This document shows positions 1-64,000 of a stretch of DNA of 64,000 nucleotides, piece by piece. Location: positions 1,728,001 through 1,792,000 of the forward strand of contig OX638340.1 of assembly GCA_951812955.1 (NCBI GenBank), given 5' to 3'. The stretch is from an uncultured Gemmatimonadota bacterium (GTDB lineage Bacteria; JAAXHH01). A program made the translations under genes and the position numbers. The notes beneath the pieces were generated by a model. That model did no database searches. It saw only the letters and a list, made by a program, of their open reading frames with translations, and was not told where the DNA came from. Within the stretch, counting starts at the first letter, position 1; the number at the start of each line of letters is the position of its first letter.

Positions 1-2
1 TA

Positions 3-599
3 ACTGCTTGGCTTAGACTCACCGAGATAGATGCACAGGATCAGGACTGCGACAGCTACGACGTTGCCAAGTTCAAACAGGTGCTGGCTCAAGTACGCCA
101 CCTCACCCGGACACCGGTCCGTGAGGCTTTAAAAAACGCCAGAACACTTTTAAATGAGGCCGGGGTTGCCTTGTCGTTGGTCAAGCCATTGCCAAAAACA
201 AGGGTGAGTGGCGCTGCATGGTGGGTTTCCCCTAACCGACCCGTTGTTGCGCTGAGCGGGCGTCACAAAACAGATGATCATCTATGGTTCAGCTTGTTTC
301 ACGAAGCAGCACATATCATCCTGCATGGCAAGAAAAACGTGTTTGTCGATAGGGCGAACGGAGGGGCCGATAAAACCGAAAATGAAGCTAACCAGTGGGC
401 GATCAATTTCCTGATTCCGAGTACAGCCTGGAGTGGTTTTGTAGCAAAGAGTAGTTTTCGTAGAAGAGATGTGTGTGATTTTGCTGACGAACACCAAATC
501 TCGCCAGGTATAGTGGTGGGGAGACTCCAGCACACGAAACAGAGAAACTGGAACCACCTTAATACCCTCAAAACACGGTTGCAATGGTCGGACGAGTGA
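3..599 (+). CDS. ImmA/IrrE-family metallopeptidase domain protein (HigA/XRE-like antitoxin C-terminal part). It is 5'-partial: the reading frame is open to the window edge.
   Basis: HEXXH zinc-peptidase motif in FSLFHEAAHIILHG. The same frame stays open from base 3 upstream of the GTG at 81, so the gene starts outside the window. Typical COG2856/ImmA architecture. Confidence 0.6.
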   Translation, partial: TAWLRLTEIDAQDQDCDSYDVAKFKQVLAQVRHLTRTPVREALKNARTLLNEAGVALSLVKPLPKTRVSGAAWWVSPNRPVVALSGRHKTDDHLWFSLFHEAAHIILHGKKNVFVDRANGGADKTENEANQWAINFLIPSTAWSGFVAKSSFRRRDVCDFADEHQISPGIVVGRLQHTKQRNWNHLNTLKTRLQWSDE

Positions 600-718
600 G
601 AGACAGGGGAAACCGCATCCAGATTGTGGTGTTTCAACCGATTGGCTTTCATTCTCAAACCAATGGTCCTCAATGATTAGTCGTAGTCCTGGAATGTGTA
701 AATCAACAAGGAACCAAG

Positions 719-1177
719 GTGATTAATCCTACTGTTCAGACGCAGATGGTCGTCCGTCGGCCGGTCGACGAAGTGTTCAACGCGTTCGTCGACCCCGCCA
801 TCACCACCCGCTTCTGGTTCACCAGGAGCAGCGGTAAGCTGGAGCCGGGTGCGAAGGTCACCTGGGAGTGGGAGATGTACGGAGTTTCTGCGGTTGTCCA
901 AGTAAAGGAAATCGAGCAGCCCTCCAGAATCCTCATCGAATGGGACGAGCCCGCGACGACCGTCGAGTGGCGCTTCACTTCTCTCGGAGCGGAATCGACC
1001 CTCGTACAGATCGCCAACACCGGGTTCCAGGGAACCACAGAGGAGATCGTCGGCATGGCGCTCGATTCCATGGGCGGTTTCTCTCTCGTCCTCGCCGGGC
1101 TCAAGGCATGGCTGGAGCACGGTATTGCCCTGGATCTGGTGGCTGACCGCGATCCGGAACACCACGTTCCTGATTAG
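719..1177 (+). CDS. SRPBCC (Aha1/AHSA1-like) family protein
   Basis: 152-aa protein with the hydrophobic ligand-binding fold signature of SRPBCC/activator-of-Hsp90-ATPase-homolog-like proteins (RFWFTRSSGK...EWRF). Compact ORF in a coding-dense region. Confidence 0.65.
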   Translation: MINPTVQTQMVVRRPVDEVFNAFVDPAITTRFWFTRSSGKLEPGAKVTWEWEMYGVSAVVQVKEIEQPSRILIEWDEPATTVEWRFTSLGAESTLVQIANTGFQGTTEEIVGMALDSMGGFSLVLAGLKAWLEHGIALDLVADRDPEHHVPD

Positions 1178-1490
1178 CCCTACTGTATCGGCGACTACCC
1201 AAACCGAATCTTTACCCCAAAGCCTGATGCCTTGACGGCGGTCGCCGGAACTTCTATACTCCACCGGATGCGAAGACAAGTGCCTCCATGCCCATCCTGC
1301 GGAGGACCGTTGCACCACGTCCGGGGCGTCCGGTATTTCTGCGCGTCCTGCCGGGAAGATTACGGACTATTTCGAAAGCGCGCTCCGTACACGGGTACGC
1401 ATTGCGTCCGGCTTCAGTCACCGGCCCAGGTCAGACAGGCCGAGGAGGAACCGTAGCGGGAACCGTGCCTGACCGTTTCCCACGCTCAAG

Positions 1491-2513
1491 ATGAACTGGT
1501 TAAAGAAGACCTGGGGATGGCTTCGGTGGCTGGCCGCGCTGGGCATCCTCGCCTACCTGTTCTATCTCTACCGGGACCAGTACGCCGATTTCATCCGCCG
1601 CGAAATCGACTTTACCTTTTTGATCATCGGCGTCGTGCTGGCTACGACGGCGACCGTGCTGGCCTTTTTTCGGTGGTATCTCCTGGCCCGGGGCCAAAAG
1701 CTGGTGCTGGGATTCCGCGAGGCCGTCCGCCTGGGCTTTGTCAGCAACCTGTTCAACTACCTGGCGCCCGGGACCGCGGGCGGAGATATCGTCCGCGCCG
1801 TGGGCATCGCGCGGCGTCAAAAGTCGAGGCGGACCGTCGCCGCGGCTACCGTGCTGCTCGACCGGTTGATCGGCATGCTAGCGCTGCTCATCGTCGGATC
1901 GGCGGCTTCCCTGCTAAGCCAGGACCTCTGGCATCACCGGGAGATCATGATCGCCGTCCTGATCTTCTGGGGCGGCGCCTTAGCCGGAATGATCTGCCTG
2001 GTGGTTTCGCTGCAGTCGCGGTTTCTGGAATGGACCCTCTATCAACGGCTTACCCGTCTCCGGTACGCCGGTCCGTTTTTCGCCGAACTGGCCAACAGCC
2101 TGGCGCTATACCAGACGCGGCGCAGCGCGCTGACCGAGGCCCTGCTCATCGGTCTGGCCGGACAGGTCTTCATGTTGTCGGCTTTCTATTGCTGCGCGAT
2201 GGCACTCCTGCCCGGACCGGCCGCGCCGGATTACTGGGTCCATCTGATGCTGATCCCCGCGGCCGAGATCATCGGTACTTTCGCGCCGGTGCCGGGGGGC
2301 GTCGGCGCCCTCGAAGGCGCGGTAATCTATATCTATCACCTCGTCAGCACGACCTCGGATGGATCGGTCACGGGAACGGTCGCACAGGCCACGGGCCTGG
2401 CGGCCGCACTCACGTACCGGATCGTGCGCGTATCCGTCGCAGCCCTGGGCGCCGGGTACTACATGGTATCGGATAGAAGCTGGAGGGAGAGGCTGAACCT
2501 GGAAGGAACCTGA
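1491..2513 (+). CDS. Flippase-like / lysylphosphatidylglycerol-synthase TM-region family (UPF0104) integral membrane protein
   Basis: 340 aa with multiple predicted TM helices. The motif NYLAPGTAGGDIVRA is typical of the LPG_synthase_TM/UPF0104 family. Confidence 0.6.
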   Translation: MNWLKKTWGWLRWLAALGILAYLFYLYRDQYADFIRREIDFTFLIIGVVLATTATVLAFFRWYLLARGQKLVLGFREAVRLGFVSNLFNYLAPGTAGGDIVRAVGIARRQKSRRTVAAATVLLDRLIGMLALLIVGSAASLLSQDLWHHREIMIAVLIFWGGALAGMICLVVSLQSRFLEWTLYQRLTRLRYAGPFFAELANSLALYQTRRSALTEALLIGLAGQVFMLSAFYCCAMALLPGPAAPDYWVHLMLIPAAEIIGTFAPVPGGVGALEGAVIYIYHLVSTTSDGSVTGTVAQATGLAAALTYRIVRVSVAALGAGYYMVSDRSWRERLNLEGT

Positions 2514-2624
2514 CCGTACGGGCACGAAGAAAGTGCCTGGCTTGCCAGGCGCATCCCCGCACCCGGTCAGGGCCGAACTCCGGGTACTTTATTCCCCGGT
2601 GTCCGGCGGTTCATTGCTGTTACT

Positions 2625-5408
2625 TCACGAACAACCGCTCGTCGATCCACATTCCCTGCACACGTAGCAGGAACCGTTGCGGGTCATCAGGCTGCCGCAG
2701 TCCGAACAGGACGGGGCATCGGCCTGGGCGACATAGACCTCGTGTTCCTGGTTCTCCTGCGCGGTCATCGTCTGGTCCATGGCGTTCGAATGCATGGTGG
2801 AATCCATGTCCGTGTCCGCCACGATATCGGAATGACTGTCCTCGGGCAGGAACTTAAACGCGAGCCATCTGAAGATATAATCGGTGATGGACTTTGCGAT
2901 GGGCACGTCCTTGTTTCCGGTCATGCCGGCCGGTTCGAACCGCATGTGGCTGAACTTGCGGATCAGGCTCTCCAGCGGCACGCCGTACTGAAGCGAAACG
3001 GATATGGCCGTGGCGAAAGCATCCATCATGCCGGATACCGTGCTGCCTTCCTTGGACATCCGCAGGAAGATCTCGCCGGGCTGGCGGTCTTCGAAGAGAC
3101 CCACCGTCAGGTAGCCCTCGTGGCCGGCGATGCTGAACTTGTGGGTCACGGCCTCGCGCTCGTCCGGCAGCCGCCGGCGAACGGGCTGGACCTCGGCCGT
3201 CTCTTCGTCCTCCGAGGCCTTGGTGCTGAGCGGCTGGGTGCGCTTCGAGCCGTCGCGGTAGATGGCCAGGGCCTTGAGTCCCAGTTCTCCGCCTTTCATG
3301 TACACGTTCATGACGTCTTCGACCGTCGCCTCGTTAGGGAGGTTGACCGTCTTGGAAATGGCACCGGAAATGAAGGGCTGCGCGGCGGCCATCATCTTCA
3401 CGTGCCCCATGTGGTGGATGGAACGGCTGCCGTTCTCGGCACGAAAGGCGCAGTCGAATACAGGAAGGTGTTCCTGGAGCAGGTGTGGGGCCCCCTCGAT
3501 GGTCCCATTCGCGTCGATGTAGCCGATAATCCGCTCGATCTGCTTCTTCGAGTAGCCCAGCTTCTCCAGGGCCGAAAGTACGGTACGGTTCACGATCTTC
3601 ATCGTGCCACCGCCCACAAGGCGCTTGTACTTCACGAGGGCGATGTCGGGCTCGATGCCCGTCGTGTCGCAGTCCATCATGAAGGCGATGGTACCCGTAG
3701 GCGCCAGTACCGTGGCCTGGCTGTTCTTGTAGCCGTTCTTCCTGCCAAGGGCAAGGGCGTTGTCCCACGCGGTCCGCGCGGCGTCCAGCAGGTTCTTGTC
3801 GACCATCTCCGGCTGAATGTCCTCCACGGCGTCCCGATGTTTCTGCATGACCCGGAGCATGGGGTCGCTGTTCTCCTCGTAACCCGCGAAGGTGCCCAGG
3901 TTTTCGGCGAGTTCGGAGGACCGGAAGTACCCCTGGCCGGTCATCAGCGCCGTGATGGCCCCGGCGTATGCCCTCCCGCCATCGCTGTCGTAGGGCAGCC
4001 CCATGGCCATGAGCAGCGCGCCGAGGTTGGCGTACCCCAGGCCGAGCTGCCGGAAGGCGCTGGCGTTCTCCCCGATCTTTTCGGTAGGGTAGCTCGCGTT
4101 GTCGACGATGATGTCCTGCGCCATGATCATGATATTGACGGTGTGGATGAATCCCACCACGTCAAAGGTGCCGTCATTGGTCAAATACTTGAGCAGGTTG
4201 ATCGAGGCCAGGTTGCACGCGCTGTTGTCGAGGTGCATGTACTCGGAACAGGGGTTGCTGGCGTTGATACGGTCCGTGTTGGCGCAGGTGTGCCAGTCGT
4301 TGATGGTCGTATCGTACTGCATGCCGGGGTCGCCGCACTGCCACGCCGCCTCCGCGATCCACTCCATGATCTCCTTCGCCCGGAGGCTTTCCACCGGTTT
4401 TTTCGTCGTGATCGACTGAAGCGCCCACTCGCCGTCCTCTTCCACGGCGTCAAGGAATGAATCGGTCACCCGGACGGAGTTATTGGCGTTCTGAAACTGG
4501 ATGGAGCTCCATGCGTCGCCGTTCAGCGTCATGTCCCACCCGGCGTCGCCGAGGGCGTAGGCCTTGCGCTCCTCGTTGGCCTTGCACCAGATAAACTCCA
4601 CCACGTCGGGGTGATCGATGTCCAGGACGACCATCTTGGCGGCCCGCCGCGTCTTGCCCCCAGACTTGATGGAACCGGCCACCGAATCGGCCGCTCGCAT
4701 GAAGGAGACCGGTCCGGAGGCCTGCCCGCCGGCTGAAAGTATCTCCTTCGAGGACCGGATGCGCGACAGGTTGACGCCCGCGCCGGAACCACCCTTGAAG
4801 ATCATGCCTTCCACCTTGCACCATTCCAGGATCGACTCCATCGAATCTTCCACCGAGAGGATAAAACACGCTGAACACTGGGGCGTGTCCTCGACGCCCA
4901 CGTTGAACCAGACCGGACTGTTGAATGTGGCGCGCTGGTGGAGGATGATGGATTTAAGCTCGTTGTGAAAGGCGTCTGCGTCCTCTTCCGACGCGAAGTA
5001 ACCCTGCGCCCGTCCCCAACTGGCGATCGTATCCGCCACGCGGTCGATCATGTGCTTCACGCTGTTCTCGCGCTGCGGGGTACCCAGGGGTCCGCGGAAG
5101 TACTTTGACGCAACGACGTTGGTGGCCAACTGCGACCAGGCCGCGGGAAACTCCATGTCCTTCTGTTCGAAGACGACTTCGCCGCCGTCCCCCGAGATGG
5201 TGGCCGTGCGCTTTTCCCACTCCACGCCGTCGTAGGGGTCCACGCCCGGATTGCTGAACAAACGCTCGACAGCCAGTCCTCCTTCGACAAGCGGCGCGTT
5301 GGCGGTGGACGCGTCATCGACGGACACGTCGGCGGTGGATTCCTCCGTCTCCTCCATCAAGAGATCGGGATTATCCTTTGATTTCAGTCCAATATTCTCT
5401 GTAGCCAT
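2625..5408 (-). CDS. nrdJ: Class II (adenosylcobalamin-dependent) ribonucleoside-diphosphate reductase NrdJ
   Basis: 927 aa. Active-site region NPCSEYMHLDNSACNLASINL and the overall class II RNR architecture. C-terminal Cys4 zinc ribbon (CSDCGS...CYVCRECG). The repressor gene nrdR lies immediately upstream. Confidence 0.95.
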   Translation of the reverse strand: MATENIGLKSKDNPDLLMEETEESTADVSVDDASTANAPLVEGGLAVERLFSNPGVDPYDGVEWEKRTATISGDGGEVVFEQKDMEFPAAWSQLATNVVASKYFRGPLGTPQRENSVKHMIDRVADTIASWGRAQGYFASEEDADAFHNELKSIILHQRATFNSPVWFNVGVEDTPQCSACFILSVEDSMESILEWCKVEGMIFKGGSGAGVNLSRIRSSKEILSAGGQASGPVSFMRAADSVAGSIKSGGKTRRAAKMVVLDIDHPDVVEFIWCKANEERKAYALGDAGWDMTLNGDAWSSIQFQNANNSVRVTDSFLDAVEEDGEWALQSITTKKPVESLRAKEIMEWIAEAAWQCGDPGMQYDTTINDWHTCANTDRINASNPCSEYMHLDNSACNLASINLLKYLTNDGTFDVVGFIHTVNIMIMAQDIIVDNASYPTEKIGENASAFRQLGLGYANLGALLMAMGLPYDSDGGRAYAGAITALMTGQGYFRSSELAENLGTFAGYEENSDPMLRVMQKHRDAVEDIQPEMVDKNLLDAARTAWDNALALGRKNGYKNSQATVLAPTGTIAFMMDCDTTGIEPDIALVKYKRLVGGGTMKIVNRTVLSALEKLGYSKKQIERIIGYIDANGTIEGAPHLLQEHLPVFDCAFRAENGSRSIHHMGHVKMMAAAQPFISGAISKTVNLPNEATVEDVMNVYMKGGELGLKALAIYRDGSKRTQPLSTKASEDEETAEVQPVRRRLPDEREAVTHKFSIAGHEGYLTVGLFEDRQPGEIFLRMSKEGSTVSGMMDAFATAISVSLQYGVPLESLIRKFSHMRFEPAGMTGNKDVPIAKSITDYIFRWLAFKFLPEDSHSDIVADTDMDSTMHSNAMDQTMTAQENQEHEVYVAQADAPSCSDCGSLMTRNGSCYVCRECGSTSGCS

Positions 5409-5450
5409 ACGTGCCCCCTGGAATCGTCTTTCACCATCTGCGACTGGTAT

Positions 5451-5497
5451 CTGATACGGTCAAACTCTGATACGGTCAAACTCTGATACGGTCGAAC
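5451..5497. repeat. Tandem direct repeat, 16-bp unit CTGATACGGTCAAACT x about 2.9, in the nrdJ leader
   Basis: Copies at 5451-5466 and 5467-5482, and a degenerate copy at 5483-5497, read directly from the sequence. Confidence 0.8.
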
Positions 5498-5514
5498 GAT
5501 GTGTTAATCAAATT

Positions 5515-5554
5515 ACAAAAAACCGATGCCTGGTCCATATGATTGAACCAGGCA
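5515..5554 (-). terminator. Rho-independent terminator of nrdR
   Basis: Inverted repeat TGCCTGGT(12-nt loop)ACCAGGCA at 5527-5554. On the minus strand it is followed by TCGGTTTTTTG (the complement of CAAAAAACCGA at 5515-5526). It sits 15 nt past the nrdR stop. Confidence 0.7.
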
Positions 5555-5568
5555 CAAGTAAACGCTAA

Positions 5569-6060
5569 CTAGTTCTGATCGGGTTGGTCCTTGACGACCG
5601 AGGCCAGCTCCTGCTTTTCCAGCTGTTCGAGCTCTTCCTGAAACTCGCTCCGGTCCTTGAAATCCCGGTAGACCGAGGCGAAACGCACGTAGGCCACTTC
5701 ATCGATCTTGCGCAGTTCGCGAATGATGAATTCGCCGATCTTGTCGGAAGAGACCTCGCGGTCGCTCAGGTTGCTGACGTAGTATACCACCCGGTCCACG
5801 AGTTCGTGCAACTGATCGGCGGAAATCATGCGTTTCGTGCAGGCCAGCTTCAGTCCGTGCATGATCTTTGCGCGGTCGAAGACCTCCCGGCGGCCATCGG
5901 ACTTCACCACCATCAGTTCCTCTTCCTCGATGGCTTCATAGGTCGTAAACCGCTTGGTGCAGGAAAGGCACTCGCGCCGCCTGCGGATGGTTCTTCCACT
6001 TTGAATTGTGCGTGAGTCAACAACGTGGCTGTTCAACGTGCCACACGCCGGACATCGCAT
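5569..6060 (-). CDS. nrdR: Transcriptional repressor NrdR
   Basis: N-terminal zinc ribbon MRCPACG...C..C followed by an ATP-cone domain, a canonical NrdR sequence, located directly upstream of nrdJ. Confidence 0.95.
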   Translation of the reverse strand: MRCPACGTLNSHVVDSRTIQSGRTIRRRRECLSCTKRFTTYEAIEEEELMVVKSDGRREVFDRAKIMHGLKLACTKRMISADQLHELVDRVVYYVSNLSDREVSSDKIGEFIIRELRKIDEVAYVRFASVYRDFKDRSEFQEELEQLEKQELASVVKDQPDQN

Positions 6061-6250
6061 CGCGGCGGCCCTCCACCTTACCTAATTTGTTGAGATTTAT
6101 TGATTAAGAATCACTACTTGTTGTGGTGTTCAAACACGTAACAAACAAGATATTGTATAGATTGCGAAGTCGCAAGTATCTTTTGAAACTTTTTTGATTT
6201 ACCGGTGGGTAACCTTCATAGCTACATAATATGTGACCATCATGACCAAT

Positions 6251-6287
6251 AAAAACGCCCCTCGGCAGGTGATGCGGAGGGGCGTGT
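6251..6287 (-). terminator. Rho-independent terminator of the outer-membrane beta-barrel gene
   Basis: Stem ACGCCCCTC/GAGGGGCGT at 6255-6286. On the minus strand it is followed by a T-run (complement of AAAAA at 6251-6255). It sits 58 nt past the gene stop. Confidence 0.7.
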
Positions 6288-6344
6288 ACAAGCAGTGTTC
6301 CTGAATCTAAAAACGTAATCGCGTAATGTCAACTCACCACGATG

Positions 6345-6905
6345 CTAGGGACTGAACACGATAGATACGGTGATCGGAATCCACTTTGTGGCCTCGATTT
6401 CCGTCGCCGCGTGATTGTATCGCGCATCAATGGCCACGCCGATTGACGGATTGATGGGAATTAGAACCCCTCCACCTACTGTAAAGCTTAAAACAGTCTC
6501 GGTGTTACTGACAGATAGGGACCCGCTAGAAACATTACCTTTGTTTCGCGTAATCCCTATACCTCCCTGCCCATACACACCAACGGGGGAAGAAGAACGC
6601 AGCATTATTCCAAGGTTCGCACCGGTGAGTGTTACATCTGCGTCTACTCCCAAGGATGTTAGCTCTTCTGCCGCACCATATTTGCTGTAGTGGCCATCCA
6701 ATACCGCATGCAAGTTTTGATAAACCGGCAAAGACACTCCGCCGCGAATCGCCAGTCCGTTGTTAACATCTTCGGCGTCAATGGGTATACCCAGTCCGCC
6801 TCCTACCGTAAACGACGGCGACATTTCCTGGGCATGTACAGTTTCAAGTGTGGATATCGACACGAGAACAACCGCTGCCAACAATGAGAGTGCTGCCTTT
6901 CGCAT
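6345..6905 (-). CDS. Outer-membrane beta-barrel (OmpW/OmpA-like porin-family) protein with signal peptide
   Basis: The likely true start is the ATG at 6905, preceded by GGAG, giving the signal peptide MRKAALSLLAAVVLVSISTLETVHAQE. Alternating hydrophobic beta-strand pattern with Gly-rich turns. The 53-codon N-terminal extension in the ORF track lacks an RBS. Confidence 0.55.
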   Translation of the reverse strand: MRKAALSLLAAVVLVSISTLETVHAQEMSPSFTVGGGLGIPIDAEDVNNGLAIRGGVSLPVYQNLHAVLDGHYSKYGAAEELTSLGVDADVTLTGANLGIMLRSSSPVGVYGQGGIGITRNKGNVSSGSLSVSNTETVLSFTVGGGVLIPINPSIGVAIDARYNHAATEIEATKWIPITVSIVFSP

Positions 6906-7364
6906 GAGACTGCTCCTTGATGAAGAAATACAGAGTTGAAAGAGAAACTTAAGGAACCTCTGATAATTACCAAATTGTTTGATCATGAGGAATGTTATGA
7001 GTCCTGTGGAACTTACATACAATAACCTACAACGCAAGTACTTTCTACTCCTACATGTGATCATAATGAGAGGTAAATCACAAATATGTGACTATTATGT
7101 GAACTTTCCATATGGGTCTTTTATCAACCCGTTTGTCCGATCGTGAGGTATGATCTGCGTCTGTTTGGAGGGCGATCATGATTGAGTGGTTTCATTTTGG
7201 TTGCTTGTGATGGAGTCTTCGGCCCCATGAGAGCGAACAACACGTCCCGGAGCAATACTACATTACAGACGTAGGAGCAACAACAGATGAAGGATCAACG
7301 GTCCATTAAAACAACTGCGAACTGGCTCTGTTATGTGACATCCGGAATAACTGTAATCTTGACA

Positions 7365-9800
7365 CTACTCCGTCCGCAACGACTCGACCGGGTTCGCGGT
7401 AGCGGCCCGCACGGCCTGGAAGCCCACGGTGAGTAGGGCGATCGCCATGGCCAGGAAGCCGGCGAGGATAAAGGTCGTCCAGCCCAGCTCGACGCGGTAG
7501 GCGAAGCCATCAAGCCAGTTGTTCATTGCGGCGTATGCGACGGGCCAGGCCAGCACATTGGCCACGATTACGAGCCGGAGGAATTCGCTGGACAACATCC
7601 CGAAGACGTTGGGGATGGATGCCCCGAGGACCTTGCGGACCCCGATTTCCTTCCTGCGCCGTTCAGCGGTGAAGGAAGAAAGGCCGACGAGACCCAGGCA
7701 GGCGATGATGACTGCAAGGGCGGCGAAGCTGACGAATATCCTGCCGAACCGCTGTTCGGCGGCGAATAGGCGCGCGAAGGTGTCTTCCACGAAGAAATAC
7801 TCAAAAGCGAAATCTGGATTGACTTCCTTCCACGCCTCTTCGACAAAAGCTATGCCTTCCATCAGGTTTTCCGAGTCGATTTTGATGAGCGCGTGACCAC
7901 CCTCGTTATCCGGGAAGAGTACCAGGGGTTCGATGGGCTCATGTAATGACCTGAAATGGAAATCCCGCATCACGCCGACGACCTCGCGCGGAACCTGGTC
8001 ATCCTTCTCGTATCCGTGCCGGCGTTCATGAAGCCAGAGGATCGTCTTGCCCACCGCATATTCCGCCGAGTCGAAACCCAGTCTTGCAGCGGCTGCCTCG
8101 TTCATGACCACCGCGCCGGTTCGCGTCCAGTCGCCGGGGAACGCGCGATCGAAATATCTGCCCGCGATCAAATCGATTTCGAAGATGTCGATGTAATCCT
8201 CGTCCGTCCAGGCCGCGTGCATTTCGTATTTTGACGCGGAGCTGTCTTCCGGCCTGCTTACCGCGAGCGGGATTACCGCGTTCTTGTGACCGGGCAGGAT
8301 ATAGGCCAGGGTGGCTTTCACCACGTGCGGGCTTTCCATGATGCGCGCCTTGAATACAGGTGACGTTTCCATAACCGGGATAAAGGTCAACGGAATCGCG
8401 ACAACCTGGTCCGTATTGAGTCCCATGTTCTTCGCGCGGATGTATTCGACCTGGTTGAAGACGACACCGGTAGAAATGATCAGGGCGATCGATATGGCGA
8501 ACTGGCCCACGACCAGGATCCTGCGCATGTCCGCGTTGCCGGCTCCGGTTATCAGCGAGCCCTTCAGGGTTTGAATCGGCGCAAGTCCCGAAAGGTAGAG
8601 CGCGGGATAGCTTCCCGAAGCAAAGCCGACCGCGATTCCGATCACCACCACGGCACCCAGGGTGAACCATATCGTGTCCCCATCCAGCGCCATGGATTTG
8701 CCCGTCAACAGGTTGAACCACCGCAGGCTCACCACGGCGAACACGAGGGCAAGACAGACCGCCAACCCGCTCATGATCATGGACTCGCTGATGAATTGCC
8801 GCATTACCTGTCCCCGGCCGGCGCCGAAGACCTTTCTCAGGCCGATTTCCCTGGCACGGCCGGCGGATCTGGCCGTGGCCAGGTTCATGAAGTTGATACA
8901 CGCGATGACGATGATGAATACGGCGATGGCGGTGAAAAGCCAGATGTACGCGATATCGCTGTTCGGGGTAATCTCCCTTTCGAGATGGGAATGGAGATGG
9001 ATATCTGTGAGCGGCTGCAACTTGAGCGTCAGGGATTCTTCCTCGTTGCGGTACCGGTCGCCCAGGTACTTCTCCACAAAAGCGGGTAGCTTGGCCTCCA
9101 ACTCGGTCGGGTCGCTGCCCTCTCGCAACAGGAGATAGCTGTAGGACGCGCGCCAGCCGAACTCGTCGATGGGTAATTCCAGATAGGCCTCCTGGATCCG
9201 GAATGACGCGAGGATGTCGAATCCCAGGTGCGAATTCGCGGGCAGATCCTCCATCACTCCGGTCACCTCCAGATGAAACGACCCTTCGGCATCCAGAATC
9301 TTCCCCATGGGATTCTCGTCGCCGAAGTACTTTCGCGCGACGGATTCGGACAGCACCACCTTGTCGTTGCCATCCAGCGCCGTCCGGGGATTGCCCGTCA
9401 AAAGGGGCACATTGAAGACGTTGAAGACCGAACTGTCGGCCAGATAGAACGCTCGCTCGTAGAACCCCTTGTCGCCGTACTTGACCATCCAGGCGTTACC
9501 CGGAGGCACGAAACGGACCATGTCTTCCACTTCGGGAAAGTCTGCCCGGATGAACTTGGCTATCGGGATCAGTACATCGGCGTTTTGCGAGACCTGGTTC
9601 CCCTGCCGATGCTCCGCGGTCACGCGGTATATACGGTCCGCCTTGTCATGGAACCGGTCGTAGCTCAACTCGTCGCGGATGTACAGCAGGATGAGGAGAC
9701 AGCAAGCGATCCCGAGCGCCAGGCTCATGACGTTGATGAACGAATAGCCCTTCTGGCGGTTCAGGTGGCGGAGAGCCACCGTGAAGTAGTTGCGGAACAT
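7365..9800 (-). CDS. ABC transporter permease, FtsX/MacB-like with duplicated FtsX (DUF214) domains
   Basis: 811 aa. The N-terminal MacB-like periplasmic domain and two 4-TM FtsX-type modules are the typical architecture of lipoprotein-release/antimicrobial-peptide-type ABC permeases. Confidence 0.9.
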   Translation of the reverse strand: MFRNYFTVALRHLNRQKGYSFINVMSLALGIACCLLILLYIRDELSYDRFHDKADRIYRVTAEHRQGNQVSQNADVLIPIAKFIRADFPEVEDMVRFVPPGNAWMVKYGDKGFYERAFYLADSSVFNVFNVPLLTGNPRTALDGNDKVVLSESVARKYFGDENPMGKILDAEGSFHLEVTGVMEDLPANSHLGFDILASFRIQEAYLELPIDEFGWRASYSYLLLREGSDPTELEAKLPAFVEKYLGDRYRNEEESLTLKLQPLTDIHLHSHLEREITPNSDIAYIWLFTAIAVFIIVIACINFMNLATARSAGRAREIGLRKVFGAGRGQVMRQFISESMIMSGLAVCLALVFAVVSLRWFNLLTGKSMALDGDTIWFTLGAVVVIGIAVGFASGSYPALYLSGLAPIQTLKGSLITGAGNADMRRILVVGQFAISIALIISTGVVFNQVEYIRAKNMGLNTDQVVAIPLTFIPVMETSPVFKARIMESPHVVKATLAYILPGHKNAVIPLAVSRPEDSSASKYEMHAAWTDEDYIDIFEIDLIAGRYFDRAFPGDWTRTGAVVMNEAAAARLGFDSAEYAVGKTILWLHERRHGYEKDDQVPREVVGVMRDFHFRSLHEPIEPLVLFPDNEGGHALIKIDSENLMEGIAFVEEAWKEVNPDFAFEYFFVEDTFARLFAAEQRFGRIFVSFAALAVIIACLGLVGLSSFTAERRRKEIGVRKVLGASIPNVFGMLSSEFLRLVIVANVLAWPVAYAAMNNWLDGFAYRVELGWTTFILAGFLAMAIALLTVGFQAVRAATANPVESLRTE

Positions 9801-10067
9801 GGAAACCTCTGCACCGAGTTATGGGCTAACTAAGCCGGCCTGCAAATCGAAAAGTCTGCGTTTCGGAGTCTGCTTCAAGGACCCGTTATACCCCCGTAAG
9901 GGATGCACCGGGCCCTGATTCATCGTCCTTCGGGCCGCACTTCCCTATTATACTCCCTTTACGGATTCAACACCCGTATATTCTAGTATCCATGCCCCTT
10001 GTTTCAATGGCCCGAAATCTATGTTCATTTCCAATAATTTGATCGCGATGCCATCGGACGCCTATCC

Positions 10068-11402
10068 ATGACCGACCTCTTCTCCGAACAGGCTGAAAAG
10101 CAACTCCAGCGTGAAGGGCCGCTGGCGGCGCGCATGCGGCCGGATTCTCTGGAAGGCTTCCTGGGCCAGCAGGGGCTGGTCGGCCAGGGTCGCCTCCTGA
10201 ATGAATCCATCGAGCGGGACACACCCTTTTCCATGATCCTGTGGGGGCCGCCGGGTTCGGGCAAGACTACCCTCGCCTTCATCATCGCCCGATCTACGGA
10301 CTCCCATTTCGTGCCGCTGAGCGCCGTGAACGCTGGCGTGAAGGACCTGCACCGGGCGGCTTCCGAGGCCCGGGACCGGCTGGGCATGCACCGCAAGCGG
10401 ACCATTCTCTTCATAGACGAGATCCATCGATTCAACAAGCTGCAACAGGACGCCGTGCTGCCGACCGTGGAGAACGGGACGCTGACCCTCATCGGGGCGA
10501 CGACGGAGAACCCGTCCTTCGAAGTCAACGGCGCCCTGCTGTCTCGCTGCCGTGTGCTGCGCCTGGAACCCCTGGCTGAGGACGACCTGGCAAGGATCGT
10601 ACGTGGTGCGCTGGAAGACGGCGAACACGGTCTCGGCGGGCGGAATATAGAAATGGACGAGGAAGCGGTCGAGCACCTCGCTTCCGTGGCCGGCGGCGAC
10701 GCGCGGGTCGCACTGAATACCCTCGAGGTGGCGGCCATGACCACGCCGCGAGATGACGACGCCCGGATACGACTGACCACGAAGGAGATCGACGAAGCCC
10801 TGCAGCACCGGGCGCCGCAGTACGACAAGGGTGGAGACTGGCACTTCGATGCGATATCGGCCCTGCACAAAAGCGTGCGGGACTCCGATCCGGACGGAGC
10901 GCTGTACTGGCTGGCCCGGATGCTCATCGCCGGGGACGATCCCCTGTACATTGCCCGCCGGATCATCCGCATGTCGGTGGAGGACATCGGACTGGCCGAC
11001 CCCTTCGCCCTGACCCTGACCACCTCGGCCCAGCAGGCCGTCCATTTCGTGGGCCAGCCCGAAGGCGACCTGATGCTCGCCCACGCGGTGGTGTACCTCG
11101 CCACGGCGCCGAAGAGCAACGCGGTCTACTCGGCCTTTTCAAAGGCGCGGCGGGACGCGGAGCAGACGAGCGACGAGCCCGTGCCCATGCACCTGCGCAA
11201 CGCCCCGACCAGCCTGATGAAGGAAATGGGCCACGGCAAGGGATACAAGTACGCCCATGACCACGACGGGGCGGCCGTGGACCAGGAGCATCTGCCCGAA
11301 TCCATTCAAGGGCATCGCTACTACGAACCCACCAACCGGGGACGGGAAGAAAAGATCCGTTCGTGGATGGAGAAGATGCGGAAGATCAGGGAGAGGGGTT
11401 GA
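10068..11402 (+). CDS. rarA: Replication-associated recombination protein A (AAA+ ATPase RarA/MgsA)
   Basis: Walker A GPPGSGKTTLA, Walker B LFIDEIHRFNK, and the MgsA C-terminal helical domains. 444 aa. Confidence 0.95.
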   Translation: MTDLFSEQAEKQLQREGPLAARMRPDSLEGFLGQQGLVGQGRLLNESIERDTPFSMILWGPPGSGKTTLAFIIARSTDSHFVPLSAVNAGVKDLHRAASEARDRLGMHRKRTILFIDEIHRFNKLQQDAVLPTVENGTLTLIGATTENPSFEVNGALLSRCRVLRLEPLAEDDLARIVRGALEDGEHGLGGRNIEMDEEAVEHLASVAGGDARVALNTLEVAAMTTPRDDDARIRLTTKEIDEALQHRAPQYDKGGDWHFDAISALHKSVRDSDPDGALYWLARMLIAGDDPLYIARRIIRMSVEDIGLADPFALTLTTSAQQAVHFVGQPEGDLMLAHAVVYLATAPKSNAVYSAFSKARRDAEQTSDEPVPMHLRNAPTSLMKEMGHGKGYKYAHDHDGAAVDQEHLPESIQGHRYYEPTNRGREEKIRSWMEKMRKIRERG

Positions 11403-11430
11403 CCGATCCGCGCCGCCCAGGGGCTTTACT

Positions 11431-11486
11431 CGGATTACGCGACGAGGCCGCCGATCGCGCGACATCACGCCGGATTACGCGACGAG
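11431..11486. repeat. Direct repeat CGGATTACGCGACGAG x2 in the convergent intergenic spacer
   Basis: Copies at 11431-11446 and 11471-11486, between the rarA stop and the stop of the minus-strand gene at 11516. Confidence 0.7.
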
Positions 11487-11515
11487 CGCTACGGATCGCG
11501 CGTCAACCCGCCGGA

Positions 11516-12091
11516 CTAAGCGATCGCCTTGCTGTAGCAGTAGTCGAAGAGCAGTTCCCACTCGCGCTGCTGAATGCTCCGGCAGAGATCGCCGGCCGGG
11601 ACGCCGCCCACGTTGGCGCCTTCGCATAGATCGATGAAGGCGTAGGGGTCCCATGAAGACTGGGACATGAGGTAAACGGCCTGGTCGGGAAGGTTGTCCG
11701 TACCGGATGCGATCGTCGCCGACTCGTCCCTCAACTCGGGGTAGATGTCGTGTTCGCCGACGCGGCCGAACCAGTGCTTGCCATTGGGATAATCCGGTTC
11801 GCGGCGGTGCATGATGCCGTGCCAGTAGCTTCCCGTGGGCGTGGTAATCTGCTGGCTGAGCGTGTGGGATGTGACCAGGAAATCGTGGTACAGCCACAGG
11901 CCGGATACACACCCTTCGGCCATCTCACGGTCGGCAATGCCGTTCGGGCCGAAGGCCTCGTCCAGGTCCAGGGCTTCCAGGTCGGCCTTCGCCGGAGTGT
12001 TTTCTTCTCCCGGTCCCAGCGGCATGATCCGGGGTGTTTTAAGCAGGTCAGCGAAAACGGATCCGTATGCGGCAGGTTCAAAGGCAGACAT
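11516..12091 (-). CDS. Hypothetical protein, probably co-transcribed with the upstream LarE-like gene
   Basis: 191-aa ORF with high-G+C codon usage, 18 nt downstream of the 12110..12952 gene on the same strand. No recognisable motif. Confidence 0.5.
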   Translation of the reverse strand: MSAFEPAAYGSVFADLLKTPRIMPLGPGEENTPAKADLEALDLDEAFGPNGIADREMAEGCVSGLWLYHDFLVTSHTLSQQITTPTGSYWHGIMHRREPDYPNGKHWFGRVGEHDIYPELRDESATIASGTDNLPDQAVYLMSQSSWDPYAFIDLCEGANVGGVPAGDLCRSIQQREWELLFDYCYSKAIA

Positions 12092-12109
12092 GGTCGATCC
12101 TTTCGTGAT

Positions 12110-12952
12110 TCAAACGGCGGTCGTGGCCTTTCGCTTCTTCAGCACCTCGTTCATGCTGCCGGTGCGATATCCCTCCAGGTCGAGCGTGACGTAATCGTAA
12201 CCTATTTCCTTCAGGTAAGCAGCGATCTCGTCGTGGTGTTCGACGACTTTCGCAAGATCGCAAGGCTCTGTTTCAATACGGGCCATGTTCCGGTGGTGGC
12301 GCACACGGAATTGCCGGAGCCCCAGTCCCCGGATGAAGGCTTCTGCCCGGCCAACCTGTTCTAGCGCTTCGATGGTGATGGGGTCGCCGTACGGAAAGCG
12401 CGACGACAGGCAGGCCAGGGACGGCTTGTCCGCCGTGGGCAGGCCAATTCGTTCGGACAGCGCACGGACGTCGGCCTTGGTGAACCCGGCGTCCTTAAGC
12501 GGGCTGCGAACGCCGTGTTCGCGTATCGCCAGCATGCCCGGGCGGAAGTCGCTGATGTCGTCCACGATGCTTCCTTCGCAGATAAAGGCCGCGCCTTCTT
12601 CCCCTGCAATCTCCTCCAGGCGCGTATACAACTCATCTCGACAGAAATAGCACCGGCGCGGGTTGTTCTGCATGTATTCCGCGTTGTGGATTTCCTCCGT
12701 GTCCGCGTAGCGGTGGCGCGCGCCCATCCATTCGGCCAGTTCGGCGGCGGCGTTTTTCTCTTCCTCAGGCAGTGATTCGGACACACCGGTAACCCCGAGC
12801 GCACGGTCACCCAGCACGTCGGTGGCCACCTTGAGCAGCAGCGCACTGTCCACGCCCGCGGAGAAAGCCACCAGGACGCCGCCCATGGCCTGCAGGTCCA
12901 GCTGAAGCGCCTGGTACTTTTCATCCAGTGTGGATGCGTTGTTCCTTTTCAT
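12110..12952 (-). CDS. PP-loop ATP pyrophosphatase, LarE-like (TIGR00268) sulfur-transferase family
   Basis: PP-loop SAGVDS (AFSAGVDSALLL) and conserved Cys residues. The start at 12952 has a GGAGAG RBS; the longer ORF to 13006 lacks one. Confidence 0.75.
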   Translation of the reverse strand: MKRNNASTLDEKYQALQLDLQAMGGVLVAFSAGVDSALLLKVATDVLGDRALGVTGVSESLPEEEKNAAAELAEWMGARHRYADTEEIHNAEYMQNNPRRCYFCRDELYTRLEEIAGEEGAAFICEGSIVDDISDFRPGMLAIREHGVRSPLKDAGFTKADVRALSERIGLPTADKPSLACLSSRFPYGDPITIEALEQVGRAEAFIRGLGLRQFRVRHHRNMARIETEPCDLAKVVEHHDEIAAYLKEIGYDYVTLDLEGYRTGSMNEVLKKRKATTAV

Positions 12953-13214
12953 GTCCTGCTCTCCGATTAAAACCCGGCTCGCTGGAGGTCGAGAGACCTT
13001 GATCAATCTCGGCGAATGCGCCTACGCGGCGTCCGTCTTACATGGTACTCGCCCCATGATTTCGCTTGACAGAAGGGGGATTCCGACACTATTTAACACG
13101 TCTGTTTCGGGTCAAATAAAGATACGGCTGACAAGGTATCATGACAACTTTTTTTTGTATGAAGGTGACGTCGTAAGTTGAACCCTCGAGGTCCATGAAG
13201 GAGCATGATCGGGC

Positions 13215-14288
13215 ATGAGCGGGGACGAACGGAAAGAGACAAAATCCACGCCGGACGACGGGACTGCGGCTTGTCCCCCGGCGGATAGTGACAAGGAAAA
13301 CACTTCGGGCGAACCGACCCGGTTGTACAGCGGCATCCAGCCGACCGGCGACATACATATAGGGAATTACCTCGGCGCCGTTGCCAACTGGGCCAGGCAG
13401 ATCCCGCGGTACGACTGCATCTACTGCGTCGTGGATTACCACGCCATCACCATCGAGTACGACCCGGATACCATGCGGGAGGCCGTGCTGGACACCGCCA
13501 CGATGGGCATCGCTTGCGGTCTCGACCCGGCCCGCTGTACGCTCTTCGTGCAGTCCCACGTGACCGAAACGATGGAACTCGCCTGGATCTTCAGCACCTG
13601 CACCGCCATCGGGGCCCTGGAACGGATGACGCAGTTCAAGGACAAGGCCGCCCAGCATAAGCAGAACATCAACGCGGGCCTGTTTACCTATCCCGTGCTT
13701 CAGGCCGCGGACATCCTGGGTGTCAAGGCCGACGGCGTTCCCGTGGGCGACGACCAGTCCCAGCACCTGGAGTTGACGCGCGAAATCGCCAGGCGGTTCA
13801 ATCACCTGTACGGACCGGTATTCCCCGAAGCCAGGACACTGTACAGCCCCGCGCCGCGCATCATGGGCCTGGACGGCCAGTCCAAGATGAGCAAGAGCCA
13901 GGGGAACTACATCGCGATGAAGGACCGAGCAGACACGGTCAGGAAGAAGCTCGGCTCCGCCTATACCGATCCGAACCGGCTGCGCAGATCCGACCCCGGA
14001 AATCCGGATATCTGCAACATCTTCACGCTCCACAAGTCTTTCTCGAGTCCGGACGAGGTGGCGGCCATCGACGCCGATTGCAGGAGCGCGGACATCGGGT
14101 GCGTCGATTGCAAGAAGAAGCTGGGTTACAACATGGAATCCGCCATGTCGCCGATCCAGGACAAGTACGAGGACCTTACCCGCCGGCCCGACGACGTGCG
14201 GGACGCTCTCGCCACGGGCGCCGACCGGGTACGGAAGCTCACGTCGGAAACCATGACGGAGGTCCGTCACGGCCTGGGGCTGAGGTAG
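13215..14288 (+). CDS. trpS: Tryptophan--tRNA ligase
   Basis: Class I aaRS motifs: HIGN (HIGH-like) in IQPTGDIHIGNYLG, and KMSKS. About 35-aa N-terminal extension relative to typical TrpS, so the start is uncertain. Confidence 0.93.
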   Translation: MSGDERKETKSTPDDGTAACPPADSDKENTSGEPTRLYSGIQPTGDIHIGNYLGAVANWARQIPRYDCIYCVVDYHAITIEYDPDTMREAVLDTATMGIACGLDPARCTLFVQSHVTETMELAWIFSTCTAIGALERMTQFKDKAAQHKQNINAGLFTYPVLQAADILGVKADGVPVGDDQSQHLELTREIARRFNHLYGPVFPEARTLYSPAPRIMGLDGQSKMSKSQGNYIAMKDRADTVRKKLGSAYTDPNRLRRSDPGNPDICNIFTLHKSFSSPDEVAAIDADCRSADIGCVDCKKKLGYNMESAMSPIQDKYEDLTRRPDDVRDALATGADRVRKLTSETMTEVRHGLGLR

Positions 14289-14466
14289 GATGGAACTCCG
14301 GGGCATTCTCCGCGTTTATATCAACGTGATTGAATCTCCTTGTAGGAAACGTCCGGAACATCCTGCAGAAACGCTGAACCGCCACCGGAACTCCCTGCCG
14401 TTTCTTCCCGCACGACCGACCGCGGACTGAAACGGCCGCCCGTAATCCTATCCTTAAGAACCATGC

Positions 14467-15606
14467 ATGGATATATACTCGAAAGAATACGACCATCAAT
14501 CCAGGCCCCTGGGACGGACCGTATCCTTTCGCCGATTAACGGCCAAATACCTCCTCGTCGCCTTCGCCGTCGCTGGTCTGCTCCATGGCTTCATCCTGCT
14601 GGCCCTCCTTTCCACCGGCTTGCTCGAAGACAAGAACATGATCGAACTCACCCTCGCTCCCTACGAGCGTCTGGAACAGCTCGAACAGGCCTACATGGAA
14701 ATGCAGAACCCTCCCACCCTGGTCGACGTGCCTGAAGAAGCCCGCGTGGACGAGCCGCCGGACGAACCGGAGCCCGACGTGGCGGATAAAAACGCCATCG
14801 CGAGGGACCTGCTGGAGGATACGGATTTGCCTGAAGGTCCGGCTTTCTCCGAGGGCGAACTGGAGATCAGGACGATGGAAGACCCGAACGAAGAGGACGA
14901 GCAGCAACACGAGCCATTCACGGGCACCGTCCCGCTCGCTCCGCGAGAGGGCGGCATCGAGGATTTCAAAGAGGTGAAAGACCCGCCCATGTGGACATCG
15001 GACCTGATCATCAGGCGCGAATTCCGGGGCAAGGGCGGACGCGAGGGACTTGGAGAAGGCGCGATGGCAGGAGATGGGGTCGCTTCCGCGCCACGGCCCA
15101 CCGGTCCGGAAGAGCCGGTTTTCATCCCCCAGGACGATCTGAACGAACTGGCACAGATTTCCCGCGAACCCGCCTACGAGCGGCACCGCCGGTTCGGTTT
15201 CGGTTTAGGAAACTCCGGTCCGCGGGTACCCAGGACGAACAACCGCCACACCTCGGTCAAGGATTACGGCGACTTCTCGCTCAGCACCTATGCCTGGGAT
15301 TACGCGCCGTACCTGTACATCCTGCGCGAGCGGATCCGGAGGCGCTGGTTCGCACCCGAGGCCTTCCGGCTCGGCCTGGTGAGCGGACGGGTCATCATCC
15401 GGTTCAAGATCATGCCCGACGGTGCTCTGCGCGACCTCGAGGTTCTTTCCTACAGGGACAATGATATCCCCTATCAATCTCTCGTGGCGTCAAGCCGCAA
15501 CGCCATCGAGACTTCCCACCCCTTTCCGCCGCTCCCCGACGATTTCCTCCATCCGTATCTGGAAATCACCGGCACCTTCTACTACCAGATCCTGCGTGCG
15601 AGGTAG
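14467..15606 (+). CDS. TonB-family energy-transducer-like protein
   Basis: N-terminal TM anchor, acidic/Pro-rich linker, and a C-terminal TonB-CTD-like segment (SGRVIIRFKIMPDGALRDLEVL...). Confidence 0.6.
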   Translation: MDIYSKEYDHQSRPLGRTVSFRRLTAKYLLVAFAVAGLLHGFILLALLSTGLLEDKNMIELTLAPYERLEQLEQAYMEMQNPPTLVDVPEEARVDEPPDEPEPDVADKNAIARDLLEDTDLPEGPAFSEGELEIRTMEDPNEEDEQQHEPFTGTVPLAPREGGIEDFKEVKDPPMWTSDLIIRREFRGKGGREGLGEGAMAGDGVASAPRPTGPEEPVFIPQDDLNELAQISREPAYERHRRFGFGLGNSGPRVPRTNNRHTSVKDYGDFSLSTYAWDYAPYLYILRERIRRRWFAPEAFRLGLVSGRVIIRFKIMPDGALRDLEVLSYRDNDIPYQSLVASSRNAIETSHPFPPLPDDFLHPYLEITGTFYYQILRAR

Positions 15607-15615
15607 CCGTGGGAA

Positions 15616-16560
15616 ATGTCGAATGTGCTTTCTTTTCCGGAGCGTAGGCCTGTGAAAAACCAGATTGGAAGACTGGTTGATTCGAACGCATTCCAGCACA
15701 CCGTCCTCGGAGTAATCTCGGCCGCCGCCGTACTGGTTGGCTTGGAAACCTCCCGGGATCTCGTGGCCCGGTACGGTGCGTGGCTGCATCGGCTCGACCA
15801 GCTGGTCCTGCTGTTCTTCATCCTGGAAGCAGCACTGAAGATGGCGCGGCACGGCCGCCACTGGTATCGCTATTTCGGCGACCGGTGGAATGTTTTCGAC
15901 TTCCTCATCGTGGTGGCGTGCCTGCTGCCGACGGGTGGGCAGTACGCCGCGGTACTTCGCCTAGCCCGGGTGCTCCGGGCGCTGCGGCTGGTGACCGCGG
16001 TGCCGAAACTGCAACTGCTTGTCAATTCACTGCTCAAGTCGATCACGTCGCTGGGATATGTCGGCCTGCTACTGGCCGTGCTGTTCTACATCTACGCGGT
16101 ACTCGGCGTCTATCTCTTCCGCGGCAACGATCCCGTCCACTTCCAGGACCTGTCTACGGCGCTGCTTACGCTCTTCCGCGTGGTAACCCTGGAGGACTGG
16201 ACCGACGTGATGTATATCCAGATGTACGGCAGCGACGCCTACCCCAACTACGCGGATTTCGCCCAGGCCCATCTGCGCGAAGCCTCGCGGGCCATGCCCG
16301 TATTCGGTGCAATCTTCTTCGTAAGTTTCGTGATGCTGGGCACCATGATCATGCTGAACCTCTTCATCGGGGTCATCATCAATTCCATGTCCGAGGCCCA
16401 GGCCGACCGGGAATCGGAGGAACGGCGCCGGCACCTGGAAAGGGATGGACGCATCAGCGTGGGGGATGAAATCGTCCTGGTAGAGGAAGAGATTCAGAAA
16501 CTTTCGAGGCGGCTCAAATCCCTTCGCAAGCGGGCGGATGAGAACGGGGATGGCGGCTGA
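15616..16560 (+). CDS. Voltage-gated ion channel, NaChBac/BacNav family
   Basis: Six-TM architecture. S4 with Arg every third residue (RLARVLRALRLV). Pore filter FRVVTLEDWTDVMY. C-terminal coiled-coil. Confidence 0.85.
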   Translation: MSNVLSFPERRPVKNQIGRLVDSNAFQHTVLGVISAAAVLVGLETSRDLVARYGAWLHRLDQLVLLFFILEAALKMARHGRHWYRYFGDRWNVFDFLIVVACLLPTGGQYAAVLRLARVLRALRLVTAVPKLQLLVNSLLKSITSLGYVGLLLAVLFYIYAVLGVYLFRGNDPVHFQDLSTALLTLFRVVTLEDWTDVMYIQMYGSDAYPNYADFAQAHLREASRAMPVFGAIFFVSFVMLGTMIMLNLFIGVIINSMSEAQADRESEERRRHLERDGRISVGDEIVLVEEEIQKLSRRLKSLRKRADENGDGG

Positions 16561-16579
16561 TTTGCGTTGGAACGGAGCG

Positions 16580-16730
16580 GCGGGAACGGTGACGACGGGT
16601 AGTGGGTGATGAGACCGGTCGGTGGGAACGGTGGCGACGGGTAGTGGGTGATGAGGCCGGTCGATGGGAACGGTGGCGACGGGTAGTGTGTGATGAGGCC
16701 GGTCGGCGGGAACGGTGGCGACGGGTGAAC
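16580..16730. repeat. Tandem repeat, 42-bp unit x about 3.6, immediately downstream of the channel gene
   Basis: Copies at 16580-16621, 16622-16663 and 16664-16705, and a partial copy at 16706-16730, differing by single substitutions. Confidence 0.85.
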
Positions 16731-16881
16731 CGTGTGAAATTGGACCGATTGATCTGAGGCGGCGCACGGGCTGAAACAGCGCGAGTAACCTTTAGGCCAT
16801 GCTCGACTTGCCTGGAATCGTAAATCAGACCTGTTCGCCACCGGCACGTAATTTCGCTGGCGGGACGACACACGCGGGCGT

Positions 16882-17223
16882 TCAGACCTGCTCGCCGCCG
16901 TCCGGTCCGTAGAAGATGACCCACGTCTTCATCGATTCGCCGAAATCCACGAATCGATGTGCGACCCCGGCGGGCACGAATAAGAAGTCACCGGCCTCGA
17001 ACGGCACGACCTCGCCGCCCATTTCGAATTCTCCCTTCCCCTCGACAATCACGTAGCACTCGTCACGGCGGTGAGGCTTCTGATCGTCCACTTCCCGGGG
17101 CATGTACAACTCGATCTGCAACTCGCCGCGCTCCAGCGCAACGAAGAACCGATCTCCGTTCGGAGCGGGGATCTTCGCGGCGATCTCCGAGGGGGTGATT
17201 CGCTTGCAGGTGTGTCTTTGCAT
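16882..17223 (-). CDS. Cupin-domain protein
   Basis: 113 aa with the conserved cupin beta-barrel motifs (G..H.H...E......G and PAGVAHRF). Confidence 0.7.
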   Translation of the reverse strand: MQRHTCKRITPSEIAAKIPAPNGDRFFVALERGELQIELYMPREVDDQKPHRRDECYVIVEGKGEFEMGGEVVPFEAGDFLFVPAGVAHRFVDFGESMKTWVIFYGPDGGEQV

Positions 17224-17609
17224 GGTTCCTATCCAAAGGGTCAGGTTAAATCACAAGCTTGAACCAGTATACACGAAGAGATCCAGATACAAGAGGCAAC
17301 GAAAGACTATATTCCAAGATAGCGACCTGATCTGGCAATTGCCACGGAATAGAGCCGTGCGATCGGCAAAGCCATGCGATCGGCAATTCGAGTCGCCGTT
17401 GACACCTAACGAGCACCCTGTTTATATTAACTTGATCGAGATAAAGCGCCTGTTTAATGGTTCTTGTTAATAGCATTCGGCATCTCTTGCGTGATTCTAC
17501 GTCGTCTGCGCACTGAATCGTGCGTAACCTGCTTATATGTGCGCTATGGTTAGTCTCCTTGTCCTCTCTGTCGCCTCACTAAGACCGAAATCTCACTAAC
17601 CCAATATCC

Positions 17610-18587
17610 ATGCCCTCCCATCCAACGCTGACTGACATCGCCAGGGCACGACGTTTCCTCAACGATCACCTGACTCCGACGCCGATGTACCGTTCCGCCG
17701 GGTTCAGCGAGACGCTGGGCCTTGATCTCCACGTCAAGTACGAGAATTTCCAGCCCATACGCTCGTTCAAGGTAAGGGGCGGACTGTATGCCATGTCCCT
17801 GCTCGACGAGTCCCAGCGCGAACGGGGGGTCACCACGGCGTCCACCGGCAACCACGGCCAGGGCATTGCCTACGGCGGCGGCGTACTGGGCGTACCCGTC
17901 ACGGTGGTCGTGCCCCACGGTACTCCGAAGGTCAAGAGCGACGCCATCCGCCGGCTCGGCGCCGATCTGGTCGTGCACGGGACAACGATCGCCGACGGAT
18001 TCAAGCGGGCGCGAGAGATTGCGGAAGATACCGGAAAAGTATACATCGAGGACGGCGAGGATTTTGGCCTTATGGCGGGCGCGGGCACCATCGGCCTGGA
18101 GATCGTGGAGGACCTGCCGGACGTGGATGCGGTGGTGCTGCCCGTGGGCGGCGGCAACCTGATCGCGGGGGTAGGCACGGCCATCAAGGCCACCAATCCG
18201 GAAGTGCGCCTCATCGGCGTCCAGGCCTCCAACGCGCCATCGGTTTACCGATCATGGCAGGAAGGCCGGACGGTGATCACGGCGACGTGCGACACCTTTG
18301 CCGGGGGGCTTGCGACGACCTATCCGGGCGGCCTGGCTTTCGACGTCCTGAAAGACCTGGTCGACGAGATGCACCTCGTCACCGAGGAAGAGATGAAGCG
18401 GGCGATCCCCGTCGTCCTCGAACACACCGGGTTCATCGCGGAAGGCGCGGCCGCGGCGGTATTCGCCCTGTGCATGCGCGAGGCGGCGGCGTTGCGTGGA
18501 CAGCGCGTGGCTATCCTGTTCAGTGGCGGCAACCTGGGTATGGACGGGGTCAGGGAAATGGTCCGGTACCTCCCCGATGAGGCATAG
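17610..18587 (+). CDS. PLP-dependent threonine/serine dehydratase (tryptophan synthase beta superfamily)
   Basis: PLP-lysine motif SFKVRG, glycine-rich STGNHGQG loop, about 325 aa without an ACT domain. Confidence 0.85.
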   Translation: MPSHPTLTDIARARRFLNDHLTPTPMYRSAGFSETLGLDLHVKYENFQPIRSFKVRGGLYAMSLLDESQRERGVTTASTGNHGQGIAYGGGVLGVPVTVVVPHGTPKVKSDAIRRLGADLVVHGTTIADGFKRAREIAEDTGKVYIEDGEDFGLMAGAGTIGLEIVEDLPDVDAVVLPVGGGNLIAGVGTAIKATNPEVRLIGVQASNAPSVYRSWQEGRTVITATCDTFAGGLATTYPGGLAFDVLKDLVDEMHLVTEEEMKRAIPVVLEHTGFIAEGAAAAVFALCMREAAALRGQRVAILFSGGNLGMDGVREMVRYLPDEA

Positions 18588-18711
18588 CACGCACGTCGCT
18601 GACATTGGAATGGCCTGTCGTATACACATCGTATACACGCCCAGTAATATACACACCCTATCGTATACACTATCCTTGCCGTAATGTGGTCTAGTCCTAC
18701 GAGGAGCCGAC

Positions 18712-20346
18712 ATGAACGTCGCACAGGCGGTTGCCCACGTATTGAAGAAGGAAGGGGTCGAGTACCTCTTTGCGTACCCAGTCAACCCACTGATCGAAAG
18801 CGCCGCGGAGCTGGACATCCGCACGGTGATCGTACGTCAGGAACGGATCGGCCTCCACATGGCGGACGCGGTCAGCCGGTTGTCTTCCGGCCGCAAGATC
18901 GGCGTGTTCTGCATGCAGAGCGGACCCGGTACCGAGAACGCCTATGGCGGTGTTGCGCAGGCCTTCGGCGAATCGGTACCCATCGTGGTCCTCCCGATGG
19001 GCTACCGGAGGAAGGTCGCCCAGTTACCGCCGAATTTCCATGCCTATCTCAACTTCCAACACATCACCAAGTCCTGTGAATACCTTGTGCTTCCCGAGAC
19101 CGTATCGGAGGTGATGCGCCGGGCGTTCACCCGGGTCAAAAACGGACGGCCGGGTCCGGCACTGGTGGAGTTCCCGACCGATCTCCTGGGCGAGGAGGTG
19201 CCCGAGCCATTTGATTACAGGGCTACTCCTTCCGTCCGCGTCGGACCCGATCCGGACGCGGTGCGTGACGTCGCCGAGGTACTGGTCGCGGCGGAAAGGC
19301 CGGTCATCTACGCCGGCCAGGGGGTGCACTACGCCCGCGCCTGGCCCGAACTCAAGCAACTGGCCGAGTTACTGGAAGCGCCGGTAACCACCAGCCTTGA
19401 CGGCAAGAGCGCCTTCCCGGAAGACCATCCCCTGTCCCTGGGCAACGGAGGACGGTCGATGCCGGAGCCTGTTCATGTTTTCGTGCAAAATGCCGACGTG
19501 ATCTTCGGGATCGGGTGCAGCTTCACTCGGACGAATTTCGGCCTGACCATGCCAGAGGGAAAGACGTATATCCACGCCACGCTGGATCCGGACGACATAA
19601 ACAAGGACGTGGAATCCGCCTATCCCATCGTAGGCGATGCCGCGCTGACGCTCAGGGCCCTAATCGAGGAGGTATCGGACAGGTTGAAGAGAAAGCCGCG
19701 CGGCAGGCGCGACGGGATCGCGGCAGAAATCCGGACGATCCGGCGGCGCTGGATGAACGCCTGGATGCCGAAACTCCGGGACGCATCCACGCCGTTCTCC
19801 CCTTACCGGGTCATCAACGACATGATCGAAACCGTCGACATCGAGCGAACGATCATCACGCACGACGCGGGCAGCCCACGTGACCAACTTACCCCCTTCT
19901 GGCCGTCAACCACGCCCCTGAGCTACATCGGCTGGGGCAAGACCACGCAGCTAGGCTACGGCCTCGGCCTGGCCATGGGCGCAAAGCTGGCCCACCCCGA
20001 CAGGCTCTGCATAAACGTGTGGGGCGACGCGGCCATCGGGTTCACGGGCATGGACTTCGAAACGGCCGTGCGCGAGCGCATCCCCATCCTCTCCGTCCTT
20101 TTCAACAACCACTCCATGGCCATAGAGATTCCCGTCATGCCCACATCGCAGGCAAAGTACGGCGCGACCGACATTTCGGGAAACTACGCCATGATGGCTG
20201 AGGCCTTCGGCGGCTACGGGGAGCGGGTCGAGTCTCCCGAAGAGATCATCCCGGCGCTGAAGCGGGGTATAAGGAAAACGGAAGAAGGAGTGCCGGCGCT
20301 GCTGGAGTTCATGACGAGCAAGGAAATCGACTTCTCATTCTTTTGA
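18712..20346 (+). CDS. Thiamine-pyrophosphate-dependent enzyme (acetolactate synthase large-subunit-like)
   Basis: Three-domain TPP enzyme layout. GDG-type TPP-binding segment (GDAAIGFTGMDFETA...NN) near the C-terminus. Confidence 0.85.
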   Translation: MNVAQAVAHVLKKEGVEYLFAYPVNPLIESAAELDIRTVIVRQERIGLHMADAVSRLSSGRKIGVFCMQSGPGTENAYGGVAQAFGESVPIVVLPMGYRRKVAQLPPNFHAYLNFQHITKSCEYLVLPETVSEVMRRAFTRVKNGRPGPALVEFPTDLLGEEVPEPFDYRATPSVRVGPDPDAVRDVAEVLVAAERPVIYAGQGVHYARAWPELKQLAELLEAPVTTSLDGKSAFPEDHPLSLGNGGRSMPEPVHVFVQNADVIFGIGCSFTRTNFGLTMPEGKTYIHATLDPDDINKDVESAYPIVGDAALTLRALIEEVSDRLKRKPRGRRDGIAAEIRTIRRRWMNAWMPKLRDASTPFSPYRVINDMIETVDIERTIITHDAGSPRDQLTPFWPSTTPLSYIGWGKTTQLGYGLGLAMGAKLAHPDRLCINVWGDAAIGFTGMDFETAVRERIPILSVLFNNHSMAIEIPVMPTSQAKYGATDISGNYAMMAEAFGGYGERVESPEEIIPALKRGIRKTEEGVPALLEFMTSKEIDFSFF

Positions 20347-20412
20347 TTCGGGCGTTCTGCTGATTAGCGCTGCGCGGTCGCGTCCTCGCCTGCCCCGATC
20401 GGGCGCGCTGCT

Positions 20413-21597
20413 TTACTGCTTCGGGCGCGCTGCTGAATCCTGACGCGCCGCCGTGTCCAGGCGTGTTTTCGAATCCTCCTGCGCCGCATTCCCTTTAAAT
20501 CGATCTACCAGGAACGGGCCCATGGCCTCCGGCACCTCGCCGGTTGCGATGAGATCCGCGACCAGCCGGCCGGTTAATGGCGCCAGCAGAATGCCGTTGC
20601 GGTAATGGCCGGTGGCGAGAACGAGATGCTCCAGACTCGAGGGACCGAGTATGGGCTTGCCGTCCTTCGACATGGGCCGCAATCCCGCCCAGGTCTCCAC
20701 CACGGGTGCGCCTGCCAGTCCGGGCGCCATGCGGAGTCCATGCTCCATCACAGCAGACAGGCCGCCGGCCGTAACGCTGGTGTCGAAACCTGTCTTCTCC
20801 ACCGTGGCGCCAAATAGCACGCGTCCGTCACGGCGGGGAACAAGGTATTGCCCCAGTCCATTGATGACCCTTGTAACTGTGGGGAAACCGCTTCCGTCGA
20901 CGCAAACTATCTGGCCGCGTACAGGTTCGACGGGCAGTGGCAGTCCGGGAATCCAGTTCTGCAGACCGGACCACGCGCCTGCCGCAATGACAACCCGGTC
21001 CGCGCCAATCCGCCCGTCTGGCAAGATGACCCCGGTCACCCGGTTATTCCGTACAATCAGGTCGATGACTGGGTCTCCGACAAGGAATTCCCCGCCACGG
21101 CCCTTGACCGCTGCAACCAGCGCCCGGACGAGCCGCCTGTTCTCCACCTGGTGCATGCCTTCAAAGAACAGTCCGCACCTGGTTTCAGGCGAGAGCATTG
21201 GTTCAAGTGTGCGGACCTCTTCGCTGTTGAGTCGATCGACCGGTAACCCCAGTTCCTGCTGGTGGTGGTACCGCTGCGCCAGTTCTTCCGATTCCTCCTC
21301 GTCGAAGGCGACCTGGAGCCCCCCTTCCGTTCGGTATTCGATGTCGATGCCTGACTCCGCCAGCAACGCGGCGGACCAGTCCGCGAACATGTCGCGGCTT
21401 GCCATGCACAGATCGAGGTAGGGGCGATGAAACGGACGCGCGCCCTGCGGGGCCAGGACGCCGGCGGAAGCCCAGGAAGCCCCCATACCGGGTTGGCGCG
21501 GATCCACGAGGATTGCGCTCATCCCGCGGCACAGCAATTCACGGGCGACGGACAGACCGATTACGCCCGCGCCAACGATAATCACATCCGTTCTCAT
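20413..21597 (-). CDS. FAD-dependent oxidoreductase (glycine oxidase / D-amino-acid-oxidase-like)
   Basis: N-terminal GxGxxG Rossmann fold VIIVGAGVIGLSVA and DAO-family C-terminal motifs. Confidence 0.85.
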   Translation of the reverse strand: MRTDVIIVGAGVIGLSVARELLCRGMSAILVDPRQPGMGASWASAGVLAPQGARPFHRPYLDLCMASRDMFADWSAALLAESGIDIEYRTEGGLQVAFDEEESEELAQRYHHQQELGLPVDRLNSEEVRTLEPMLSPETRCGLFFEGMHQVENRRLVRALVAAVKGRGGEFLVGDPVIDLIVRNNRVTGVILPDGRIGADRVVIAAGAWSGLQNWIPGLPLPVEPVRGQIVCVDGSGFPTVTRVINGLGQYLVPRRDGRVLFGATVEKTGFDTSVTAGGLSAVMEHGLRMAPGLAGAPVVETWAGLRPMSKDGKPILGPSSLEHLVLATGHYRNGILLAPLTGRLVADLIATGEVPEAMGPFLVDRFKGNAAQEDSKTRLDTAARQDSAARPKQ

Positions 21598-21802
21598 GAT
21601 GAAGAACCCGGTATATATCTCAATTCAAATTTATATGTTGATTCTTATTTCGATCAACATTGACAATCTATATTTTGCCATTTTAGATAACATCGCGAAG
21701 GCAAAATCGCGGACCCAGTCGATCTACCCAGTCGATCTACTTATTCGATCTATCTACAGAATCTGCCTACGGGATCTGCCTAACCGATCGATCTAACCGA
21801 TC
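21598..21802. promoter_or_regulatory. AT-rich intergenic region with clustered CGATCTA / GATC direct repeats upstream of the FAD-oxidoreductase gene
   Basis: AT-rich tract at 21598-21700, then CCCAGTCGATCTAC x2 (21714-21740) and seven GATC tetramers between 21721 and 21802, counted by eye. Confidence 0.5.
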
Positions 21803-22866
21803 TCCCCAGGCGCGACGGCACGGTGTTCCGCCATGGACAGGTAGGCAGCGTTGACAAGTTGAAGGGTCTTGAGGTTATCTCTCCCATTGGTCTCGGGTAG
21901 CCGATCCTGTTCGATGGATGCCATCAGTTCACCCATCGGACCGATGAAGGAATCGGGGATCCAACGTTCCTCGAATCGATGGTTTATGGTCTTGTTGGCA
22001 TCGATCTTTCGGCTGGAATAGCTCAGCGTGTCCGGCCGGCCGTGGGGATAGTCGTAAAGCAGGCCAAAAGTCCCCGCGGTGTACCCCTCCGTTCCGTCGA
22101 TGCGCAGCGTCGCGAAGCACTCCTCCGTCCAGTTGTTGTGATTGACGGACACCAGGGCGCGGAAGGTGTCCGAATACTCGAACACGGTAATTGTGCGCGT
22201 TTCCCCGGTTGCCGCGTGCCCCGGATAGGATGCCCCGGACGACCACACGCGCTCAGGTTGACCGAAGAGGGAACGCATGCTGTCAAAATAATGTATACTG
22301 TGAAACATCAGGTCGAGACCCTCGGCCTCAAGGACCCAGGGCCAGGCCCGCCATTCGGTAAGGATGCTCACGTCGATCACGGCCGAAGCGGGATCGCCCA
22401 GCAGTCCACGGTTCAGCAGGTTCCTGGAGGCCCTTACGGCCTGGTCCCACCGCATCTGCTGGTTCACGGCCAGGTTCACGCCGCTCGCCTCCGCCATCTC
22501 AACGATCTCAACGGCTTCGGCGTATACATTGGAGAGCGGTTTCTGGCAAAGCAGATGCTTGCCGGCCATGGTCGCTTTCCGCACGAGTTCCTTCTGGTGC
22601 CAGGGGGGGACGGCGATGTCCACGATTTCTACTTTGGGGTCGTCGAGCAACGATTCTACGGAAGGATACACCCTGGGCACCTCAAACTCCCGGGCGGTCC
22701 GGTTCGCCTTGTCGACGTCCTTGTCCGTCAAGCCGACCACGTTGAATCCCGCCTTGCGATAGGCGGGGAGGTGCGCAGCATTTACGATCCCGCCCGCCCC
22801 GACTATGCCAATACCATAGTCCAGCTTTTTGCCCAGTTCGGGACGGTAATCCAGATCCAGGTTCAT
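21793..22866 (-). CDS. Gfo/Idh/MocA-family NAD(P)-dependent oxidoreductase
   Basis: N-terminal Rossmann GIVGAGGIVNAAHLPA and a C-terminal alpha/beta dimerisation domain. Confidence 0.9.
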   Translation of the reverse strand: MNLDLDYRPELGKKLDYGIGIVGAGGIVNAAHLPAYRKAGFNVVGLTDKDVDKANRTAREFEVPRVYPSVESLLDDPKVEIVDIAVPPWHQKELVRKATMAGKHLLCQKPLSNVYAEAVEIVEMAEASGVNLAVNQQMRWDQAVRASRNLLNRGLLGDPASAVIDVSILTEWRAWPWVLEAEGLDLMFHSIHYFDSMRSLFGQPERVWSSGASYPGHAATGETRTITVFEYSDTFRALVSVNHNNWTEECFATLRIDGTEGYTAGTFGLLYDYPHGRPDTLSYSSRKIDANKTINHRFEERWIPDSFIGPMGELMASIEQDRLPETNGRDNLKTLQLVNAAYLSMAEHRAVAPGEIG

Positions 22867-23041
22867 CTAACATACCTCCTTGATTCGGGTTCATCGGAAA
22901 CGCAGTAATTATACGGCGGCGCGGCCGGACCGGACAGAAAAAACACTTCGATTCATCTGGCCCTGGAGAGCCGGCCGTTATATCATCCACAACCACGGAT
23001 CCGGTTACAACTCGAAGCCTTTCACCGATCAAGGCCCTTTC

Positions 23042-25441
23042 ATGAACCTGGATAGGCACTCCATAACAAGCATCCTGCGCGGGAAGCCGTACCTGTCCGC
23101 TACCGCGATCCTGACGGCAGCCGCGGCGGGGATGACGCAGATGCCCCTCGTGGATGACCTCGGATTCGAGTTCGCCTTCCTGACTGCCTTCATCGCCACC
23201 TTCGTCGCGGGCCTGATGACCCTCCATCTCGTGAACGGCTGGCGATCGAGCCGCGTTCAGAACACCTGTCTTTCGGTGCTACTTTGCTTGCTCTTCTGCC
23301 TTTCCCTGTCGACGCTCTTGCTGCCGCTGGCCGTGATGTACGTCAAAAGCTGGATCAGCGGTTTCTGCAACGTGCCCGAGGGTCTCGCGTTCTATTTGCT
23401 GCTTCCCGGCATAAGCGTCCTGTGGTCCACCGCCGTCGCTTTGATCTGTGCGCTCGCAACCAATCGTAAACTACACGCCACGCTTCTCTTTCTCGGCGCC
23501 ATGTTCGTTTCGATCGGTATCAGCGTCTTTCGTCTGGCCACCCAACCACCCGTTTTCGCGTACAACCCGATCATCGGATATTTCCCCGGGCCGATTTACG
23601 ATGAAGTGGTGGTCATTACCTCGACGCTGCTTGCGGCGCGGGCCATCGTCCTTGTCAGTGTCCTTGCGATGGTCGCCGGCCTGTGCGTCTGTTTCGACTC
23701 ATCGGCTCGGAAGATCCGTCCCTCGCTGCTCATGAAGTTCCGCGGCGGCGGGCCGGACGGCAGCCAAGCTGGCGGGCCGGACGGCGGACCGGACGGCAGC
23801 CAGGTTGGTGGGAACGCCGCACCTGCCATGGCCATGCGGGTTATTTTCCTGGCTTTGCTGGCCGTGCTGGCTGCAGCCTACGCCTACCGTGCGCCGCTGG
23901 GCATCGTGATCGATCGAGCGTACATCCAGCAGACCCTGGGGGGCCACAGGCAGACGGCCCACTTCAACATCTACTATGACCATAATACCATTTCGAACTG
24001 GAACATCGATCTCATCGCACGGGATCACGAGTATCAGCTCGACCGGATCATGAGCTACCTGGACGTGCCGCCCCCGTCGACGCGCATCGCGTCGTACATC
24101 TATGCCAACGCAGACCAGAAGAAAAAGCTGATGGGCGCCCGCCATACGTCCATCGAACGACCGGGGTCGGATGAAATGCATCTCAACAACGCGGCGTTTC
24201 CACATCCCGTACTGAAACATGAACTGGTGCATGTGCTGTCCGCTTCATTCGGGAATTCCCTCTACGGAGGCAGCTACTGGATAGGATTCCACGAAGGGCT
24301 GGCCGAGGCGGTGGATTGGCAGGACGCCCCCATGAACCCGCACGAGTGGAGCCGTGCCATGCGTGAGCTCGGCCTCGCCCCGCCCCTGGAGAACCTGCTG
24401 AGCATGACGGGATTCTGGACGGCCTCGTCCTCGCGCAGTTACACGCTGTGCGGTTCTTTCGTGCGTTTCCTGATCGAACGCTATGGCTTGCCCGCGTTCA
24501 AGAAGGCCTTCCCCACCGGCGCCGTCGAGGAGTCCTACGGCCGGAAGCCAGCGGAATTGATCGCCGAATGGGAGACATTCGTGGATGGTATTCAATTGCG
24601 GGAAGACCAACTCCGGATCGCCCGTCAGCGGTTCATTCGTCCCGCCATCTTCAGGCGGCGCTGTCCCCACGAGGTGGCCGCGCTGATCGACCGGGCCTGG
24701 CAGGCGTATAGCGCACGGCGGTATTCGGATGCCGTGCGAGACTTTGACCGCGTGCTCGAACTGGAGCCCGAGAACCCTTCGGCCCTGCGAGGCTTGCTGT
24801 ACGGAACCTACCGGTTGGAGGACTACGAACGGAGCGAGTCGGCCGCCCTGCTGATCGAACGTCCGGACCAGACCGTCGGGCTGCTGGCGGACGCCCACCT
24901 GGTCCGTGGCGACACGGCCTGGAAGACGGGAAGGCTGGACGATGCCCGACGCAGTTACGAAGCGGTCGCGGACCTGCACGCGTCGGAAGACATGTCGCGC
25001 GCTGCGTCCATCCGGATGGAGGTGCTCGACCGGGAACCAATCCGTGATACAATCATGGCCTACTTGACTGCCGTGAGCGGCCACTGGCGCCTGATCCTGT
25101 CCGTCCGGGACGCGGGCGATCTCGCGCCTGACTATGGAGCGGCCTACTACCTCTTAGGCCGCTGGCTGTTCCGCTCCGGATCCTACGTAGAAGCTTTGAA
25201 GTACCTGGCGAAAGCGGATGCGCTCGGACTCCCGGGCGAACTCGTGCAACAGGAAAGCCTTCGTCTGGCGGCAATGGCACACTTCTACCTGGAGGATTAC
25301 GAGAATTCGGCCGAATACTTCGAACGCCTGGCGGCGCTGGCCGGGGCGAGCGGCTCGAGCGGCGTGGCCAAAACCTGGGAAGCCTGGATAGACCGTTGCC
25401 GTTGGTACCAGGAGACCGGATCGGAAGATCTCGACAGCTAG
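23042..25441 (+). CDS. Polytopic membrane protein with HExxH motif and C-terminal TPR repeats (putative membrane-anchored metallopeptidase)
   Basis: N-terminal about 9 TM helices, HELVHVL...GFHEGLAE, and a C-terminal array of TPR-like helices. The likely start is MNLDRHS at 23042; the track ORF begins at 22880, which would overlap the divergent neighbour's start region. Confidence 0.65.
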   Translation: MNLDRHSITSILRGKPYLSATAILTAAAAGMTQMPLVDDLGFEFAFLTAFIATFVAGLMTLHLVNGWRSSRVQNTCLSVLLCLLFCLSLSTLLLPLAVMYVKSWISGFCNVPEGLAFYLLLPGISVLWSTAVALICALATNRKLHATLLFLGAMFVSIGISVFRLATQPPVFAYNPIIGYFPGPIYDEVVVITSTLLAARAIVLVSVLAMVAGLCVCFDSSARKIRPSLLMKFRGGGPDGSQAGGPDGGPDGSQVGGNAAPAMAMRVIFLALLAVLAAAYAYRAPLGIVIDRAYIQQTLGGHRQTAHFNIYYDHNTISNWNIDLIARDHEYQLDRIMSYLDVPPPSTRIASYIYANADQKKKLMGARHTSIERPGSDEMHLNNAAFPHPVLKHELVHVLSASFGNSLYGGSYWIGFHEGLAEAVDWQDAPMNPHEWSRAMRELGLAPPLENLLSMTGFWTASSSRSYTLCGSFVRFLIERYGLPAFKKAFPTGAVEESYGRKPAELIAEWETFVDGIQLREDQLRIARQRFIRPAIFRRRCPHEVAALIDRAWQAYSARRYSDAVRDFDRVLELEPENPSALRGLLYGTYRLEDYERSESAALLIERPDQTVGLLADAHLVRGDTAWKTGRLDDARRSYEAVADLHASEDMSRAASIRMEVLDREPIRDTIMAYLTAVSGHWRLILSVRDAGDLAPDYGAAYYLLGRWLFRSGSYVEALKYLAKADALGLPGELVQQESLRLAAMAHFYLEDYENSAEYFERLAALAGASGSSGVAKTWEAWIDRCRWYQETGSEDLDS

Positions 25442-25493
25442 GCGCGGTACTTGCCGCGCTCTGAAGTCCTTGATGAAACGCTTGTGGCGAGAT

Positions 25494-25725
25494 GGCGCGG
25501 GGAGCGGCACGACTGGCCGGCGAGGTACGGGGAGTGGGAGGTATGGAACGCGGGAGCGGCACGACTGGCCGGCGAGATTGCGCGGGGAGCGGCACGACTG
25601 GCCGGCGAGGTACGGCGAGCGAAAAGCGGCACAGCTGGCGGGCGTGTTGCGCGGGGAGAGGCACGACTGGCCGGCGGGTACGGCGAGCGAAAAGTGGCAC
25701 AGCTGGCGGGCGTGTTGCGTGAATG
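25494..25725. repeat. Complex tandem/interspersed repeat array in the convergent intergenic spacer
   Basis: Core GGGAGCGGCACGACTGGCCGGCGAG at 25500, 25552, 25585 and (variant) 25644, plus a second unit GTACGGCGAGCGAAAAG(C/T)GGCACAGCTGGCGGGCGTGTTGCG x2. Confidence 0.8.
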
Positions 25726-25735
25726 CGTCCGGCGA

Positions 25736-26260
25736 CTACCACCCCGATATGGACTGGTTCAGGATCTCCTCTGCCATCTTTTCGATAGCGGTTTCGATCG
25801 CTGGCTCGCGGTCGGTTTCGGTGCCGGTGTCGATCGCGTAGTCGCCGTAGGTGCGCAGCTGCCTTTCCTCCCAGACCACTTCCTTCTTGTCCACTGTTTC
25901 AAAACGTACGTCCACGACGATCCAGAGGCGGACCTCCCGGGCCAGTGTTCCCTCAGAGAACGCCACGGACTCTTCCTGCAAATCGGTGATCACCCCGATG
26001 ATCGCCGCGTCCGCCTGCCGCAAGTCCACGATGCGGAATTCACCGTTGGTGAGAAACCGCTCGATAACTTCATCCGTCAACGTCTCCTGGATGCCGGTCT
26101 CCACGGTGGTGTTATCGAAAAGTGGAATGACGATGTTTCGAATGTCTCCGGCCCGCGATCCCTGCGAAGTGGAGTAATAGCACGACGTAACCACCATGCA
26201 GGCGCAAAGAAAAGAGATAAGGAAGGCGACTGGGTTTCGCTGTGGTTTCAGTTTCATCAT
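25736..26260 (-). CDS. Lipoprotein (LptE/LpoB-like, function uncertain)
   Basis: Start at ATGATG 26260 with a GGAG RBS. Lipobox-like signal MMKLKPQRNPVAFLISFLCAC. Confidence 0.5.
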   Translation of the reverse strand: MMKLKPQRNPVAFLISFLCACMVVTSCYYSTSQGSRAGDIRNIVIPLFDNTTVETGIQETLTDEVIERFLTNGEFRIVDLRQADAAIIGVITDLQEESVAFSEGTLAREVRLWIVVDVRFETVDKKEVVWEERQLRTYGDYAIDTGTETDREPAIETAIEKMAEEILNQSISGW

Positions 26261-26339
26261 GCCATGCTCCGCTCGTTGATCATCATGCCATTCTATACAT
26301 GTACAATTGTACGTCACGTTCCACGCGTACTTCTTCGTA

Positions 26340-26435
26340 ACGCCACGCTCCATGCGTTCAACGCCGCGTCACTTTCCGCTCGTTCAACGCCACGCTCCGC
26401 TCGTTCAACGTCACGCCACTTTCCGCTCGTTTAGT
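26340..26435. repeat. Short tandem repeats (CCGCTCGTTCAACGCCACG-like units and CACTTTCCGCTCGTT x2)
   Basis: Read directly between the lipoprotein start and the 3' end of the SpoIID gene. Confidence 0.7.
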
Positions 26436-27837
26436 TGTACGCGCGTTTCAGGTCGACACCACGATAGTAGTGTTTCAGAATCTGGTCGTACTTGTACCCC
26501 TGTCCTGCCATTCCTATTGCGCCCATCTGGCACATGCCGATGCCATGGCCATACCCACCGCCTTCCGCCACGATGGTGTCTCTCCTGTACGTCAGATCGA
26601 ACTTCGTGCTGCGGAGCATCGGCTGGCCCTGGACAGGACGCCGTAACGCGGAACGTATCCTGTCGCCGCGCAGTGTCGCCGTGCCGTGATTCGATTTGAT
26701 CTCCAGCAATTGAACGCGCCCGCTCGAAGATCGTTGCTTTATATCGATGCCACGAAGAGAAAACTCACCCGCCTTGCGCTGGTCCATGCCGGGCAACCTG
26801 GCGGCCAGGATGTTCTCCAGCGTCTCCTTCTTCCACTCCACGCGCCATTCATAGACCGGCGAATGCCTGCAGAATTCATCGCTTCTGCCGTCCCTGTCCC
26901 GCACGGAGCGCAGGTACGGAACGGGACTGGAACCCCAGGCGTCCTCGATGGATTCGGTCGCGCCTCCGCAGGTCGAAGAGTAAAACGCGGAGATCGGCTT
27001 GCCCTTGTACATAGCGATCATTCCGCGTGTTTCCGAAATCGCCCTGTCGGCGATGGGCCATTCCGCACTGTAGCCCCGGTATATCTGGTCGGAGACGGTG
27101 CTGTAAAGATCGAATCCCAGACTTTTGCGTCTACCCAGGTTCGACACGGTGTAGGTCCGGGCCGCTACCGCCTGGGCCTTCATGGCCTCGATACGGTCCT
27201 CCTTCAACTTGCCGATTTCGGGGGGTACGACCCCGCGCAGGTAATTCTCCAGGTCGAGGATATTCACCACCGTCAACTTGCCCTTGCTGTTGGAAACCAC
27301 CTCCATCGTTCCGCGGTATTCCCTTTCAGATACCTTGAGGCGCCCTTCCCGAGTTAGAGGGCTTACCTGGATCGGGCCGGTATACAAACCCTGGGCATTG
27401 CCGTCCGGAGAGGACACGTCAATCCACGCGCCTTTCGCCTGCATTTTCCATATGTGACCAGGTGACGACGTACCGATCACCTCGCCGCTGGATTGGTCCA
27501 CGACCTTGAAGCCGCCTGTTCCGGTCATGCTTGCCGAGTCCCTGTTCACGAGCAGACCGATCCTGATCATCGGAAGCTGGCCGGGTTTAAAAGCCACTGA
27601 AGGCGTGGACGGCGCGGAAGGAGCCGGCGGCGTGGCGCGAACAGATGGGAGCGGTCGCCCTGCACATCCGAAGATTACCAGGAACAATACACTAACTGCC
27701 CACCACGCGGGCCGTCCGTGGACCGGTTGGTGGGCCGGCATGTGGACTGGTACGAGGGCCGGCACATGGTCAGGCACGTGGTTGCCGCGGATTCGTCTTG
27801 CGGTGTTCCCGAACTTCGTAACGTTGAAGCGCATCAA
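26431..27837 (-). CDS. SpoIID/LytB-domain protein (amidase-enhancer / lytic-transglycosylase-like)
   Basis: SpoIID-domain motifs AQAVAARTY...YSSTCGG. The N-terminus in the track ORF is probably over-extended. Confidence 0.85.
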   Translation of the reverse strand: MMRFNVTKFGNTARRIRGNHVPDHVPALVPVHMPAHQPVHGRPAWWAVSVLFLVIFGCAGRPLPSVRATPPAPSAPSTPSVAFKPGQLPMIRIGLLVNRDSASMTGTGGFKVVDQSSGEVIGTSSPGHIWKMQAKGAWIDVSSPDGNAQGLYTGPIQVSPLTREGRLKVSEREYRGTMEVVSNSKGKLTVVNILDLENYLRGVVPPEIGKLKEDRIEAMKAQAVAARTYTVSNLGRRKSLGFDLYSTVSDQIYRGYSAEWPIADRAISETRGMIAMYKGKPISAFYSSTCGGATESIEDAWGSSPVPYLRSVRDRDGRSDEFCRHSPVYEWRVEWKKETLENILAARLPGMDQRKAGEFSLRGIDIKQRSSSGRVQLLEIKSNHGTATLRGDRIRSALRRPVQGQPMLRSTKFDLTYRRDTIVAEGGGYGHGIGMCQMGAIGMAGQGYKYDQILKHYYRGVDLKRAYN

Positions 27838-27872
27838 GGACTATCCTCCACTCTACTCATCATCCGGGCAGG

Positions 27873-29060
27873 TCAACCAGACAGGCAAATTTTCCCAAGC
27901 ACAGCCGGCCGATCCGCTCCCGTCGCACCCGGAAGACTGCCAGGCAGGCCCCGGACCGTCTGGTCGGCGAGCACCGCAAAGGCCACGGCTTCCTTGGCGT
28001 CCGACGAGAGGCCATGGTCATCCGAAGTCGCCACCTCCACAGGAGACAGCGCCCCGGCGAGCCGTTCGAGCATGAACTTGTTCCTGGCGCCGCCGCCGCT
28101 TACGATCATTTCGTCCAGTTGCGTGACGACGGGCTCGACGAACCGGTGGCAGGCGTCCTTTATGGAACGTACGGTGATCTCCGTCGCGGTCGCAAGCAGA
28201 TCGTCGCCTTTGAGACCAGCCTCCCGCCCCGCGCGAACCAGGACTTCCGCACAGCGGTCTCCAAAAAGTTCCCTGCCCGTGGACTTTGGAGGAGGCCGCT
28301 CGAAATAAGGCATGGACAGCACCTCCGCTATCAGGTTCTCGGCAGGCTTGCCCTGCCGCGCGCCCGCGCCGTCCTCATCCATAACGCGTCCAAGTTCCAT
28401 CCGGGCAACCGCGTCGATCAGCATACTGGCCGGCCCCGTATCGAAAGCCATCACATCTTCGGGTTTCGGGTCTGCGGGCAGCACGGTGAGGTTAGCTATG
28501 CCGCCCAGGTTCAGGAGCCCCCGGGATCTGCCGGTATGCCTGAAGAGCAGGTAGTCCACATAGGGCACGAGCGGGGCGCCCTGGCCGCCCCGGGCCACGT
28601 CCGCGGCGCGGAAATCGCCAACCGTCACCACGCCAGTCCGCTGTGCGATCACCGATGGATCGCCGATCTGCAGCGTCGCCCCGGTTTCCACGCCGAATCT
28701 TGCTATCCTTCCGGGGAGATGGTGGACCGTCTGGCCATGGGATCCGATCAGATCGATCTCCGACATGGACAATCCGGCGGCTCCCGCCGCGTTGATCGCC
28801 GCCCCGGCGAAGAGTTCCCCCAGTTCGAAATGAAGGCGGCAGATTTCGTCGATTCTTCCCGTTTCCGAATCGGAGACTTCCATCAACCGATCGCGCAGAC
28901 CGGATGGAAAAGGCACCGTATCGAAGCCCAGCACTTCCAGGGAAAGCTCATCGTCCTTTCCGCTCATGTTAATTACCGCGGCGTCGATCCCATCGGCGGA
29001 CGTTCCCGACATCAGTCCGATGATCCGGCGGTCCTGAGCTGTCTGGAATCCAGATAACAC
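27873..29060 (-). CDS. anmK: Anhydro-N-acetylmuramic acid kinase
   Basis: N-terminal GLMSGTSADGIDAAV and ASKHA-fold motifs. 395 aa. Confidence 0.9.
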   Translation of the reverse strand: MLSGFQTAQDRRIIGLMSGTSADGIDAAVINMSGKDDELSLEVLGFDTVPFPSGLRDRLMEVSDSETGRIDEICRLHFELGELFAGAAINAAGAAGLSMSEIDLIGSHGQTVHHLPGRIARFGVETGATLQIGDPSVIAQRTGVVTVGDFRAADVARGGQGAPLVPYVDYLLFRHTGRSRGLLNLGGIANLTVLPADPKPEDVMAFDTGPASMLIDAVARMELGRVMDEDGAGARQGKPAENLIAEVLSMPYFERPPPKSTGRELFGDRCAEVLVRAGREAGLKGDDLLATATEITVRSIKDACHRFVEPVVTQLDEMIVSGGGARNKFMLERLAGALSPVEVATSDDHGLSSDAKEAVAFAVLADQTVRGLPGSLPGATGADRPAVLGKICLSG

Positions 29061-29364
29061 GGGGGATTTACCTTTTCTAGCGGCTACGAAGGTAGAGAAC
29101 GCCCGGCATCATCAGTCTATTGCCGTCCTACCGCATGCCAGACTGCTCGATTTGCTGCTGAATATGCTCTGCAACCCGCCAGATGTCAAGACGGTTGGCT
29201 GGCTAGAAACGGCCTTCGGGCAACCCGCCGGCAGGTGAAAAACCCGTTGCAAAATCGCGCCTGTATCGTATTATAGCCGTTAAACGACAAATCCAATATG
29301 CAACTGTTCTACTCGAGGTAGGAGTCTAAGCCAGGCTCTGCCACCAAGCAAAGCGAGGACACCC

Positions 29365-30405
29365 ATGACACCTTTGACCCGGTACCGGTGGATCGTTTAT
29401 ATGGTCGCCGCCGCTCTGATCACACAGTTTCAAGGGCTTTCCATGGCCCAGAACCACGCGCCGAACCCGTACACTACCGTCGAGGGCATATGGGGCAAAC
29501 TCGGTGGAGACCGGACATGGGGCGCCACGAGCGCGGTCTTTCCCGCCCAGGACGGCAGCGGCAACATCTGGGTGGCGGAAAGATGCGGGCAGAACCTCTG
29601 CGCCGGACGCGAAGACGTGGATCCGATCCTGCTTTTCGACAGCGACGGCAACCTGCTGAAGAGCTTCGGAGCGGGCATGTTCGTCTGGCCCCACGGCATC
29701 TTCGTGGACCCGGAAAACAACGTCTGGGTGACGGACGCCCGGGGCGGTGAAGGCATCGGGCACCAGATCCACAAGTTCAGCGAAGACGGCGAACTGCTCA
29801 TGAGCCTTGGGGTAGCCGGAGTCGGAGGCGATGGGGAGACCATCTTCAACGCGCCTTCCGACGTCCTCGTAGCGCCCGACGGCAGCATCTTCGTGGCGGA
29901 CGGTCACGGATCCGGCGGCAACAACCGCATCGTCAAGCTGGCGGCGGACGGCTCGTTCATCAAGGCCTGGGGCGAGACGGGTCAGGCTGCCGGCGAGTTC
30001 CGCGATCCCCACGCGCTGGCCATGGACTCCCAGGGCCGGCTGTACGTGGGCGACCGGGGCAATGCACGGATCCAGATTTTCGACCAGGAGGGCGAGTACA
30101 TCGCCACCTGGACCCAGTTCGGCCGCCCGAGCGGCCTCTTCATCACCGCCGACGACATGCTCTACAGCGCGGACTCCGAGTCGAACGCGACCTGGGGAGC
30201 CAACCCGGGCTGGCGGAGGGGAATCCGCATCGGCAGCATCAAGGACGGCGGCTTCGTGTCGGCCTTCATTCCGGATACCGTAGTGGATGCCGATGACGCA
30301 GGTACGACCGGCGCGGAAGGCGTTGCCGTGGATGACATGGGCAACGTGTACGGCGCGGAGGTCGGGCCCCGCATGTTGAGGAAATACCTCATATCCGGGG
30401 AATAG
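29365..30405 (+). CDS. Secreted NHL-repeat six-bladed beta-propeller protein (PAL-like)
   Basis: Signal peptide. Repeated G-x-hydrophobic-D/tight-turn blades (HGIFVDPENNVWVTD, GSIFVADG, GRLYVGD, MLYSAD). Confidence 0.65.
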   Translation: MTPLTRYRWIVYMVAAALITQFQGLSMAQNHAPNPYTTVEGIWGKLGGDRTWGATSAVFPAQDGSGNIWVAERCGQNLCAGREDVDPILLFDSDGNLLKSFGAGMFVWPHGIFVDPENNVWVTDARGGEGIGHQIHKFSEDGELLMSLGVAGVGGDGETIFNAPSDVLVAPDGSIFVADGHGSGGNNRIVKLAADGSFIKAWGETGQAAGEFRDPHALAMDSQGRLYVGDRGNARIQIFDQEGEYIATWTQFGRPSGLFITADDMLYSADSESNATWGANPGWRRGIRIGSIKDGGFVSAFIPDTVVDADDAGTTGAEGVAVDDMGNVYGAEVGPRMLRKYLISGE

Positions 30406-30428
30406 GACGAACCCGATTCCGATGGTTT

Positions 30429-30532
30429 TCGACGGTCTGTCTGACTGGATCGACGGCCTGACCGATTGGACCGACGGTCTGTCCGATTGGACCGACGGTC
30501 TGTCCGACTGGACCGACGGTCTATCAGGCCAG
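30429..30532. repeat. Tandem repeat, 21-bp unit GACCGACGGTCTGTCCGATTG x about 5
   Basis: Immediately after the stop of the NHL gene, with copies differing by 1-3 substitutions. Confidence 0.85.
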
Positions 30533-30546
30533 ACCCGGTGCTAAAT

Positions 30547-30598
30547 TAAAAAAGGCGTGGTACGTGGACCAATACAGATCCCACGGACCGCGCCTTTT
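30547..30598. terminator. Candidate bidirectional rho-independent terminator between convergent genes
   Basis: Imperfect palindrome AAAAGGCGTGGTACGTGGACC ... GGACCGCGCCTTTT, flanked by an A-run on one side and a T-run on the other. Confidence 0.55.
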
Positions 30599-30709
30599 GC
30601 TATTCAACTGAACAGAAACCGCCTGGCCGGGCGGCCAGGCAGTTCGCTTACGAGCGATTGTCGACACCTGACAACACATCTTTAGATGGCAGATGCGCGC
30701 TCGAACAGG

Positions 30710-32479
30710 TCATTCTTCCTCGTACAGCGCTTCGCCGCGGCTCAGACGCAGCGCGATCTGCGCAGTCTGATTGAGTGCTCGCTGGGTCGGGGCATGGGCG
30801 GCGAGATACCGGGCCGTAGCGATCAGCACGTGGTCGGCCTCGGCACTTCCCCGCAACTCCTCATATTGCCGAATGCCCGCCTCCAGCATCTGGAAGCTGT
30901 GGAACTCGGCATCCTCCCGCAATAGCGAGATCGCCAGCGTACGGAACAGCCGGTCCACCGGGTGCCCATCGGCCAGGTAACGATAGACCAGCCTGGCGGC
31001 CGGCTCCACCTGCTGCTGCGTGTCCAGTTCGGTCAGAAACGCGTCGAGGATCTCATCGGTCTTGCCGGCCAGATCGGCCGTGGCCCTGTCACCGGGCAAA
31101 CGCGCGGGCGGCACGTTGAGAAAGCGGTCCAGGTACACGGCCATGGCGCCGTGGAAGACGCCGCGGATCAACTCCGGTGAACCCGTCCGCTTCAGGGCCT
31201 GGTGCAGGGCGTTCGCGTAGGTAAAGGTGTGCAGCACCGTGATCCAGTCGCCGAACTCGTTCTGCGTGTGGAACCGGGCGATGCGCAGCGCGGCGGCGTA
31301 GGTGACCGCCTGGCTGAGCTGCAGGGGCGTCATGCCCTCGCGAAGGCGGGCCAGCATGGTGTCCACCGTGGCCTGGGGATCGTCCCCGAGAATCACTTCT
31401 GCCAGTTCGACGGGACCTTCCCAGACGTGCCCGTTGGACGTCGAAGCCAGCGCGCCGGGCAACGCGGCGTTGGCTTTGCGAATAATGGCGGCCAGGTCGA
31501 CGGGATGGCGCCAGGCGTTTCGCTCCTCGCTGCGCGCCGCGGCGCATAATTGACCGACCAGGCTGGGCAGCACTTCACCGGCGTGTTCCCAGCCGATGTG
31601 GTCCAGCAGTTCCGTGGATTTGTTGATGAAGTCCGCGACGTGGCCGCCGTCCAGGAACACGTGATCCGTGGCGGCGCTCATCATCATGTCGACCAGCTGC
31701 GCGGGTTCGCAGTCCATGGACACGGCGGTGAGGAGACACCGCGTGGCGCCTTCCGTGTCGCGCACCTCCACGAAGCGGCGGAACCAGCGCTTCAACTGTT
31801 CAAAGGACAGATTCTCCGTATCCAGTGGTTGCAGGTCGAACCTCGGCGGCTGTCCGTTGCTGTCCCGGGCGACGTGCGTCAGTCCCTGGTATAGCGGGAG
31901 GATCTGCTCGTCTTTCGGCAGATAACCGCACAGGTTGGTCATCGCGGTTAGAATGGTCAGTCCGGGACCCCATCCAGATGACCGGTACCGCACGCCGTAC
32001 CGACCGCCGGTCTCGGCGATATCCTTGTAGGACACTCCCGATTTCAGCAGGGCAATAACCGCCTTGGCATTGACCAGCGAGATGTTCTGTTCAAGGCCTT
32101 CCCTGAGGCGGTTTCGCCAGTATTCCGCGTCGCCCGATTGATCCCGGGAACCCGATACCCAGACATCGCCGTTACGGGTCTCGACGGCGTACACCGGCAC
32201 GTCGTCCGCGAAGAGATCAAAGGTACAGCCGCTCTCAAGGTCGAAGTCCGCATGGTGCCAGTGGCAGGTCAGAATGCCGTCCTTGATCGTGCCGCGATGC
32301 AGCGGAAAACCCATGTGGGGACAGCGGTTGTCCACGGCGTGCACCTGCCCGTCGTCATGATGGAACACGGCGATCGGTCCGTCGTTGCCGCTGACGACGA
32401 TGCTCCCCTTCTCCTTCAGTTCATCCACCGATGCGACCCGGATCGGGTCACGCAAGGCCGTCTTCGAGGTGCCGTTCAT
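30710..32479 (-). CDS. Rieske [2Fe-2S] domain protein fused to a large uncharacterised C-terminal domain
   Basis: N-terminal Rieske motif CPHMG...H and CHWHH (CxH...CxxH). 589 aa total with about 450 aa of unrecognised C-terminal sequence. Confidence 0.75.
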   Translation of the reverse strand: MNGTSKTALRDPIRVASVDELKEKGSIVVSGNDGPIAVFHHDDGQVHAVDNRCPHMGFPLHRGTIKDGILTCHWHHADFDLESGCTFDLFADDVPVYAVETRNGDVWVSGSRDQSGDAEYWRNRLREGLEQNISLVNAKAVIALLKSGVSYKDIAETGGRYGVRYRSSGWGPGLTILTAMTNLCGYLPKDEQILPLYQGLTHVARDSNGQPPRFDLQPLDTENLSFEQLKRWFRRFVEVRDTEGATRCLLTAVSMDCEPAQLVDMMMSAATDHVFLDGGHVADFINKSTELLDHIGWEHAGEVLPSLVGQLCAAARSEERNAWRHPVDLAAIIRKANAALPGALASTSNGHVWEGPVELAEVILGDDPQATVDTMLARLREGMTPLQLSQAVTYAAALRIARFHTQNEFGDWITVLHTFTYANALHQALKRTGSPELIRGVFHGAMAVYLDRFLNVPPARLPGDRATADLAGKTDEILDAFLTELDTQQQVEPAARLVYRYLADGHPVDRLFRTLAISLLREDAEFHSFQMLEAGIRQYEELRGSAEADHVLIATARYLAAHAPTQRALNQTAQIALRLSRGEALYEEE

Positions 32480-32649
32480 GATGATTCTCCTCAGGCTGCG
32501 ATTCGATGATTGTACGTTGTATCATAACAAAATATAGGTGCTGCTATTCAATTTATGTATACAAACCAATAAGTCAATAATATTATTTATAAAATATATT
32601 TAATTATTATTGTTCCCATTTTTAAATTACACTTTATAATACGAGGAGA
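32480..32649. promoter_or_regulatory. Strongly AT-rich divergent promoter/operator region between the Rieske gene and its neighbouring regulator
   Basis: About 170 bp, almost devoid of G/C (runs such as TAATATTATTTATAAAATATATTTAATTATTATTG), in an otherwise G+C-rich genome. Confidence 0.6.
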
Positions 32650-33321
32650 TTGCACCAACGTACGGGACAGTCGCTTAATTCGCGGAGCATGACCATGCCA
32701 CAACGGGAAGGCGCCACCCGCCGCCAGATTCTGGAGTTGCTCAAACGACGGGGCGACATGACGGCCGGGCAACTCGCCGAAGAAATTGGGATCACTTCCA
32801 TGGGCGTTCGCCAACACCTGAGCGGCCTTGAGCGCGACGACCTGGTCGAGACGCGGGTCGTGCGGCAGGACCGCGGCCGGCCGGCGCACTACTTCGGCCT
32901 GACGAATGAGGCGGAGCACCTTTTCCCGGCTCGATACGGCCAACTCGCGGTGGAACTGCTCGAACAGATTGCCGAAATCGACGGACCGGAGAAGGCAGAC
33001 AACCTCTTCGCGCTTCGTACGGAGCGTCTCGAGCAGGCCTACAAAGAAGAGATGGCCGGGCAACCCCTGGCGGATCGGGTGCGCGTCCTCGGCGAAATCC
33101 GGGACCGGGAGGGATACATGGCCGAATCCCATCCGGAAGGTGATGAGTACGTCCTGGTGGAACACCACTGCCCGATCTACGAAATTGCCCGCCGTTTCCC
33201 CCGGGTCTGCCAGCTCGAACAGGAGTTGTTCGAACGAACGCTGGATGCCGGAGTCCGCAGGGACGAACACAAGATACTCGGCGACAACCGGTGCCGTTAC
33301 CTGGTCCGAAAGCGCGATTGA
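32650..33321 (+). CDS. Winged-helix (ArsR/MarR-like) transcriptional regulator with a C-terminal Cys-containing domain
   Basis: wHTH segment ILELLKRRGDMTAGQLAEEIGITSMGVRQHLSGLE. C-terminal HHCP...C motif. TTG start with a GAGGAG RBS at 32650; alternative ATG at 32689. Confidence 0.6.
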   Translation: MHQRTGQSLNSRSMTMPQREGATRRQILELLKRRGDMTAGQLAEEIGITSMGVRQHLSGLERDDLVETRVVRQDRGRPAHYFGLTNEAEHLFPARYGQLAVELLEQIAEIDGPEKADNLFALRTERLEQAYKEEMAGQPLADRVRVLGEIRDREGYMAESHPEGDEYVLVEHHCPIYEIARRFPRVCQLEQELFERTLDAGVRRDEHKILGDNRCRYLVRKRD

Positions 33322-33405
33322 CGGCGAGCGAACGGCACCTGGTAAAAAATGAGATCGGCGGCCGGCTACCGGCTTGCCTGTATGGTCCGAAAGCGCGATT
33401 GACGG
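33302..33405. repeat. Direct repeat GGTCCGAAAGCGCGATTGACGGC x2, with GGCCGGCTACCG x2
   Basis: Copies at 33302-33324 and 33383-33405, spanning the regulator stop and the spacer upstream of the dehydrogenase gene. Confidence 0.75.
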
Positions 33406-33441
33406 CCGGCTACCGACCTGGCTGGATGCAGGGCGTTTCCC

Positions 33442-34467
33442 ATGAGCAAACCACGAATCTGGTACCTGCCGACGCCGTCTCACACTGCCGGCGTCTTCAA
33501 GGATGAAACCTACCGGCGATTGCTGGCGAGTTTCGACGTGGTAGTGAACGAAACCGACCGCGCGATGACCGCCGGCGAGGTGGAAGAAGGGATAGCCGGC
33601 TTTGACGGACTCGTCACCGGATGGGGCGTCATGCCGATCAGCGGGACAGCCCTGGAGCGGGCCGATCGATTGAAGTTCGTCGTGCACTCCGCCGGATCGG
33701 TCAAATACCTATTCACCTCCGAGATGGTCGCCGGCCACTTGGCGCCCAGGGGAATCCGTGTCGTCAGCGCGCGGGGTGCCATCGCCCTGAATGTGGCGGA
33801 ACACGCGGTCGGCGCACTGATCATGATGAGCCGCCGGTGGGTCCACGATGCACTCAACATTCGGAATCGGGGCATGTGGCGGGATCCGGACAAGAACTGG
33901 TCTAACCAGTTTTTACGGGGCTCCGTGGTGGGTATCGTGAGCGCCAGCATGGTGGGTCGGGAGGTGATCCGGCTTCTCCAGCCCTTCAACGTCCGCATCC
34001 TCGTTTTCGATCCTTACCTGAGCGATTGGGACGCCGGCCGCATGAACGTGGAACGAGTGGACATGGACACGCTGTTCGAGACATCGGACATGGTTACCAT
34101 CCACGCGCCGTCAATCCCGGAGACGGAACGCATGATCGGCGCGGAACAGCTTCGGCTCCTGCGCGACGACGCCGTCCTGGTCAATACCTCGCGGGGATCC
34201 GTCCTGGACCACGACGCGCTGTACGAAGAAGCCAGGACCGGCAGAATCCAGGTCCAGCTGGACGTGACCACCCCTGAACCCCTGCCGCCCGATCACAGAT
34301 TGCGCGGCCTCCCCAACGTGGTCATCACGCCCCACAGCTCGGGAACCGGCGCTTACGGCCACCTCGAGATCGGCGAGATAACGCTGAGCGCGCTGGAGCA
34401 CATTTTCTCGGGACGGGAACCGGTGCCGGGCGAGGTGGACCTGGCGTGCTGGGCGCAGATTGCGTAG
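33442..34467 (+). CDS. D-isomer-specific 2-hydroxyacid dehydrogenase family NAD-binding protein
   Basis: Rossmann GxGxxG (GIVSASMVGREV), catalytic Arg/Glu/His region (TSRGSVLD, HSSG). 341 aa. Confidence 0.9.
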   Translation: MSKPRIWYLPTPSHTAGVFKDETYRRLLASFDVVVNETDRAMTAGEVEEGIAGFDGLVTGWGVMPISGTALERADRLKFVVHSAGSVKYLFTSEMVAGHLAPRGIRVVSARGAIALNVAEHAVGALIMMSRRWVHDALNIRNRGMWRDPDKNWSNQFLRGSVVGIVSASMVGREVIRLLQPFNVRILVFDPYLSDWDAGRMNVERVDMDTLFETSDMVTIHAPSIPETERMIGAEQLRLLRDDAVLVNTSRGSVLDHDALYEEARTGRIQVQLDVTTPEPLPPDHRLRGLPNVVITPHSSGTGAYGHLEIGEITLSALEHIFSGREPVPGEVDLACWAQIA

Positions 34468-34551
34468 GGTGGGCTAGAGGTGGTCAGACAAAGTCACTAT
34501 AATGAATCTGTACGGCTCTATAAATAAACCGTCAATTCACGCTATTGTACT

Positions 34552-34968
34552 TTACTTGGAATTGAGCGCGAAGCGTGACAGCATCTCACAAATCTTTTTA
34601 GGCGGCCTGGGCCATGAATATGTGCCTCGTTCCCAAGAAAGTGTTTCAAAAGTTTCTGGCGATGCCTCTTCCACAATACGCATTAATTCATCATGCAGAA
34701 TCAGGTGCCAGATATCGCCTATCCTGAAACACATGTGCAGGTTCTTTCCAATGTACTTCCTGTCAACTAACATGCGTCCCTTGAGTTGAACTTTCAGGGT
34801 TTGATCACCATCTTTGTGATATGCCAAAAAATCAGCACCTTGCCAGTCGTCTGACAACTTGATACAGTTGAAGCCGTAATCAGCAAGTTTACTTGCTACT
34901 TTGTGGAAGTTGTATATCTCCTTCTGCTTGCTATTCAGTTCATCATAGTTAATTCTATCCAGTTTCAT
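34552..34968 (-). CDS. Low-G+C orphan protein, possibly PD-(D/E)xK-like, translationally coupled to folD
   Basis: ATG at 34968 overlaps the folD stop in an ATGA arrangement. AT-rich codon usage unlike its neighbours. Segment GADFLAY...LKVQLKG could be a D...QxK nuclease-like core; this is a weak inference. Confidence 0.5.
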   Translation of the reverse strand: MKLDRINYDELNSKQKEIYNFHKVASKLADYGFNCIKLSDDWQGADFLAYHKDGDQTLKVQLKGRMLVDRKYIGKNLHMCFRIGDIWHLILHDELMRIVEEASPETFETLSWERGTYSWPRPPKKICEMLSRFALNSK

Positions 34969-35867
34969 GCATCGTTTCTCCATAGTTGCACCCGCCGCCG
35001 CGCCGCACCCACCGTATTCTCCATCAACATGGCCACGGTCATGGGACCGACTCCCCCGATGCGGGGCGTGATCCAGCCGGCGACTTCCGCCACATCGTCA
35101 TCCACGTCGCTCAGGAGCTTCTTGCCCCTCCGGGTGATGCCCGCGGCTACTACGGCCGCGCCGGGTTTCACCATGTCTTTCTTGATCAGTCCGGGCGAAC
35201 CCGCGGCGGCTACGATGATATCGGCTTCGCGCAGGTGGGCGGCCATGTCGGGCACGGCCGAATGCAGTACCGTAACCGCCGCGTTGCAGTTGGGCCTTTT
35301 TAACGACAGCAGCAGGGCCAACGGGCGGCCGATGGTCAGTCCACGGCCGACGATTGCCACGTTTTTCCCTTCAATGGGTACACCGTAATGGACCAGTAAG
35401 GCGAGGATGCCGTTGGGCGTACAGGGCAGGGGACCCGGCTTGCCGATCACCAGCCGGCCCAGGTTGATGGGATTGAGTCCGTCCGCGTCCTTGTCCGGCG
35501 CCACGGAGAGCAGCGCTTCGTCCTCGTCGAGCCAATCCGGCAGCGGGATCTGCACGAGGATGGCGTCGACCTCCGGATCTTCGTTCAAGCGGCCGATATT
35601 CTGTAGCAGTTCCTCTTGCGAAGTGGATGCGGGCAGGTGGGTATGGATACTCCAAATGCCGATCTCCTCACACGCCCGGTGCTTCATGGAGATATAGGTC
35701 GCGCTGGGCCCGTCGTCTCCGACCAGGATCGTCGCCAGACCCGGCGTGATCCCCTGCTCGCGCATTTCGGCCGTTTCTTTCGCGAGCCTGGCCTGTATTT
35801 CGTCGGCCAGCTTGCGGCCGCTCATGATGACCGGGCCTTTGCCGGAACTCATTGGCTTACCTTTCAT
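34965..35867 (-). CDS. folD: Bifunctional 5,10-methylene-THF dehydrogenase / methenyl-THF cyclohydrolase
   Basis: Conserved FolD motifs (YISMKHRACEEIG, ILVQIPLP, GRGLTIGRPLALLL). The start may be the internal MSSGKG, 5 codons downstream. Confidence 0.95.
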   Translation of the reverse strand: MKGKPMSSGKGPVIMSGRKLADEIQARLAKETAEMREQGITPGLATILVGDDGPSATYISMKHRACEEIGIWSIHTHLPASTSQEELLQNIGRLNEDPEVDAILVQIPLPDWLDEDEALLSVAPDKDADGLNPINLGRLVIGKPGPLPCTPNGILALLVHYGVPIEGKNVAIVGRGLTIGRPLALLLSLKRPNCNAAVTVLHSAVPDMAAHLREADIIVAAAGSPGLIKKDMVKPGAAVVAAGITRRGKKLLSDVDDDVAEVAGWITPRIGGVGPMTVAMLMENTVGAARRRVQLWRNDA

Positions 35868-35924
35868 ACAATCAATCGTATCGCGCCACCAAATTTCGGT
35901 GCGCTGATCGCATCACCCCGGTAG

Positions 35925-37364
35925 TCACTCGATCCCCGCGGCTTTCTTCGCGATATCCATGCACCGCAGCAGGTCGTAACCCCGGAAGATCGTGATCTTC
36001 TGCGCCTCGAGCGAACCCTCGGCATGGATGGCCAACAGTTCATGGTACCCGCCGAAATCCGAAGCCGTCAGATCGCGGATGAGATTGATGGCCTTCATCC
36101 GGTCCATGGTCGGCACGCCCTTGCGGCCGCCCAGGTAGCGCTCCAGGTCGTCCTTCGTCTCGTCGTTGTGCCAGTCCGCTTCAGACGGACCCGTGACCAG
36201 CAGGGCACCGGCGATGTCCTGCACGTCCCGCACGGCCTCGTGATAGTTGTTGGCGAAATGATACTTGGCGATGTTGGTCGTGAGCGTGTCCGGCACCGCG
36301 ATGCCGTCCACCACCTTGCAGTCCATGGCGGCCGCCCGGGTCAGGGCGCGGACCGTCTCGGTGTAGGTAATGAGCCGCGTGGCCTTGTCGCGGATGTGGC
36401 TCGCCTTCTCCACCCCGTTGTACACGGCAATCAGCGCGGCGGCGCCGATGAAGAGGTCGAGGAGTGGCGGCTTGTAGGACACGGCCGTGAAACGGTGAAA
36501 CTCCACGAAGGCGTTCGCCAGCACCCCGGCGAAATCCCACTCGCCGGCCAGGAATACGCGCTCGTTCGGGACGAACACGTCGTCGAACACGGTCAGGGTC
36601 TCGACCAGGTGGTGTTTCGAACTGACCGGGTGATGATAGGTACTCTCTCCCGAGAACCCGAAGGGACTGGCGATGAGCCGGACGCCCGGCGTGTTGACGG
36701 GTACGGAAAACGCCACGGCATAGTCCTGGTCTTCCTCTGAAATCGCCCGGGTTGGCAGCACGATCACGTCGTCCACGTAGGCGGTGCCCGTTGTATGGGC
36801 CTTGGCGCCCCGGACCACGATACCATCGGGCCGGCGCTCCACGATGCGCACGTAGTAGTCGGGATGGGTCTGCTGGGAGGGCAGGCGGCTGCGGTCTCCT
36901 TTGGCGTCCGTCTGCGCCACGGCCAGGCTCAGGTCGCGGTCGCGGCATGCGGCATGGTAGTTCTTCACGCGTTCCAGATAGTTGGTGCCATGCTTCTCGT
37001 CGATCTGCCGCGCGACGAGCCGCAGGGAAAACAGGGCGTCCGTGCCGATCTCCTTGATGAGCAGCACCACGCCGCTGCCCTCGCGGGTGCTCGTCTCGAT
37101 CATTTCCCGTCGCTTCAACAGGTCTTCCGTATTGGCCGGCGGGATGAAGTAACGGCTGACGCGTTCGCCCGTCTCGGGACAAATCACCGTGAACAGGTCC
37201 CTGTGGGCCTCGTCTTCGGCGAGTTGGTAGTCAAGGGCCGTGTGCTCAGCGCCTGCGCGCAATTCCGGGTGCTCCATGAGATCCGGCACCCGCTCGCCGC
37301 GAAAGTAGATCGTCCTGCCGTCCCGCAAACCTTCCAGATATTCTGAAGCCGTTCTCAGACCCAT
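35925..37364 (-). CDS. 4-hydroxyphenylacetate 3-monooxygenase oxygenase-component (HpaB) family / 4-hydroxybutyryl-CoA dehydratase-like flavoprotein
   Basis: HpaB-family length and motifs. Start placed at the ATG at 37364, which has a GGAGAG RBS; the 72-codon N-terminal extension in the track is Arg/Trp-rich junk overlapping the SDR gene. Confidence 0.8.
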   Translation of the reverse strand: MGLRTASEYLEGLRDGRTIYFRGERVPDLMEHPELRAGAEHTALDYQLAEDEAHRDLFTVICPETGERVSRYFIPPANTEDLLKRREMIETSTREGSGVVLLIKEIGTDALFSLRLVARQIDEKHGTNYLERVKNYHAACRDRDLSLAVAQTDAKGDRSRLPSQQTHPDYYVRIVERRPDGIVVRGAKAHTTGTAYVDDVIVLPTRAISEEDQDYAVAFSVPVNTPGVRLIASPFGFSGESTYHHPVSSKHHLVETLTVFDDVFVPNERVFLAGEWDFAGVLANAFVEFHRFTAVSYKPPLLDLFIGAAALIAVYNGVEKASHIRDKATRLITYTETVRALTRAAAMDCKVVDGIAVPDTLTTNIAKYHFANNYHEAVRDVQDIAGALLVTGPSEADWHNDETKDDLERYLGGRKGVPTMDRMKAINLIRDLTASDFGGYHELLAIHAEGSLEAQKITIFRGYDLLRCMDIAKKAAGIE

Positions 37365-37528
37365 ATCACTCTCCGAATGCTGGTTTACAACAATGACTTT
37401 TTGTCCGCGGCGCCAGGTCCCTGTCGACACTTCGGCGCGTATCCAGCGGCGATTCCACCGCCAGGCCGCCGTCCATCCTCCATCGATCGTCAGCTCTTCT
37501 AAGTGTTTCCATCGGCGATTTCGAATCG

Positions 37529-38278
37529 CTACGTCGCCGTCCAACCTCCGTCGGCCGATAAAACGGCACCCGTTGTCCATGCGGCCTCGTCCGAAGCCAG
37601 ATGCAAAATCGCGCGGGCAATCTCGTCAGGCGTGCCGAATCGGCCCATGGGATGGCGTTTCTTCAACCGGTCGTACAGGGTGGTATGATCCCGCACAGAT
37701 CTGTTCATAGGCGTGTGTACCCAGCCTGGGGCCACGGAATTGACCCGTATGCCGCGGTCGGCGTATTCGACGGCCAGGACGCGCGTCAGCTGGTCGAGGC
37801 CCGCCTTGGAAGCGCCATAGGCCGCCGCTCCCTTCATGCCCGTTTGCCCAAGGACGGAGCTGACATTGACAATACTCCCGGAGCCCTGGGCAATCATGCC
37901 TGGCAGTACCGCCCGGATGAGACGGAACGCACCGGAAAGATTGGTCCCGATGGTCTCGTCCCAGAGTTCGTCACTGATCTCATCGGCCCTCGTCAACGTC
38001 GACGTGCCCGCATTGTTCACCAGCACGTCGATACGGCCGAAAGCGGCCGTCGTTTCTTTGGCCATGCGCCGGCAATCTTCCGTTTTGGCCACATCCCCGG
38101 ACACGGCCACTACGCGTCCGCCGGCGGCCTTTATTGCGGCAACAACTTCATCGAGCGGCGCCTTCCGACGGCCCGTGACGCAGACCGCGGCGCCTTCCTC
38201 GGCGAAGAGGCGGGCCGTGGCGGCCCCGATCCCCGTACCGCCACCGGTAATAAGCGCGACACGATCTTTCATCCTCAC
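37529..38278 (-). CDS. SDR-family oxidoreductase
   Basis: TGGGTGIG cofactor motif, catalytic YxxxK (YGASK). 249 aa. Confidence 0.9.
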   Translation of the reverse strand: MRMKDRVALITGGGTGIGAATARLFAEEGAAVCVTGRRKAPLDEVVAAIKAAGGRVVAVSGDVAKTEDCRRMAKETTAAFGRIDVLVNNAGTSTLTRADEISDELWDETIGTNLSGAFRLIRAVLPGMIAQGSGSIVNVSSVLGQTGMKGAAAYGASKAGLDQLTRVLAVEYADRGIRVNSVAPGWVHTPMNRSVRDHTTLYDRLKKRHPMGRFGTPDEIARAILHLASDEAAWTTGAVLSADGGWTAT

Positions 38279-39138
38279 GGCCGGCTCTCCTCGAGAAACT
38301 TCTCGACCGGCGCGCCGTCGGTACGCGCACCTTCGATCAGTTCACTACCGGTTAACGCACCCTCTCCAAATATGACAGGAAATGTCTCTCCGGTTTTAAC
38401 CGCATGCGTAGCGGCATCCATGTAAGCAATACTGAAGGCCCGCCGCGGCTTGCCTGTCGGGTTCCGCGCCGAGCGGTGCAGGAGCAGGTTGTTCAGGAGG
38501 ATGGCCTCGCCCGCCTCGGCTTCCATGTGGATGCAATCTTCGTCCCTTGCGTACCTGGCCTGATCGGCTTCGGAAGGGAAGTGCATTTCATTGATGACCC
38601 CGTGTTTATGGCTGCCAGGCACCACCTGCATGCAGCCGTTTTCGACCGTCGCCGCATCGAGGGCGGTCCAGATCGTCACCTCCGGGTTCGAATCCAGCCC
38701 CCAACCGATGCCGACGTCCTGGTGCCAGGGTAGATGGGTGCCATGCTCGGCCGGTTTGTTCATGAACATGGCGCGGAAAATGGAGACGTTGGGACCGATG
38801 AGGGCCTCCGTAATCTCTCGAAATACCGGGTGCTGCATATACCCCAGGAATAGCGGATCCAGTTGCAGGTCGTCGATGCGCCGATATGCGAGTGTCCCTT
38901 CGCTTTCCTCGAAGGTCCTGGTCGGCAGTTTGCCGTATTCGCCCGTGGTCGTATCGCGCTGCATGGGCATGCCTTCGTACCGGACATTCCCCAGCATAAT
39001 TTCATCAATGCGGTCGCACATCGCCTGTAAATGGCCGCTTGAAGCTACCTGACCAAGGCGCAGGTAGCCGTCTTCGGCAAACCGTGCCACCTCCCTCATG
39101 CCGAACTGATGAATGGACATTGGCTCCTCCTTCTGCAT
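38275..39138 (-). CDS. Phytanoyl-CoA dioxygenase (PhyH) family Fe(II)/2-oxoglutarate oxygenase
   Basis: HxD...H facial triad context (LPWHQD..., VPGSHKHG). The 4-bp overlap with the downstream SDR gene start suggests an operon. Confidence 0.8.
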   Translation of the reverse strand: MQKEEPMSIHQFGMREVARFAEDGYLRLGQVASSGHLQAMCDRIDEIMLGNVRYEGMPMQRDTTTGEYGKLPTRTFEESEGTLAYRRIDDLQLDPLFLGYMQHPVFREITEALIGPNVSIFRAMFMNKPAEHGTHLPWHQDVGIGWGLDSNPEVTIWTALDAATVENGCMQVVPGSHKHGVINEMHFPSEADQARYARDEDCIHMEAEAGEAILLNNLLLHRSARNPTGKPRRAFSIAYMDAATHAVKTGETFPVIFGEGALTGSELIEGARTDGAPVEKFLEESRP

Positions 39139-39153
39139 CGCATCGATGGATCG

Positions 39154-39954
39154 CTACAGCACCCCGGCGAAACGAAAGAAGTTTTCCAGGATCTTCCGGC
39201 CGTGGGGATAGACATCCACATAGTATTCCGGATGGAACTGCGTGCCGTACAAAGGCCGCTCCCTGTGCTTTATCGCCTGGATCCGGCAGTTTTCGTTCGA
39301 CGCGATGAGGTCGAAATCCGGCGGCACCGTCTTCATCTCCGCATAGTGCGACTGCCGCACGATCACCGGATCGGGCAACTCATCGAACAGCGGATCCGGT
39401 TGCATCACGGTCACCGGGTGGAATCCCTCTTCGCAGAAATAGCCCAGGGCATCGGGATTGGGATCGAGAACGTCCGGTTCGCCCGGCAGCAGCGGCCGCA
39501 TCATCTCGTCCTCGAGCTGCGTCAGGTTTCGAAAGCCATTGTTGAACATGAACCCCATAAGTTGGTGGCTAGCGCACAGTCCCATGGTGGGCACGTCCGC
39601 CATCGCATTCATCGTATCTTCGAAGCCATAGAATGCATCGGGCTTGAAATGCTGGAAAAAGGTACCGCAACCGCTGAGCAAAATGGCCCGGGGATTCAAC
39701 GGCTTCACGATATCGGGCGTCATCTGCTCCTGGTGCAGCATCAGGCAGGGCTGCCCGGAAACGTCTTCGAGCCGCCGTTTCAACCAGAAATCCCGACCGT
39801 CTTTATTATAGGATTCCGGCGTCCCTATGCGAATCCAGATGATCAATTGACCCTCACGCGGTCCTCGCGCTTCAAGCCCTGCGGCCTTGTCAAAACGTGG
39901 TTTGAGGCTTACCGGATTGGTAATGCAGGATAAATAAACGAGGGGAAATTGCAA
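39154..39954 (-). CDS. Class I glutamine amidotransferase-like protein
   Basis: Catalytic triad context GLCASHQL (Cys) and TQFHPE (His-Glu). The start is uncertain. Confidence 0.7.
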   Translation of the reverse strand: MQFPLVYLSCITNPVSLKPRFDKAAGLEARGPREGQLIIWIRIGTPESYNKDGRDFWLKRRLEDVSGQPCLMLHQEQMTPDIVKPLNPRAILLSGCGTFFQHFKPDAFYGFEDTMNAMADVPTMGLCASHQLMGFMFNNGFRNLTQLEDEMMRPLLPGEPDVLDPNPDALGYFCEEGFHPVTVMQPDPLFDELPDPVIVRQSHYAEMKTVPPDFDLIASNENCRIQAIKHRERPLYGTQFHPEYYVDVYPHGRKILENFFRFAGVL

Positions 39955-40121
39955 GGCATTTCACCGTTCCCGTACATCGTCGGCGCAACCCTCCTGAACG
40001 TATTCCCGCGACCCGACACATTCCTCCGACCCCGGGAATATACCCTTGCTTTTCGCACCTTCCTATTTACTATGCATGGGATATCGTCCTACCAAACCAC
40101 TATACAAGCAAGGATTATGCG

Positions 40122-41054
40122 ATGATTGTCATGGCTACGAACAATGGCGACGTGGGCATCCGGCAGGCGGTGGCCGCGCTCAAGGAAGGAAAGACCGCGG
40201 TGGACGCCATCGAAATCGGCATTCGGGAGGTGGAGGTGCACCGGCCGGACCGAAGCGTGGGGCTCCACGGCTATCCCAATATCCTCGGCTATCCCCAGCT
40301 GGACGCGCTCATCATGGATGGACGCACCCGCGACGTGGGAGCCGTAGGCGCGGTGACGGGCTACGATCATCCGATCTCGATCGCCCGCTGCGTAATGGAA
40401 AAGCTGATCCACGTGTTTCTCGTTGCCGACGGCGCGGAGCGGTTCGCCAGCGAAATGGGCTTTGATAAAAGCACCTACGTGGATCCCGAAATGCCCGAGA
40501 TTTACGCGAAGCACGTGCGCGAGCAACTGGGGATCGACGATCCCGATGAAATTCAGCACACAAAGGAGCTTTGGAAGCTCAGCCACCTGGCCGTCGATCC
40601 GCAGAAGGCCGGGGGCACGACCAACTTCATCGCGCAGGACGGCAAGGGCGACATCTGCGTGGGCGTGAGCACGAGCGGCTGGGGGTGGAAGTACCCAGGC
40701 CGCCTTGGGGATTCCCCGGTCATCAGCGCGGGCGGTTTCGCGGACAATCGCTACGGCGCCGCAGCGTGCACGGGCACCGGCGAACTGGCTATCCGGACCG
40801 GCGCTGCGAGGAATGTGGTGACTTACATGAAGATGGGCATGTCCCTGGAGGAGGCCACGGCCGAGGGGCTGCGCGACATGAACGAGCTCGATTCCCAGCG
40901 CGTGGGCGGCGTACAGATCATCTCCCTGGACGCCAGCGGCGCCCATATGGCAGGCACCACCTCAGACCGGAAGGGCAGCCACGTTTTCATGACGGCCGAC
41001 ATGGACGAGCCGGAATTCGTCGACGGCATCTCGGTGCCGTACGAGGGCTCGTAG
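40122..41054 (+). CDS. Ntn-hydrolase isoaspartyl peptidase / L-asparaginase family protein
   Basis: Autoproteolytic site GTTNF (Thr nucleophile) and GAAACTGTGE glycine-rich loop. Confidence 0.85.
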   Translation: MIVMATNNGDVGIRQAVAALKEGKTAVDAIEIGIREVEVHRPDRSVGLHGYPNILGYPQLDALIMDGRTRDVGAVGAVTGYDHPISIARCVMEKLIHVFLVADGAERFASEMGFDKSTYVDPEMPEIYAKHVREQLGIDDPDEIQHTKELWKLSHLAVDPQKAGGTTNFIAQDGKGDICVGVSTSGWGWKYPGRLGDSPVISAGGFADNRYGAAACTGTGELAIRTGAARNVVTYMKMGMSLEEATAEGLRDMNELDSQRVGGVQIISLDASGAHMAGTTSDRKGSHVFMTADMDEPEFVDGISVPYEGS

Positions 41055-41234
41055 AAGGCATCTCTGTACCGCGTCAAATCGTAGAGCGTTCAGAAAAGGC
41101 ATCTCGGTACTATTCGAAAGCTCGTAAATAGAATCGGACGCGGTTGAACGGCGCGGTCAATCGGACGCCAAATTGGACGAAGACGATCGGAGTGTCGGCC
41201 GCGGAATCAAACGCGGCCAAACGGAGCAGCCCAG

Positions 41235-41966
41235 ATGAATCTTGAGAATGCCATAGCCCATCTCGACGAACACGGTTACGTCGTGCTCAGGAAGGCGTTG
41301 ACCCCGGAAAAGGCTGATGACTTGCGTAATCGCTCGGCTGAGTGTGTTGCGTCGGAAAAGGCCGATGGGGAACACGTCTACTTCGACGGACAGGCGCAGC
41401 GGGTGTGGAATCTGGTCAACAAGGGCCGTATTTTCGAGGAGATGATCCAGCTGCCCCAGGTACTTGCGCTCCACGAACACCTGCTCGGTGACGATTGCAT
41501 TCTGAGTAGTTTTACCGTCAATCTCATCGGCCCGGGCGCCCCTGCAGGCGGCCTGCACGTAGACTTTCCGCTGGGACGATTTCCGCAGCCCGCGCCGCCC
41601 TTCGCCTTCTGCTCCAACACGATATTCGTGCTCGACGACTTCACGTCCGAGAACGGAGCCACGCAGATCGTCCCGGGCAGCTACAAGCGCGGCACCCCGC
41701 CCGAACCGGAAAAGGAGTACGACGACGTCATCCAGCTGGACGCCCGCAAGGGCGACATCGTCATCATCCACGGCGCGACATGGCACAGCAGCGGCGCCAA
41801 TCGCACCGAGCAGGAACGGATGATCCTGCTGGGGTTTTTCTGCCGCTCGTTCATGAAGCCGCAACAGGATCAGTTCAGGCTGGCGAGCCCCGAGGTCGTC
41901 GAACGGGCGACACCAACCCTGAAACGATTGCTGGGATTCGAATCGCAGTCGGGATTGCGGAATTGA
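41235..41966 (+). CDS. Phytanoyl-CoA dioxygenase (PhyH) family protein
   Basis: HVDFP ... HGATWHSSGANRT motif arrangement of PhyH-family oxygenases. Confidence 0.75.
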   Translation: MNLENAIAHLDEHGYVVLRKALTPEKADDLRNRSAECVASEKADGEHVYFDGQAQRVWNLVNKGRIFEEMIQLPQVLALHEHLLGDDCILSSFTVNLIGPGAPAGGLHVDFPLGRFPQPAPPFAFCSNTIFVLDDFTSENGATQIVPGSYKRGTPPEPEKEYDDVIQLDARKGDIVIIHGATWHSSGANRTEQERMILLGFFCRSFMKPQQDQFRLASPEVVERATPTLKRLLGFESQSGLRN

Positions 41967-42071
41967 GCGTAAGAGCGGAACCGAGCGGAAGAGCGTAATT
42001 GATTCTGCTATCTGCTTGTCGAATGGTTCGAAACTCAAACTTCCCCTTCATATCAGAGAGAAAGAGACCAT

Positions 42072-42830
42072 ATGGCTGACACCCCTTCCCCGGACATCGT
42101 CCCCAAGACCTACACCTGTTACCGGGCCTGCGGCCCCATCGCGATCGACGGAAAGTTGAGCGATCCGTCCTGGATCCGCGCGCCGCGCACCGACCTCTTC
42201 GTCGACATAGAGGGGGACCTCAAGCCCATTCCGCGGTTCGGCACGCGCGCCATGATGCTGTGGGACGACGAGTACTTCTACGTAGCGGCGGACATGGAGG
42301 AGCCGGACGTGTGGGGCACGCTGACCAAGCGCGATTCGGTCATCTGCAACGACAACGACTTCGAGGTCTTCATCGATCCCGACTCCGACACCAACCACTA
42401 CATGGAATTCGAGATCAACCCCCTGAATGCCGCCTGGGACCTCTACCTGCCGAAGCCCTACAGCAAGGGCGGCCAGGCGGATCACGACTGGGATTTCGTG
42501 GGTGTGCAACACGCCGTCCACATCGACGGCACCGTCAACTGTTCCCACGACGTGGACCGCGGCTGGTCCACCGAGATTGCCTTCCCCTGGACCAGCATGG
42601 CCGAATACGCCGGTGTCGACTGCCCACCGAAAACCGGGGATTCCTGGCGAGTCAACTTCTCGCGTGTCGAATGGGAATACGAACGGTATAAGGACGGCTA
42701 TCTGCGCAAAGAGGGCGTTCCGTGCGACAACTGGGTCTGGTCACCGCAAGGCGTGATCAACATGCACGTCCCCGAGATGTGGGGGCACGTCGTTTTCTCG
42801 GATACGGTGGTGGGTACGAAGGAGATGTAG
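42072..42830 (+). CDS. Carbohydrate-binding-module family 9-like protein
   Basis: The aromatic-rich beta-sandwich pattern (WDDEYFYVAADMEE, WRVNFSRVEWEY) resembles CBM9-like sugar-binding domains. Confidence 0.5.
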   Translation: MADTPSPDIVPKTYTCYRACGPIAIDGKLSDPSWIRAPRTDLFVDIEGDLKPIPRFGTRAMMLWDDEYFYVAADMEEPDVWGTLTKRDSVICNDNDFEVFIDPDSDTNHYMEFEINPLNAAWDLYLPKPYSKGGQADHDWDFVGVQHAVHIDGTVNCSHDVDRGWSTEIAFPWTSMAEYAGVDCPPKTGDSWRVNFSRVEWEYERYKDGYLRKEGVPCDNWVWSPQGVINMHVPEMWGHVVFSDTVVGTKEM

Positions 42831-42836
42831 CCAGGC

Positions 42837-43283
42837 GTGAATACTTATAGCCACACCCAGTTCGGAACAGTCAACGTCGTCATCGTTATCGCCATCCTGC
42901 CGTTGGTCTTACTGCCTGCATGGCTGGCCGGAGCAGCCCCCATAGCCGGGCTGATCCTGATCCTCCTCCTGGGGATCCTAGTGCTGTTCTACAACCTGAC
43001 CGTCACAATCGATGACGCGCATCTTCGCATCCGCTTCGGGATCGGCATAATCCGCAAGAGGTTCCCCCTCGACCAGATCGACACTTGCCGACCGGTCAGA
43101 AATTCCTGGCTTTATGGGTGGGGAATCCGGCTAACGCATCGAGGCTGGCTTTACAACGTATCGGGACTGGAGGCAGTGGAACTGAAGATGAAGAGCGGTA
43201 AGACCTGTCGCATCGGGACGGACGAGCCCGCGGCACTGGCTGCCGCCATCAAGGAGAGGTTGGACAACCTGAGACCTGCGTAG
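42837..43283 (+). CDS. Small membrane protein (DUF3093/PH-domain-like)
   Basis: Two N-terminal TM helices followed by a small soluble domain. Last G+C-rich gene before the AT-rich island. Confidence 0.45.
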   Translation: MNTYSHTQFGTVNVVIVIAILPLVLLPAWLAGAAPIAGLILILLLGILVLFYNLTVTIDDAHLRIRFGIGIIRKRFPLDQIDTCRPVRNSWLYGWGIRLTHRGWLYNVSGLEAVELKMKSGKTCRIGTDEPAALAAAIKERLDNLRPA

Positions 43284-43947
43284 AAATAAGATCCTGACCA
43301 GGCGGATCCAGGGATCATCGGACTTATATCTTCGGTCTTATATCTTCGGTCTTAAATTTCTCGTCGATTTAAGAGTAAACCCGATATGCCCAGACCTACT
43401 GCTTTTCTCGCAACATAGCCTTGATTTCAGACACCTCGGATTCGATGTTTTTCAAGCTGCCTTTGATTTCAGTTACAAGGGCGTTTGTTTCGGCCCACAG
43501 ATCTGGAATCTTGCCGAATACATTTGCTTGCTGACCAACCTTTTTTGATAACCAGTTCATCGGCATCCTCTTTCATTTTCGAAATGTCTTAACGGGTGGC
43601 CGTGTTATTGAGTCCTTCCCATCTATCCGTCCTAACACTGCTATTTCGATACTATTGCGTTTTACAGGCCGAAGTAAAGAAGATCCTGAACTCATCTGAT
43701 GAATCAGCGGATTTCTGCCTTTGTCATTTCTGATTCTCCAGGTGTTCTTCCGTTTTCTGGTTCACTCGTTTGATCACGTAACCTTGAAATCGGTGGCGCA
43801 AATTCCGTGAATGTATAACCTCACTAGAATACAGTGGACTAGAAGCGAGATTTCTCGTGTTTTTATCAGAATTGTGAGTAAATGTTAACATTGAAAAACT
43901 AGGTTCCTTTATCTTTCTCCTCCCTTTATAACACAACTGAACGTTCG

Positions 43948-43985
43948 AGAATTACCCATACACAGGTGAATTACCCATACACAGG
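43948..43985. repeat. Perfect 19-bp direct repeat GAATTACCCATACACAGGT x2, 30 bp upstream of hsdR
   Basis: Copies at 43948-43966 and 43967-43985. Confidence 0.85.
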
Positions 43986-44015
43986 TATAGATCAAAAGCA
44001 AAACGGATATACAGC

Positions 44016-46781
44016 ATGCAGAGCGCCAACCAAACACCTGAACAGAAGGCACGAGACATCATCGACGTCAGGCTGGAACGCGCTGGCTGGAACTTACAGT
44101 CGAAGAACGAGATCGACTTCAGCGCTGGTCGCGGTATTGCCGTTCGCGAGTATCCGACAGACATAGGCCCCGCGGATTACGTCCTTTTTGTCGACAAGAA
44201 ACCAACCGGCGTGGTTGAGGCCAAACCTGCCACGCAGGGTCAAAATATCACGACTGTCGAGGAGCAGTCATCTGGTTATGCCAATGCCAACCTCAAGTGG
44301 GTAGACAACAAAGAGCCACTCCCCTTTGTCTACGAATCTACCGGCGAGCTCACGAGGTTCACCGACAGTCGCGACCCGAATCCTCGCTCACGAGAAGTGT
44401 TCAGCTTCCATCGGCCAGAGACCATGGCGAACTGGCTCAGCCAGTCCAATCCACTGCGTGAGCGGCTCCAGGGGCTGCCGGAATTGGATGTCAAAGGACT
44501 CAGGGCGTGCCAGATAAACGCCATCGAGAACCTTGAAACATCCTTCAAAAAGGACCACCCTCGCGCCCTCATTCAGATGGCTACCGGCTCCGGTAAAACC
44601 TACACAGCCATTACCTCGATCTACCGACTGCTCAAGCACGCTGACGCCAGGCGAGTCCTCTTCCTTGTAGACACCAGAAACCTCGGCGAACAGGCCGAAC
44701 AGGAATTCATGGCCTACGTGCCCGGTGACGACAACCGCAAGTTCACCGAGCTGTACAACGTCCAGCGCCTCAAATCGTCCTACGTCGCCAACGACAGCCA
44801 GGTCTGCATCAGCACGATCCAGCGTATGTATTCGATTCTGAGGGACGAGGAACTGGATGACGCTACAGAGCAAATCAACCCGGCGGAAATGGTGCAGCCC
44901 AAAAAACCAGTGCCGGTTGCCTATAACGAGAAGATCCCACCGGAGTTCTTCGACTTCATCATCATCGACGAATGCCACCGCTCGATTTACAACCTGTGGC
45001 GGCAAGTCCTCGAGTATTTTGATGCCTATCTCATCGGCCTGACTGCTACGCCGGACAACCGAACCTATGGATTCTTCCGAAAGAACGTGGTCAGTGAATA
45101 CCCACATGAGGAAGCCGTCGCCGACGGCGTAAACGTCGGCAACGAAGTCTATGTCATCGACACGGAAAGGACAAAGCACGGCGGAAGACTCAAGGCGGAG
45201 CAGCAAGTTGAAAAACGCGAGCGCCTGACGCGGCTCAAACGCTGGGAGATTCAGGACGAGGACGTCACCTACACCGCCAAGGAACTCGACCGGTCCGTCG
45301 TCAACCCCGACCAGATCCGCACCGTCATCCGCACTTTCCGTGACAAACTGCCTGAGATATTCCCGGGCCGCGCCGAAGTCCCGAAGACGCTCGTTTTTGC
45401 AAAGACCGACAGCCATGCCGACGACGTCATCCAGACCGTGCGCGAAGAATTCGGCGAAAGTAACGAGTTCTGCAAGAAGGTCACTTACAAAACCGAAGAA
45501 GACCCGAAATCCGTCCTCGCCCAGTTCCGCAACGACTACTATCCGCGCATCGCGGTAACCGTGGATATGATCGCCACGGGTACCGACGTAAAGCCGCTCG
45601 AATGCCTGCTCTTCATGCGTGACGTGAGGAGCCGTAACTATTTCGAGCAGATGAAAGGTCGTGGCACCCGCACCCTCGACCATGACGATCTCAGACAGGT
45701 CTCGCCCTCCGCCGCCAGCGGAAAGACCCACTACGTGATCGTGGACACCGTAGGGGTCACGAAATCGCTCAAGACCGCCAGCCAGCCGCTCGTCACCAAG
45801 CCCTCCGTGCCACTCAGGGACCTCCTCATGGGGGTGATGATGGGCGCATGCGATGAAGACACGGTGAGTTCGCTCGCCGGGCGCCTCGCGCGGCTTGATC
45901 AACAACTCGATTCCGCCGATAAAGAGCGGATCAAGAAGCAAGCCGGCGGTATCGAACTCACTCAAATCGTTGGCGATCTACTTGCCGCCATCGACCCTGA
46001 TCGCATTCAGGAAAAGGCGCATGGAATCGAACCCGTGCCCGACGGTGTTGAACCACCACCTGCCGTTTGCGAGAAGGCCCGGGAGCAGCTGGTCCATGAC
46101 GCAGCCGACGTGTTCAACGGCGAACTGGTCGAATTGATCGACTCGATACGTCGCGACAAGGATCAGACGATCGACCATGACAGCTTGGACAAGGTAACCC
46201 GCGCCGAATGGGAAGGCGACACGCGCGAGAACGCCGAAGCCATAGCGCAGGACTTCCGGCAGTATCTCGAAGCGAATCGCGATGAGATCGAAGCGCTGAC
46301 CATCTTCTTCGCCCAACCGCACCGTCGCCGGGAGTTGACGTACGCCATGATTCGTGAAGTCTTCGATAGACTGAAGAGCGACCAGCCTCGACTGGTCCCA
46401 TTACGGGTCTGGCAGGCCTATGTTCTGCTCGACGAATACAAAGGCGGTCAGCCAATCAGCGAACTGACTGCGCTTGTAGCGTTGATTCGCCGTGCCTGTG
46501 GCATCGATGGAAAGCTTTCGCCCTATTCGGAAACCGTGCGCCGGAATTTCCGGGACTGGATCATGAAGCGACACAGCGGTAGCGGAGAGAAGTTCAACGA
46601 CGAGCAGATGGACTGGCTGCGAATGATCCGCGAACACATCATCACTTCGTTTCATCTTGAACGCGATGATCTGGATTTAGCACCATTCGATAGCAGGGGT
46701 GGAATGGGGCAGATGTACAAGCTCTTCGGTGACCAGATGGATGAATTGATTGGCGAGTTGAATGAGATACTGGCGGCGTAA
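44016..46781 (+). CDS. hsdR: Type I restriction enzyme R (endonuclease/translocase) subunit
   Basis: N-terminal PD-(D/E)xK nuclease core (D...VVEAKP). SF2 helicase motif I QMATGSGKTYTAI and motif II DECHRS. 921 aa. Confidence 0.93.
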   Translation: MQSANQTPEQKARDIIDVRLERAGWNLQSKNEIDFSAGRGIAVREYPTDIGPADYVLFVDKKPTGVVEAKPATQGQNITTVEEQSSGYANANLKWVDNKEPLPFVYESTGELTRFTDSRDPNPRSREVFSFHRPETMANWLSQSNPLRERLQGLPELDVKGLRACQINAIENLETSFKKDHPRALIQMATGSGKTYTAITSIYRLLKHADARRVLFLVDTRNLGEQAEQEFMAYVPGDDNRKFTELYNVQRLKSSYVANDSQVCISTIQRMYSILRDEELDDATEQINPAEMVQPKKPVPVAYNEKIPPEFFDFIIIDECHRSIYNLWRQVLEYFDAYLIGLTATPDNRTYGFFRKNVVSEYPHEEAVADGVNVGNEVYVIDTERTKHGGRLKAEQQVEKRERLTRLKRWEIQDEDVTYTAKELDRSVVNPDQIRTVIRTFRDKLPEIFPGRAEVPKTLVFAKTDSHADDVIQTVREEFGESNEFCKKVTYKTEEDPKSVLAQFRNDYYPRIAVTVDMIATGTDVKPLECLLFMRDVRSRNYFEQMKGRGTRTLDHDDLRQVSPSAASGKTHYVIVDTVGVTKSLKTASQPLVTKPSVPLRDLLMGVMMGACDEDTVSSLAGRLARLDQQLDSADKERIKKQAGGIELTQIVGDLLAAIDPDRIQEKAHGIEPVPDGVEPPPAVCEKAREQLVHDAADVFNGELVELIDSIRRDKDQTIDHDSLDKVTRAEWEGDTRENAEAIAQDFRQYLEANRDEIEALTIFFAQPHRRRELTYAMIREVFDRLKSDQPRLVPLRVWQAYVLLDEYKGGQPISELTALVALIRRACGIDGKLSPYSETVRRNFRDWIMKRHSGSGEKFNDEQMDWLRMIREHIITSFHLERDDLDLAPFDSRGGMGQMYKLFGDQMDELIGELNEILAA

Positions 46782-46928
46782 GTCGGTCTTTTGCCAGGCT
46801 TCTTACTGCTGCTCCCTTCTGCCGCACTACTTTACATATTGACCATTATCTTTACATCATGTAGTTTTTCTTGGTATATTATAGCAAGTAAAGAAATTCA
46901 ATAATACTCCAACAATTGATCTGCATCA

Positions 46929-47177
46929 TTGGAGCGTATCGTGCCCAAAGTCAGCGCCAAGCGACAGATAACGCTTCCGGCTGATCAGTGCCGTCTGGTC
47001 GGTATCGAGCCAGGCGACGAGTGCCAGAGTTTCGTGGCCGATGGCCGCATTACCATAGTCCGCCAGGAGCCCGGCAGCGCCTGGGGATGTCTGTCGCATC
47101 TCGAAGGGGATCAGACGGTTTCAGACGAGGAGTCGCGCCAGAACGCCATGGAGAGAAAGCGGGACCAAACGCCTTGA
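46929..47177 (+). CDS. vapB: AbrB/SpoVT/MazE-fold antitoxin (VapB-like)
   Basis: Swapped-hairpin segment SAKRQITLPADQCRLVGIEPGDE. The stop overlaps the start of a PIN-domain gene. Confidence 0.7.
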   Translation: MERIVPKVSAKRQITLPADQCRLVGIEPGDECQSFVADGRITIVRQEPGSAWGCLSHLEGDQTVSDEESRQNAMERKRDQTP

Positions 47178-47575
47178 TCGCAATCGACACCAATGTCCTG
47201 CTGCGCTATCTCCTGAAAGATGATGAGGCGCAGGCTGAACGGGCGCGTAGCGTTATCGAGTGCGGCGAGCGCGTGCTCATTACGGACGTGGTACTGGCGG
47301 AAACGGTATGGACGTTAGCCGGCCGCAGATATCGCGCGAGCCGGACCGATCTGATCGATCTGGTCAACAAACTGCTGCAAGATGCCAACCTGTGCTTTGA
47401 GGATGACGAAGTGGTCTGGAGCGCCCTGCAGGCCTTTCGCAGGACGGAGGCGGACTTCGCCGACGCCCTGATCGTGTGCAAGGCCAGAAAGACGGTCCCC
47501 GCCGGCGACGAGTTGAGCGCGGTTTACACCTTCGATGATACCGCCTTGCAGTTGCCCGGTACCGCAGAGCCGTAG
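47174..47575 (+). CDS. vapC: PIN-domain ribonuclease toxin (VapC-like)
   Basis: TTG at 47174 overlaps the vapB TGA (TTGA). PIN acidic residues IAIDTNVLL ... ITDVVLAE ... DFADALI. The track ORF is over-extended upstream. Confidence 0.72.
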   Translation: MIAIDTNVLLRYLLKDDEAQAERARSVIECGERVLITDVVLAETVWTLAGRRYRASRTDLIDLVNKLLQDANLCFEDDEVVWSALQAFRRTEADFADALIVCKARKTVPAGDELSAVYTFDDTALQLPGTAEP

Positions 47576-47689
47576 CGCGTGTCTGGTGTATCGGCGCACG
47601 GGAAGTATGCCGGTATCTTTGTGAGTAGATGGATGAAGTTACTGATGAGTTGAATGAGGCGTTGGTGGCGTCTTTGACGGACTGATTTT

Positions 47690-49231
47690 GTGAATACTAT
47701 GATTCCAAATGGATGGGCCCATACATCGCTTGAAGCGGTGTGTCAGGTTCTCGATTCTAAGCGTATACCGTTAAATAACAGCGAACGTTCTCGACGTATC
47801 GCTGGTAAGTCCGCTGATGATCTTTACCCCTACTACGGCGCTACAGGTCAAGTCGGTGTAATTGACGATTTTATCTTTGATGGAGAACATGTTTTATTGG
47901 GCGAAGACGGTGCCCCATTTAATGATCCTTTCAAGGTAAAATCTTATCTGGTAGATGGGAAATTCTGGGTCAACAATCATGCTCATATTCTCAAATCAGC
48001 TATCCCAAACAGATATCTATGCCACTATCTCAATCAGATTGACTATTCTGGCTATGTAACAGGAACGACAAGACTGAAGCTTACTCAGACCGCATTAAAG
48101 CGAATTCCTGTTCTTGTTGCTCCCAAAGCCGAACAACACCGCATCGTCGCCAAAATCGAGGAACTGTTTTCCAAACTGGACAAGGGCATTGAGAGCCTGA
48201 AGGCGGCGAGGGCAAAGCTCGATGTCTATCGTCAGGCCGTGCTCAAGCACGCCTTCGAAGGCAAGCTCACGGCCCAGTGGCGCGAAGAGAACAAGGACAA
48301 GCTTGAGACACCCGAGCAATTACTCTCACGCATCAAAAAAGAGCGGGAAGCACGTTATAATAGGCAACTGCAGGAGTGGAAGGACGCCGTCAAGAAATGG
48401 GTGGAAGGCGGTAAGTCAGGAAAGAAGCCGACGAAACCTCCGAAGTTGGAGGAAATACCACACTTATCGATAACCGAAACAGTAACTCTTCCACCCCTCC
48501 CCGCTAATTGGGCTTATTTACACTTGGGGCTTGTGATCGACGAGCCCAAGTACGGTAGTTCGAAGAAATGTAACTACGACTACAAAGGCACAGGGGTTTT
48601 GAGAATACCTAATATCGTCCGAGGTGCAGTCGACACGTCCGATCTCAAAGGGACTCACTTCGAAGAGGACGAGAAACGCGCCTACGGTTTGAGGAGTGGT
48701 GAAATTCTCGTGATCCGATCAAACGGAAGTATCTCCGTAGTAGGTAGGTGCGCTCTAATCTCAAAAGCAGAAGAGCAGTATCTGTACGCTGGTTACCTTA
48801 TCCGCCTACGTAGTAACTTGACCGCGTTGCATCCCGAGTACCTTGTAGCTCTACTGTCAAGCCATCTGTTACGAACTCAAATCGAGCACAAAGCAAAATC
48901 GACTAGCGGTGTCAACAACATAAATTCGGGTGAAATCCAATCGCTCATCGTCCCTTTGTGCAGTCTCAGTGAGCAGGAAATAGTAGTCGAACGACTGTCT
49001 GCAAGTCTATCCTCGATTGACGCTATCAAGGGTGAGATCGACAATCAGCTACTACAAACCGAAGCCCTGCACCAATCCATCCTCAAGAAAGCATTCTCGG
49101 GCCAGCTCGTCCCGCAAGACCCGAATGACGAGCCCGCGTCAATTCTGCTTGAGCGCATCAATGGCGTAAAAGCTGCACTATCTCAAAACAACACACAGAG
49201 AAGACGTAGACACGAGAAGGCAACGGCATGA
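47690..49231 (+). CDS. hsdS: Type I restriction-modification specificity subunit
   Basis: Two target-recognition domains separated and followed by conserved coiled-coil spacer repeats (AKIEELFSKLDKGIESL ...). 513 aa. Confidence 0.9.
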   Translation: MNTMIPNGWAHTSLEAVCQVLDSKRIPLNNSERSRRIAGKSADDLYPYYGATGQVGVIDDFIFDGEHVLLGEDGAPFNDPFKVKSYLVDGKFWVNNHAHILKSAIPNRYLCHYLNQIDYSGYVTGTTRLKLTQTALKRIPVLVAPKAEQHRIVAKIEELFSKLDKGIESLKAARAKLDVYRQAVLKHAFEGKLTAQWREENKDKLETPEQLLSRIKKEREARYNRQLQEWKDAVKKWVEGGKSGKKPTKPPKLEEIPHLSITETVTLPPLPANWAYLHLGLVIDEPKYGSSKKCNYDYKGTGVLRIPNIVRGAVDTSDLKGTHFEEDEKRAYGLRSGEILVIRSNGSISVVGRCALISKAEEQYLYAGYLIRLRSNLTALHPEYLVALLSSHLLRTQIEHKAKSTSGVNNINSGEIQSLIVPLCSLSEQEIVVERLSASLSSIDAIKGEIDNQLLQTEALHQSILKKAFSGQLVPQDPNDEPASILLERINGVKAALSQNNTQRRRRHEKATA

Positions 49232-49983
49232 CCGGCAAACTTGCCATCAACATCGATAACCTGCTGCGCCAGCGTGCCATCGAAGAGGCGCTGGTGAACG
49301 CCATCGACCATCGCTCATACGAGGAGCGGGAGCCGGTTGAAGTTCGGATCACCCGCGATGAGTTGCTGGTCCTGAGTTATCCCGGGGCGGACCGCTCCAT
49401 CCGTATGGACGACTTCAAGCAGGGGCAGGCCGTGAGCAGGCGCTACCGGAACCGGCGAATTGGTGAGTTTCTGAAGGAACTCGACCTCGCCGAGGCCTGC
49501 TCAACCGGGGTGCCGAAGATTTTCACGGCCATGCAGCAGAACGGCTCACCGGAACCCATCTTCGAAAGCGACGAGAACCGGACCTGGTTTCGCGTGCGCC
49601 TGCCGGTGCATGAACGGGCATTACTTGCCACGACCGACCAGGATACCATACATGATACCCAACATGATAACTCATTGATAAATAAAAGGAAAAGTCACGG
49701 TACCCAACACGGTACCCAACATGATACCCAACATGATATCGACCAAGTCGAGCAACTGGTGGCTGTGCTCACTGGAGAGATGAGCCGAGCTAGTATCCAG
49801 GCAGGATTGGAACTCAAAGATCGGCCCCATTTCATCGAATCGTATCTAAAGCCTGCCCTGGAGGCCAAGTTGATTGAAATGACCCTCCCGGACAAACCCA
49901 CCAGTCGCCACCAGCGCTATCGCCTAACTGCCGCTGGAAAGGCTTTAGCTGAGCAAATCAAACGAGAGAACACCGCCAAATGA
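49228..49983 (+). CDS. HATPase_c_4 (RecG-C-terminal-like) plus wHTH small protein embedded in the hsdS-hsdM operon
   Basis: Segment NAIDHRSYEEREPVEVRITRDELLVLSYPG ... WFRVRLPVH matches the C-terminal module of Schlafen/AlbA_2-type putative regulators common in R-M loci. ATGA overlaps at both ends (49228/49231 and 49980/49983). Internal HGTQHGTQHDTQHD repeat. Confidence 0.5.
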   Translation: MTGKLAINIDNLLRQRAIEEALVNAIDHRSYEEREPVEVRITRDELLVLSYPGADRSIRMDDFKQGQAVSRRYRNRRIGEFLKELDLAEACSTGVPKIFTAMQQNGSPEPIFESDENRTWFRVRLPVHERALLATTDQDTIHDTQHDNSLINKRKSHGTQHGTQHDTQHDIDQVEQLVAVLTGEMSRASIQAGLELKDRPHFIESYLKPALEAKLIEMTLPDKPTSRHQRYRLTAAGKALAEQIKRENTAK

Positions 49984-51467
49984 ACACCGCTCCCATCGTA
50001 TCCAAAGTCTGGAGTTTCTGCAACACCCTGCGCGACGACGGGGTGAGCTATGGCGATTACCTGGAACAACTCACCTATCTGATATTTCTGAAGATGGCAG
50101 ACGAGTACGCCAAACCGCCGTACAGTCGGGACGTCGGCATCCCGGTCGAATTCAACTGGCAGAGCCTGAGATCGAAGAACGGCGCGGAACTCGAAGGCCA
50201 CTACGTCGCGCTGCTTCGAGCCTTCGGCACCAGGACGGGCATGCTGGGCCAAGTCTTTACCAGGGCCCAGAACAAGATCCAGGATCCGGCAAAGCTGTTC
50301 CGCCTCATCGCCATGGTGGACGACACCGAATGGGTCACCATGGGCGCCGACATAAAAGGGGATATCTACGAAGGGCTCCTGGAGAAGAACGCCGAAGATA
50401 CCAAGACCGGCGCGGGCCAGTATTTCACGCCGCGTGCTCTCATCCGGGCCATGGTCGAGTGCGTACGGCCCGAACCGGGAATGCTCATCGCTGACCCGGC
50501 CTGCGGTACGGGCGGTTTCTTTCTCGCTGCATACGACTTCATCACCAACCAGGACAATTTCAGGTTAGACAAGGATCAAAAAGCGTTCCTGAAACACGAG
50601 GCGTTTCACGGCAATGAAATCGTCCCCAATACACGCCGTCTTTGCCTGATGAACATGTTCCTGCACAATATCGGTGAAATCGACGGCGGCGTCCCGATAT
50701 CGCCCAACGACGCGCTGGTGGCCGATGCCGGCAAGCGTTACGACTATGTGCTGGCGAATCCGCCCTTCGGCAAGAAAAGTTCCATGAGTTTCACGAACGA
50801 GGAAGGCGAACAGGAAACCGACGACCTGACCTACAACCGGCAGGATTTCTGGGCGACGACCTCGAACAAACAGCTGAATTTCGTGCAGCACATCCGCACG
50901 ATGCTCAAGACCACCGGCCGCGCTGCTGTCGTCGTTCCCGACAATGTACTGTTCGAAGGCGGGGCCGGTGAGACGATCCGCAAAAAGCTGCTGGACAACA
51001 CGGACTTGCACACCATCCTGCGCCTGCCGACGGGCGTGTTCTACGCGCAGGGCGTCAAGGCCAATGTGATCTTCTTCGACAATCACGAAGCCAGCCCGAA
51101 TCCCTGGACGAAGCAGGTCTGGTACTACGACTACCGCACCAATATCCACCATACGCTGAAGAAGAAACCACTGCGCTTCGAGGACCTGTCGGATTTCATC
51201 AACTGCTACAACCCGCAGAATCGCCACCAGCGCAAGGCGACCTGGGACGAAAACGATGCACCGGAAGGCCGTTGGAGGAGTTACAGCTACGAGGAGATAA
51301 TCGCGCGCGACAAGACCAGTCTCGACATCTTCTGGCTCAAGGACAAAAGCCTGACGGACCTGGACAACCTGCCCGAACCTGATGACCTTGCCGAAGAGAT
51401 CATAGAGAACCTGGAGGCAGGTCTCAACAGCTTTCGCGAGGTGCTGGCTGGATTGGGGAGGCAGTAG
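49980..51467 (+). CDS. hsdM: Type I restriction-modification N6-adenine DNA methyltransferase subunit
   Basis: HsdM N-terminal domain, motif I DPACGTGGF, motif IV NPPFG. 495 aa. Confidence 0.95.
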   Translation: MNTAPIVSKVWSFCNTLRDDGVSYGDYLEQLTYLIFLKMADEYAKPPYSRDVGIPVEFNWQSLRSKNGAELEGHYVALLRAFGTRTGMLGQVFTRAQNKIQDPAKLFRLIAMVDDTEWVTMGADIKGDIYEGLLEKNAEDTKTGAGQYFTPRALIRAMVECVRPEPGMLIADPACGTGGFFLAAYDFITNQDNFRLDKDQKAFLKHEAFHGNEIVPNTRRLCLMNMFLHNIGEIDGGVPISPNDALVADAGKRYDYVLANPPFGKKSSMSFTNEEGEQETDDLTYNRQDFWATTSNKQLNFVQHIRTMLKTTGRAAVVVPDNVLFEGGAGETIRKKLLDNTDLHTILRLPTGVFYAQGVKANVIFFDNHEASPNPWTKQVWYYDYRTNIHHTLKKKPLRFEDLSDFINCYNPQNRHQRKATWDENDAPEGRWRSYSYEEIIARDKTSLDIFWLKDKSLTDLDNLPEPDDLAEEIIENLEAGLNSFREVLAGLGRQ

Positions 51468-51608
51468 GCGGTAGATGAACTTGTTAGGGACTCACTTACC
51501 GCGTATTACGATTATGTTCCGTTTATTTTCACTGTATTGAAGTTACTCCGAAAAACCAGTTAGGTTCGATTCATTTTCCATCGCAAGTATGTAAATCACT
51601 GAATTACT

Positions 51609-53777
51609 ATGAATAGTAACTGCAAAACTGAAGTTCGATCCGAATCTGAAATAGTCACCGATTTAGAGAGTTTGAGCCAGGAAAAAGGGTACATCTATTC
51701 CTTCTGTCGAATGGTTGATGAATACCTGTGGTTGAAACCCAGCGAACCCGAAATCCCTGATTGGCACAGTCAATTAAACATACGTGAGTTAACTTTCTTA
51801 TTAGGGTTAATGGTCAAGTATCAATTGACCATATCTGATTCTCCGACTGAACGGGAGTCTGACCTACATATCGATAAGACCAATGAGTTGTTTCATGAAC
51901 TTCATCAAACTCATGCTTTTCCGAAAACAAAGGAAGTAAACGCCGCCCAAGTGAACTTAGAAGATTGGGAATCGGGGTTGAAAAACACCTATACCGACTG
52001 GATCAAAAGCGGTAAAGGTATCGTCGAGCCGGTTTTTTATGGTGAAGAAGGTGCATACGATTTCCAGTTCCTCAAAATGGCAGCATGGAGGTACAAACTT
52101 GATAATCAGTGGATAAAGTCGAACATAGGTATGGATGTTGATACTTTAACTGATATCGCAGGTAAGATTAAACGACTTACCGAATATCGCGCCAATGATG
52201 TAACCAGGACGTCAGACTTCAGAGATTCATGCTTTCGGTTGATATCAGTCTTCTTAATTAAGCCAGATGGCGTTCCTGGCGCTAATAGAGAAGAAATCGA
52301 AGTCTTTCTTGAAACCTTTTCTGTTGAACCACGGGACGGAGTTAATCAGAACCTTAACACGATTGGTGAATACAACACGGCAGACTCGCACCCCATTATT
52401 AAGATTAACAATGAACTTTATTTCATTCCCATCTACTACAACCTAGCAAAATCCATCTACGAGAACCCCTTCTACTGGATTCTCAAAGACAGTGATTACA
52501 GACAAACAGGACTTCAGAACAGGGGTGATGTTACAGAAGAAATAGTATTCGAACTGTTACGACGAGTTTTTGGTATAGACAACGTTTTTCGCAGGGTAAA
52601 AATAAAACGTGGAAACAGAGACATAACGGATATCGACGTTCTTGCAGTATGTGGGAGTAAAGCTGTCATTGTACAGGTGAAATCTAAGAGACTTACGGTG
52701 CTGTCGAAAGGTGGTGATGGCAAGAGCATAGAGAAGGATTTCAAACAAGCTGTTCAGGATGCTTACACCCAAGCGTTATTGTCGAGAAACTTCCTGCTAG
52801 AGACAGATGAAACACTGACGGTTAATGAAGAAAGGCTAATGCAGGTCAAAGGGAACATCGATGATGCCTATATAATCTGCGCTACTGGTGATCATTATCC
52901 TGCAATTACTATTCAGACAAAGTCATACCTCAAAAAGAAGGCAACCGACCCTTACCCAGTTGTACTAAGCGTTTTTGACCTTGATACTATATCGTTTTAC
53001 CTCAGAGAACCGTATGATTTCATATACTACGTTCGTCAACGCACTATACATGCGGGTCACTTCGAGGCTGATTCAGAAATGGCCTTTCTTGGTTTTCATC
53101 TAAACAAAAAACTATTTCCCACAGATGGATATGATATCACGATTATCCCACAATATTATGCATATCTCATCGATATTAGTTTTCCAGTCCTAAAGGGTGA
53201 GCATCCTATTTCGGATGCAGCATACAAGGTATTCCACAAGTGGAAAAACAACGATTTTGATGAGCTAGTTAATGAAATCAAAGTTAGAAATACCGGTCAT
53301 CCACAACTGACAGATTTGATTTTCTTTTTGTTCGATTTAGCAGGATCAGTAGCCGACAAGATTTTCGAAATCTTCGGCGAAATCAAACGAACCACTCGTG
53401 GTGACCTAAAGCCTCACGATGCTACAATTCCAATAGACCAAGCCGGGAAAGGTATAACACTGTTCTGCTACCCTTCGACGTTAGAACTTAGTGAGACAAT
53501 AATCCAAGATCAGTTTCGAGGCTTTGCAGCTGCTCGGAAATACAAAAGCAAAGCTAATGAATGGTTAGCGCTCGCATCATCCGCACAAAGTTCAAATCTG
53601 TTTGACTGTCTCTGGTATAGTAAAGAAGTATGGTGTTATGATGAGAGTTTCGAGCGTCTATCAAAACACATGATTAAACAAGGACATCCCATTCGTACTG
53701 ACGGACGGAAAATAGGTAGAAATTCACCCTGCCCTTGTGGAAGTGGATTGAAGTTTAAAAAGTGCCACGGAAAATAA
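51609..53777 (+). CDS. Large uncharacterised protein with a NERD-like (PD-(D/E)xK-type) core and a C-terminal SEC-C zinc-binding motif
   Basis: 722 aa, AT-rich. Segment RGNRDITDIDVLAVCGSKAVIVQVKSKR matches the NERD/PD-(D/E)xK D...(E/Q)xK core. The C-terminus GRNSPCPCGSGLKFKKCHGK is a SEC-C (SecA C-terminal-type) metal-binding motif. Confidence 0.6.
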   Translation: MNSNCKTEVRSESEIVTDLESLSQEKGYIYSFCRMVDEYLWLKPSEPEIPDWHSQLNIRELTFLLGLMVKYQLTISDSPTERESDLHIDKTNELFHELHQTHAFPKTKEVNAAQVNLEDWESGLKNTYTDWIKSGKGIVEPVFYGEEGAYDFQFLKMAAWRYKLDNQWIKSNIGMDVDTLTDIAGKIKRLTEYRANDVTRTSDFRDSCFRLISVFLIKPDGVPGANREEIEVFLETFSVEPRDGVNQNLNTIGEYNTADSHPIIKINNELYFIPIYYNLAKSIYENPFYWILKDSDYRQTGLQNRGDVTEEIVFELLRRVFGIDNVFRRVKIKRGNRDITDIDVLAVCGSKAVIVQVKSKRLTVLSKGGDGKSIEKDFKQAVQDAYTQALLSRNFLLETDETLTVNEERLMQVKGNIDDAYIICATGDHYPAITIQTKSYLKKKATDPYPVVLSVFDLDTISFYLREPYDFIYYVRQRTIHAGHFEADSEMAFLGFHLNKKLFPTDGYDITIIPQYYAYLIDISFPVLKGEHPISDAAYKVFHKWKNNDFDELVNEIKVRNTGHPQLTDLIFFLFDLAGSVADKIFEIFGEIKRTTRGDLKPHDATIPIDQAGKGITLFCYPSTLELSETIIQDQFRGFAAARKYKSKANEWLALASSAQSSNLFDCLWYSKEVWCYDESFERLSKHMIKQGHPIRTDGRKIGRNSPCPCGSGLKFKKCHGK

Positions 53778-53847
53778 CATCCGATCCTGAAACTTGATCT
53801 TGCAAGGGTCTGTCACGGAAAGGTTCGGTCATAGAGTATTAAGCTTA

Positions 53848-54918
53848 TTATTCTTCTTGTTCTTCGGGATATGGGAGGACTGGGGCTGTTGTCCAGCCTT
53901 CACGTTCAGGTGAATTATGTCCTGTACATATAGTTCTGCCCTCTGTCGAAACTACTTTCGCCCCACGGTGTATACAAGCCCGAATAACTGCTTTTCTAGG
54001 GTGATCCTCGTCTTCTTTAGACGCACTTATAATTGCGTTAAAATGTTCGTTTCCCTCTTCTTGCTTCTCTGGCAGTCGCTTACCCAGCAATCTGTCAAGT
54101 ATCTCCGTTGATAAATTGCGTCGTGATCCGTGGTGCGGGACCTGAAAATGGTCAATTCCTGGAAGTGTCAGTCCTACTGATGGCGCATAATCCAGTGCCT
54201 CGGTAAGTGCACCTCGTCCTGCATCCGCAGTCAGTAATACCTTTTTCTCGCAAAGATTAGCATACTGGATCACACTCATCTCATTTTCAAAGCTAGTTTC
54301 TTCCGGTGAAAACGTTTCTTCACCCCATGCAGATCTTATAAACGAAACAACACTTTTTACGAAAGCACGTCCATGTCCTAACAATGATTGAGCTGTCCCT
54401 TCCGGAGTTCTATCGGATTCAACAATGAGATTCAGATACCTTTCTTTTGATGGTGCAAGGACCGTGAACTCTCCGATTTGTTCTCCTTGAAATGGTGCCA
54501 ATATCGGTATCTCTCGTGCCTTAGCAATCTCTTCAAGTTCGGCAATGTTTGGGTATATTTCCTTTAGCCTACGAACCAGATTCTCCACATTTGTAAAACG
54601 AGCAAACCGGTCAATTAACTCATCTGCATATAGCCATGGTCGTAACATCCACAACTCTGAGACGCTAAATGCTTCGAGGACTTTTCGTAGCCCGCCTGTA
54701 TGGTCGCCATCGGAATGACTGGCTATAACGGCATCAATCGTGCTAGGGTCATCATAATACTTTTTGATATGCTCAATTACAATGTCTCCAGAATCCTGAA
54801 ATCCTCCATCAGTTACGTGAACTCTCTTGACACCAGCTATGGAATACCGAAGTGGTATTGCATCCCCGCTCTTGCTTGACTTTACGTCAAGGAAATCAAT
54901 TTCAAAAAAGTATGACAT
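53848..54918 (-). CDS. Metallo-beta-lactamase-fold hydrolase, ComEC-C-terminal-like (putative nuclease)
   Basis: MBL motifs HVTDGG (D), ASHSDGDHTGG (variant HxHxDH), LLTADAG, and a terminal VPHHGS motif reminiscent of ComEC/Rec2-type MBL domains. 356 aa, AT-rich. Confidence 0.65.
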   Translation of the reverse strand: MSYFFEIDFLDVKSSKSGDAIPLRYSIAGVKRVHVTDGGFQDSGDIVIEHIKKYYDDPSTIDAVIASHSDGDHTGGLRKVLEAFSVSELWMLRPWLYADELIDRFARFTNVENLVRRLKEIYPNIAELEEIAKAREIPILAPFQGEQIGEFTVLAPSKERYLNLIVESDRTPEGTAQSLLGHGRAFVKSVVSFIRSAWGEETFSPEETSFENEMSVIQYANLCEKKVLLTADAGRGALTEALDYAPSVGLTLPGIDHFQVPHHGSRRNLSTEILDRLLGKRLPEKQEEGNEHFNAIISASKEDEDHPRKAVIRACIHRGAKVVSTEGRTICTGHNSPEREGWTTAPVLPYPEEQEE

Positions 54919-54921
54919 ATG

Positions 54922-55422
54922 CTACTCTTGCTCCTTGATTTTAGCGTTTCTTACGCGCTTAGCTACATATTGAGTCTGTTTTCTATAAGAGAATAAAAAT
55001 ATCAACAATAACCCCGCCAAAATTATTAAAACTATTTCATCATCACTTATAGACCACAAATGCTTCAACTCGTCAAAGATTTTGAGGAAAACTAACACAA
55101 TCACTAGCGAACTCAGCGTACGATACATGTTGTTCTGTTCTGACAAGACCTCGATCTTTGAATCCACTTCTACTGCTTCCAGATAATCCTTGTAGTCTGC
55201 GAACCGAACAAATTTGATCTTTTTGAGTAGGGGTTCCAATATCAACGATCCAATCCTGCTAATGACCAACCCTGCCATGTAGTATATAAACACTCCTATG
55301 ATCCAGTCCTTATGGACTAATGAAAATGAGGTGATTTGTTCTCCCAGACCAGCAAATAGAACTCCAGGAAGTAGATAGTTAAAAATGTTATATGACGACA
55401 GCTTTTCAATTACAGTTTTCAT
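54922..55422 (-). CDS. Small polytopic membrane protein, first gene of a two-gene operon with the MBL-fold hydrolase
   Basis: 166 aa with about 4 hydrophobic helices (LLPGVLFAGL, IIGVFIYYMAGLVI, LSSLVIVLVFL, IVLIILAGLLLIFLF). Its stop lies 3 nt before the MBL gene start. Confidence 0.6.
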   Translation of the reverse strand: MKTVIEKLSSYNIFNYLLPGVLFAGLGEQITSFSLVHKDWIIGVFIYYMAGLVISRIGSLILEPLLKKIKFVRFADYKDYLEAVEVDSKIEVLSEQNNMYRTLSSLVIVLVFLKIFDELKHLWSISDDEIVLIILAGLLLIFLFSYRKQTQYVAKRVRNAKIKEQE

Positions 55423-56413
55423 CAGGTTTGCCTTTTTGTTTTATTGCCTAAAACATCCTCCATAACAACAAAATCTAATGTACACAACTAATCGTCGTAC
55501 TAGCTAGTAAGTGAAACTTCCACTCCTATCCTGCTTTAAAATGGTATGTCAACACCAGAAGTGATTTTTGTACAGCACCTAATTGGGTAGTGATATGTTT
55601 TTAAATCTCGTTGAATGTAACCCTAATGTATCGACAAATCCCGATTATTTACAAGTAATTAACCCGTAGATTGCCTCTTTAAACAGATTGACATGGGAGG
55701 TTCTACATGGTAACCTGAACACGTCAACGATTCCAATTCGGCTCGAGCCGGGTATTCTGCTGAATATAGAACCCACAAAGGTAGATTTGCAAAACCTCCC
55801 GCAATCTTTAGGTGGAGCGTTGACACTGCCCGTCACCAACAAACAGATTGGTGCTAAAGCTGGGGTTCGCCATGAGGGTTTTCGGTACCATAGTACTGTG
55901 GGTGTTAGCACTGTAGGAACTTAGATGTTCATAGTTGCCATGTTTTATTCCAATTCGGTTTCCTAGGAGCTAGAGCAGGACAATCTCGATTTAGTAGCAA
56001 AGGAACATCAGGTCTCTGTTTTGGAGAATACCCTTGAGAAGTTGAGGGCTCAAACCAACTTGGTGGATGAACTGACGGCCGTTCAGATAGAAAACATCAA
56101 ACTGATGGATAAGTTGATCAAAGCGAACAACGACTAGATTAATATGGTAAACAAGCATTTCATAAAGCATAGGTACCGTCCCATTGACCGGGGAGGGTTA
56201 GATTGCAACTAAGTCTTAGGATTGGTCGCCAGAGACTGAACGGTTCGGTGCCCTGATTGCGTGGTTGAATGGTCAAGTTCGAGGAAATTGACAAGCAGTT
56301 CGACCGGGTGGATGTACCACTGGACGTGCTGGTGCTGAACATGCGTGAACTCAGAACCGATGTGACAGATGGTCTTAGAAAACACGCAATAGAAAGATAG
56401 GAGGGAGTGAAGA

Positions 56414-57151
56414 ATGGAAAATGACGGACAACTGGAACAGATTATCGAACTGTTGATGGACTTAAATTCCCACATGGCAGACCTTAAAGAACTCATCAAG
56501 GTTTCAAACAATCAACTGGATATCATCAAAAGTTACTTGGACAGCATAGATCGTAATTCAGCATAGGAGTCAATATGTCGTTGGGAGGATATACGTATAT
56601 AGCGGACACTGAGACATTGAAATCAAACTACGAGTTATTGCAGAAAAGCCTTATTCAACTTATCAACGAGACGAATAGTGCTGAAATAATGCTCAAGGCG
56701 ATTTCGTTAATGATCGAACTAGATTCCACCTATACCAAGGGAAATAGGTGAAGGGGTCTTTATGCCCACAGGACCGAAGGGCGAGAAGCGGCCTCGTGAC
56801 TTCGTCGGATCGGTCATTACAGTCGGCAAGATCACCACTGGTTTAATAGAAGAGACCAGAGTAAGCCCTGCCAAGTAAAATGCCGGAACTAGGCCAGGTC
56901 GATACGACTGACCGCGTCATGCCGGACCGAGATCGGCTGGTATGCCGGCGAATGTGCGGTGGGGAGGTCAAAGTACCAGATAGCGGAGGATTGACATGAA
57001 GCAACTGGAGCAGAAGGATATTAAGATCGCATTGGATAGGCTCAATGCCGAAATAGAACAAAAGCAACGCACGGTGGACCATTATCAAGGTGAATTGGAT
57101 AGCCTTAAAAACGTTGCGGAGCTTTTGGAGTCTCTTCTGGGATCACAGTAA
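56414..57151 (+). CDS. Cluster of four tiny AT-rich ORFs (50, 58, 38 and 51 aa), coiled-coil-like, each with an RBS
   Basis: ORFs at 56414-56566 (AGGAGGGAG RBS), 56575-56751, 56762-56878 and 56996-57151 (GGAGGA RBS). All are below the 60-aa track cutoff and were translated by hand. Confidence 0.3.
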
Positions 57152-57453
57152 ACTGATACTGGTGGAAGTCAGTATGGATTTTGGAAGAATTTAAGATCGT
57201 ACTCGAAATCGTAAGGACATTGCTTGGCCCATGATTGAAAGGAGGTCATGATGGACAGGTACAAAGGAATGTATCCGATTCCAATAAATAGAGAAATCAT
57301 TGAGACCAAGAGGAAGCATTGGGAAGTCCTTCTATAAGCAGACCGAGTTCTCGAACAGGCTTCCAAGCAAATTGGTCTCGACACGTCCGAAGAAACATAT
57401 TAAAAATAAGAGAAATGCTTAACACAACGGGTTGGTTTCGTTATACTTAGTAT

Positions 57454-58191
57454 ATGAAAAGGATCATCCGAGACAAGCTACTGTTAATGCTGAACATGCT
57501 GTTAGAAGTGTCTTCGATAAGTTCTATCGCTAGGATCGTCGGGGTCAACTACATCACCGTTCAGAAACTCATGCTGGATTCCGTTCAGGTGTGCAAAATC
57601 TTCCACCATAAAACCGTAATGGATGAAGACGCCAAGCAAATACAATGCGACAAATATGGAACTTCGTTTAGAACAAGGTCCAATGCGGTCTGGACGTAGA
57701 CGGCCATCCGGCAAGACACCAAGTTTATTCTGGCTTTCAAGGACGGAGACAGAACCAACGAAACCGCCAAGACGCTATTCGACGATCTGATGACGCGGCT
57801 GCGAAACAAGATGTGGATCCGGACGGACAGGCTTCCTTCCTACTCAGGGGCGATATGGGACTCGTTTTTCGTGTCTGCCACACATCAATTAGCGGGCGCC
57901 GCCGCAGTCTAATACTCCAACATAGAGCGCCAGAATCTCAACATGCACATGGGAGTGTGAAGGTACACCCGAGCGACCGATGCGTTCTCTAAGAAGATCG
58001 ACTATCTATACAACCTGCTCTCATTGTACTTCGTCTTCTACAACTTTATCCGAAAGCATCTGCTACTTGGCATGACTCTCGCTCAGGGAATCGGCCTTTC
58101 TGGTGAAACCCGCGACCTGGGTAAGATACTTGATGTGGTGGACGAAGCAGCCCCACTTCCGAACAGGCCGAAGACGTACAGAAAGTGCTAG
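57454..58191 (+). mobile_element. Degenerate IS1-family insertion sequence (InsA-like ORF intact, InsB region disrupted by stops/frameshifts)
   Basis: InsA-like HTH LLEVSSISSIARIVGVNYITVQKL. InsB-like segments in other frames: MWIRTDRLPSY (cf. IS1 TDGWPxY) and IERQNLNMH...AFSKKIDYLYN (cf. IS1 IERHNLNLRQHLARL..SLSFSKS), interrupted by stop codons. Confidence 0.6.
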
Positions 58192-58550
58192 GAACATCAT
58201 TCATTCTTTTGTCACAAGGAGTATTCACTGTGGATATGCGTAAACTTACGGTTAAAATATCTGATCCCAATGAGGAAGATTCATCGGGGTTTTTAGTTGA
58301 GGCTGTACCGATTGGGGCAAGCCTCGTCTTGACATCAGTAGGATACATCAGATTGAGGGCAGTGAGTGAAAGAACGGATGTATACGGTCTCGCTATTTTG
58401 GAGTTAATTCCTTCTGCAAAGTTGAATGGCTTGTATTACAGGATCAATATCTCTGACGGTAGCGCGAGTTACTCACGCTTTATCATAATGCCGAACGAAG
58501 ACGTCAATCTGCATGATTTAATGTTGTATGAAGAGATGCCGGAAGGCTGA
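58185..58550 (+). CDS. Hypothetical protein, AT-rich, last ORF of the island
   Basis: 121-aa ORF abutting the IS1 remnant, with no recognisable motifs. A more likely start is MRKLTVK at 58236. Confidence 0.3.
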   Translation: MLGTSFILLSQGVFTVDMRKLTVKISDPNEEDSSGFLVEAVPIGASLVLTSVGYIRLRAVSERTDVYGLAILELIPSAKLNGLYYRINISDGSASYSRFIIMPNEDVNLHDLMLYEEMPEG

Positions 58551-58756
58551 AGGCTAAATTACCGATAACATACAATCCTTAGTACTACCTTAATTGAATG
58601 ATAGCGGTACCTAGAGTTGCTTGTAATCGGGCTCTCACAATCTCGTTTAAAAATTGGTCAACAATCAATGTGCTCTTAACACAGTGCAATTATACACCGC
58701 ACGTTCATCGAGAAACCACATTACTTGATACAACCTCGACTACACGATAAGGCTTT

Positions 58757-59539
58757 TTACTCACACCCCACCCCCACCTCGATCCCGATCGGGCAGTGAT
58801 CCGAACCCATGACGTCCGGCATGATCCACGCGTTGGAGACGGAAGGCATCAGGTCTTCGGTCACGTAGAAGTAATCGATCCGCCAGCCCACATTCCGCTT
58901 TCTCGCTCCGGACATGAGGTGCCACCAGGTATAGTTATCCGGTCCCTCGTCGTATTGCCTGAAGGTATCTACGTACCCCTGTTCGACGATCTTGTCGATC
59001 CAAGCGCGCTCCTTGGGGAGGAACCCGGATATTTTCACGTTGTCCTTGGGGCGGGCGAGGTCGATTTCCCTGTGGGCGGTGTTCACGTCGCCGCAGATGA
59101 CGAGCTTCTTGCCGTCCGCACGCAGCGATTCCCAATGGGCCAGGATGGCCGCGTAGAAATCCATCTTGTACTTCAGCCTTGTCGCATTCTGCTTGCCGTT
59201 CGGAAAATAGACGTTGAACAGCGTGAAATCGGGGTATTCCAGAACCAGTGTCCGGCCTTCGGAATCGAAACGCTCCTCGCCGAATCCCTTGTGCACGCTG
59301 ATGGGCTCGTGGCGTGAGTAGACACCGACTCCGCTGTATCCCTTCTTCTCCGCTTCAGACCAGTAACTTGTGTATCCGTCGACGTCCGTAATCTTGGCAT
59401 CCAGTTGCGATTCCTGGGACTTGGTCTCCTGGATACACAGGATATCGGGTGCCTCGCCCTGCAACCATTCTATGAATCCCTTTTTCGCCACCGCCCTGAC
59501 CCCGTTCACGTTCCAGCTCAACAGTTTCCATGAAGACAT
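58757..59539 (-). CDS. xth: Exodeoxyribonuclease III
   Basis: EEP-fold motifs WNVNG, CIQETK, and the C-terminal SDHCP. 260 aa. Confidence 0.95.
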   Translation of the reverse strand: MSSWKLLSWNVNGVRAVAKKGFIEWLQGEAPDILCIQETKSQESQLDAKITDVDGYTSYWSEAEKKGYSGVGVYSRHEPISVHKGFGEERFDSEGRTLVLEYPDFTLFNVYFPNGKQNATRLKYKMDFYAAILAHWESLRADGKKLVICGDVNTAHREIDLARPKDNVKISGFLPKERAWIDKIVEQGYVDTFRQYDEGPDNYTWWHLMSGARKRNVGWRIDYFYVTEDLMPSVSNAWIMPDVMGSDHCPIGIEVGVGCE

Positions 59540-59590
59540 GAATTACACCTTTCCTGGTTAAATCGTAAGTTGGTATGATCCAGTGCTCGG

Positions 59591-61849
59591 TCACAACTGG
59601 CCGGTTTCATCGTCCTTCTGGTCTTCGTTCTCTTGACCATTCAACACCTGCCCATCCGCATCCCGTCCGCTGGTTTCCCGAACCTTCCGGATCACAAACT
59701 CGACGTCCGAGATGCCGGTCTGCTCGATCCGGTCGCCTCTCGCACGGTGGCTGCGTATGGAGAATTCCTCCGCCTTGCGGTAATCCCGGGTCTCGCGCTG
59801 GGACTCGCTTTCCCTGATGATCAACACGATCTCCGGATCGGCTTCCGCCGTGAAAGCCAGCAACTCCGAATCACCCGGCACGAGTTCGTAGAGCTGGTTG
59901 ATCCGGCAGCGATCCATGGCGCAGCGCTTGATGCAGGCGAATCCTTCGAGATCGTGATAGGCGACCGTGAAAACGCGGCCCGGTTCCTCCATGGCGCAGT
60001 ACAGGATATCGAGGTCGACGTACATTTTGTCAAGGGTATTGTGGACGCCCGCGACGCCCCCGGAGCGTACGATCACGACCCGGTCGTAGAGGGAGACATT
60101 GAAGAGTGGCTGGCCGCTCTCGATGGTATAGCCCATGTACCCGGTTTCGGTGTCGTAACGGAGCACCAGGTCCCGGACCGCGGCATCGCGCTCGTCGATG
60201 GGCGTGAAGGGTTTGACCTCCGATCGGCGGGGATGTTCGTCGCGATAGCCGCGTATGAGTTGTTCCAGGAAATCGATCGCGAAGTCCGTCAGGTGATGCA
60301 AGTTGTGGAGCACGGTCTGGAGTTGGCCTTCGATCTCCCGCATCTCTGCCTCCGCCCGGTCGATGCCGTAACGGGTGATGCGATAAATCGGAATGTCCAG
60401 CAGCCGGTCCAGGTCCTCTTTCGTCAGGTTGTCGGCCGTAATCATGTCTTCCACGGCGGCCATGCGCCGCGTCGCGGTCATTTCGTGCCGTATCGCCGAC
60501 ATCAGCGACCTCACCAGGCGTCGATACTCCTCGGGACCATGGCCGATCGCGTCCAGGTTCCGGGCGATCATCTCGCGGCTCGGGCCGTAGTGTTCGAAGG
60601 CCAGGCTGCGGTACACGGTCGTCAGCAGGCTGCGGGCCGCATCGCGGATCTCGGGCGGTGCATCGGATAATTCGTTCATGCCCCGGTCCACCGCGCGAGC
60701 CGTGGTCGAAACCGGGCTGTACTTCGCGATGGCCTCGCGCACGGCGGTGTATACGCCCTCGATGTCCTCGACGTTCTCGATATCCTTGTACACCCGGTTT
60801 TCGATGAATACCTGTTCGAGCCTCCGGGCCCGGAGCCTTGCGCGCAGGTCTCTTTCCTCGATCTTCAGTTCCGCTTCCAGGATCTCCAGCAGCCGGTCCG
60901 TGCTGTGCCGGATCATGTCAGACACGGTCATCACGCGGGGATGGCCGTTGCTGATAACAAGCAGATTAGCGGCGATGGATACCTCGCAGGACGTGAAGGC
61001 GTACAGGCCCCGCAGGATGTCTCCGGTTTCCGCGCCAGGGTCGGTCCGGATCTCGATCTCCACGTCGCCGGTGGTGTAGTCGGTCAATCCCTTTACCGCG
61101 ATGCGCTTCGAACGAGCCGCCTCCTCGATAGATTTCATCAGGCTTTCTGTCGTTTCGCCGAAGGGCAGCGCACGGACCATGACCACGCCATCGTCCCGGG
61201 GCTCCAGCCGCGCGCGGGTATACACGCGCCCGTTTCCGTCTTCATATTCGCCCACATCCATGAGCCCACCGGTGGGGAAGTCTGGGTAGAGATGGAAGGG
61301 CTCCCCCTTGAGGCAGGACACCTGGGCTTCCATGACCTCGATGGGGTTGTGGGGCAGGATGCGGGTGGACATGCCCACGGCGATGCCTTCGGCGCCGAGG
61401 ATGAGCGCCACCGGGATCTTGGCCGGGAAGACCACCGGTTCGCGGGCGCGGCCGTCGTAGGAATCCACGTACTCCGTGATCTCCGGGCTGAGCAGCACCT
61501 CCCGGGCGAGTGGCGTCAACCGGCATTCGATGTAACGCGCCGCCGAGGCCTGCCCGCCCGTGAGCACCGACCCGAAATTGCCCTGCTTGTCGATGAAGAG
61601 GTCCTTGTTGGCCAGCGACACCAGCGCGCCGAATATGGATTGGTCGCCGTGAGGATGGAACTGCATCGTCTGGCCGACGACGTTGGCCACCTTGTGGTAC
61701 TTGCCGTCGTCGATCTCGAATAGGGTGTGGAGGATGCGGCGCTGAACGGGCTTCAGGCCGTCGTCGATTTCCGGAATCGCCCGGTTCTTGACGACGTAGG
61801 TGGCGTATTCGAGGAAATAGCGGTCGTATAGGGTTTCTACATCAGCCAA
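59591..61849 (-). CDS. Type IIA topoisomerase A subunit (ParC-like / GyrA-like), Bacteroidota-type
   Basis: Conserved N-terminal KPVQRRILHTL, catalytic Tyr region QASAARYIECRL. 752 aa with no long GyrA-box C-terminal pinwheel, which favours ParC. Confidence 0.85.
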   Translation of the reverse strand: MADVETLYDRYFLEYATYVVKNRAIPEIDDGLKPVQRRILHTLFEIDDGKYHKVANVVGQTMQFHPHGDQSIFGALVSLANKDLFIDKQGNFGSVLTGGQASAARYIECRLTPLAREVLLSPEITEYVDSYDGRAREPVVFPAKIPVALILGAEGIAVGMSTRILPHNPIEVMEAQVSCLKGEPFHLYPDFPTGGLMDVGEYEDGNGRVYTRARLEPRDDGVVMVRALPFGETTESLMKSIEEAARSKRIAVKGLTDYTTGDVEIEIRTDPGAETGDILRGLYAFTSCEVSIAANLLVISNGHPRVMTVSDMIRHSTDRLLEILEAELKIEERDLRARLRARRLEQVFIENRVYKDIENVEDIEGVYTAVREAIAKYSPVSTTARAVDRGMNELSDAPPEIRDAARSLLTTVYRSLAFEHYGPSREMIARNLDAIGHGPEEYRRLVRSLMSAIRHEMTATRRMAAVEDMITADNLTKEDLDRLLDIPIYRITRYGIDRAEAEMREIEGQLQTVLHNLHHLTDFAIDFLEQLIRGYRDEHPRRSEVKPFTPIDERDAAVRDLVLRYDTETGYMGYTIESGQPLFNVSLYDRVVIVRSGGVAGVHNTLDKMYVDLDILYCAMEEPGRVFTVAYHDLEGFACIKRCAMDRCRINQLYELVPGDSELLAFTAEADPEIVLIIRESESQRETRDYRKAEEFSIRSHRARGDRIEQTGISDVEFVIRKVRETSGRDADGQVLNGQENEDQKDDETGQL

Positions 61850-62179
61850 GATCAGGCCCCTGTAGAGGTACGGACGCGTATCGAATTCCGATCGAATGCG
61901 AGCCGGAATCTGTACAGGCGCCAGCTGGAAACCGTACAGGCGCGGACCAGATTCCGGTGGAATAAAACAATCGCTGTATTGAACTTATACGTTTAAGTGC
62001 CGAAATACAATACATTTGTAGTGTGTCGCTCTTACACTTCAAGCTCGTTTTCACATTGCCCGGCGGTTCCATTCACATGCATAATGGACGAGGATATACG
62101 TGGGATATACCCCACCTGACCGACAAACCTGTCAATCCAGCCAACCACCGGCCGCGGCGAACCAAGGAGCGAAATTCCC

Positions 62180-64000
62180 ATGCCTTCACCCTGGGAACGA
62201 ATCGAAGAGAAGATTTACCGATTTCAGGATAGCTGCATCGTTTACGCCGTCGAGGGCACGGAAGGCGTCGTGCTCGTAAACGCCGGTACGGGCCTGGCCG
62301 CGGACCATCTCGACGAAATCGCACGGGGCAGGCCGGTAACGGTACTCCTCACCCATCATTTCCGGGACCACACGGACGGCGCCATTCGGCTCCATGGAAA
62401 GGGAGCGCGGATACTCGGTCCGTACTGGGACCAGGAGTACCTCGTCGATCCCGAACAGCACTTCAGGGAACGCCAGCAATGGAACTCGTACGACAACCGG
62501 TGGGACCGCTTCTCGCCCGTCCGGCCCGTGCCCGTCGACGCCTGGATGATGGATTGTGAAACGCGCGATATCGCGGGGCGGTTGTGGGAGGTCGTACCCA
62601 CGCCGGGTATGACCAACGGCGCGAGCAGCTACATGGTCACAGTCGATGGCAGGCGAATTGGATTTGTCGGCGAGGTGATCTGCGGGACCGGGAAGACGAC
62701 CCGGCTGGCACCGCTGCAGTACAACTACAACGACTACACGGGGGCATGGAATCTGTACCACGCGGCCAATCGGCTGCTCGAGACGGGGGCGGACCGGCTG
62801 CTCCCGAGCCTGGGAGATCCGGTGGATGATCCGGCCACCGCCATCGCGGCCTTCAAGGCCAACCTCCGGCGCCTCGAAGAGATTTCTCCCGGGGTGGCAG
62901 GACCACTGGAAGATCCGGACGAGGACGATATCGAAGAAGTGCTGCCCCACCTGTACCGGTCGAAATACGCCGGCGCGGAGACCCATTTCGTGCTGAGCGA
63001 CACGGGCAAGATCATGTCCATCGACTACGGCTACAACCTGAAGACCGGTTTCCAGCCAGGTAAATCCCACGTATCCAATCGCCGCCCGATCCTGCACGGT
63101 ATCAGCGGGCTCAGGAAGCGCTTCGGGATCGACCGAATCGACGCGACACTCGTCTCCCATTTCCACGACGACCACGTCAACGGGATCCCTATGCTCCAGC
63201 GTCTCTACGGGACGGAAGTCCTGGCGGGCGAACAGTTCAGCGACCTGCTCGTAAACCCGGTCAAGTACGACCGGCCCTGCCTCTGGCACGAGCCCATCAA
63301 CGTGTCGCGGCACATCCCCAACGAAACGACGGTCCACTGGGAGAACATCCCCATCACGCTGTATCCCATGTCCGGCCATACCCGCTTCGCCACGATGATC
63401 TGCATGGAGATCGACGGTACGCGCGTGGTCCACACCGGCGACCAGGCCTTCTTCGACGCGGAGGGTGGGGTGGGCTACCAGCCCGGCGCGCGCATGTTCA
63501 CCAACCACGTGTACAAGAATGGTCTCGACCTCGGATGCTACAAAAGTTTCCTGGAGGACCTCAAACGGTTCGAGCCGGAACTGGTCATCACGGGTCACAC
63601 CCGGCCGTACCGCACGTCCCCCGAATGGTACGCGGAGATCAACCGTGCCGCGGAAGCCTTTGACGATGTGCACCGCACGCTCATGCTGCTGGAAGACGAC
63701 GAGGCTCATTTCGGCGCCGAGTCCCAGGGCGGCAAGCTGGTTCCCTACCGCGTCCACGCGCCGGAGGGCGGCCCCATCGAATTTAGCGGTTGGGTACTCA
63801 ATCCGTTCCCGACGGAACAACCGGCGCGCATACGACTCGTGGGTCCTGAAGGCTGGCAGAGCGAGACGGTCACACTGTCCCTGGGTCCGCGGGAACAGAA
63901 GGATATACACCTCGTGCTGCACGTTCCTGAAGGTACCCGGTGCCGGCGGCAACCCGTGGCGCTGAACCTGACCGTAGGGGGCCGGCCCTTCGGGCAGGTG
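62180..64000 (+). CDS. MBL-fold metallo-hydrolase with tandem MBL-like halves. It is 3'-partial, runs off the window end, and is absent from the ORF track.
   Basis: Hand translation from the ATG at 62180 (AGGAG RBS) is open to base 64000 (607 codons). Motifs THHFRDHTDG, VSHFHDDHVNG (HxHxDH), LYPMSGHT and VVHTGD. The minus-strand ORF 62186..63952 in the track is its antisense shadow. Confidence 0.7.
   Translation, partial: MPSPWERIEEKIYRFQDSCIVYAVEGTEGVVLVNAGTGLAADHLDEIARGRPVTVLLTHHFRDHTDGAIRLHGKGARILGPYWDQEYLVDPEQHFRERQQWNSYDNRWDRFSPVRPVPVDAWMMDCETRDIAGRLWEVVPTPGMTNGASSYMVTVDGRRIGFVGEVICGTGKTTRLAPLQYNYNDYTGAWNLYHAANRLLETGADRLLPSLGDPVDDPATAIAAFKANLRRLEEISPGVAGPLEDPDEDDIEEVLPHLYRSKYAGAETHFVLSDTGKIMSIDYGYNLKTGFQPGKSHVSNRRPILHGISGLRKRFGIDRIDATLVSHFHDDHVNGIPMLQRLYGTEVLAGEQFSDLLVNPVKYDRPCLWHEPINVSRHIPNETTVHWENIPITLYPMSGHTRFATMICMEIDGTRVVHTGDQAFFDAEGGVGYQPGARMFTNHVYKNGLDLGCYKSFLEDLKRFEPELVITGHTRPYRTSPEWYAEINRAAEAFDDVHRTLMLLEDDEAHFGAESQGGKLVPYRVHAPEGGPIEFSGWVLNPFPTEQPARIRLVGPEGWQSETVTLSLGPREQKDIHLVLHVPEGTRCRRQPVALNLTVGGRPFGQV

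What the first reader, a model, noticed from the sequence alone, without database searches (positions are those of the whole stretch)
51609..55422. Candidate undescribed defence module next to a type I R-M system
Three uncharacterised genes sit directly downstream of hsdM in the same AT-rich island. They are a 722-aa protein with a NERD-like D...QxK nuclease core and a terminal SEC-C zinc motif (+ strand), convergent with a two-gene operon: a small 4-TM membrane protein whose stop is 3 nt from the start of a ComEC-like MBL-fold hydrolase (- strand). A nuclease-like effector combined with a membrane component and a large sensor-like protein is typical for anti-phage systems. Defence genes cluster with R-M systems. 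I know of no named system with this composition.
Basis: partly seen in the sequence, partly recalled or inferred. Interest (0 to 1): 0.8.

Follow-up and report, generated by a model that had tools for sequence, protein, structure and literature searches.

The report
Two separate defence-island units, not one
The three genes are real and sit in a variable anti-phage defence island. They are two independent units: a membrane-protein plus ComEC-like nuclease pair already listed as the untested candidate PDC-M48, and a stand-alone restriction-enzyme-like protein that no defence catalogue I could query lists.

Summary
All three ORFs, their domains, the 3-nt junction, the convergent layout and the low-GC island next to hsdM are as described.

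(1) The operon at 53848-55422 (-) matches the PADLOC-DB v2 models PDC-M48A (9e-63) and PDC-M48B (2.6e-166) over their full lengths. It is therefore a catalogued but untested phage-defence candidate. The MBL protein models as a ComEC-type two-metal nuclease domain. It keeps a small multi-TM neighbour in at least 64 of 76 loci from many phyla. [quoted passage not shown]

(2) The 722-aa NERD/SEC-C protein is not a partner of that pair. None of 80 MBL loci carries it, and none of 80 NERD loci carries the pair. Three relatives share the same chromosomal hotspot: one has NERD without the pair, one has the pair without NERD, and one has both. It is a solitary restriction-endonuclease-fold protein (813 representative clusters) with no family-level hit in PADLOC or NCBIfam. 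Its closest solved analogue by Foldseek is the single-protein defence nuclease Upx.

Defence roles are inferred from context. No activity was tested.

The parts
54922..55422 (-). PDC-M48A: small 3-4 TM membrane protein, first gene of the two-gene operon
   Evidence: PADLOC PDLC04670 matches at 9e-63 over the full length (1-162 of 164), and two further PDC-M48A models also match. PHROG 11864 matches at 1.9e-38. A homologue lies directly upstream of the MBL gene in 38 loci.
53848..54918 (-). PDC-M48B: cytoplasmic ComEC-type MBL-fold hydrolase, predicted two-metal nuclease. Motif H68-x-D70-x-D72-H73, D232, H262-H263.
   Evidence: PADLOC PDLC04676 matches at 2.6e-166 over the full length. The metal-ligand residues are invariant in 22 sequences. 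The AF2 model's best PDB match is the ComEC BLD 9ic4, E 3.5e-14. The family has 3747 homologues, with the top 120 at 63% identity or more across phyla.
51609..53777 (+). Stand-alone NERD/restriction-endonuclease-fold protein with helical N-terminal domain, alpha/beta C-terminal domain and terminal SEC-C zinc knuckle. An independent unit.
52524..52796 (+). NERD / PD-(D/E)xK catalytic core (residues 306-396; D341, D343, Q356, K358)
53718..53774 (+). SEC-C zinc motif CPCGSGLKFKKCHGK (residues 704-722)
   Evidence: Pfam E 2.5e-9. It matches SecA and YchJ C-terminal peptides in the PDB.
44016..51467 (+). Neighbouring type I R-M system with embedded genes: hsdR 44016-46781, antitoxin 46941-47177 plus PIN toxin 47174-47575, hsdS 47690-49231, truncated HATPase_c_4/Fic-like_C gene 49228-49983, hsdM 49980-51467
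   Evidence: Pfam and PADLOC. The toxin-antitoxin coordinates are mapped from L161. The truncation is inferred by comparison with the 543-aa gene in L170.
42831..58756 (.). Variable defence-island hotspot between the CBM9-like gene (ends 42830) and xth (58757-59539)
   Evidence: The backbone is conserved at 81-90% identity with L161, L169 and L170, while the cargo differs in each. GC profile.
57451..58188 (+). IS1-family transposase pseudogene with three in-frame stops
   Evidence: Pfam DDE_Tnp_IS1 scores 30 bits against a cut-off of 24.1 on the stop-spanning translation.

Best explanation
The interval holds two unrelated cargo units of one defence-island hotspot.

Unit 1 (53848-55422, minus strand) is a PDC-M48 system. 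It consists of a small 3-4 TM inner-membrane protein (A) translationally coupled to a very conserved, signal-peptide-less MBL-fold enzyme (B). B's fold and metal ligands match the ComEC nuclease domain.
- Shown: the identity with PDC-M48, the fold, the conserved pairing with a small multi-TM protein, and the defence and mobile-element context.
- Inferred mechanism: B is the effector, a two-metal DNA endo/exonuclease. A holds it at the membrane, or regulates it there, and couples its activity to infection. Activation would lead to degradation of phage DNA, or of all DNA in an abortive-infection mode.

Unit 2 (51609-53777, plus strand) is a self-contained single-gene unit. It has a PD-(D/E)xK (NERD) nuclease core flanked by N- and C-terminal domains and a SEC-C zinc knuckle.
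- Shown: the conserved catalytic residues, the solitary and mobile distribution, and its recurrence next to R-M and other defence genes.
- Inferred mechanism: a single-protein DNA-targeting defence nuclease. Its flanking domains would either auto-inhibit the core until a phage cue appears (Upx-like logic) or read DNA modification (type IV-like logic).

The adjacency of the two units here is a property of this lineage's island, not a functional coupling.
For: Unit 1:
- Full-length PADLOC hits.
- The ComEC BLD is the best structural match. That domain is a two-metal endonuclease and 5'-3' exonuclease in vitro (PMC12455585).
- H68, D70, D72, H73, D232, H262 and H263 are invariant.
- A clustered multi-TM partner lies next to the MBL gene in 64 of 76 loci, and in roughly 70 of 74 evaluable loci if singleton TM ORFs are counted, even though gene order and orientation vary.
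- The same MBL subfamily cross-hits the defence models LmuA, RT-associated MBL and Avs1a.
- Neighbours include HmaA, type III and type I R-M genes, E1-E2/JAB, HerA and resolvases.
- The pair lies right after gpA in P2-like phages. That is the old/tin hotspot of Rousset 2022 (PMC9122126), whose Table S5A lists 'hypothetical + Lactamase_B' arrangements.
- The pair is adjacent to, or in the same gene string as, NCBIfam-defined 6A-MBL genes in 8 of 80 loci, and the MBL follows them on an Acinetobacter plasmid.

Independence of the units:
- 0 of 80 and 0 of 80 co-occurrence.
- Presence/absence in the same hotspot: the window and L169 have both, L161 has NERD only, L170 has the pair only.

Unit 2:
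- for the nuclease fold and motifs.
- No conserved neighbour: the largest neighbour cluster covers 5 of 78 loci.
- Defence contexts in the window, L161, L169 and L164 (AAA_15/21, SIR2_2, Eco57I-type), and on Agrobacterium pAt next to AAA and PLD genes.
- A fused methyltransferase-specificity gene ends 2 nt upstream in L130 and L142.
- 813 representative clusters at E<=1e-30.
Against: No phage-protection data exist for either unit. 'PDC-M48' appears in no full text in the library, and PDCs are explicitly untested.

Unit 1: the TM partners fall into at least three sequence groups that hhalign does not connect. That pattern would fit a swappable TM effector as well as a regulator, so the assignment of the effector role to the MBL is uncertain. 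MBL folds also include non-nuclease phosphodiesterases; Pce/CbpE is the second-best structural match.

Unit 2: many loci are among housekeeping genes (L166). Defence enrichment was not quantified against a background. The unit is absent from the phage collection. The functions of the N- and C-terminal domains are unknown, because no structural match extends beyond the nuclease core with any confidence.
Confidence: 0.72

Rival explanations
1. The three genes form one functional defence module, with a sensor-like large protein, a membrane component and an MBL effector.
For: They are contiguous here. In one close relative the 3.9-kb block is conserved at 89% identity (L169).
Against: Co-occurrence is 0 of 80 in each direction. 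In the same hotspot, L161 keeps NERD with XhoI R-M plus Hachiman in place of the pair, and L170 keeps the pair with a 239-aa gene in place of NERD. The genes converge and so are not co-transcribed. On plasmids the two families are dominated by different genera: Agrobacterium for NERD, Acinetobacter, Curtobacterium and Burkholderia for the MBL.
Confidence: 0.04
2. In PDC-M48 the membrane protein is the killing effector, through pore formation or membrane depolarisation leading to abortive infection. The MBL enzyme is the sensor or trigger, for example by processing a phage nucleic acid or a signal molecule.
For: The MBL is extremely conserved, while TM partners are swapped among unrelated families. 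This resembles the exchangeable TM effectors of other systems. One partner family hits Csx27, a CRISPR-associated membrane protein, at 5e-8. Rousset 2022 notes that TM proteins in defence systems are generally regarded as suicide effectors.
Against: The same MBL subfamily occurs without any detectable TM partner, directly after 6A-MBL genes on an Acinetobacter plasmid. It also cross-hits MBL-containing proteins of other defence systems (LmuA, Avs1a). From my own knowledge, not tested here, those MBL domains are thought to act as effectors.
Confidence: 0.25
3. The TM+MBL pair is not an immune system. It would be a housekeeping or mobile-element function related to ComEC-like DNA processing, or a non-nucleic-acid phosphodiesterase.
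For: Some database records name homologues 'competence protein ComEC'. The second-best fold match is a phosphorylcholine esterase. The very high sequence conservation is unusual for defence genes.
Against: There is no ComEC channel or OB domain: TIGR00361 scores 27.8 bits against a cut-off of 190. The distribution across phyla is patchy and suggests horizontal transfer, and the pair lies in low-GC islands. The pair occupies the P2 old/tin hotspot, and its neighbours are R-M, Hma, 6A-MBL and recombinase genes.
Confidence: 0.12
4. The NERD/SEC-C protein is not a defence gene. It would be a DNA repair or recombination nuclease, or a selfish-element gene.
For: Several loci are embedded in housekeeping neighbourhoods (L166). 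No defence catalogue queried lists it.
Against: It moves as a discrete block within a defence hotspot. It recurs beside R-M, SIR2, AAA_15/21, HEPN, Cas1 and NACHT genes. It occurs on conjugative plasmids. Its synteny is not conserved.
Confidence: 0.25

Closest known systems
PDC-M48 (PADLOC-DB v2.0.0 phage-defence candidate, from the guilt-by-embedding screen of Payne et al. 2024)
   Same: Both proteins match the A and B models over their full lengths (9e-63 and 2.6e-166). The genes are adjacent and co-oriented, next to a type I R-M system, which is the context used to define PDCs.
   Different: Nothing distinguishes it; it is a member. This work adds the ComEC-type fold, the P2 hotspot occurrence, the link to 6A-MBL, and MBL loci whose TM partners the PDC-M48A models miss.
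ComEC/Rec2 beta-lactamase-like nuclease domain (e.g. PDB 9ic4)
   Same: It is the best structural match. The HxDxDH-type and HHGS-type metal motifs are present. A two-metal DNA nuclease working at the membrane is a plausible analogy.
   Different: There is no competence channel and no OB fold. The protein is separate and 356 aa long, with no signal peptide. Sequence identity is 20%, and the score is far below the ComEC family cut-off.
6A-MBL anti-phage system (ubiquitin-like cap2_3 protein plus MBL enzyme; NCBIfam NF058523 and NF058524)
   Same: It also uses an MBL-fold protein. PDC-M48B-family genes lie directly after 6A-MBL genes in L006, L008, L015, L024, L071 and L077 and on an Acinetobacter plasmid.
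   Different: The window's MBL scores 20.4 bits against the 220-bit cut-off of the 6A-MBL enzyme model. No cap2_3 gene or remnant lies next to it here.
Upx (single-protein PD-(D/E)xK anti-phage nuclease; PDB 9wuf, PMC13099982)
   Different: There is no sequence-level relationship: the PADLOC search returned only SEC-C-motif hits for this protein, and the PDB profile search did not find Upx. TMq is only 0.38. The protein is 722 aa against 1212 aa, shows one recognisable nuclease core rather than two, and has a SEC-C motif that I did not see described for Upx.
Rst_Hydrolase-3Tm (Rousset 2022)
   Same: A two-gene hydrolase plus TM protein system carried in a mobile-element hotspot.
   Different: That hydrolase is HAD-like, not MBL, and comes from the P4 hotspot. 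The PADLOC search returned no such model for the window's proteins.

Membership tests
PDC-M48 (PADLOC) | Protein matching a PDC-M48A model | tested here: met
   PDLC04670 at 9e-63, residues 1-162 against profile positions 1-162 of 164.
PDC-M48 (PADLOC) | Protein matching a PDC-M48B model | tested here: met
   PDLC04676 at 2.6e-166, residues 1-356 against profile positions 1-357 of 357.
PDC-M48 (PADLOC) | The two genes are adjacent | tested here: met
   Same strand with a 3-nt gap.
PDC-M48 (PADLOC) | Anti-phage activity | not testable with these tools
   PDCs are untested candidates, and no paper in the library mentions PDC-M48.
ComEC/Rec2 | MBL nuclease domain with conserved metal ligands | tested here: met
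   9ic4 is the best fold match. H68, D70, D72, H73, D232, H262 and H263 are invariant.
ComEC/Rec2 | Competence transmembrane channel and OB fold on the same protein; family-level score | tested here: not met
   The protein is a 356-aa soluble protein. TIGR00361 scores 27.8 bits against a cut-off of 190, and Pfam finds only MBL domains.
6A-MBL | MBL enzyme reaching the NF058524 cut-off | tested here: not met
   20.4 bits against a cut-off of 220.
6A-MBL | Adjacent cap2_3 (E1/E2/JAB) gene | tested here: not met
   None in the window. A profile search and tblastn of the flanking 3.3 kb found nothing.
Lamassu (LmuA) / AVAST type 1 (Avs1a) | Full-length match plus partner genes (LmuB SMC protein; Avs1b STAND NTPase) | tested here: not met
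   The LmuA hit (2.6e-18) covers the MBL region only. Avs1a scores 38.8 bits against a cut-off of 420. No SMC or STAND gene is adjacent.
NERD domain / PD-(D/E)xK nucleases | Domain score above the cut-off and a conserved D...(D/E/Q)xK core on a restriction-endonuclease fold | tested here: met
Upx | Sequence membership (Upx model) and a dual-nuclease architecture | tested here: not met
   The PADLOC search returned no Upx model and the PDB profile search did not find Upx. The similarity is structural only. A second nuclease core was not detected, but this was not examined residue by residue.
Type I R-M (as an extra subunit) | Obligate co-occurrence of the NERD/SEC-C gene with hsdRMS | tested here: not met
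   L161 and L169 carry the gene without a type I R-M system. Only 3 of 80 loci have an hsdM homologue nearby.

The most novel reading that the evidence does not exclude
PDC-M48 is an entry-point nuclease. A small membrane protein stations a ComEC-type nuclease at the inner membrane so that injected phage DNA is degraded as it crosses, reusing competence-type DNA processing for immunity. Separately, the NERD/SEC-C family is a new, widespread single-protein restriction-like defence enzyme. In one sub-clade it has recruited a fused methyltransferase-specificity partner.
Probability: 0.15. Interest if true: 0.75.

Novelty: new variant of a known kind. Interest (0 to 1): 0.42.

Why it matters
The result splits one supposed new system into two experimentally tractable candidates.

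PDC-M48 is a strong candidate for validation. Its enzyme is highly conserved and ComEC-like. It occurs from sponge symbionts to E. coli P2-like prophages. It sits in a proven defence hotspot and is tied to the ubiquitin-like 6A-MBL system. A natural E. coli copy exists for testing.

The NERD/SEC-C family has about 800 representative clusters and is missing from the catalogues queried. If it is active, it adds a new single-protein nuclease defence.

The four-way comparison of one chromosomal hotspot is also a clean example of modular cargo exchange in defence islands.

Tried and rejected
- Three-gene module: rejected on distribution.
- Identity with Rst_Hydrolase-3Tm: rejected, because that hydrolase is HAD-like.
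- Membership of ComEC, 6A-MBL, Avs1 or Lamassu: rejected on family cut-offs and missing partner genes.
- The 3.3-kb ORF-less stretch upstream of the operon as a decayed 6A-MBL or ubiquitin-like operon, as found in L006 and L170: no signal by HMM, tblastn or tblastx.
- A structured RNA in that stretch: no Rfam match even at E<=1.
- A tRNA-targeted integrative island: no tRNA gene in the window.
- Promoter and terminator scan: counts do not exceed those of shuffled sequence, so it is uninformative.
- A conserved partner for the NERD/SEC-C gene: none found; the largest neighbour cluster covers 5 of 78 loci.
- Pfam 8xMP hit of the TM protein: below the cut-off (19.1 bits against 30), and a literature search for the name found nothing relevant.
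- Literature searches for 'PDC-M48' and for NERD + SEC-C + anti-phage: no papers.
- The afdb50 fold library was unavailable.


Full report
**Observation**

- On the minus strand the small gene's TAG stop is separated from the next ATG by three bases.
- The 722-aa gene and the operon converge across 70 nt.
- Pfam places a NERD domain (24.6 bits, cut-off 22.1) at residues 306-396 and a SEC-C motif (E 2.5e-9) at residues 704-722 of the large protein. It places Lactamase_B on the 356-aa protein.
- The small protein has three clear hydrophobic stretches in a hydropathy scan. By inspection there is also a weaker N-terminal segment.
- hsdM ends 141 nt upstream of the large gene.
- GC falls from 0.60-0.64 in the backbone to 0.40-0.48 across 51-59 kb.

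**The two-gene operon is PDC-M48**

Against PADLOC-DB v2.0.0, the 166-aa protein matches PDC-M48A (9e-63) and the 356-aa protein matches PDC-M48B (2.6e-166), each end to end. PDCs are the 145 'phage defence candidates' that Payne et al. derived from genes embedded in BREX, DISARM and type I R-M loci. They added these to PADLOC explicitly as untested candidates (bioRxiv 10.1101/2024.01.29.577857). The string 'PDC-M48' occurs in no full text in the library. A study that tested eight PDC/HEC candidates did not include it. The pair is therefore catalogued but uncharacterised.

**What the MBL protein is**

- The family is large (3747 hits) and unusually conserved. The best 120 hits are at least 63% identical and include Poribacteria, a cyanobacterium (Symploca) and Thioalkalivibrio. 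The genome scan added Latescibacterota, Firmicutes, Planctomycetota and several classes of Proteobacteria.
- In a 22-sequence alignment H68, D70, D72, H73, D232, H262 and H263 are invariant. These form an HxDxDH motif and a PHHGS motif.
[quoted passage not shown] The pneumococcal phosphorylcholine esterase Pce comes next.
- The ComEC domain is a two-metal endonuclease and 5'-3' exonuclease in vitro (PMC12455585).
- The protein is not ComEC. It has no channel or OB domain, and TIGR00361 scores 27.8 bits against a cut-off of 190.
- It also cross-hits the MBL modules of LmuA, RT-associated MBL and Avs1a in PADLOC. This subfamily therefore recurs in defence systems.

**The pairing with a membrane protein is conserved, but the partner is not one family**

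I scanned one genome per species and recovered 80 loci.
- A homologue of the window's TM protein lies immediately upstream of the MBL gene in 38 loci.
- Other loci carry different small multi-TM ORFs. These are upstream (about 214 aa), downstream, or on the opposite strand (about 229-248 aa).
- In all, 64 of 76 callable loci have a clustered TM neighbour. The figure is roughly 70 of 74 evaluable loci once singleton TM ORFs and cut contigs are taken into account.
- hhalign links only two of the four partner clusters (89.6% probability). The window's type is not detectably related to the others.
- PADLOC's A models miss the other partner types. One type hits Csx27 at 5e-8.

**Context supports defence**

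- Neighbours of the pair include HmaA (in L001, the locus with the closest MBL at 87% identity), type III and type I R-M genes, E1-E2/JAB genes, HerA, WYL regulators and resolvases.
- Both proteins have PHROG counterparts. By tblastn the pair occurs in E. coli P2-like phages (P24E6b, D8, 11W, 12W) directly after the replication gene gpA. Those phage proteins are themselves PDC-M48A and PDC-M48B (6.4e-49 and 6.4e-99).
- The region between gpA and gpQ is the old/tin defence hotspot defined by Rousset et al. (PMC9122126). Their Table S5A lists 'hypothetical + Lactamase_B' arrangements there. I found no sign that these were tested. Their validated hydrolase+TM system is HAD-like and unrelated.
- PDC-M48B-family genes lie next to NCBIfam-defined 6A-MBL genes (MBL enzyme plus cap2_3) in L006, L008, L015, L024, L051, L057, L071 and L077. 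On Acinetobacter plasmid pOXA58_005078 such a gene follows them without any TM gene.
- A close relative of the window's genome has Multi_ubiq and ThiF genes upstream of the pair (L170).
- 6A-MBL is cited as a validated ubiquitin-related anti-phage system (PMC13276650; bioRxiv 10.1101/2025.09.30.679545).

**The 722-aa protein is a separate unit**

- No NERD/SEC-C homologue lies within 10 kb of any of the 80 MBL loci.
- No MBL or TM homologue lies near any of 80 metagenomic NERD/SEC-C loci.
- The clearest evidence comes from three relatives that share the window's backbone, from the asparaginase, PhyH and CBM9-like genes to xth and topoisomerase IV.
  - L161 carries PIN toxin-antitoxin pairs, a 357-aa gene and NERD/SEC-C (84% identity), followed by an XhoI R-M system and Hachiman. 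It has no PDC-M48 and no type I R-M.
  - L170 carries the type I R-M system and PDC-M48 with a 239-aa gene between them. It has no NERD/SEC-C.
  - L169 carries both units, with HEPN_AbiU2 in place of the R-M system.
- Window 51561-53787 is a discrete 87%-identical block whose two flanks differ between genomes.

**What the 722-aa protein is**

- Homologues are full-length proteins of about 700-780 aa: 442 in the word-indexed search and 813 representative clusters at E<=1e-30.
- D341, D343, Q356, K358 and the CPCGSG...C zinc motif are invariant.
- Foldseek's single significant hit is the single-protein defence nuclease Upx (E 7.6e-5, TMq 0.38). The Upx study reports phage-relieved auto-inhibition by its middle domain (PMC13099982).
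- Apart from the SEC-C motif there is no sequence-level hit in PADLOC, NCBIfam, PHROGs or PDB sequences.
- Neighbours are heterogeneous with no conserved partner; the largest neighbour cluster covers 5 of 78 loci.
- Defence and mobile genes nevertheless recur next to it: hsdS, hsdM, Cas1, NACHT, integrases and DUF4365. L164 has AAA_15/21, SIR2_2 and an Eco57I-type enzyme. Agrobacterium pAt has AAA and PLD genes.
- Other loci sit among housekeeping genes.
- In a 31-32%-identical sub-clade (L130, L142), a fused N6-methyltransferase plus two-TRD specificity gene ends 2 nt before the NERD/SEC-C gene. This hints that some members work as the nuclease of an R-M-like pair.

**Mechanism**

All of this is inferred.

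For PDC-M48 I favour the MBL as a two-metal DNA nuclease effector that the TM protein anchors or gates at the membrane. The main alternative, at about one chance in four, is that the TM protein is the abortive-infection effector and the MBL is the trigger. The swappable TM partners fit that alternative. The TM-less copy after 6A-MBL genes fits the first view.

For NERD/SEC-C I favour a self-contained DNA-targeting nuclease regulated by its flanking domains, with either Upx-like or type IV-like logic. No activity, target or trigger has been shown for either unit.

**Rest of the island (42831-58756)**

- It holds hsdR, a PIN toxin-antitoxin pair that is also present in L161 without the R-M system, and hsdS.
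- Next comes a 251-aa HATPase_c_4/Fic-like_C gene. This is a truncated version of the 543-aa SLFN_AlbA_2-containing gene of L170. hsdM follows.
- Then come the two units discussed above.
- Last is a 3.3-kb stretch unique to this genome with no ORF longer than 138 codons. Its right part is an IS1-family transposase pseudogene (57451-58188). The left 2 kb remains unexplained.

**Verdict**

The three-gene module is not. One unit is an already catalogued, untested candidate (PDC-M48), and this work adds fold, distribution and linkage data for it. The other is an uncatalogued solitary nuclease family. The finding is of moderate interest, mainly as two well-defined targets for experiment.

Noticed in passing
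window 55450-57450: About 2 kb of low-GC sequence with no ORF longer than 138 codons in any frame, no Rfam match and no similarity to any fetched locus. The + strand frames show coiled-coil-like stretches broken by stops. It is probably a decayed cargo gene of unknown identity.
   Followed up: partly
window 57451-58188 (+): IS1-family transposase pseudogene with three in-frame stops (Pfam DDE_Tnp_IS1, 30 bits).
   Followed up: yes
window 49228-49983 (+), compare L170 13562-15193: The gene embedded between hsdS and hsdM (HATPase_c_4 + Fic-like_C, 251 aa) is a truncated form of a 543-aa SLFN_AlbA_2/HATPase_c_4/Fic-like_C gene in a relative. About 855 nt are missing in the window.
   Followed up: partly
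window 46729-46779 and 47621-47671: A 51-nt direct repeat (76% identity) brackets the PIN toxin-antitoxin pair inserted between hsdR and hsdS. The first copy is the 3' end of hsdR. The same toxin-antitoxin block occurs in L161, which has no R-M system.
   Followed up: no
window 43949-43986: A perfect 19-nt tandem duplication (GAATTACCCATACACAGGT, two copies) lies about 30 nt upstream of the hsdR start.
   Followed up: no
window 49633-49750: Imperfect 12-nt tandem repeats (ACCCAACATGAT-like) lie inside the truncated Fic-like_C gene.
   Followed up: no
L006 6115-11053, L008, L015, L024; L168 2510-7071: The PDC-M48 pair forms a tight same-strand string with 6A-MBL genes: MBL enzyme, cap2_3, TM protein, PDC-M48B. 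On Acinetobacter plasmid pOXA58_005078 the PDC-M48B-family gene follows the 6A-MBL genes with no TM gene. This may be an unrecognised extended form of 6A-MBL.
   Followed up: partly
L130 644-5352, L142 310-4808: NERD/SEC-C homologues (31-32% identity) start 2 nt after a fused N6-methyltransferase plus double-TRD specificity gene. This may be an R-M-like two-gene system.
   Followed up: partly
L049 11169-11852, L057, L071, L073: One class of TM partner of the MBL gene (218-237 aa) matches Csx27, the membrane protein associated with type VI-B CRISPR, at 5e-8.
   Followed up: no
L161 12289-18432: In a related genome the slot occupied by PDC-M48 in the window holds an XhoI-type R-M system and a Hachiman system (HamA plus a 1173-aa helicase). 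The region between the CBM9-like gene and xth is therefore a recurrent defence hotspot in this lineage.
   Followed up: yes

What the first reader, a model, noticed from the sequence alone, without database searches (positions are those of the whole stretch)
53848..55422. Operon of a membrane protein plus a ComEC-like MBL-fold hydrolase in an AT-rich island
The MBL protein has a variant second motif SHSDGDH and ends with VPHHGS, a signature I associate with the nuclease-like MBL domain of ComEC/Rec2. Here it is a stand-alone 356-aa protein, and the 166-aa multi-TM protein upstream is separated by only 3 nt. Base composition is foreign and the pair sits in a defence locus. It could be a membrane-tethered nuclease effector, an abortive-infection-type module, or a split competence-like DNA-processing unit.
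Basis: partly seen in the sequence, partly recalled or inferred. Interest (0 to 1): 0.7.

Follow-up and report, generated by a model that had tools for sequence, protein, structure and literature searches.

The report
Membrane protein plus ComEC-like nuclease pair
This is a real two-gene operon, a small four-helix membrane protein plus a ComEC-like metal-dependent nuclease, and it belongs to a widespread candidate anti-phage system (PADLOC PDC-M48) that is already catalogued but apparently never tested.

Summary
A 166-aa membrane protein gene (54922-55422, minus strand) sits 3 nt upstream of a 356-aa MBL-fold gene (53848-54918). The region has about 40-43% GC against about 60% in the rest of the window, and it lies beside a type I restriction-modification operon.

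Both proteins match the PADLOC models PDC-M48A and PDC-M48B over their full length (E 9e-63 and 2.6e-166). PDC-M48 is an untested candidate from the "guilt-by-embedding" study.

Homologues of this MBL occur across many phyla, on plasmids, and in the defence hotspot of P2-like coliphages. About 90% of them lie next to a small membrane protein, drawn from at least four families. One of these families is Csx27-like. Some homologues lie next to an E2-E1-JAB protein instead.

No competence genes accompany them.

The most likely function is a membrane-associated DNase defence module. The mechanism is inferred, not shown. I rate it a new member of a known, uncharacterised kind, of moderate interest.

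The parts
54922..55422 (-). Gene for a 166-aa inner-membrane protein (PDC-M48A family). It is predicted to have four TM helices with both termini in the cytoplasm, a cytoplasmic loop of about 37 residues (64-100) and a basic C-terminal tail.
   Evidence: ORF. PADLOC PDLC04670, E 9e-63, residues 1-162 against profile 1-162/164. AF2 model with pLDDT 91 and helices at 2-30, 40-68, 77-86, 89-122 and 127-165. K+R counts per loop give an N-in/C-in topology. No PDB match by sequence or fold. PHROG 11864, E 1.9e-38.
53848..54918 (-). Gene for a 356-aa stand-alone ComEC-like MBL-fold metallo-hydrolase (PDC-M48B family). It has no signal peptide or TM segment, so it is predicted to be cytoplasmic.
54919..54936 (-). 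Gene junction: a 3-nt spacer (54919-54921) between the TAG stop and the ATG start, with a Shine-Dalgarno-like AAGGAG (54931-54936) inside the 3' end of the membrane gene. This implies co-transcription and coupled translation.
   Evidence: Read directly from the sequence.
54700..54720 (-). MBL motif 2, SHSDGDH (S67-H73). This is the HxDxDH variant typical of ComEC, with predicted metal ligands H68, D70, D72 and H73.
   Evidence: H68 and H73 are invariant, and D70 and D72 are conserved in at least 90%, across 120 homologues. The motif aligns to ComEC HPDADH. ComEC D600, D602 and H603 are catalytic (PMC12455585).
54223..54225 (-). MBL motif 4, the bridging aspartate D232 in LLTADAG.
   Evidence: Invariant in 120 homologues. 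It aligns with ComEC LLSADIE.
54124..54141 (-). MBL motif 5, VPHHGS (V260-S265).
   Evidence: P261, H262, H263, G264 and S265 are invariant. The motif aligns to ComEC VPHHGS. ComEC H725 is implicated in catalysis, and the S728A variant has reduced nuclease activity.
53851..53871 (-). Conserved acidic C-terminal tail YPEEQEE (Y350-E356). Its role is unknown. It may be a docking or autoinhibitory peptide.
   Evidence: The tail YP(E/D)(E/D)QEE is conserved in almost all of the 70 full-length family members from 77 genomic loci, whatever the partner protein.
44016..58756 (.). Context: a variable defence island. It holds a type I RM operon (hsdR, PIN, hsdS, Fic-like, hsdM; 44016-51467), a NERD/SEC-C protein (51609-53777), the PDC-M48 pair, and 3.3 kb of AT-rich DNA without long ORFs (55423-58756). 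It ends at the core gene xth (58757-59539).
   Evidence: Synteny with the Latescibacterota MAG locus L001: the core genes are 86-90% identical in nucleotides and the pair is 83% identical, but the rest of the island differs.

Best explanation
The two genes form one operon that is a member of the candidate anti-phage / anti-mobile-element system PDC-M48.

Shown: the 356-aa protein has a ComEC-type MBL fold with a complete binuclear-metal phosphodiesterase site (H68, D70, D72, H73, D232, H262, H263, S265). The 166-aa protein is a four-helix inner-membrane protein. The two genes are inherited together. Across bacteria, this MBL clade is almost always encoded next to a small membrane protein, inside defence islands, plasmids and phage defence hotspots.

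Inferred: the MBL is a Mn2+/Zn2+-dependent DNase that works on the cytoplasmic face of the membrane. The membrane protein holds it there and licenses it, for example in response to phage DNA entry or membrane perturbation. Invading DNA, or all DNA in an abortive response, is then degraded. Activation would not need a protease, unlike the related Avs- and Hachiman-associated MBL zymogens.
For: Identity with PDC-M48:
- Both proteins match the PADLOC models over their full length: PDC-M48A E 9e-63 and PDC-M48B E 2.6e-166.
- PDC-M48 is cassette CAS_00157 (FAM_01875>>FAM_00178) in the Payne et al. supplement. It is one of 145 untested candidates found embedded in BREX, DISARM or type I RM systems.

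Nuclease-like fold:
- The catalytic residues are invariant or nearly so in 120 homologues.
- More distant defence MBLs also match: LmuA E 2.6e-18, RTasMBL E 9.5e-14, Avs1a E 3e-8. An Avs-associated MBL was shown to be a Zn2+-dependent dsDNase (bioRxiv 10.1101/2025.11.14.688446).

Linkage of the two genes:
- They are 3 nt apart.
- 41 of 77 genomic MBL loci have the same membrane family directly upstream. About 26 more have another small membrane protein next to the MBL.
- In the reverse test, 59 of 80 metagenomic loci found with the membrane protein have an MBL-superfamily gene next door. Many of the other contigs are too short to tell.
- Pairwise distances of the two proteins correlate: Mantel r 0.67, with 0 of 2000 permutations reaching it.

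Defence context:
- Neighbours in related loci include RM methylases, ResIII helicases, McrBC, Cas genes, E2/E1/JAB proteins, integrases and transposases.
- The family is on 44 plasmids and 7 viral contigs.
- It also sits in the variable region beside replication gene A of P2-like coliphages, which I take from my own knowledge of P2 to be the old/tin defence hotspot, and in 45 of 5426 E. coli genomes.
- In a syntenic relative the pair is kept at the same hotspot while the other cargo differs.
Against: - I found no experimental test of PDC-M48. The string is absent from all 8 million full texts searched, and other PDCs were chosen for validation instead.
- The defence role rests only on guilt by association.
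- Neither the substrate nor the direction of regulation is shown.
- The isolated ComEC MBL domain binds DNA very weakly and needs an OB fold. No DNA-binding domain is recognisable here.
- About 6 of 74 informative MBL loci have no adjacent membrane protein, and some have an E2-E1-JAB protein instead. The membrane partner is therefore not strictly required by the enzyme.
- I could not model the two proteins as a complex.
Confidence: 0.6

Rival explanations
1. Abortive-infection module with the roles reversed. The small membrane protein is the killing effector, forming an oligomeric pore that depolarises the cell in the manner of RexB or Csx28. The MBL is the cytoplasmic sensor or gatekeeper, for instance triggered by phage nucleic acid.
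For: The membrane protein has conserved polar residues inside its helices (N12, N15, S55, R56, S59, N97, N98) and long helices. In many defence systems TM proteins are the effectors (Rousset 2022). There is a weak Pfam hit to the octameric membrane protein family 8xMP (E 0.0012, below cut-off).
Against: The MBL active site is strictly conserved, which argues for catalysis rather than sensing alone. The MBL is the constant component, while the membrane partner is swapped among at least four families or replaced by E2-E1-JAB. That pattern is more typical of a constant effector with variable sensors or regulators. There is no fold match to any known pore.
Confidence: 0.13
2. A competence-like DNA uptake and processing unit. 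The 4TM protein would form an ssDNA channel and the MBL would degrade the other strand, as a split miniature ComEC. Makarova et al. proposed this for Csx27-family operons in 2019.
For: The closest solved structure is the ComEC nuclease domain. One partner family hits the Csx27 model (E 5e-8), and the window's family aligns to that partner family collinearly (hhalign probability 61%, E 8e-5). The 2019 hypothesis is cited in PMC7642515 and PMC8209922. PGAP names the E. coli homologues 'ComEC/Rec2 family competence protein'.
Against: There is no ComEC channel domain or OB domain: TIGR00361 scores 27.8 bits against a cut-off of 190. No ComEA, DprA, pilin or other competence family appears among the 25 commonest families next to the related loci. 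The genes sit in AT-rich horizontally acquired islands, plasmids and a phage defence hotspot. [quoted passage not shown]
Confidence: 0.07
3. A phosphodiesterase acting on something other than nucleic acid, targeted by its membrane partner. Candidate substrates are a phospholipid head group, a cell-envelope phosphodiester as in the pneumococcal enzyme Pce, or a nucleotide second messenger.
Confidence: 0.1
4. A selfish addiction or stabilisation module of mobile elements, with the MBL as a toxin held in check by the membrane protein and no role in phage defence.
For: The family is found on plasmids and prophages and spreads horizontally across phyla. The two genes are tightly coupled.
Against: It was originally found embedded in RM, BREX or DISARM systems. 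It occupies the variable region next to replication gene A in P2-like phages. It is retained at a chromosomal hotspot in two related genomes. It lacks the typical TA features: there is no small labile antitoxin and no DNA-binding autoregulator.
Confidence: 0.05

Closest known systems
PADLOC phage-defence candidate PDC-M48 (M48A + M48B), from Payne et al., bioRxiv 10.1101/2024.01.29.577857
   Same: Both proteins match the family HMMs over their full length, and the gene order A>>B on one strand is the same. Like the founding examples, the pair sits beside a type I RM system.
   Different: Nothing structural differs. Here the pair lies next to the RM operon on the opposite strand rather than embedded in it. 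PDC-M48 itself has no tested function or mechanism.
ComEC/Rec2 beta-lactamase-like nuclease domain (PDB 9IC4; also 30bt, 9vcb)
   Different: The window protein is a stand-alone cytoplasmic protein of 356 aa. It has about 90-115 extra residues, roughly at 94-134, 158-213 and in a C-terminal extension with an acidic tail. It has no competence channel, no OB fold and no competence operon. It scores far below the ComEC family cut-off (27.8 against 190 bits).
Csx27-family 4TM proteins linked to ComEC-like MBLs, E1-E2-JAB proteins and WYL regulators (Makarova, Gao, Zhang, Koonin 2019, FEMS Microbiol Lett fnz088; paper not held, known from memory and from citing papers)
   Same: The protein is a small four-TM protein encoded next to a ComEC-like MBL. 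Related loci add E2-E1-JAB and WYL genes. One alternative partner family of this MBL clade matches the Csx27 HMM (E 5e-8).
   Different: Homology between the window's own membrane family and Csx27 is only suggestive. There is no direct HMM hit, and hhalign to the Csx27-like family gives probability 61%. There is no Cas13b, E1-E2-JAB or WYL gene in this window.
Protease-activated defence MBL zymogens (Avs1a-type MBL, HamMAB MBL) and the 6A-MBL system
   Same: They belong to the same broad ComEC/RNase J-like MBL group used as a defence effector. An Avs-associated member is a Zn2+-dependent dsDNase. The window MBL hits the Avs1a, LmuA and RTasMBL models weakly.
   Different: There is no adjacent protease and no E2-E1-JAB gene here. 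The scores are far below the family cut-offs: Avs1a 38.8 against 420 bits and the 6A-MBL enzyme 20.4 against 220 bits. The partner is a membrane protein, so activation, if it occurs, must work differently.
Two-component defence systems made of a small membrane protein and a cytoplasmic nucleic-acid-directed protein, such as RexAB and Kiwa (KwaAB) (from my own knowledge)
   Same: The logic is analogous: a small multi-TM protein is paired with a cytoplasmic DNA-directed partner, encoded in defence islands or prophages.
   Different: No sequence or fold relationship was detected. This is a functional analogy only.

Membership tests
PADLOC PDC-M48 candidate system | A protein matching a PDC-M48A HMM | tested here: met
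   PDLC04670, E 9e-63, residues 1-162 against profile 1-162/164. It also matches PDLC04671 and PDLC04672.
PADLOC PDC-M48 candidate system | A protein matching a PDC-M48B HMM | tested here: met
   PDLC04676, E 2.6e-166, residues 1-356 against profile 1-357/357.
PADLOC PDC-M48 candidate system | The two genes are adjacent, in the order A then B | tested here: met
   They are 3 nt apart on the same strand. The cassette is defined as FAM_01875>>FAM_00178.
PADLOC PDC-M48 candidate system | Demonstrated anti-phage activity | not testable with these tools
   No paper in the searched library mentions PDC-M48. The PDCs were published as untested candidates.
ComEC/Rec2 competence protein | MBL nuclease domain with the HxDxDH and HHGS motifs | tested here: met
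ComEC/Rec2 competence protein | Polytopic competence (DNA channel) domain and N-terminal OB fold in the same protein | tested here: not met
   The protein is 356 aa and contains only the MBL fold. TIGR00361 scores 27.8 bits against a cut-off of 190, and only residues 61-91 match best.
ComEC/Rec2 competence protein | Genomic association with other competence genes | tested here: not met
   The 25 commonest Pfam families among 232 neighbours of the 77 loci are RM, helicase, E2/E1/JAB, Cas and mobile-element families. None is a competence family. Only the 25 commonest families per batch are shown, so rare cases could be missed.
Csx27 family of 4TM proteins | Four transmembrane helices in a protein of about 160-230 aa | tested here: met
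   AF2 helices and hydropathy, with a positive-inside charge distribution.
Csx27 family of 4TM proteins | Detectable sequence homology to Csx27 | tested here: inconclusive
   The window protein has no Csx27 hit at E <= 0.1. The partner family F4 (locus L047) hits Csx27 at E 5e-8 and PDC-M48A at E 2.8e-4. hhalign of F1 against F4 gives probability 61% and E 8e-5, and the alignment is collinear with shared motifs.
Protease-activated defence MBL (Avs1a-type) | Equivalog-level match to Avs1a, plus an adjacent protease-sensor gene | tested here: not met
   NF041809 scores 38.8 bits against a cut-off of 420. No protease gene flanks the pair.
6A-MBL system | An MBL enzyme matching NF058524, plus an E2-E1-JAB fusion protein | tested here: not met
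   20.4 bits against a cut-off of 220. No E2/E1/JAB gene was seen among the ORFs examined around the pair and in the island. Such genes do flank relatives elsewhere.
Class B beta-lactamase / glyoxalase II type small-molecule MBLs | The HxHxDH motif and a family-level HMM match | tested here: not met

The most novel reading that the evidence does not exclude
The pair could be a protease-independent way of arming a latent defence DNase. A small four-helix membrane protein would detect phage genome entry or envelope perturbation. It would then release or activate a ComEC-type nuclease at the inner face of the membrane, so that incoming DNA is destroyed at its point of entry, which is competence machinery logic run in reverse. 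The invariant acidic C-terminal tail of the MBL (YPEEQEE) and the basic cytoplasmic tail of the membrane protein would act as the latch. Swapping the membrane partner among at least four families would retune what is sensed.
Probability: 0.25. Interest if true: 0.7.

Novelty: new member of a known kind. Interest (0 to 1): 0.4.

Why it matters
PDC-M48 is widespread. The MBL has about 3700 homologues at 90% clustering, and the membrane family has about 1150 clusters at 50% identity. It spans many phyla, plasmids and phages, yet it has no tested function.

If it is confirmed as a defence system, it would add a membrane-coupled way of controlling the ComEC-like MBL nucleases. These nucleases are already known as effectors in the Avs, Hachiman and E2-E1-linked systems. 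It would also allow a test of the 2019 prediction that links Csx27-like membrane proteins to ComEC-like nucleases.

This work identified a tractable version of the pair in P2-like prophages, present in 45 complete E. coli genomes. That makes the question directly testable.

For this window specifically, the finding is an ordinary member of that family, sitting in a typical variable defence island.

Tried and rejected
- **Literature.** A search for the literal string 'PDC-M48' returned nothing. A search for '8xMP' returned only irrelevant papers. 'ComEC-like' combined with phage defence returned nothing. Makarova 2019 is not held, either by DOI or by PMC id.
- **Source genome.** Looking up the exact MBL protein to recover its source contig failed. 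The organism was instead inferred from synteny with a Latescibacterota MAG.
- **Other partner families.** F2 and F3 show no detectable relationship to F1 or to Csx27 by hhalign, Pfam or PADLOC.
- **Rst_Hydrolase-3TM.** I considered this validated hydrolase-plus-TM system and rejected it. Its hydrolase is HAD-like, not MBL, and no PADLOC Rst model matched.
- **NERD/SEC-C protein.** I considered the neighbouring 722-aa protein as a third component and rejected it, because it is absent from all 77 related loci.
- **Other features.** No tRNA, no Rfam family and no consensus terminator was found near the pair. The promoter scan was not above chance.
Full report
**1. The observation**

The window contains two minus-strand ORFs exactly as described: 54922..55422 (166 aa) and 53848..54918 (356 aa). 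The upstream TAG stop (54924-54922) and the downstream ATG start (54918-54916) are separated by 3 nt. An AAGGAG lies inside the last codons of the upstream gene. This is a co-transcribed, probably translationally coupled pair.

GC is 0.40-0.43 over 53-56 kb and 0.40-0.48 over 51-59 kb. Most of the window is about 0.60.

The latter is the last catalytic motif rather than the C-terminus, which is YPEEQEE.

The flanks are defence genes:
- A type I RM operon at 44016-51467, made of hsdR, hsdS and hsdM.
- Two genes embedded in that operon, a PIN-domain protein and a HATPase_c_4/Fic-like_C protein.
- A 722-aa NERD + SEC-C protein at 51609-53777.

To the right the island ends at the core genes xth (58757-59539) and a topoisomerase IV/gyrase A-like gene.

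**2. What the proteins are**

*The MBL protein.* Pfam recognises only the N-terminal third as Lactamase_B (E 1.6e-8). Other evidence is stronger:
- A profile built from 120 homologues finds ComEC MBL domains as the best PDB sequences (9ic4 E 3e-6, 30bt E 6e-5). The alignments are SHPDGDHAGGL with THPDADHIGGL, and FQVPHHGSRRN with FKVPHHGSRYG.
- The AlphaFold2 model is confident (pLDDT 89, pTM 0.89).

The ComEC domain is a Mn2+-dependent endonuclease and 5'-3' exonuclease on DNA. Its residues D600, D602, H603, H725 and S728 are implicated in catalysis or substrate binding (PMC12455585). The equivalents here are D70, D72, H73, H262 and S265. Together with H68, D232 and H263, they are invariant or conserved in at least 90% of 120 homologues.

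The protein has no signal peptide or TM segment. Compared with the 266-residue ComEC domain it carries extra helical segments, roughly at 94-134 and 158-213, including a low-confidence loop at 181-192. It also has a C-terminal extension that ends in an acidic tail. That tail is conserved throughout the clade.

- N-terminus 1.9, loop 64-100 5.6, C-terminal tail 6.0;
- the two short loops 0.3 and 0.9.

This gives a four-TM, N-in/C-in topology. Several polar residues inside the helices are conserved in at least 90% of sequences: N12, N15, S55, R56, S59, N97 and N98.

**3. It is a catalogued candidate system**

Against PADLOC-DB v2, the two proteins match PDC-M48A (E 9e-63) and PDC-M48B (E 2.6e-166) over their full length. 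[quoted passage not shown] Their supplement lists PDC-M48 as cassette CAS_00157, FAM_01875>>FAM_00178, with a count of 63 in the column beside it. It also lists a second cassette that pairs the same MBL family with another partner and fell below their cut-off.

I found no paper that mentions PDC-M48. Studies that validated PDCs chose other systems.

**4. Relatives and co-occurrence**

The MBL has 3749 homologues and the membrane protein has 2927. The closest 120 of each are mostly of similar length. A profile of the membrane family finds 1158 clusters at 50% identity, and the 150 best-scoring listed are all small stand-alone proteins.

A scan of one genome per species returned 77 loci. They come from Poribacteria, Latescibacterota, Cyanobacteria, Alpha-, Beta- and Gammaproteobacteria, Firmicutes, Bacteroidota, Acidobacteria, Planctomycetota and other phyla, at 51-87% identity. 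That spread implies horizontal transfer.

The gene next to the MBL in those 77 loci is:

| Partner | Loci |
|---|---|
| F1, the window's membrane family, directly upstream, usually 3 nt away | 41 |
| F2, an unrelated TM protein of about 213 aa, upstream or downstream | 15 |
| F3, a TM family of about 156 aa | 6 |
| F4, a TM family of about 225 aa | 2 |
| F5, another TM family | 2 |
| A seven-TM protein | 1 |
| No adjacent membrane gene | about 6 |
| Locus truncated | 3 |

In the reverse test, 80 metagenomic loci were retrieved with the membrane protein. In 59 of them an MBL-superfamily gene lies next door. Many of the remaining contigs are too short to tell, and in a few the membrane gene was not called. 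The adjacent MBLs are:
- the 356-aa type, either downstream or upstream;
- a 295-aa type that matches another PDC-M48B model at E 1.8e-153;
- a 381-aa LmuA/Avs1a-like MBL followed by a 704-720-aa E2-E1-JAB fusion protein.

Pairwise distances of the two proteins across 34 loci are correlated (Mantel r 0.67, with 0 of 2000 permutations reaching it). This shows co-inheritance. It does not by itself show physical interaction.

**5. Links to other systems**

E2-E1-JAB fusion proteins lie next to the pair in several genomic and metagenomic loci. In these loci there is often also a second MBL of the Avs1a/LmuA type, which is the '6A-MBL' architecture.

On Acinetobacter pOXA58-type plasmids, an MBL of the window's clade (54% identity, tail YPEEQES) directly follows a hypothetical gene and a ThiF/E2-E1-JAB gene. 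A divergently transcribed WYL-domain gene lies upstream, and there is no membrane gene.

The F4 partner family matches the PADLOC Csx27 model over nearly its full length (E 5e-8) and PDC-M48A weakly (E 2.8e-4). hhalign aligns F1 and F4 collinearly and picks up shared motifs: YN/DxFxYLxxG, YxxGxIxxxxSxxxE, ExxNxY, and a terminal YR/K-rich segment. The probability is only 61% (E 8e-5).

This is the association that Makarova et al. described in 2019: Csx27-family 4TM proteins with ComEC-like components, ubiquitin-like E1/E2/JAB proteins and WYL regulators. I could read that paper only through citing papers. Whether the window's membrane protein belongs to the Csx27 family is therefore plausible but not established.

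**6. Defence context**

Neighbours within three genes in the 77 loci are dominated by:
- type I, II and III methylases, specificity subunits and ResIII/DEAD helicases;
- McrBC, Cas proteins, E2/ThiF/JAB proteins and AbiEii-like ATPases;
- integrases and transposases.

No competence family appears among the commonest families.

The MBL family is on 44 plasmids and in 7 IMG/VR viral contigs. One viral contig carries F1 directly upstream and another carries an F2-like gene upstream. Both proteins match PHROG families. The MBL's PHROG carries a 'tail protein' label that looks like a propagated misannotation.

P2-like coliphages (Peduovirus P24E6b and phages D8, 11W and 12W) carry an MBL homologue (35% identity) and an F1 homologue (39% identity; profile E 6e-47). 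The two genes are convergent and lie next to replication gene A. From my own knowledge of P2, this is the region of its variable anti-phage hotspot. The same 1.6-kb pair occurs in 45 of 5426 complete E. coli genomes, where PGAP calls the MBL 'ComEC/Rec2 family competence protein'. A supplementary table of Rousset et al. 2022 lists 'hypothetical + Lactamase_B' among prophage or satellite hotspot cargos. The main text does not mention a lactamase-type system among those described or tested.

A Latescibacterota MAG (locus L001) is syntenic with the window. Its topoisomerase-like and xth genes are 86-90% identical in nucleotides and the pair is 83% identical at the same position. The sequence on either side of the pair within the island is unrelated. 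This is a variable hotspot in which the pair has been retained.

**7. Mechanism**

Shown by computation:
- a complete ComEC-type active site;
- a four-TM partner;
- operon coupling;
- near-obligate pairing of this MBL clade with some small membrane protein;
- defence-island, plasmid and phage-hotspot locations.

Established by others for relatives:
- the ComEC MBL domain is a DNase;
- Avs-associated MBLs are latent Zn2+-dependent dsDNases that a protease unlocks by cutting two occluding linkers;
- E2-E1 'MBL pathways' are grouped with type II CBASS.

Inferred: this MBL is a DNase held or licensed at the cytoplasmic face of the membrane by the 4TM protein.

Three observations suggest that the MBL is the effector and the partners are interchangeable sensors or regulators. 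The MBL is the constant part. The partner is swapped among unrelated membrane families or replaced by E2-E1-JAB. The catalytic site is invariant. The acidic MBL tail and the basic cytoplasmic tail of the membrane protein could interact, but that is speculation.

The rival explanations are given in the Rival explanations section, each with evidence and a refuting test:
- the membrane protein as a pore effector;
- a competence-like uptake unit;
- a non-nucleic-acid phosphodiesterase;
- an addiction module.

**8. Verdict**

However, the pair is a routine member of an already catalogued family that has not been tested experimentally, and its wider gene association was described in 2019.

Novelty: new member of a known kind. 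Interest: moderate (0.4).

The value of this work lies in three things:
- the documented modular swapping of partners;
- the conserved acidic tail;
- a tractable E. coli prophage homologue for experiments.

Noticed in passing
window 46988-47575 (+) and 49228-49983 (+): The type I RM operon has two embedded genes. One is a 195-aa PIN-domain protein between hsdR and hsdS. The other is a 251-aa HATPase_c_4 + Fic-like_C protein between hsdS and hsdM, whose start and end overlap the neighbouring genes by 4 nt. Both fit the 'guilt-by-embedding' pattern for candidate defence genes.
   Followed up: partly
window 51609-53777 (+): A 722-aa protein with a central NERD nuclease-related domain and a C-terminal SEC-C zinc motif. 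It is convergent with the MBL gene, with 70 nt between the two stop codons. It is absent from all 77 related loci, so it is an independent candidate, possibly a single-gene defence protein.
   Followed up: partly
window 55423-58756: 3.3 kb of AT-rich DNA between the pair and xth. It has only short ORFs (121 aa or less), no Pfam hit for the six ORFs tested and no Rfam hit, and no similarity to the equivalent stretch of the syntenic MAG. Two fragments (57454-57699 and 58024-58191) look to me like remnants of a transposase, but nothing confirmed this.
   Followed up: partly
L001 (JAJEAN010000007.1, Latescibacterota MAG) compared with window 53851-64000: A close relative of the window's genome carries the same membrane + MBL pair (83% nucleotide identity) at the same site downstream of xth. 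The flanking island genes are entirely different: a 302-aa second MBL-like ORF upstream, and 1192-aa and 1409-aa proteins downstream.
   Followed up: partly
window 53851-53871; 70 full-length MBL genes from loci L001-L077: The MBL clade ends in a conserved acidic tail, YP(E/D)(E/D)QEE, whichever partner gene it has. It is preceded by a conserved R339...W342 segment. The function is unknown.
   Followed up: partly
L006, L008, L015, L024, L089, L093, L101, L109, L111, L126, L143; L165 (A. baumannii plasmid pOXA58_005078, 13196-17757): E2-E1-JAB fusion proteins of 700-850 aa lie directly beside the membrane + MBL pair, or replace the membrane protein. There is often a second Avs1a/LmuA-like MBL, and on the plasmid also a WYL regulator. 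This suggests that PDC-M48 and the '6A-MBL' ubiquitin-like systems exchange components.
   Followed up: partly
L167 (Peduovirus P24E6b, LR595885.1 29118-30706); 45 E. coli genomes, e.g. NZ_CP032515.1 1076895-1078492: P2-like coliphages and prophages carry a homologous pair in convergent orientation next to replication gene A. RefSeq labels the MBL 'ComEC/Rec2 family competence protein'. One phage record and the matching PHROG label it 'tail protein'. Both labels look like misannotations.
   Followed up: partly
window 54922-55422 (protein residues 86-147): Weak, sub-threshold Pfam match of the membrane protein to PF24838, the 'octameric membrane protein family (8xMP)' (E 0.0012, 19 bits against a cut-off of 30). 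I found no literature on that family and could not evaluate the hit.
   Followed up: partly
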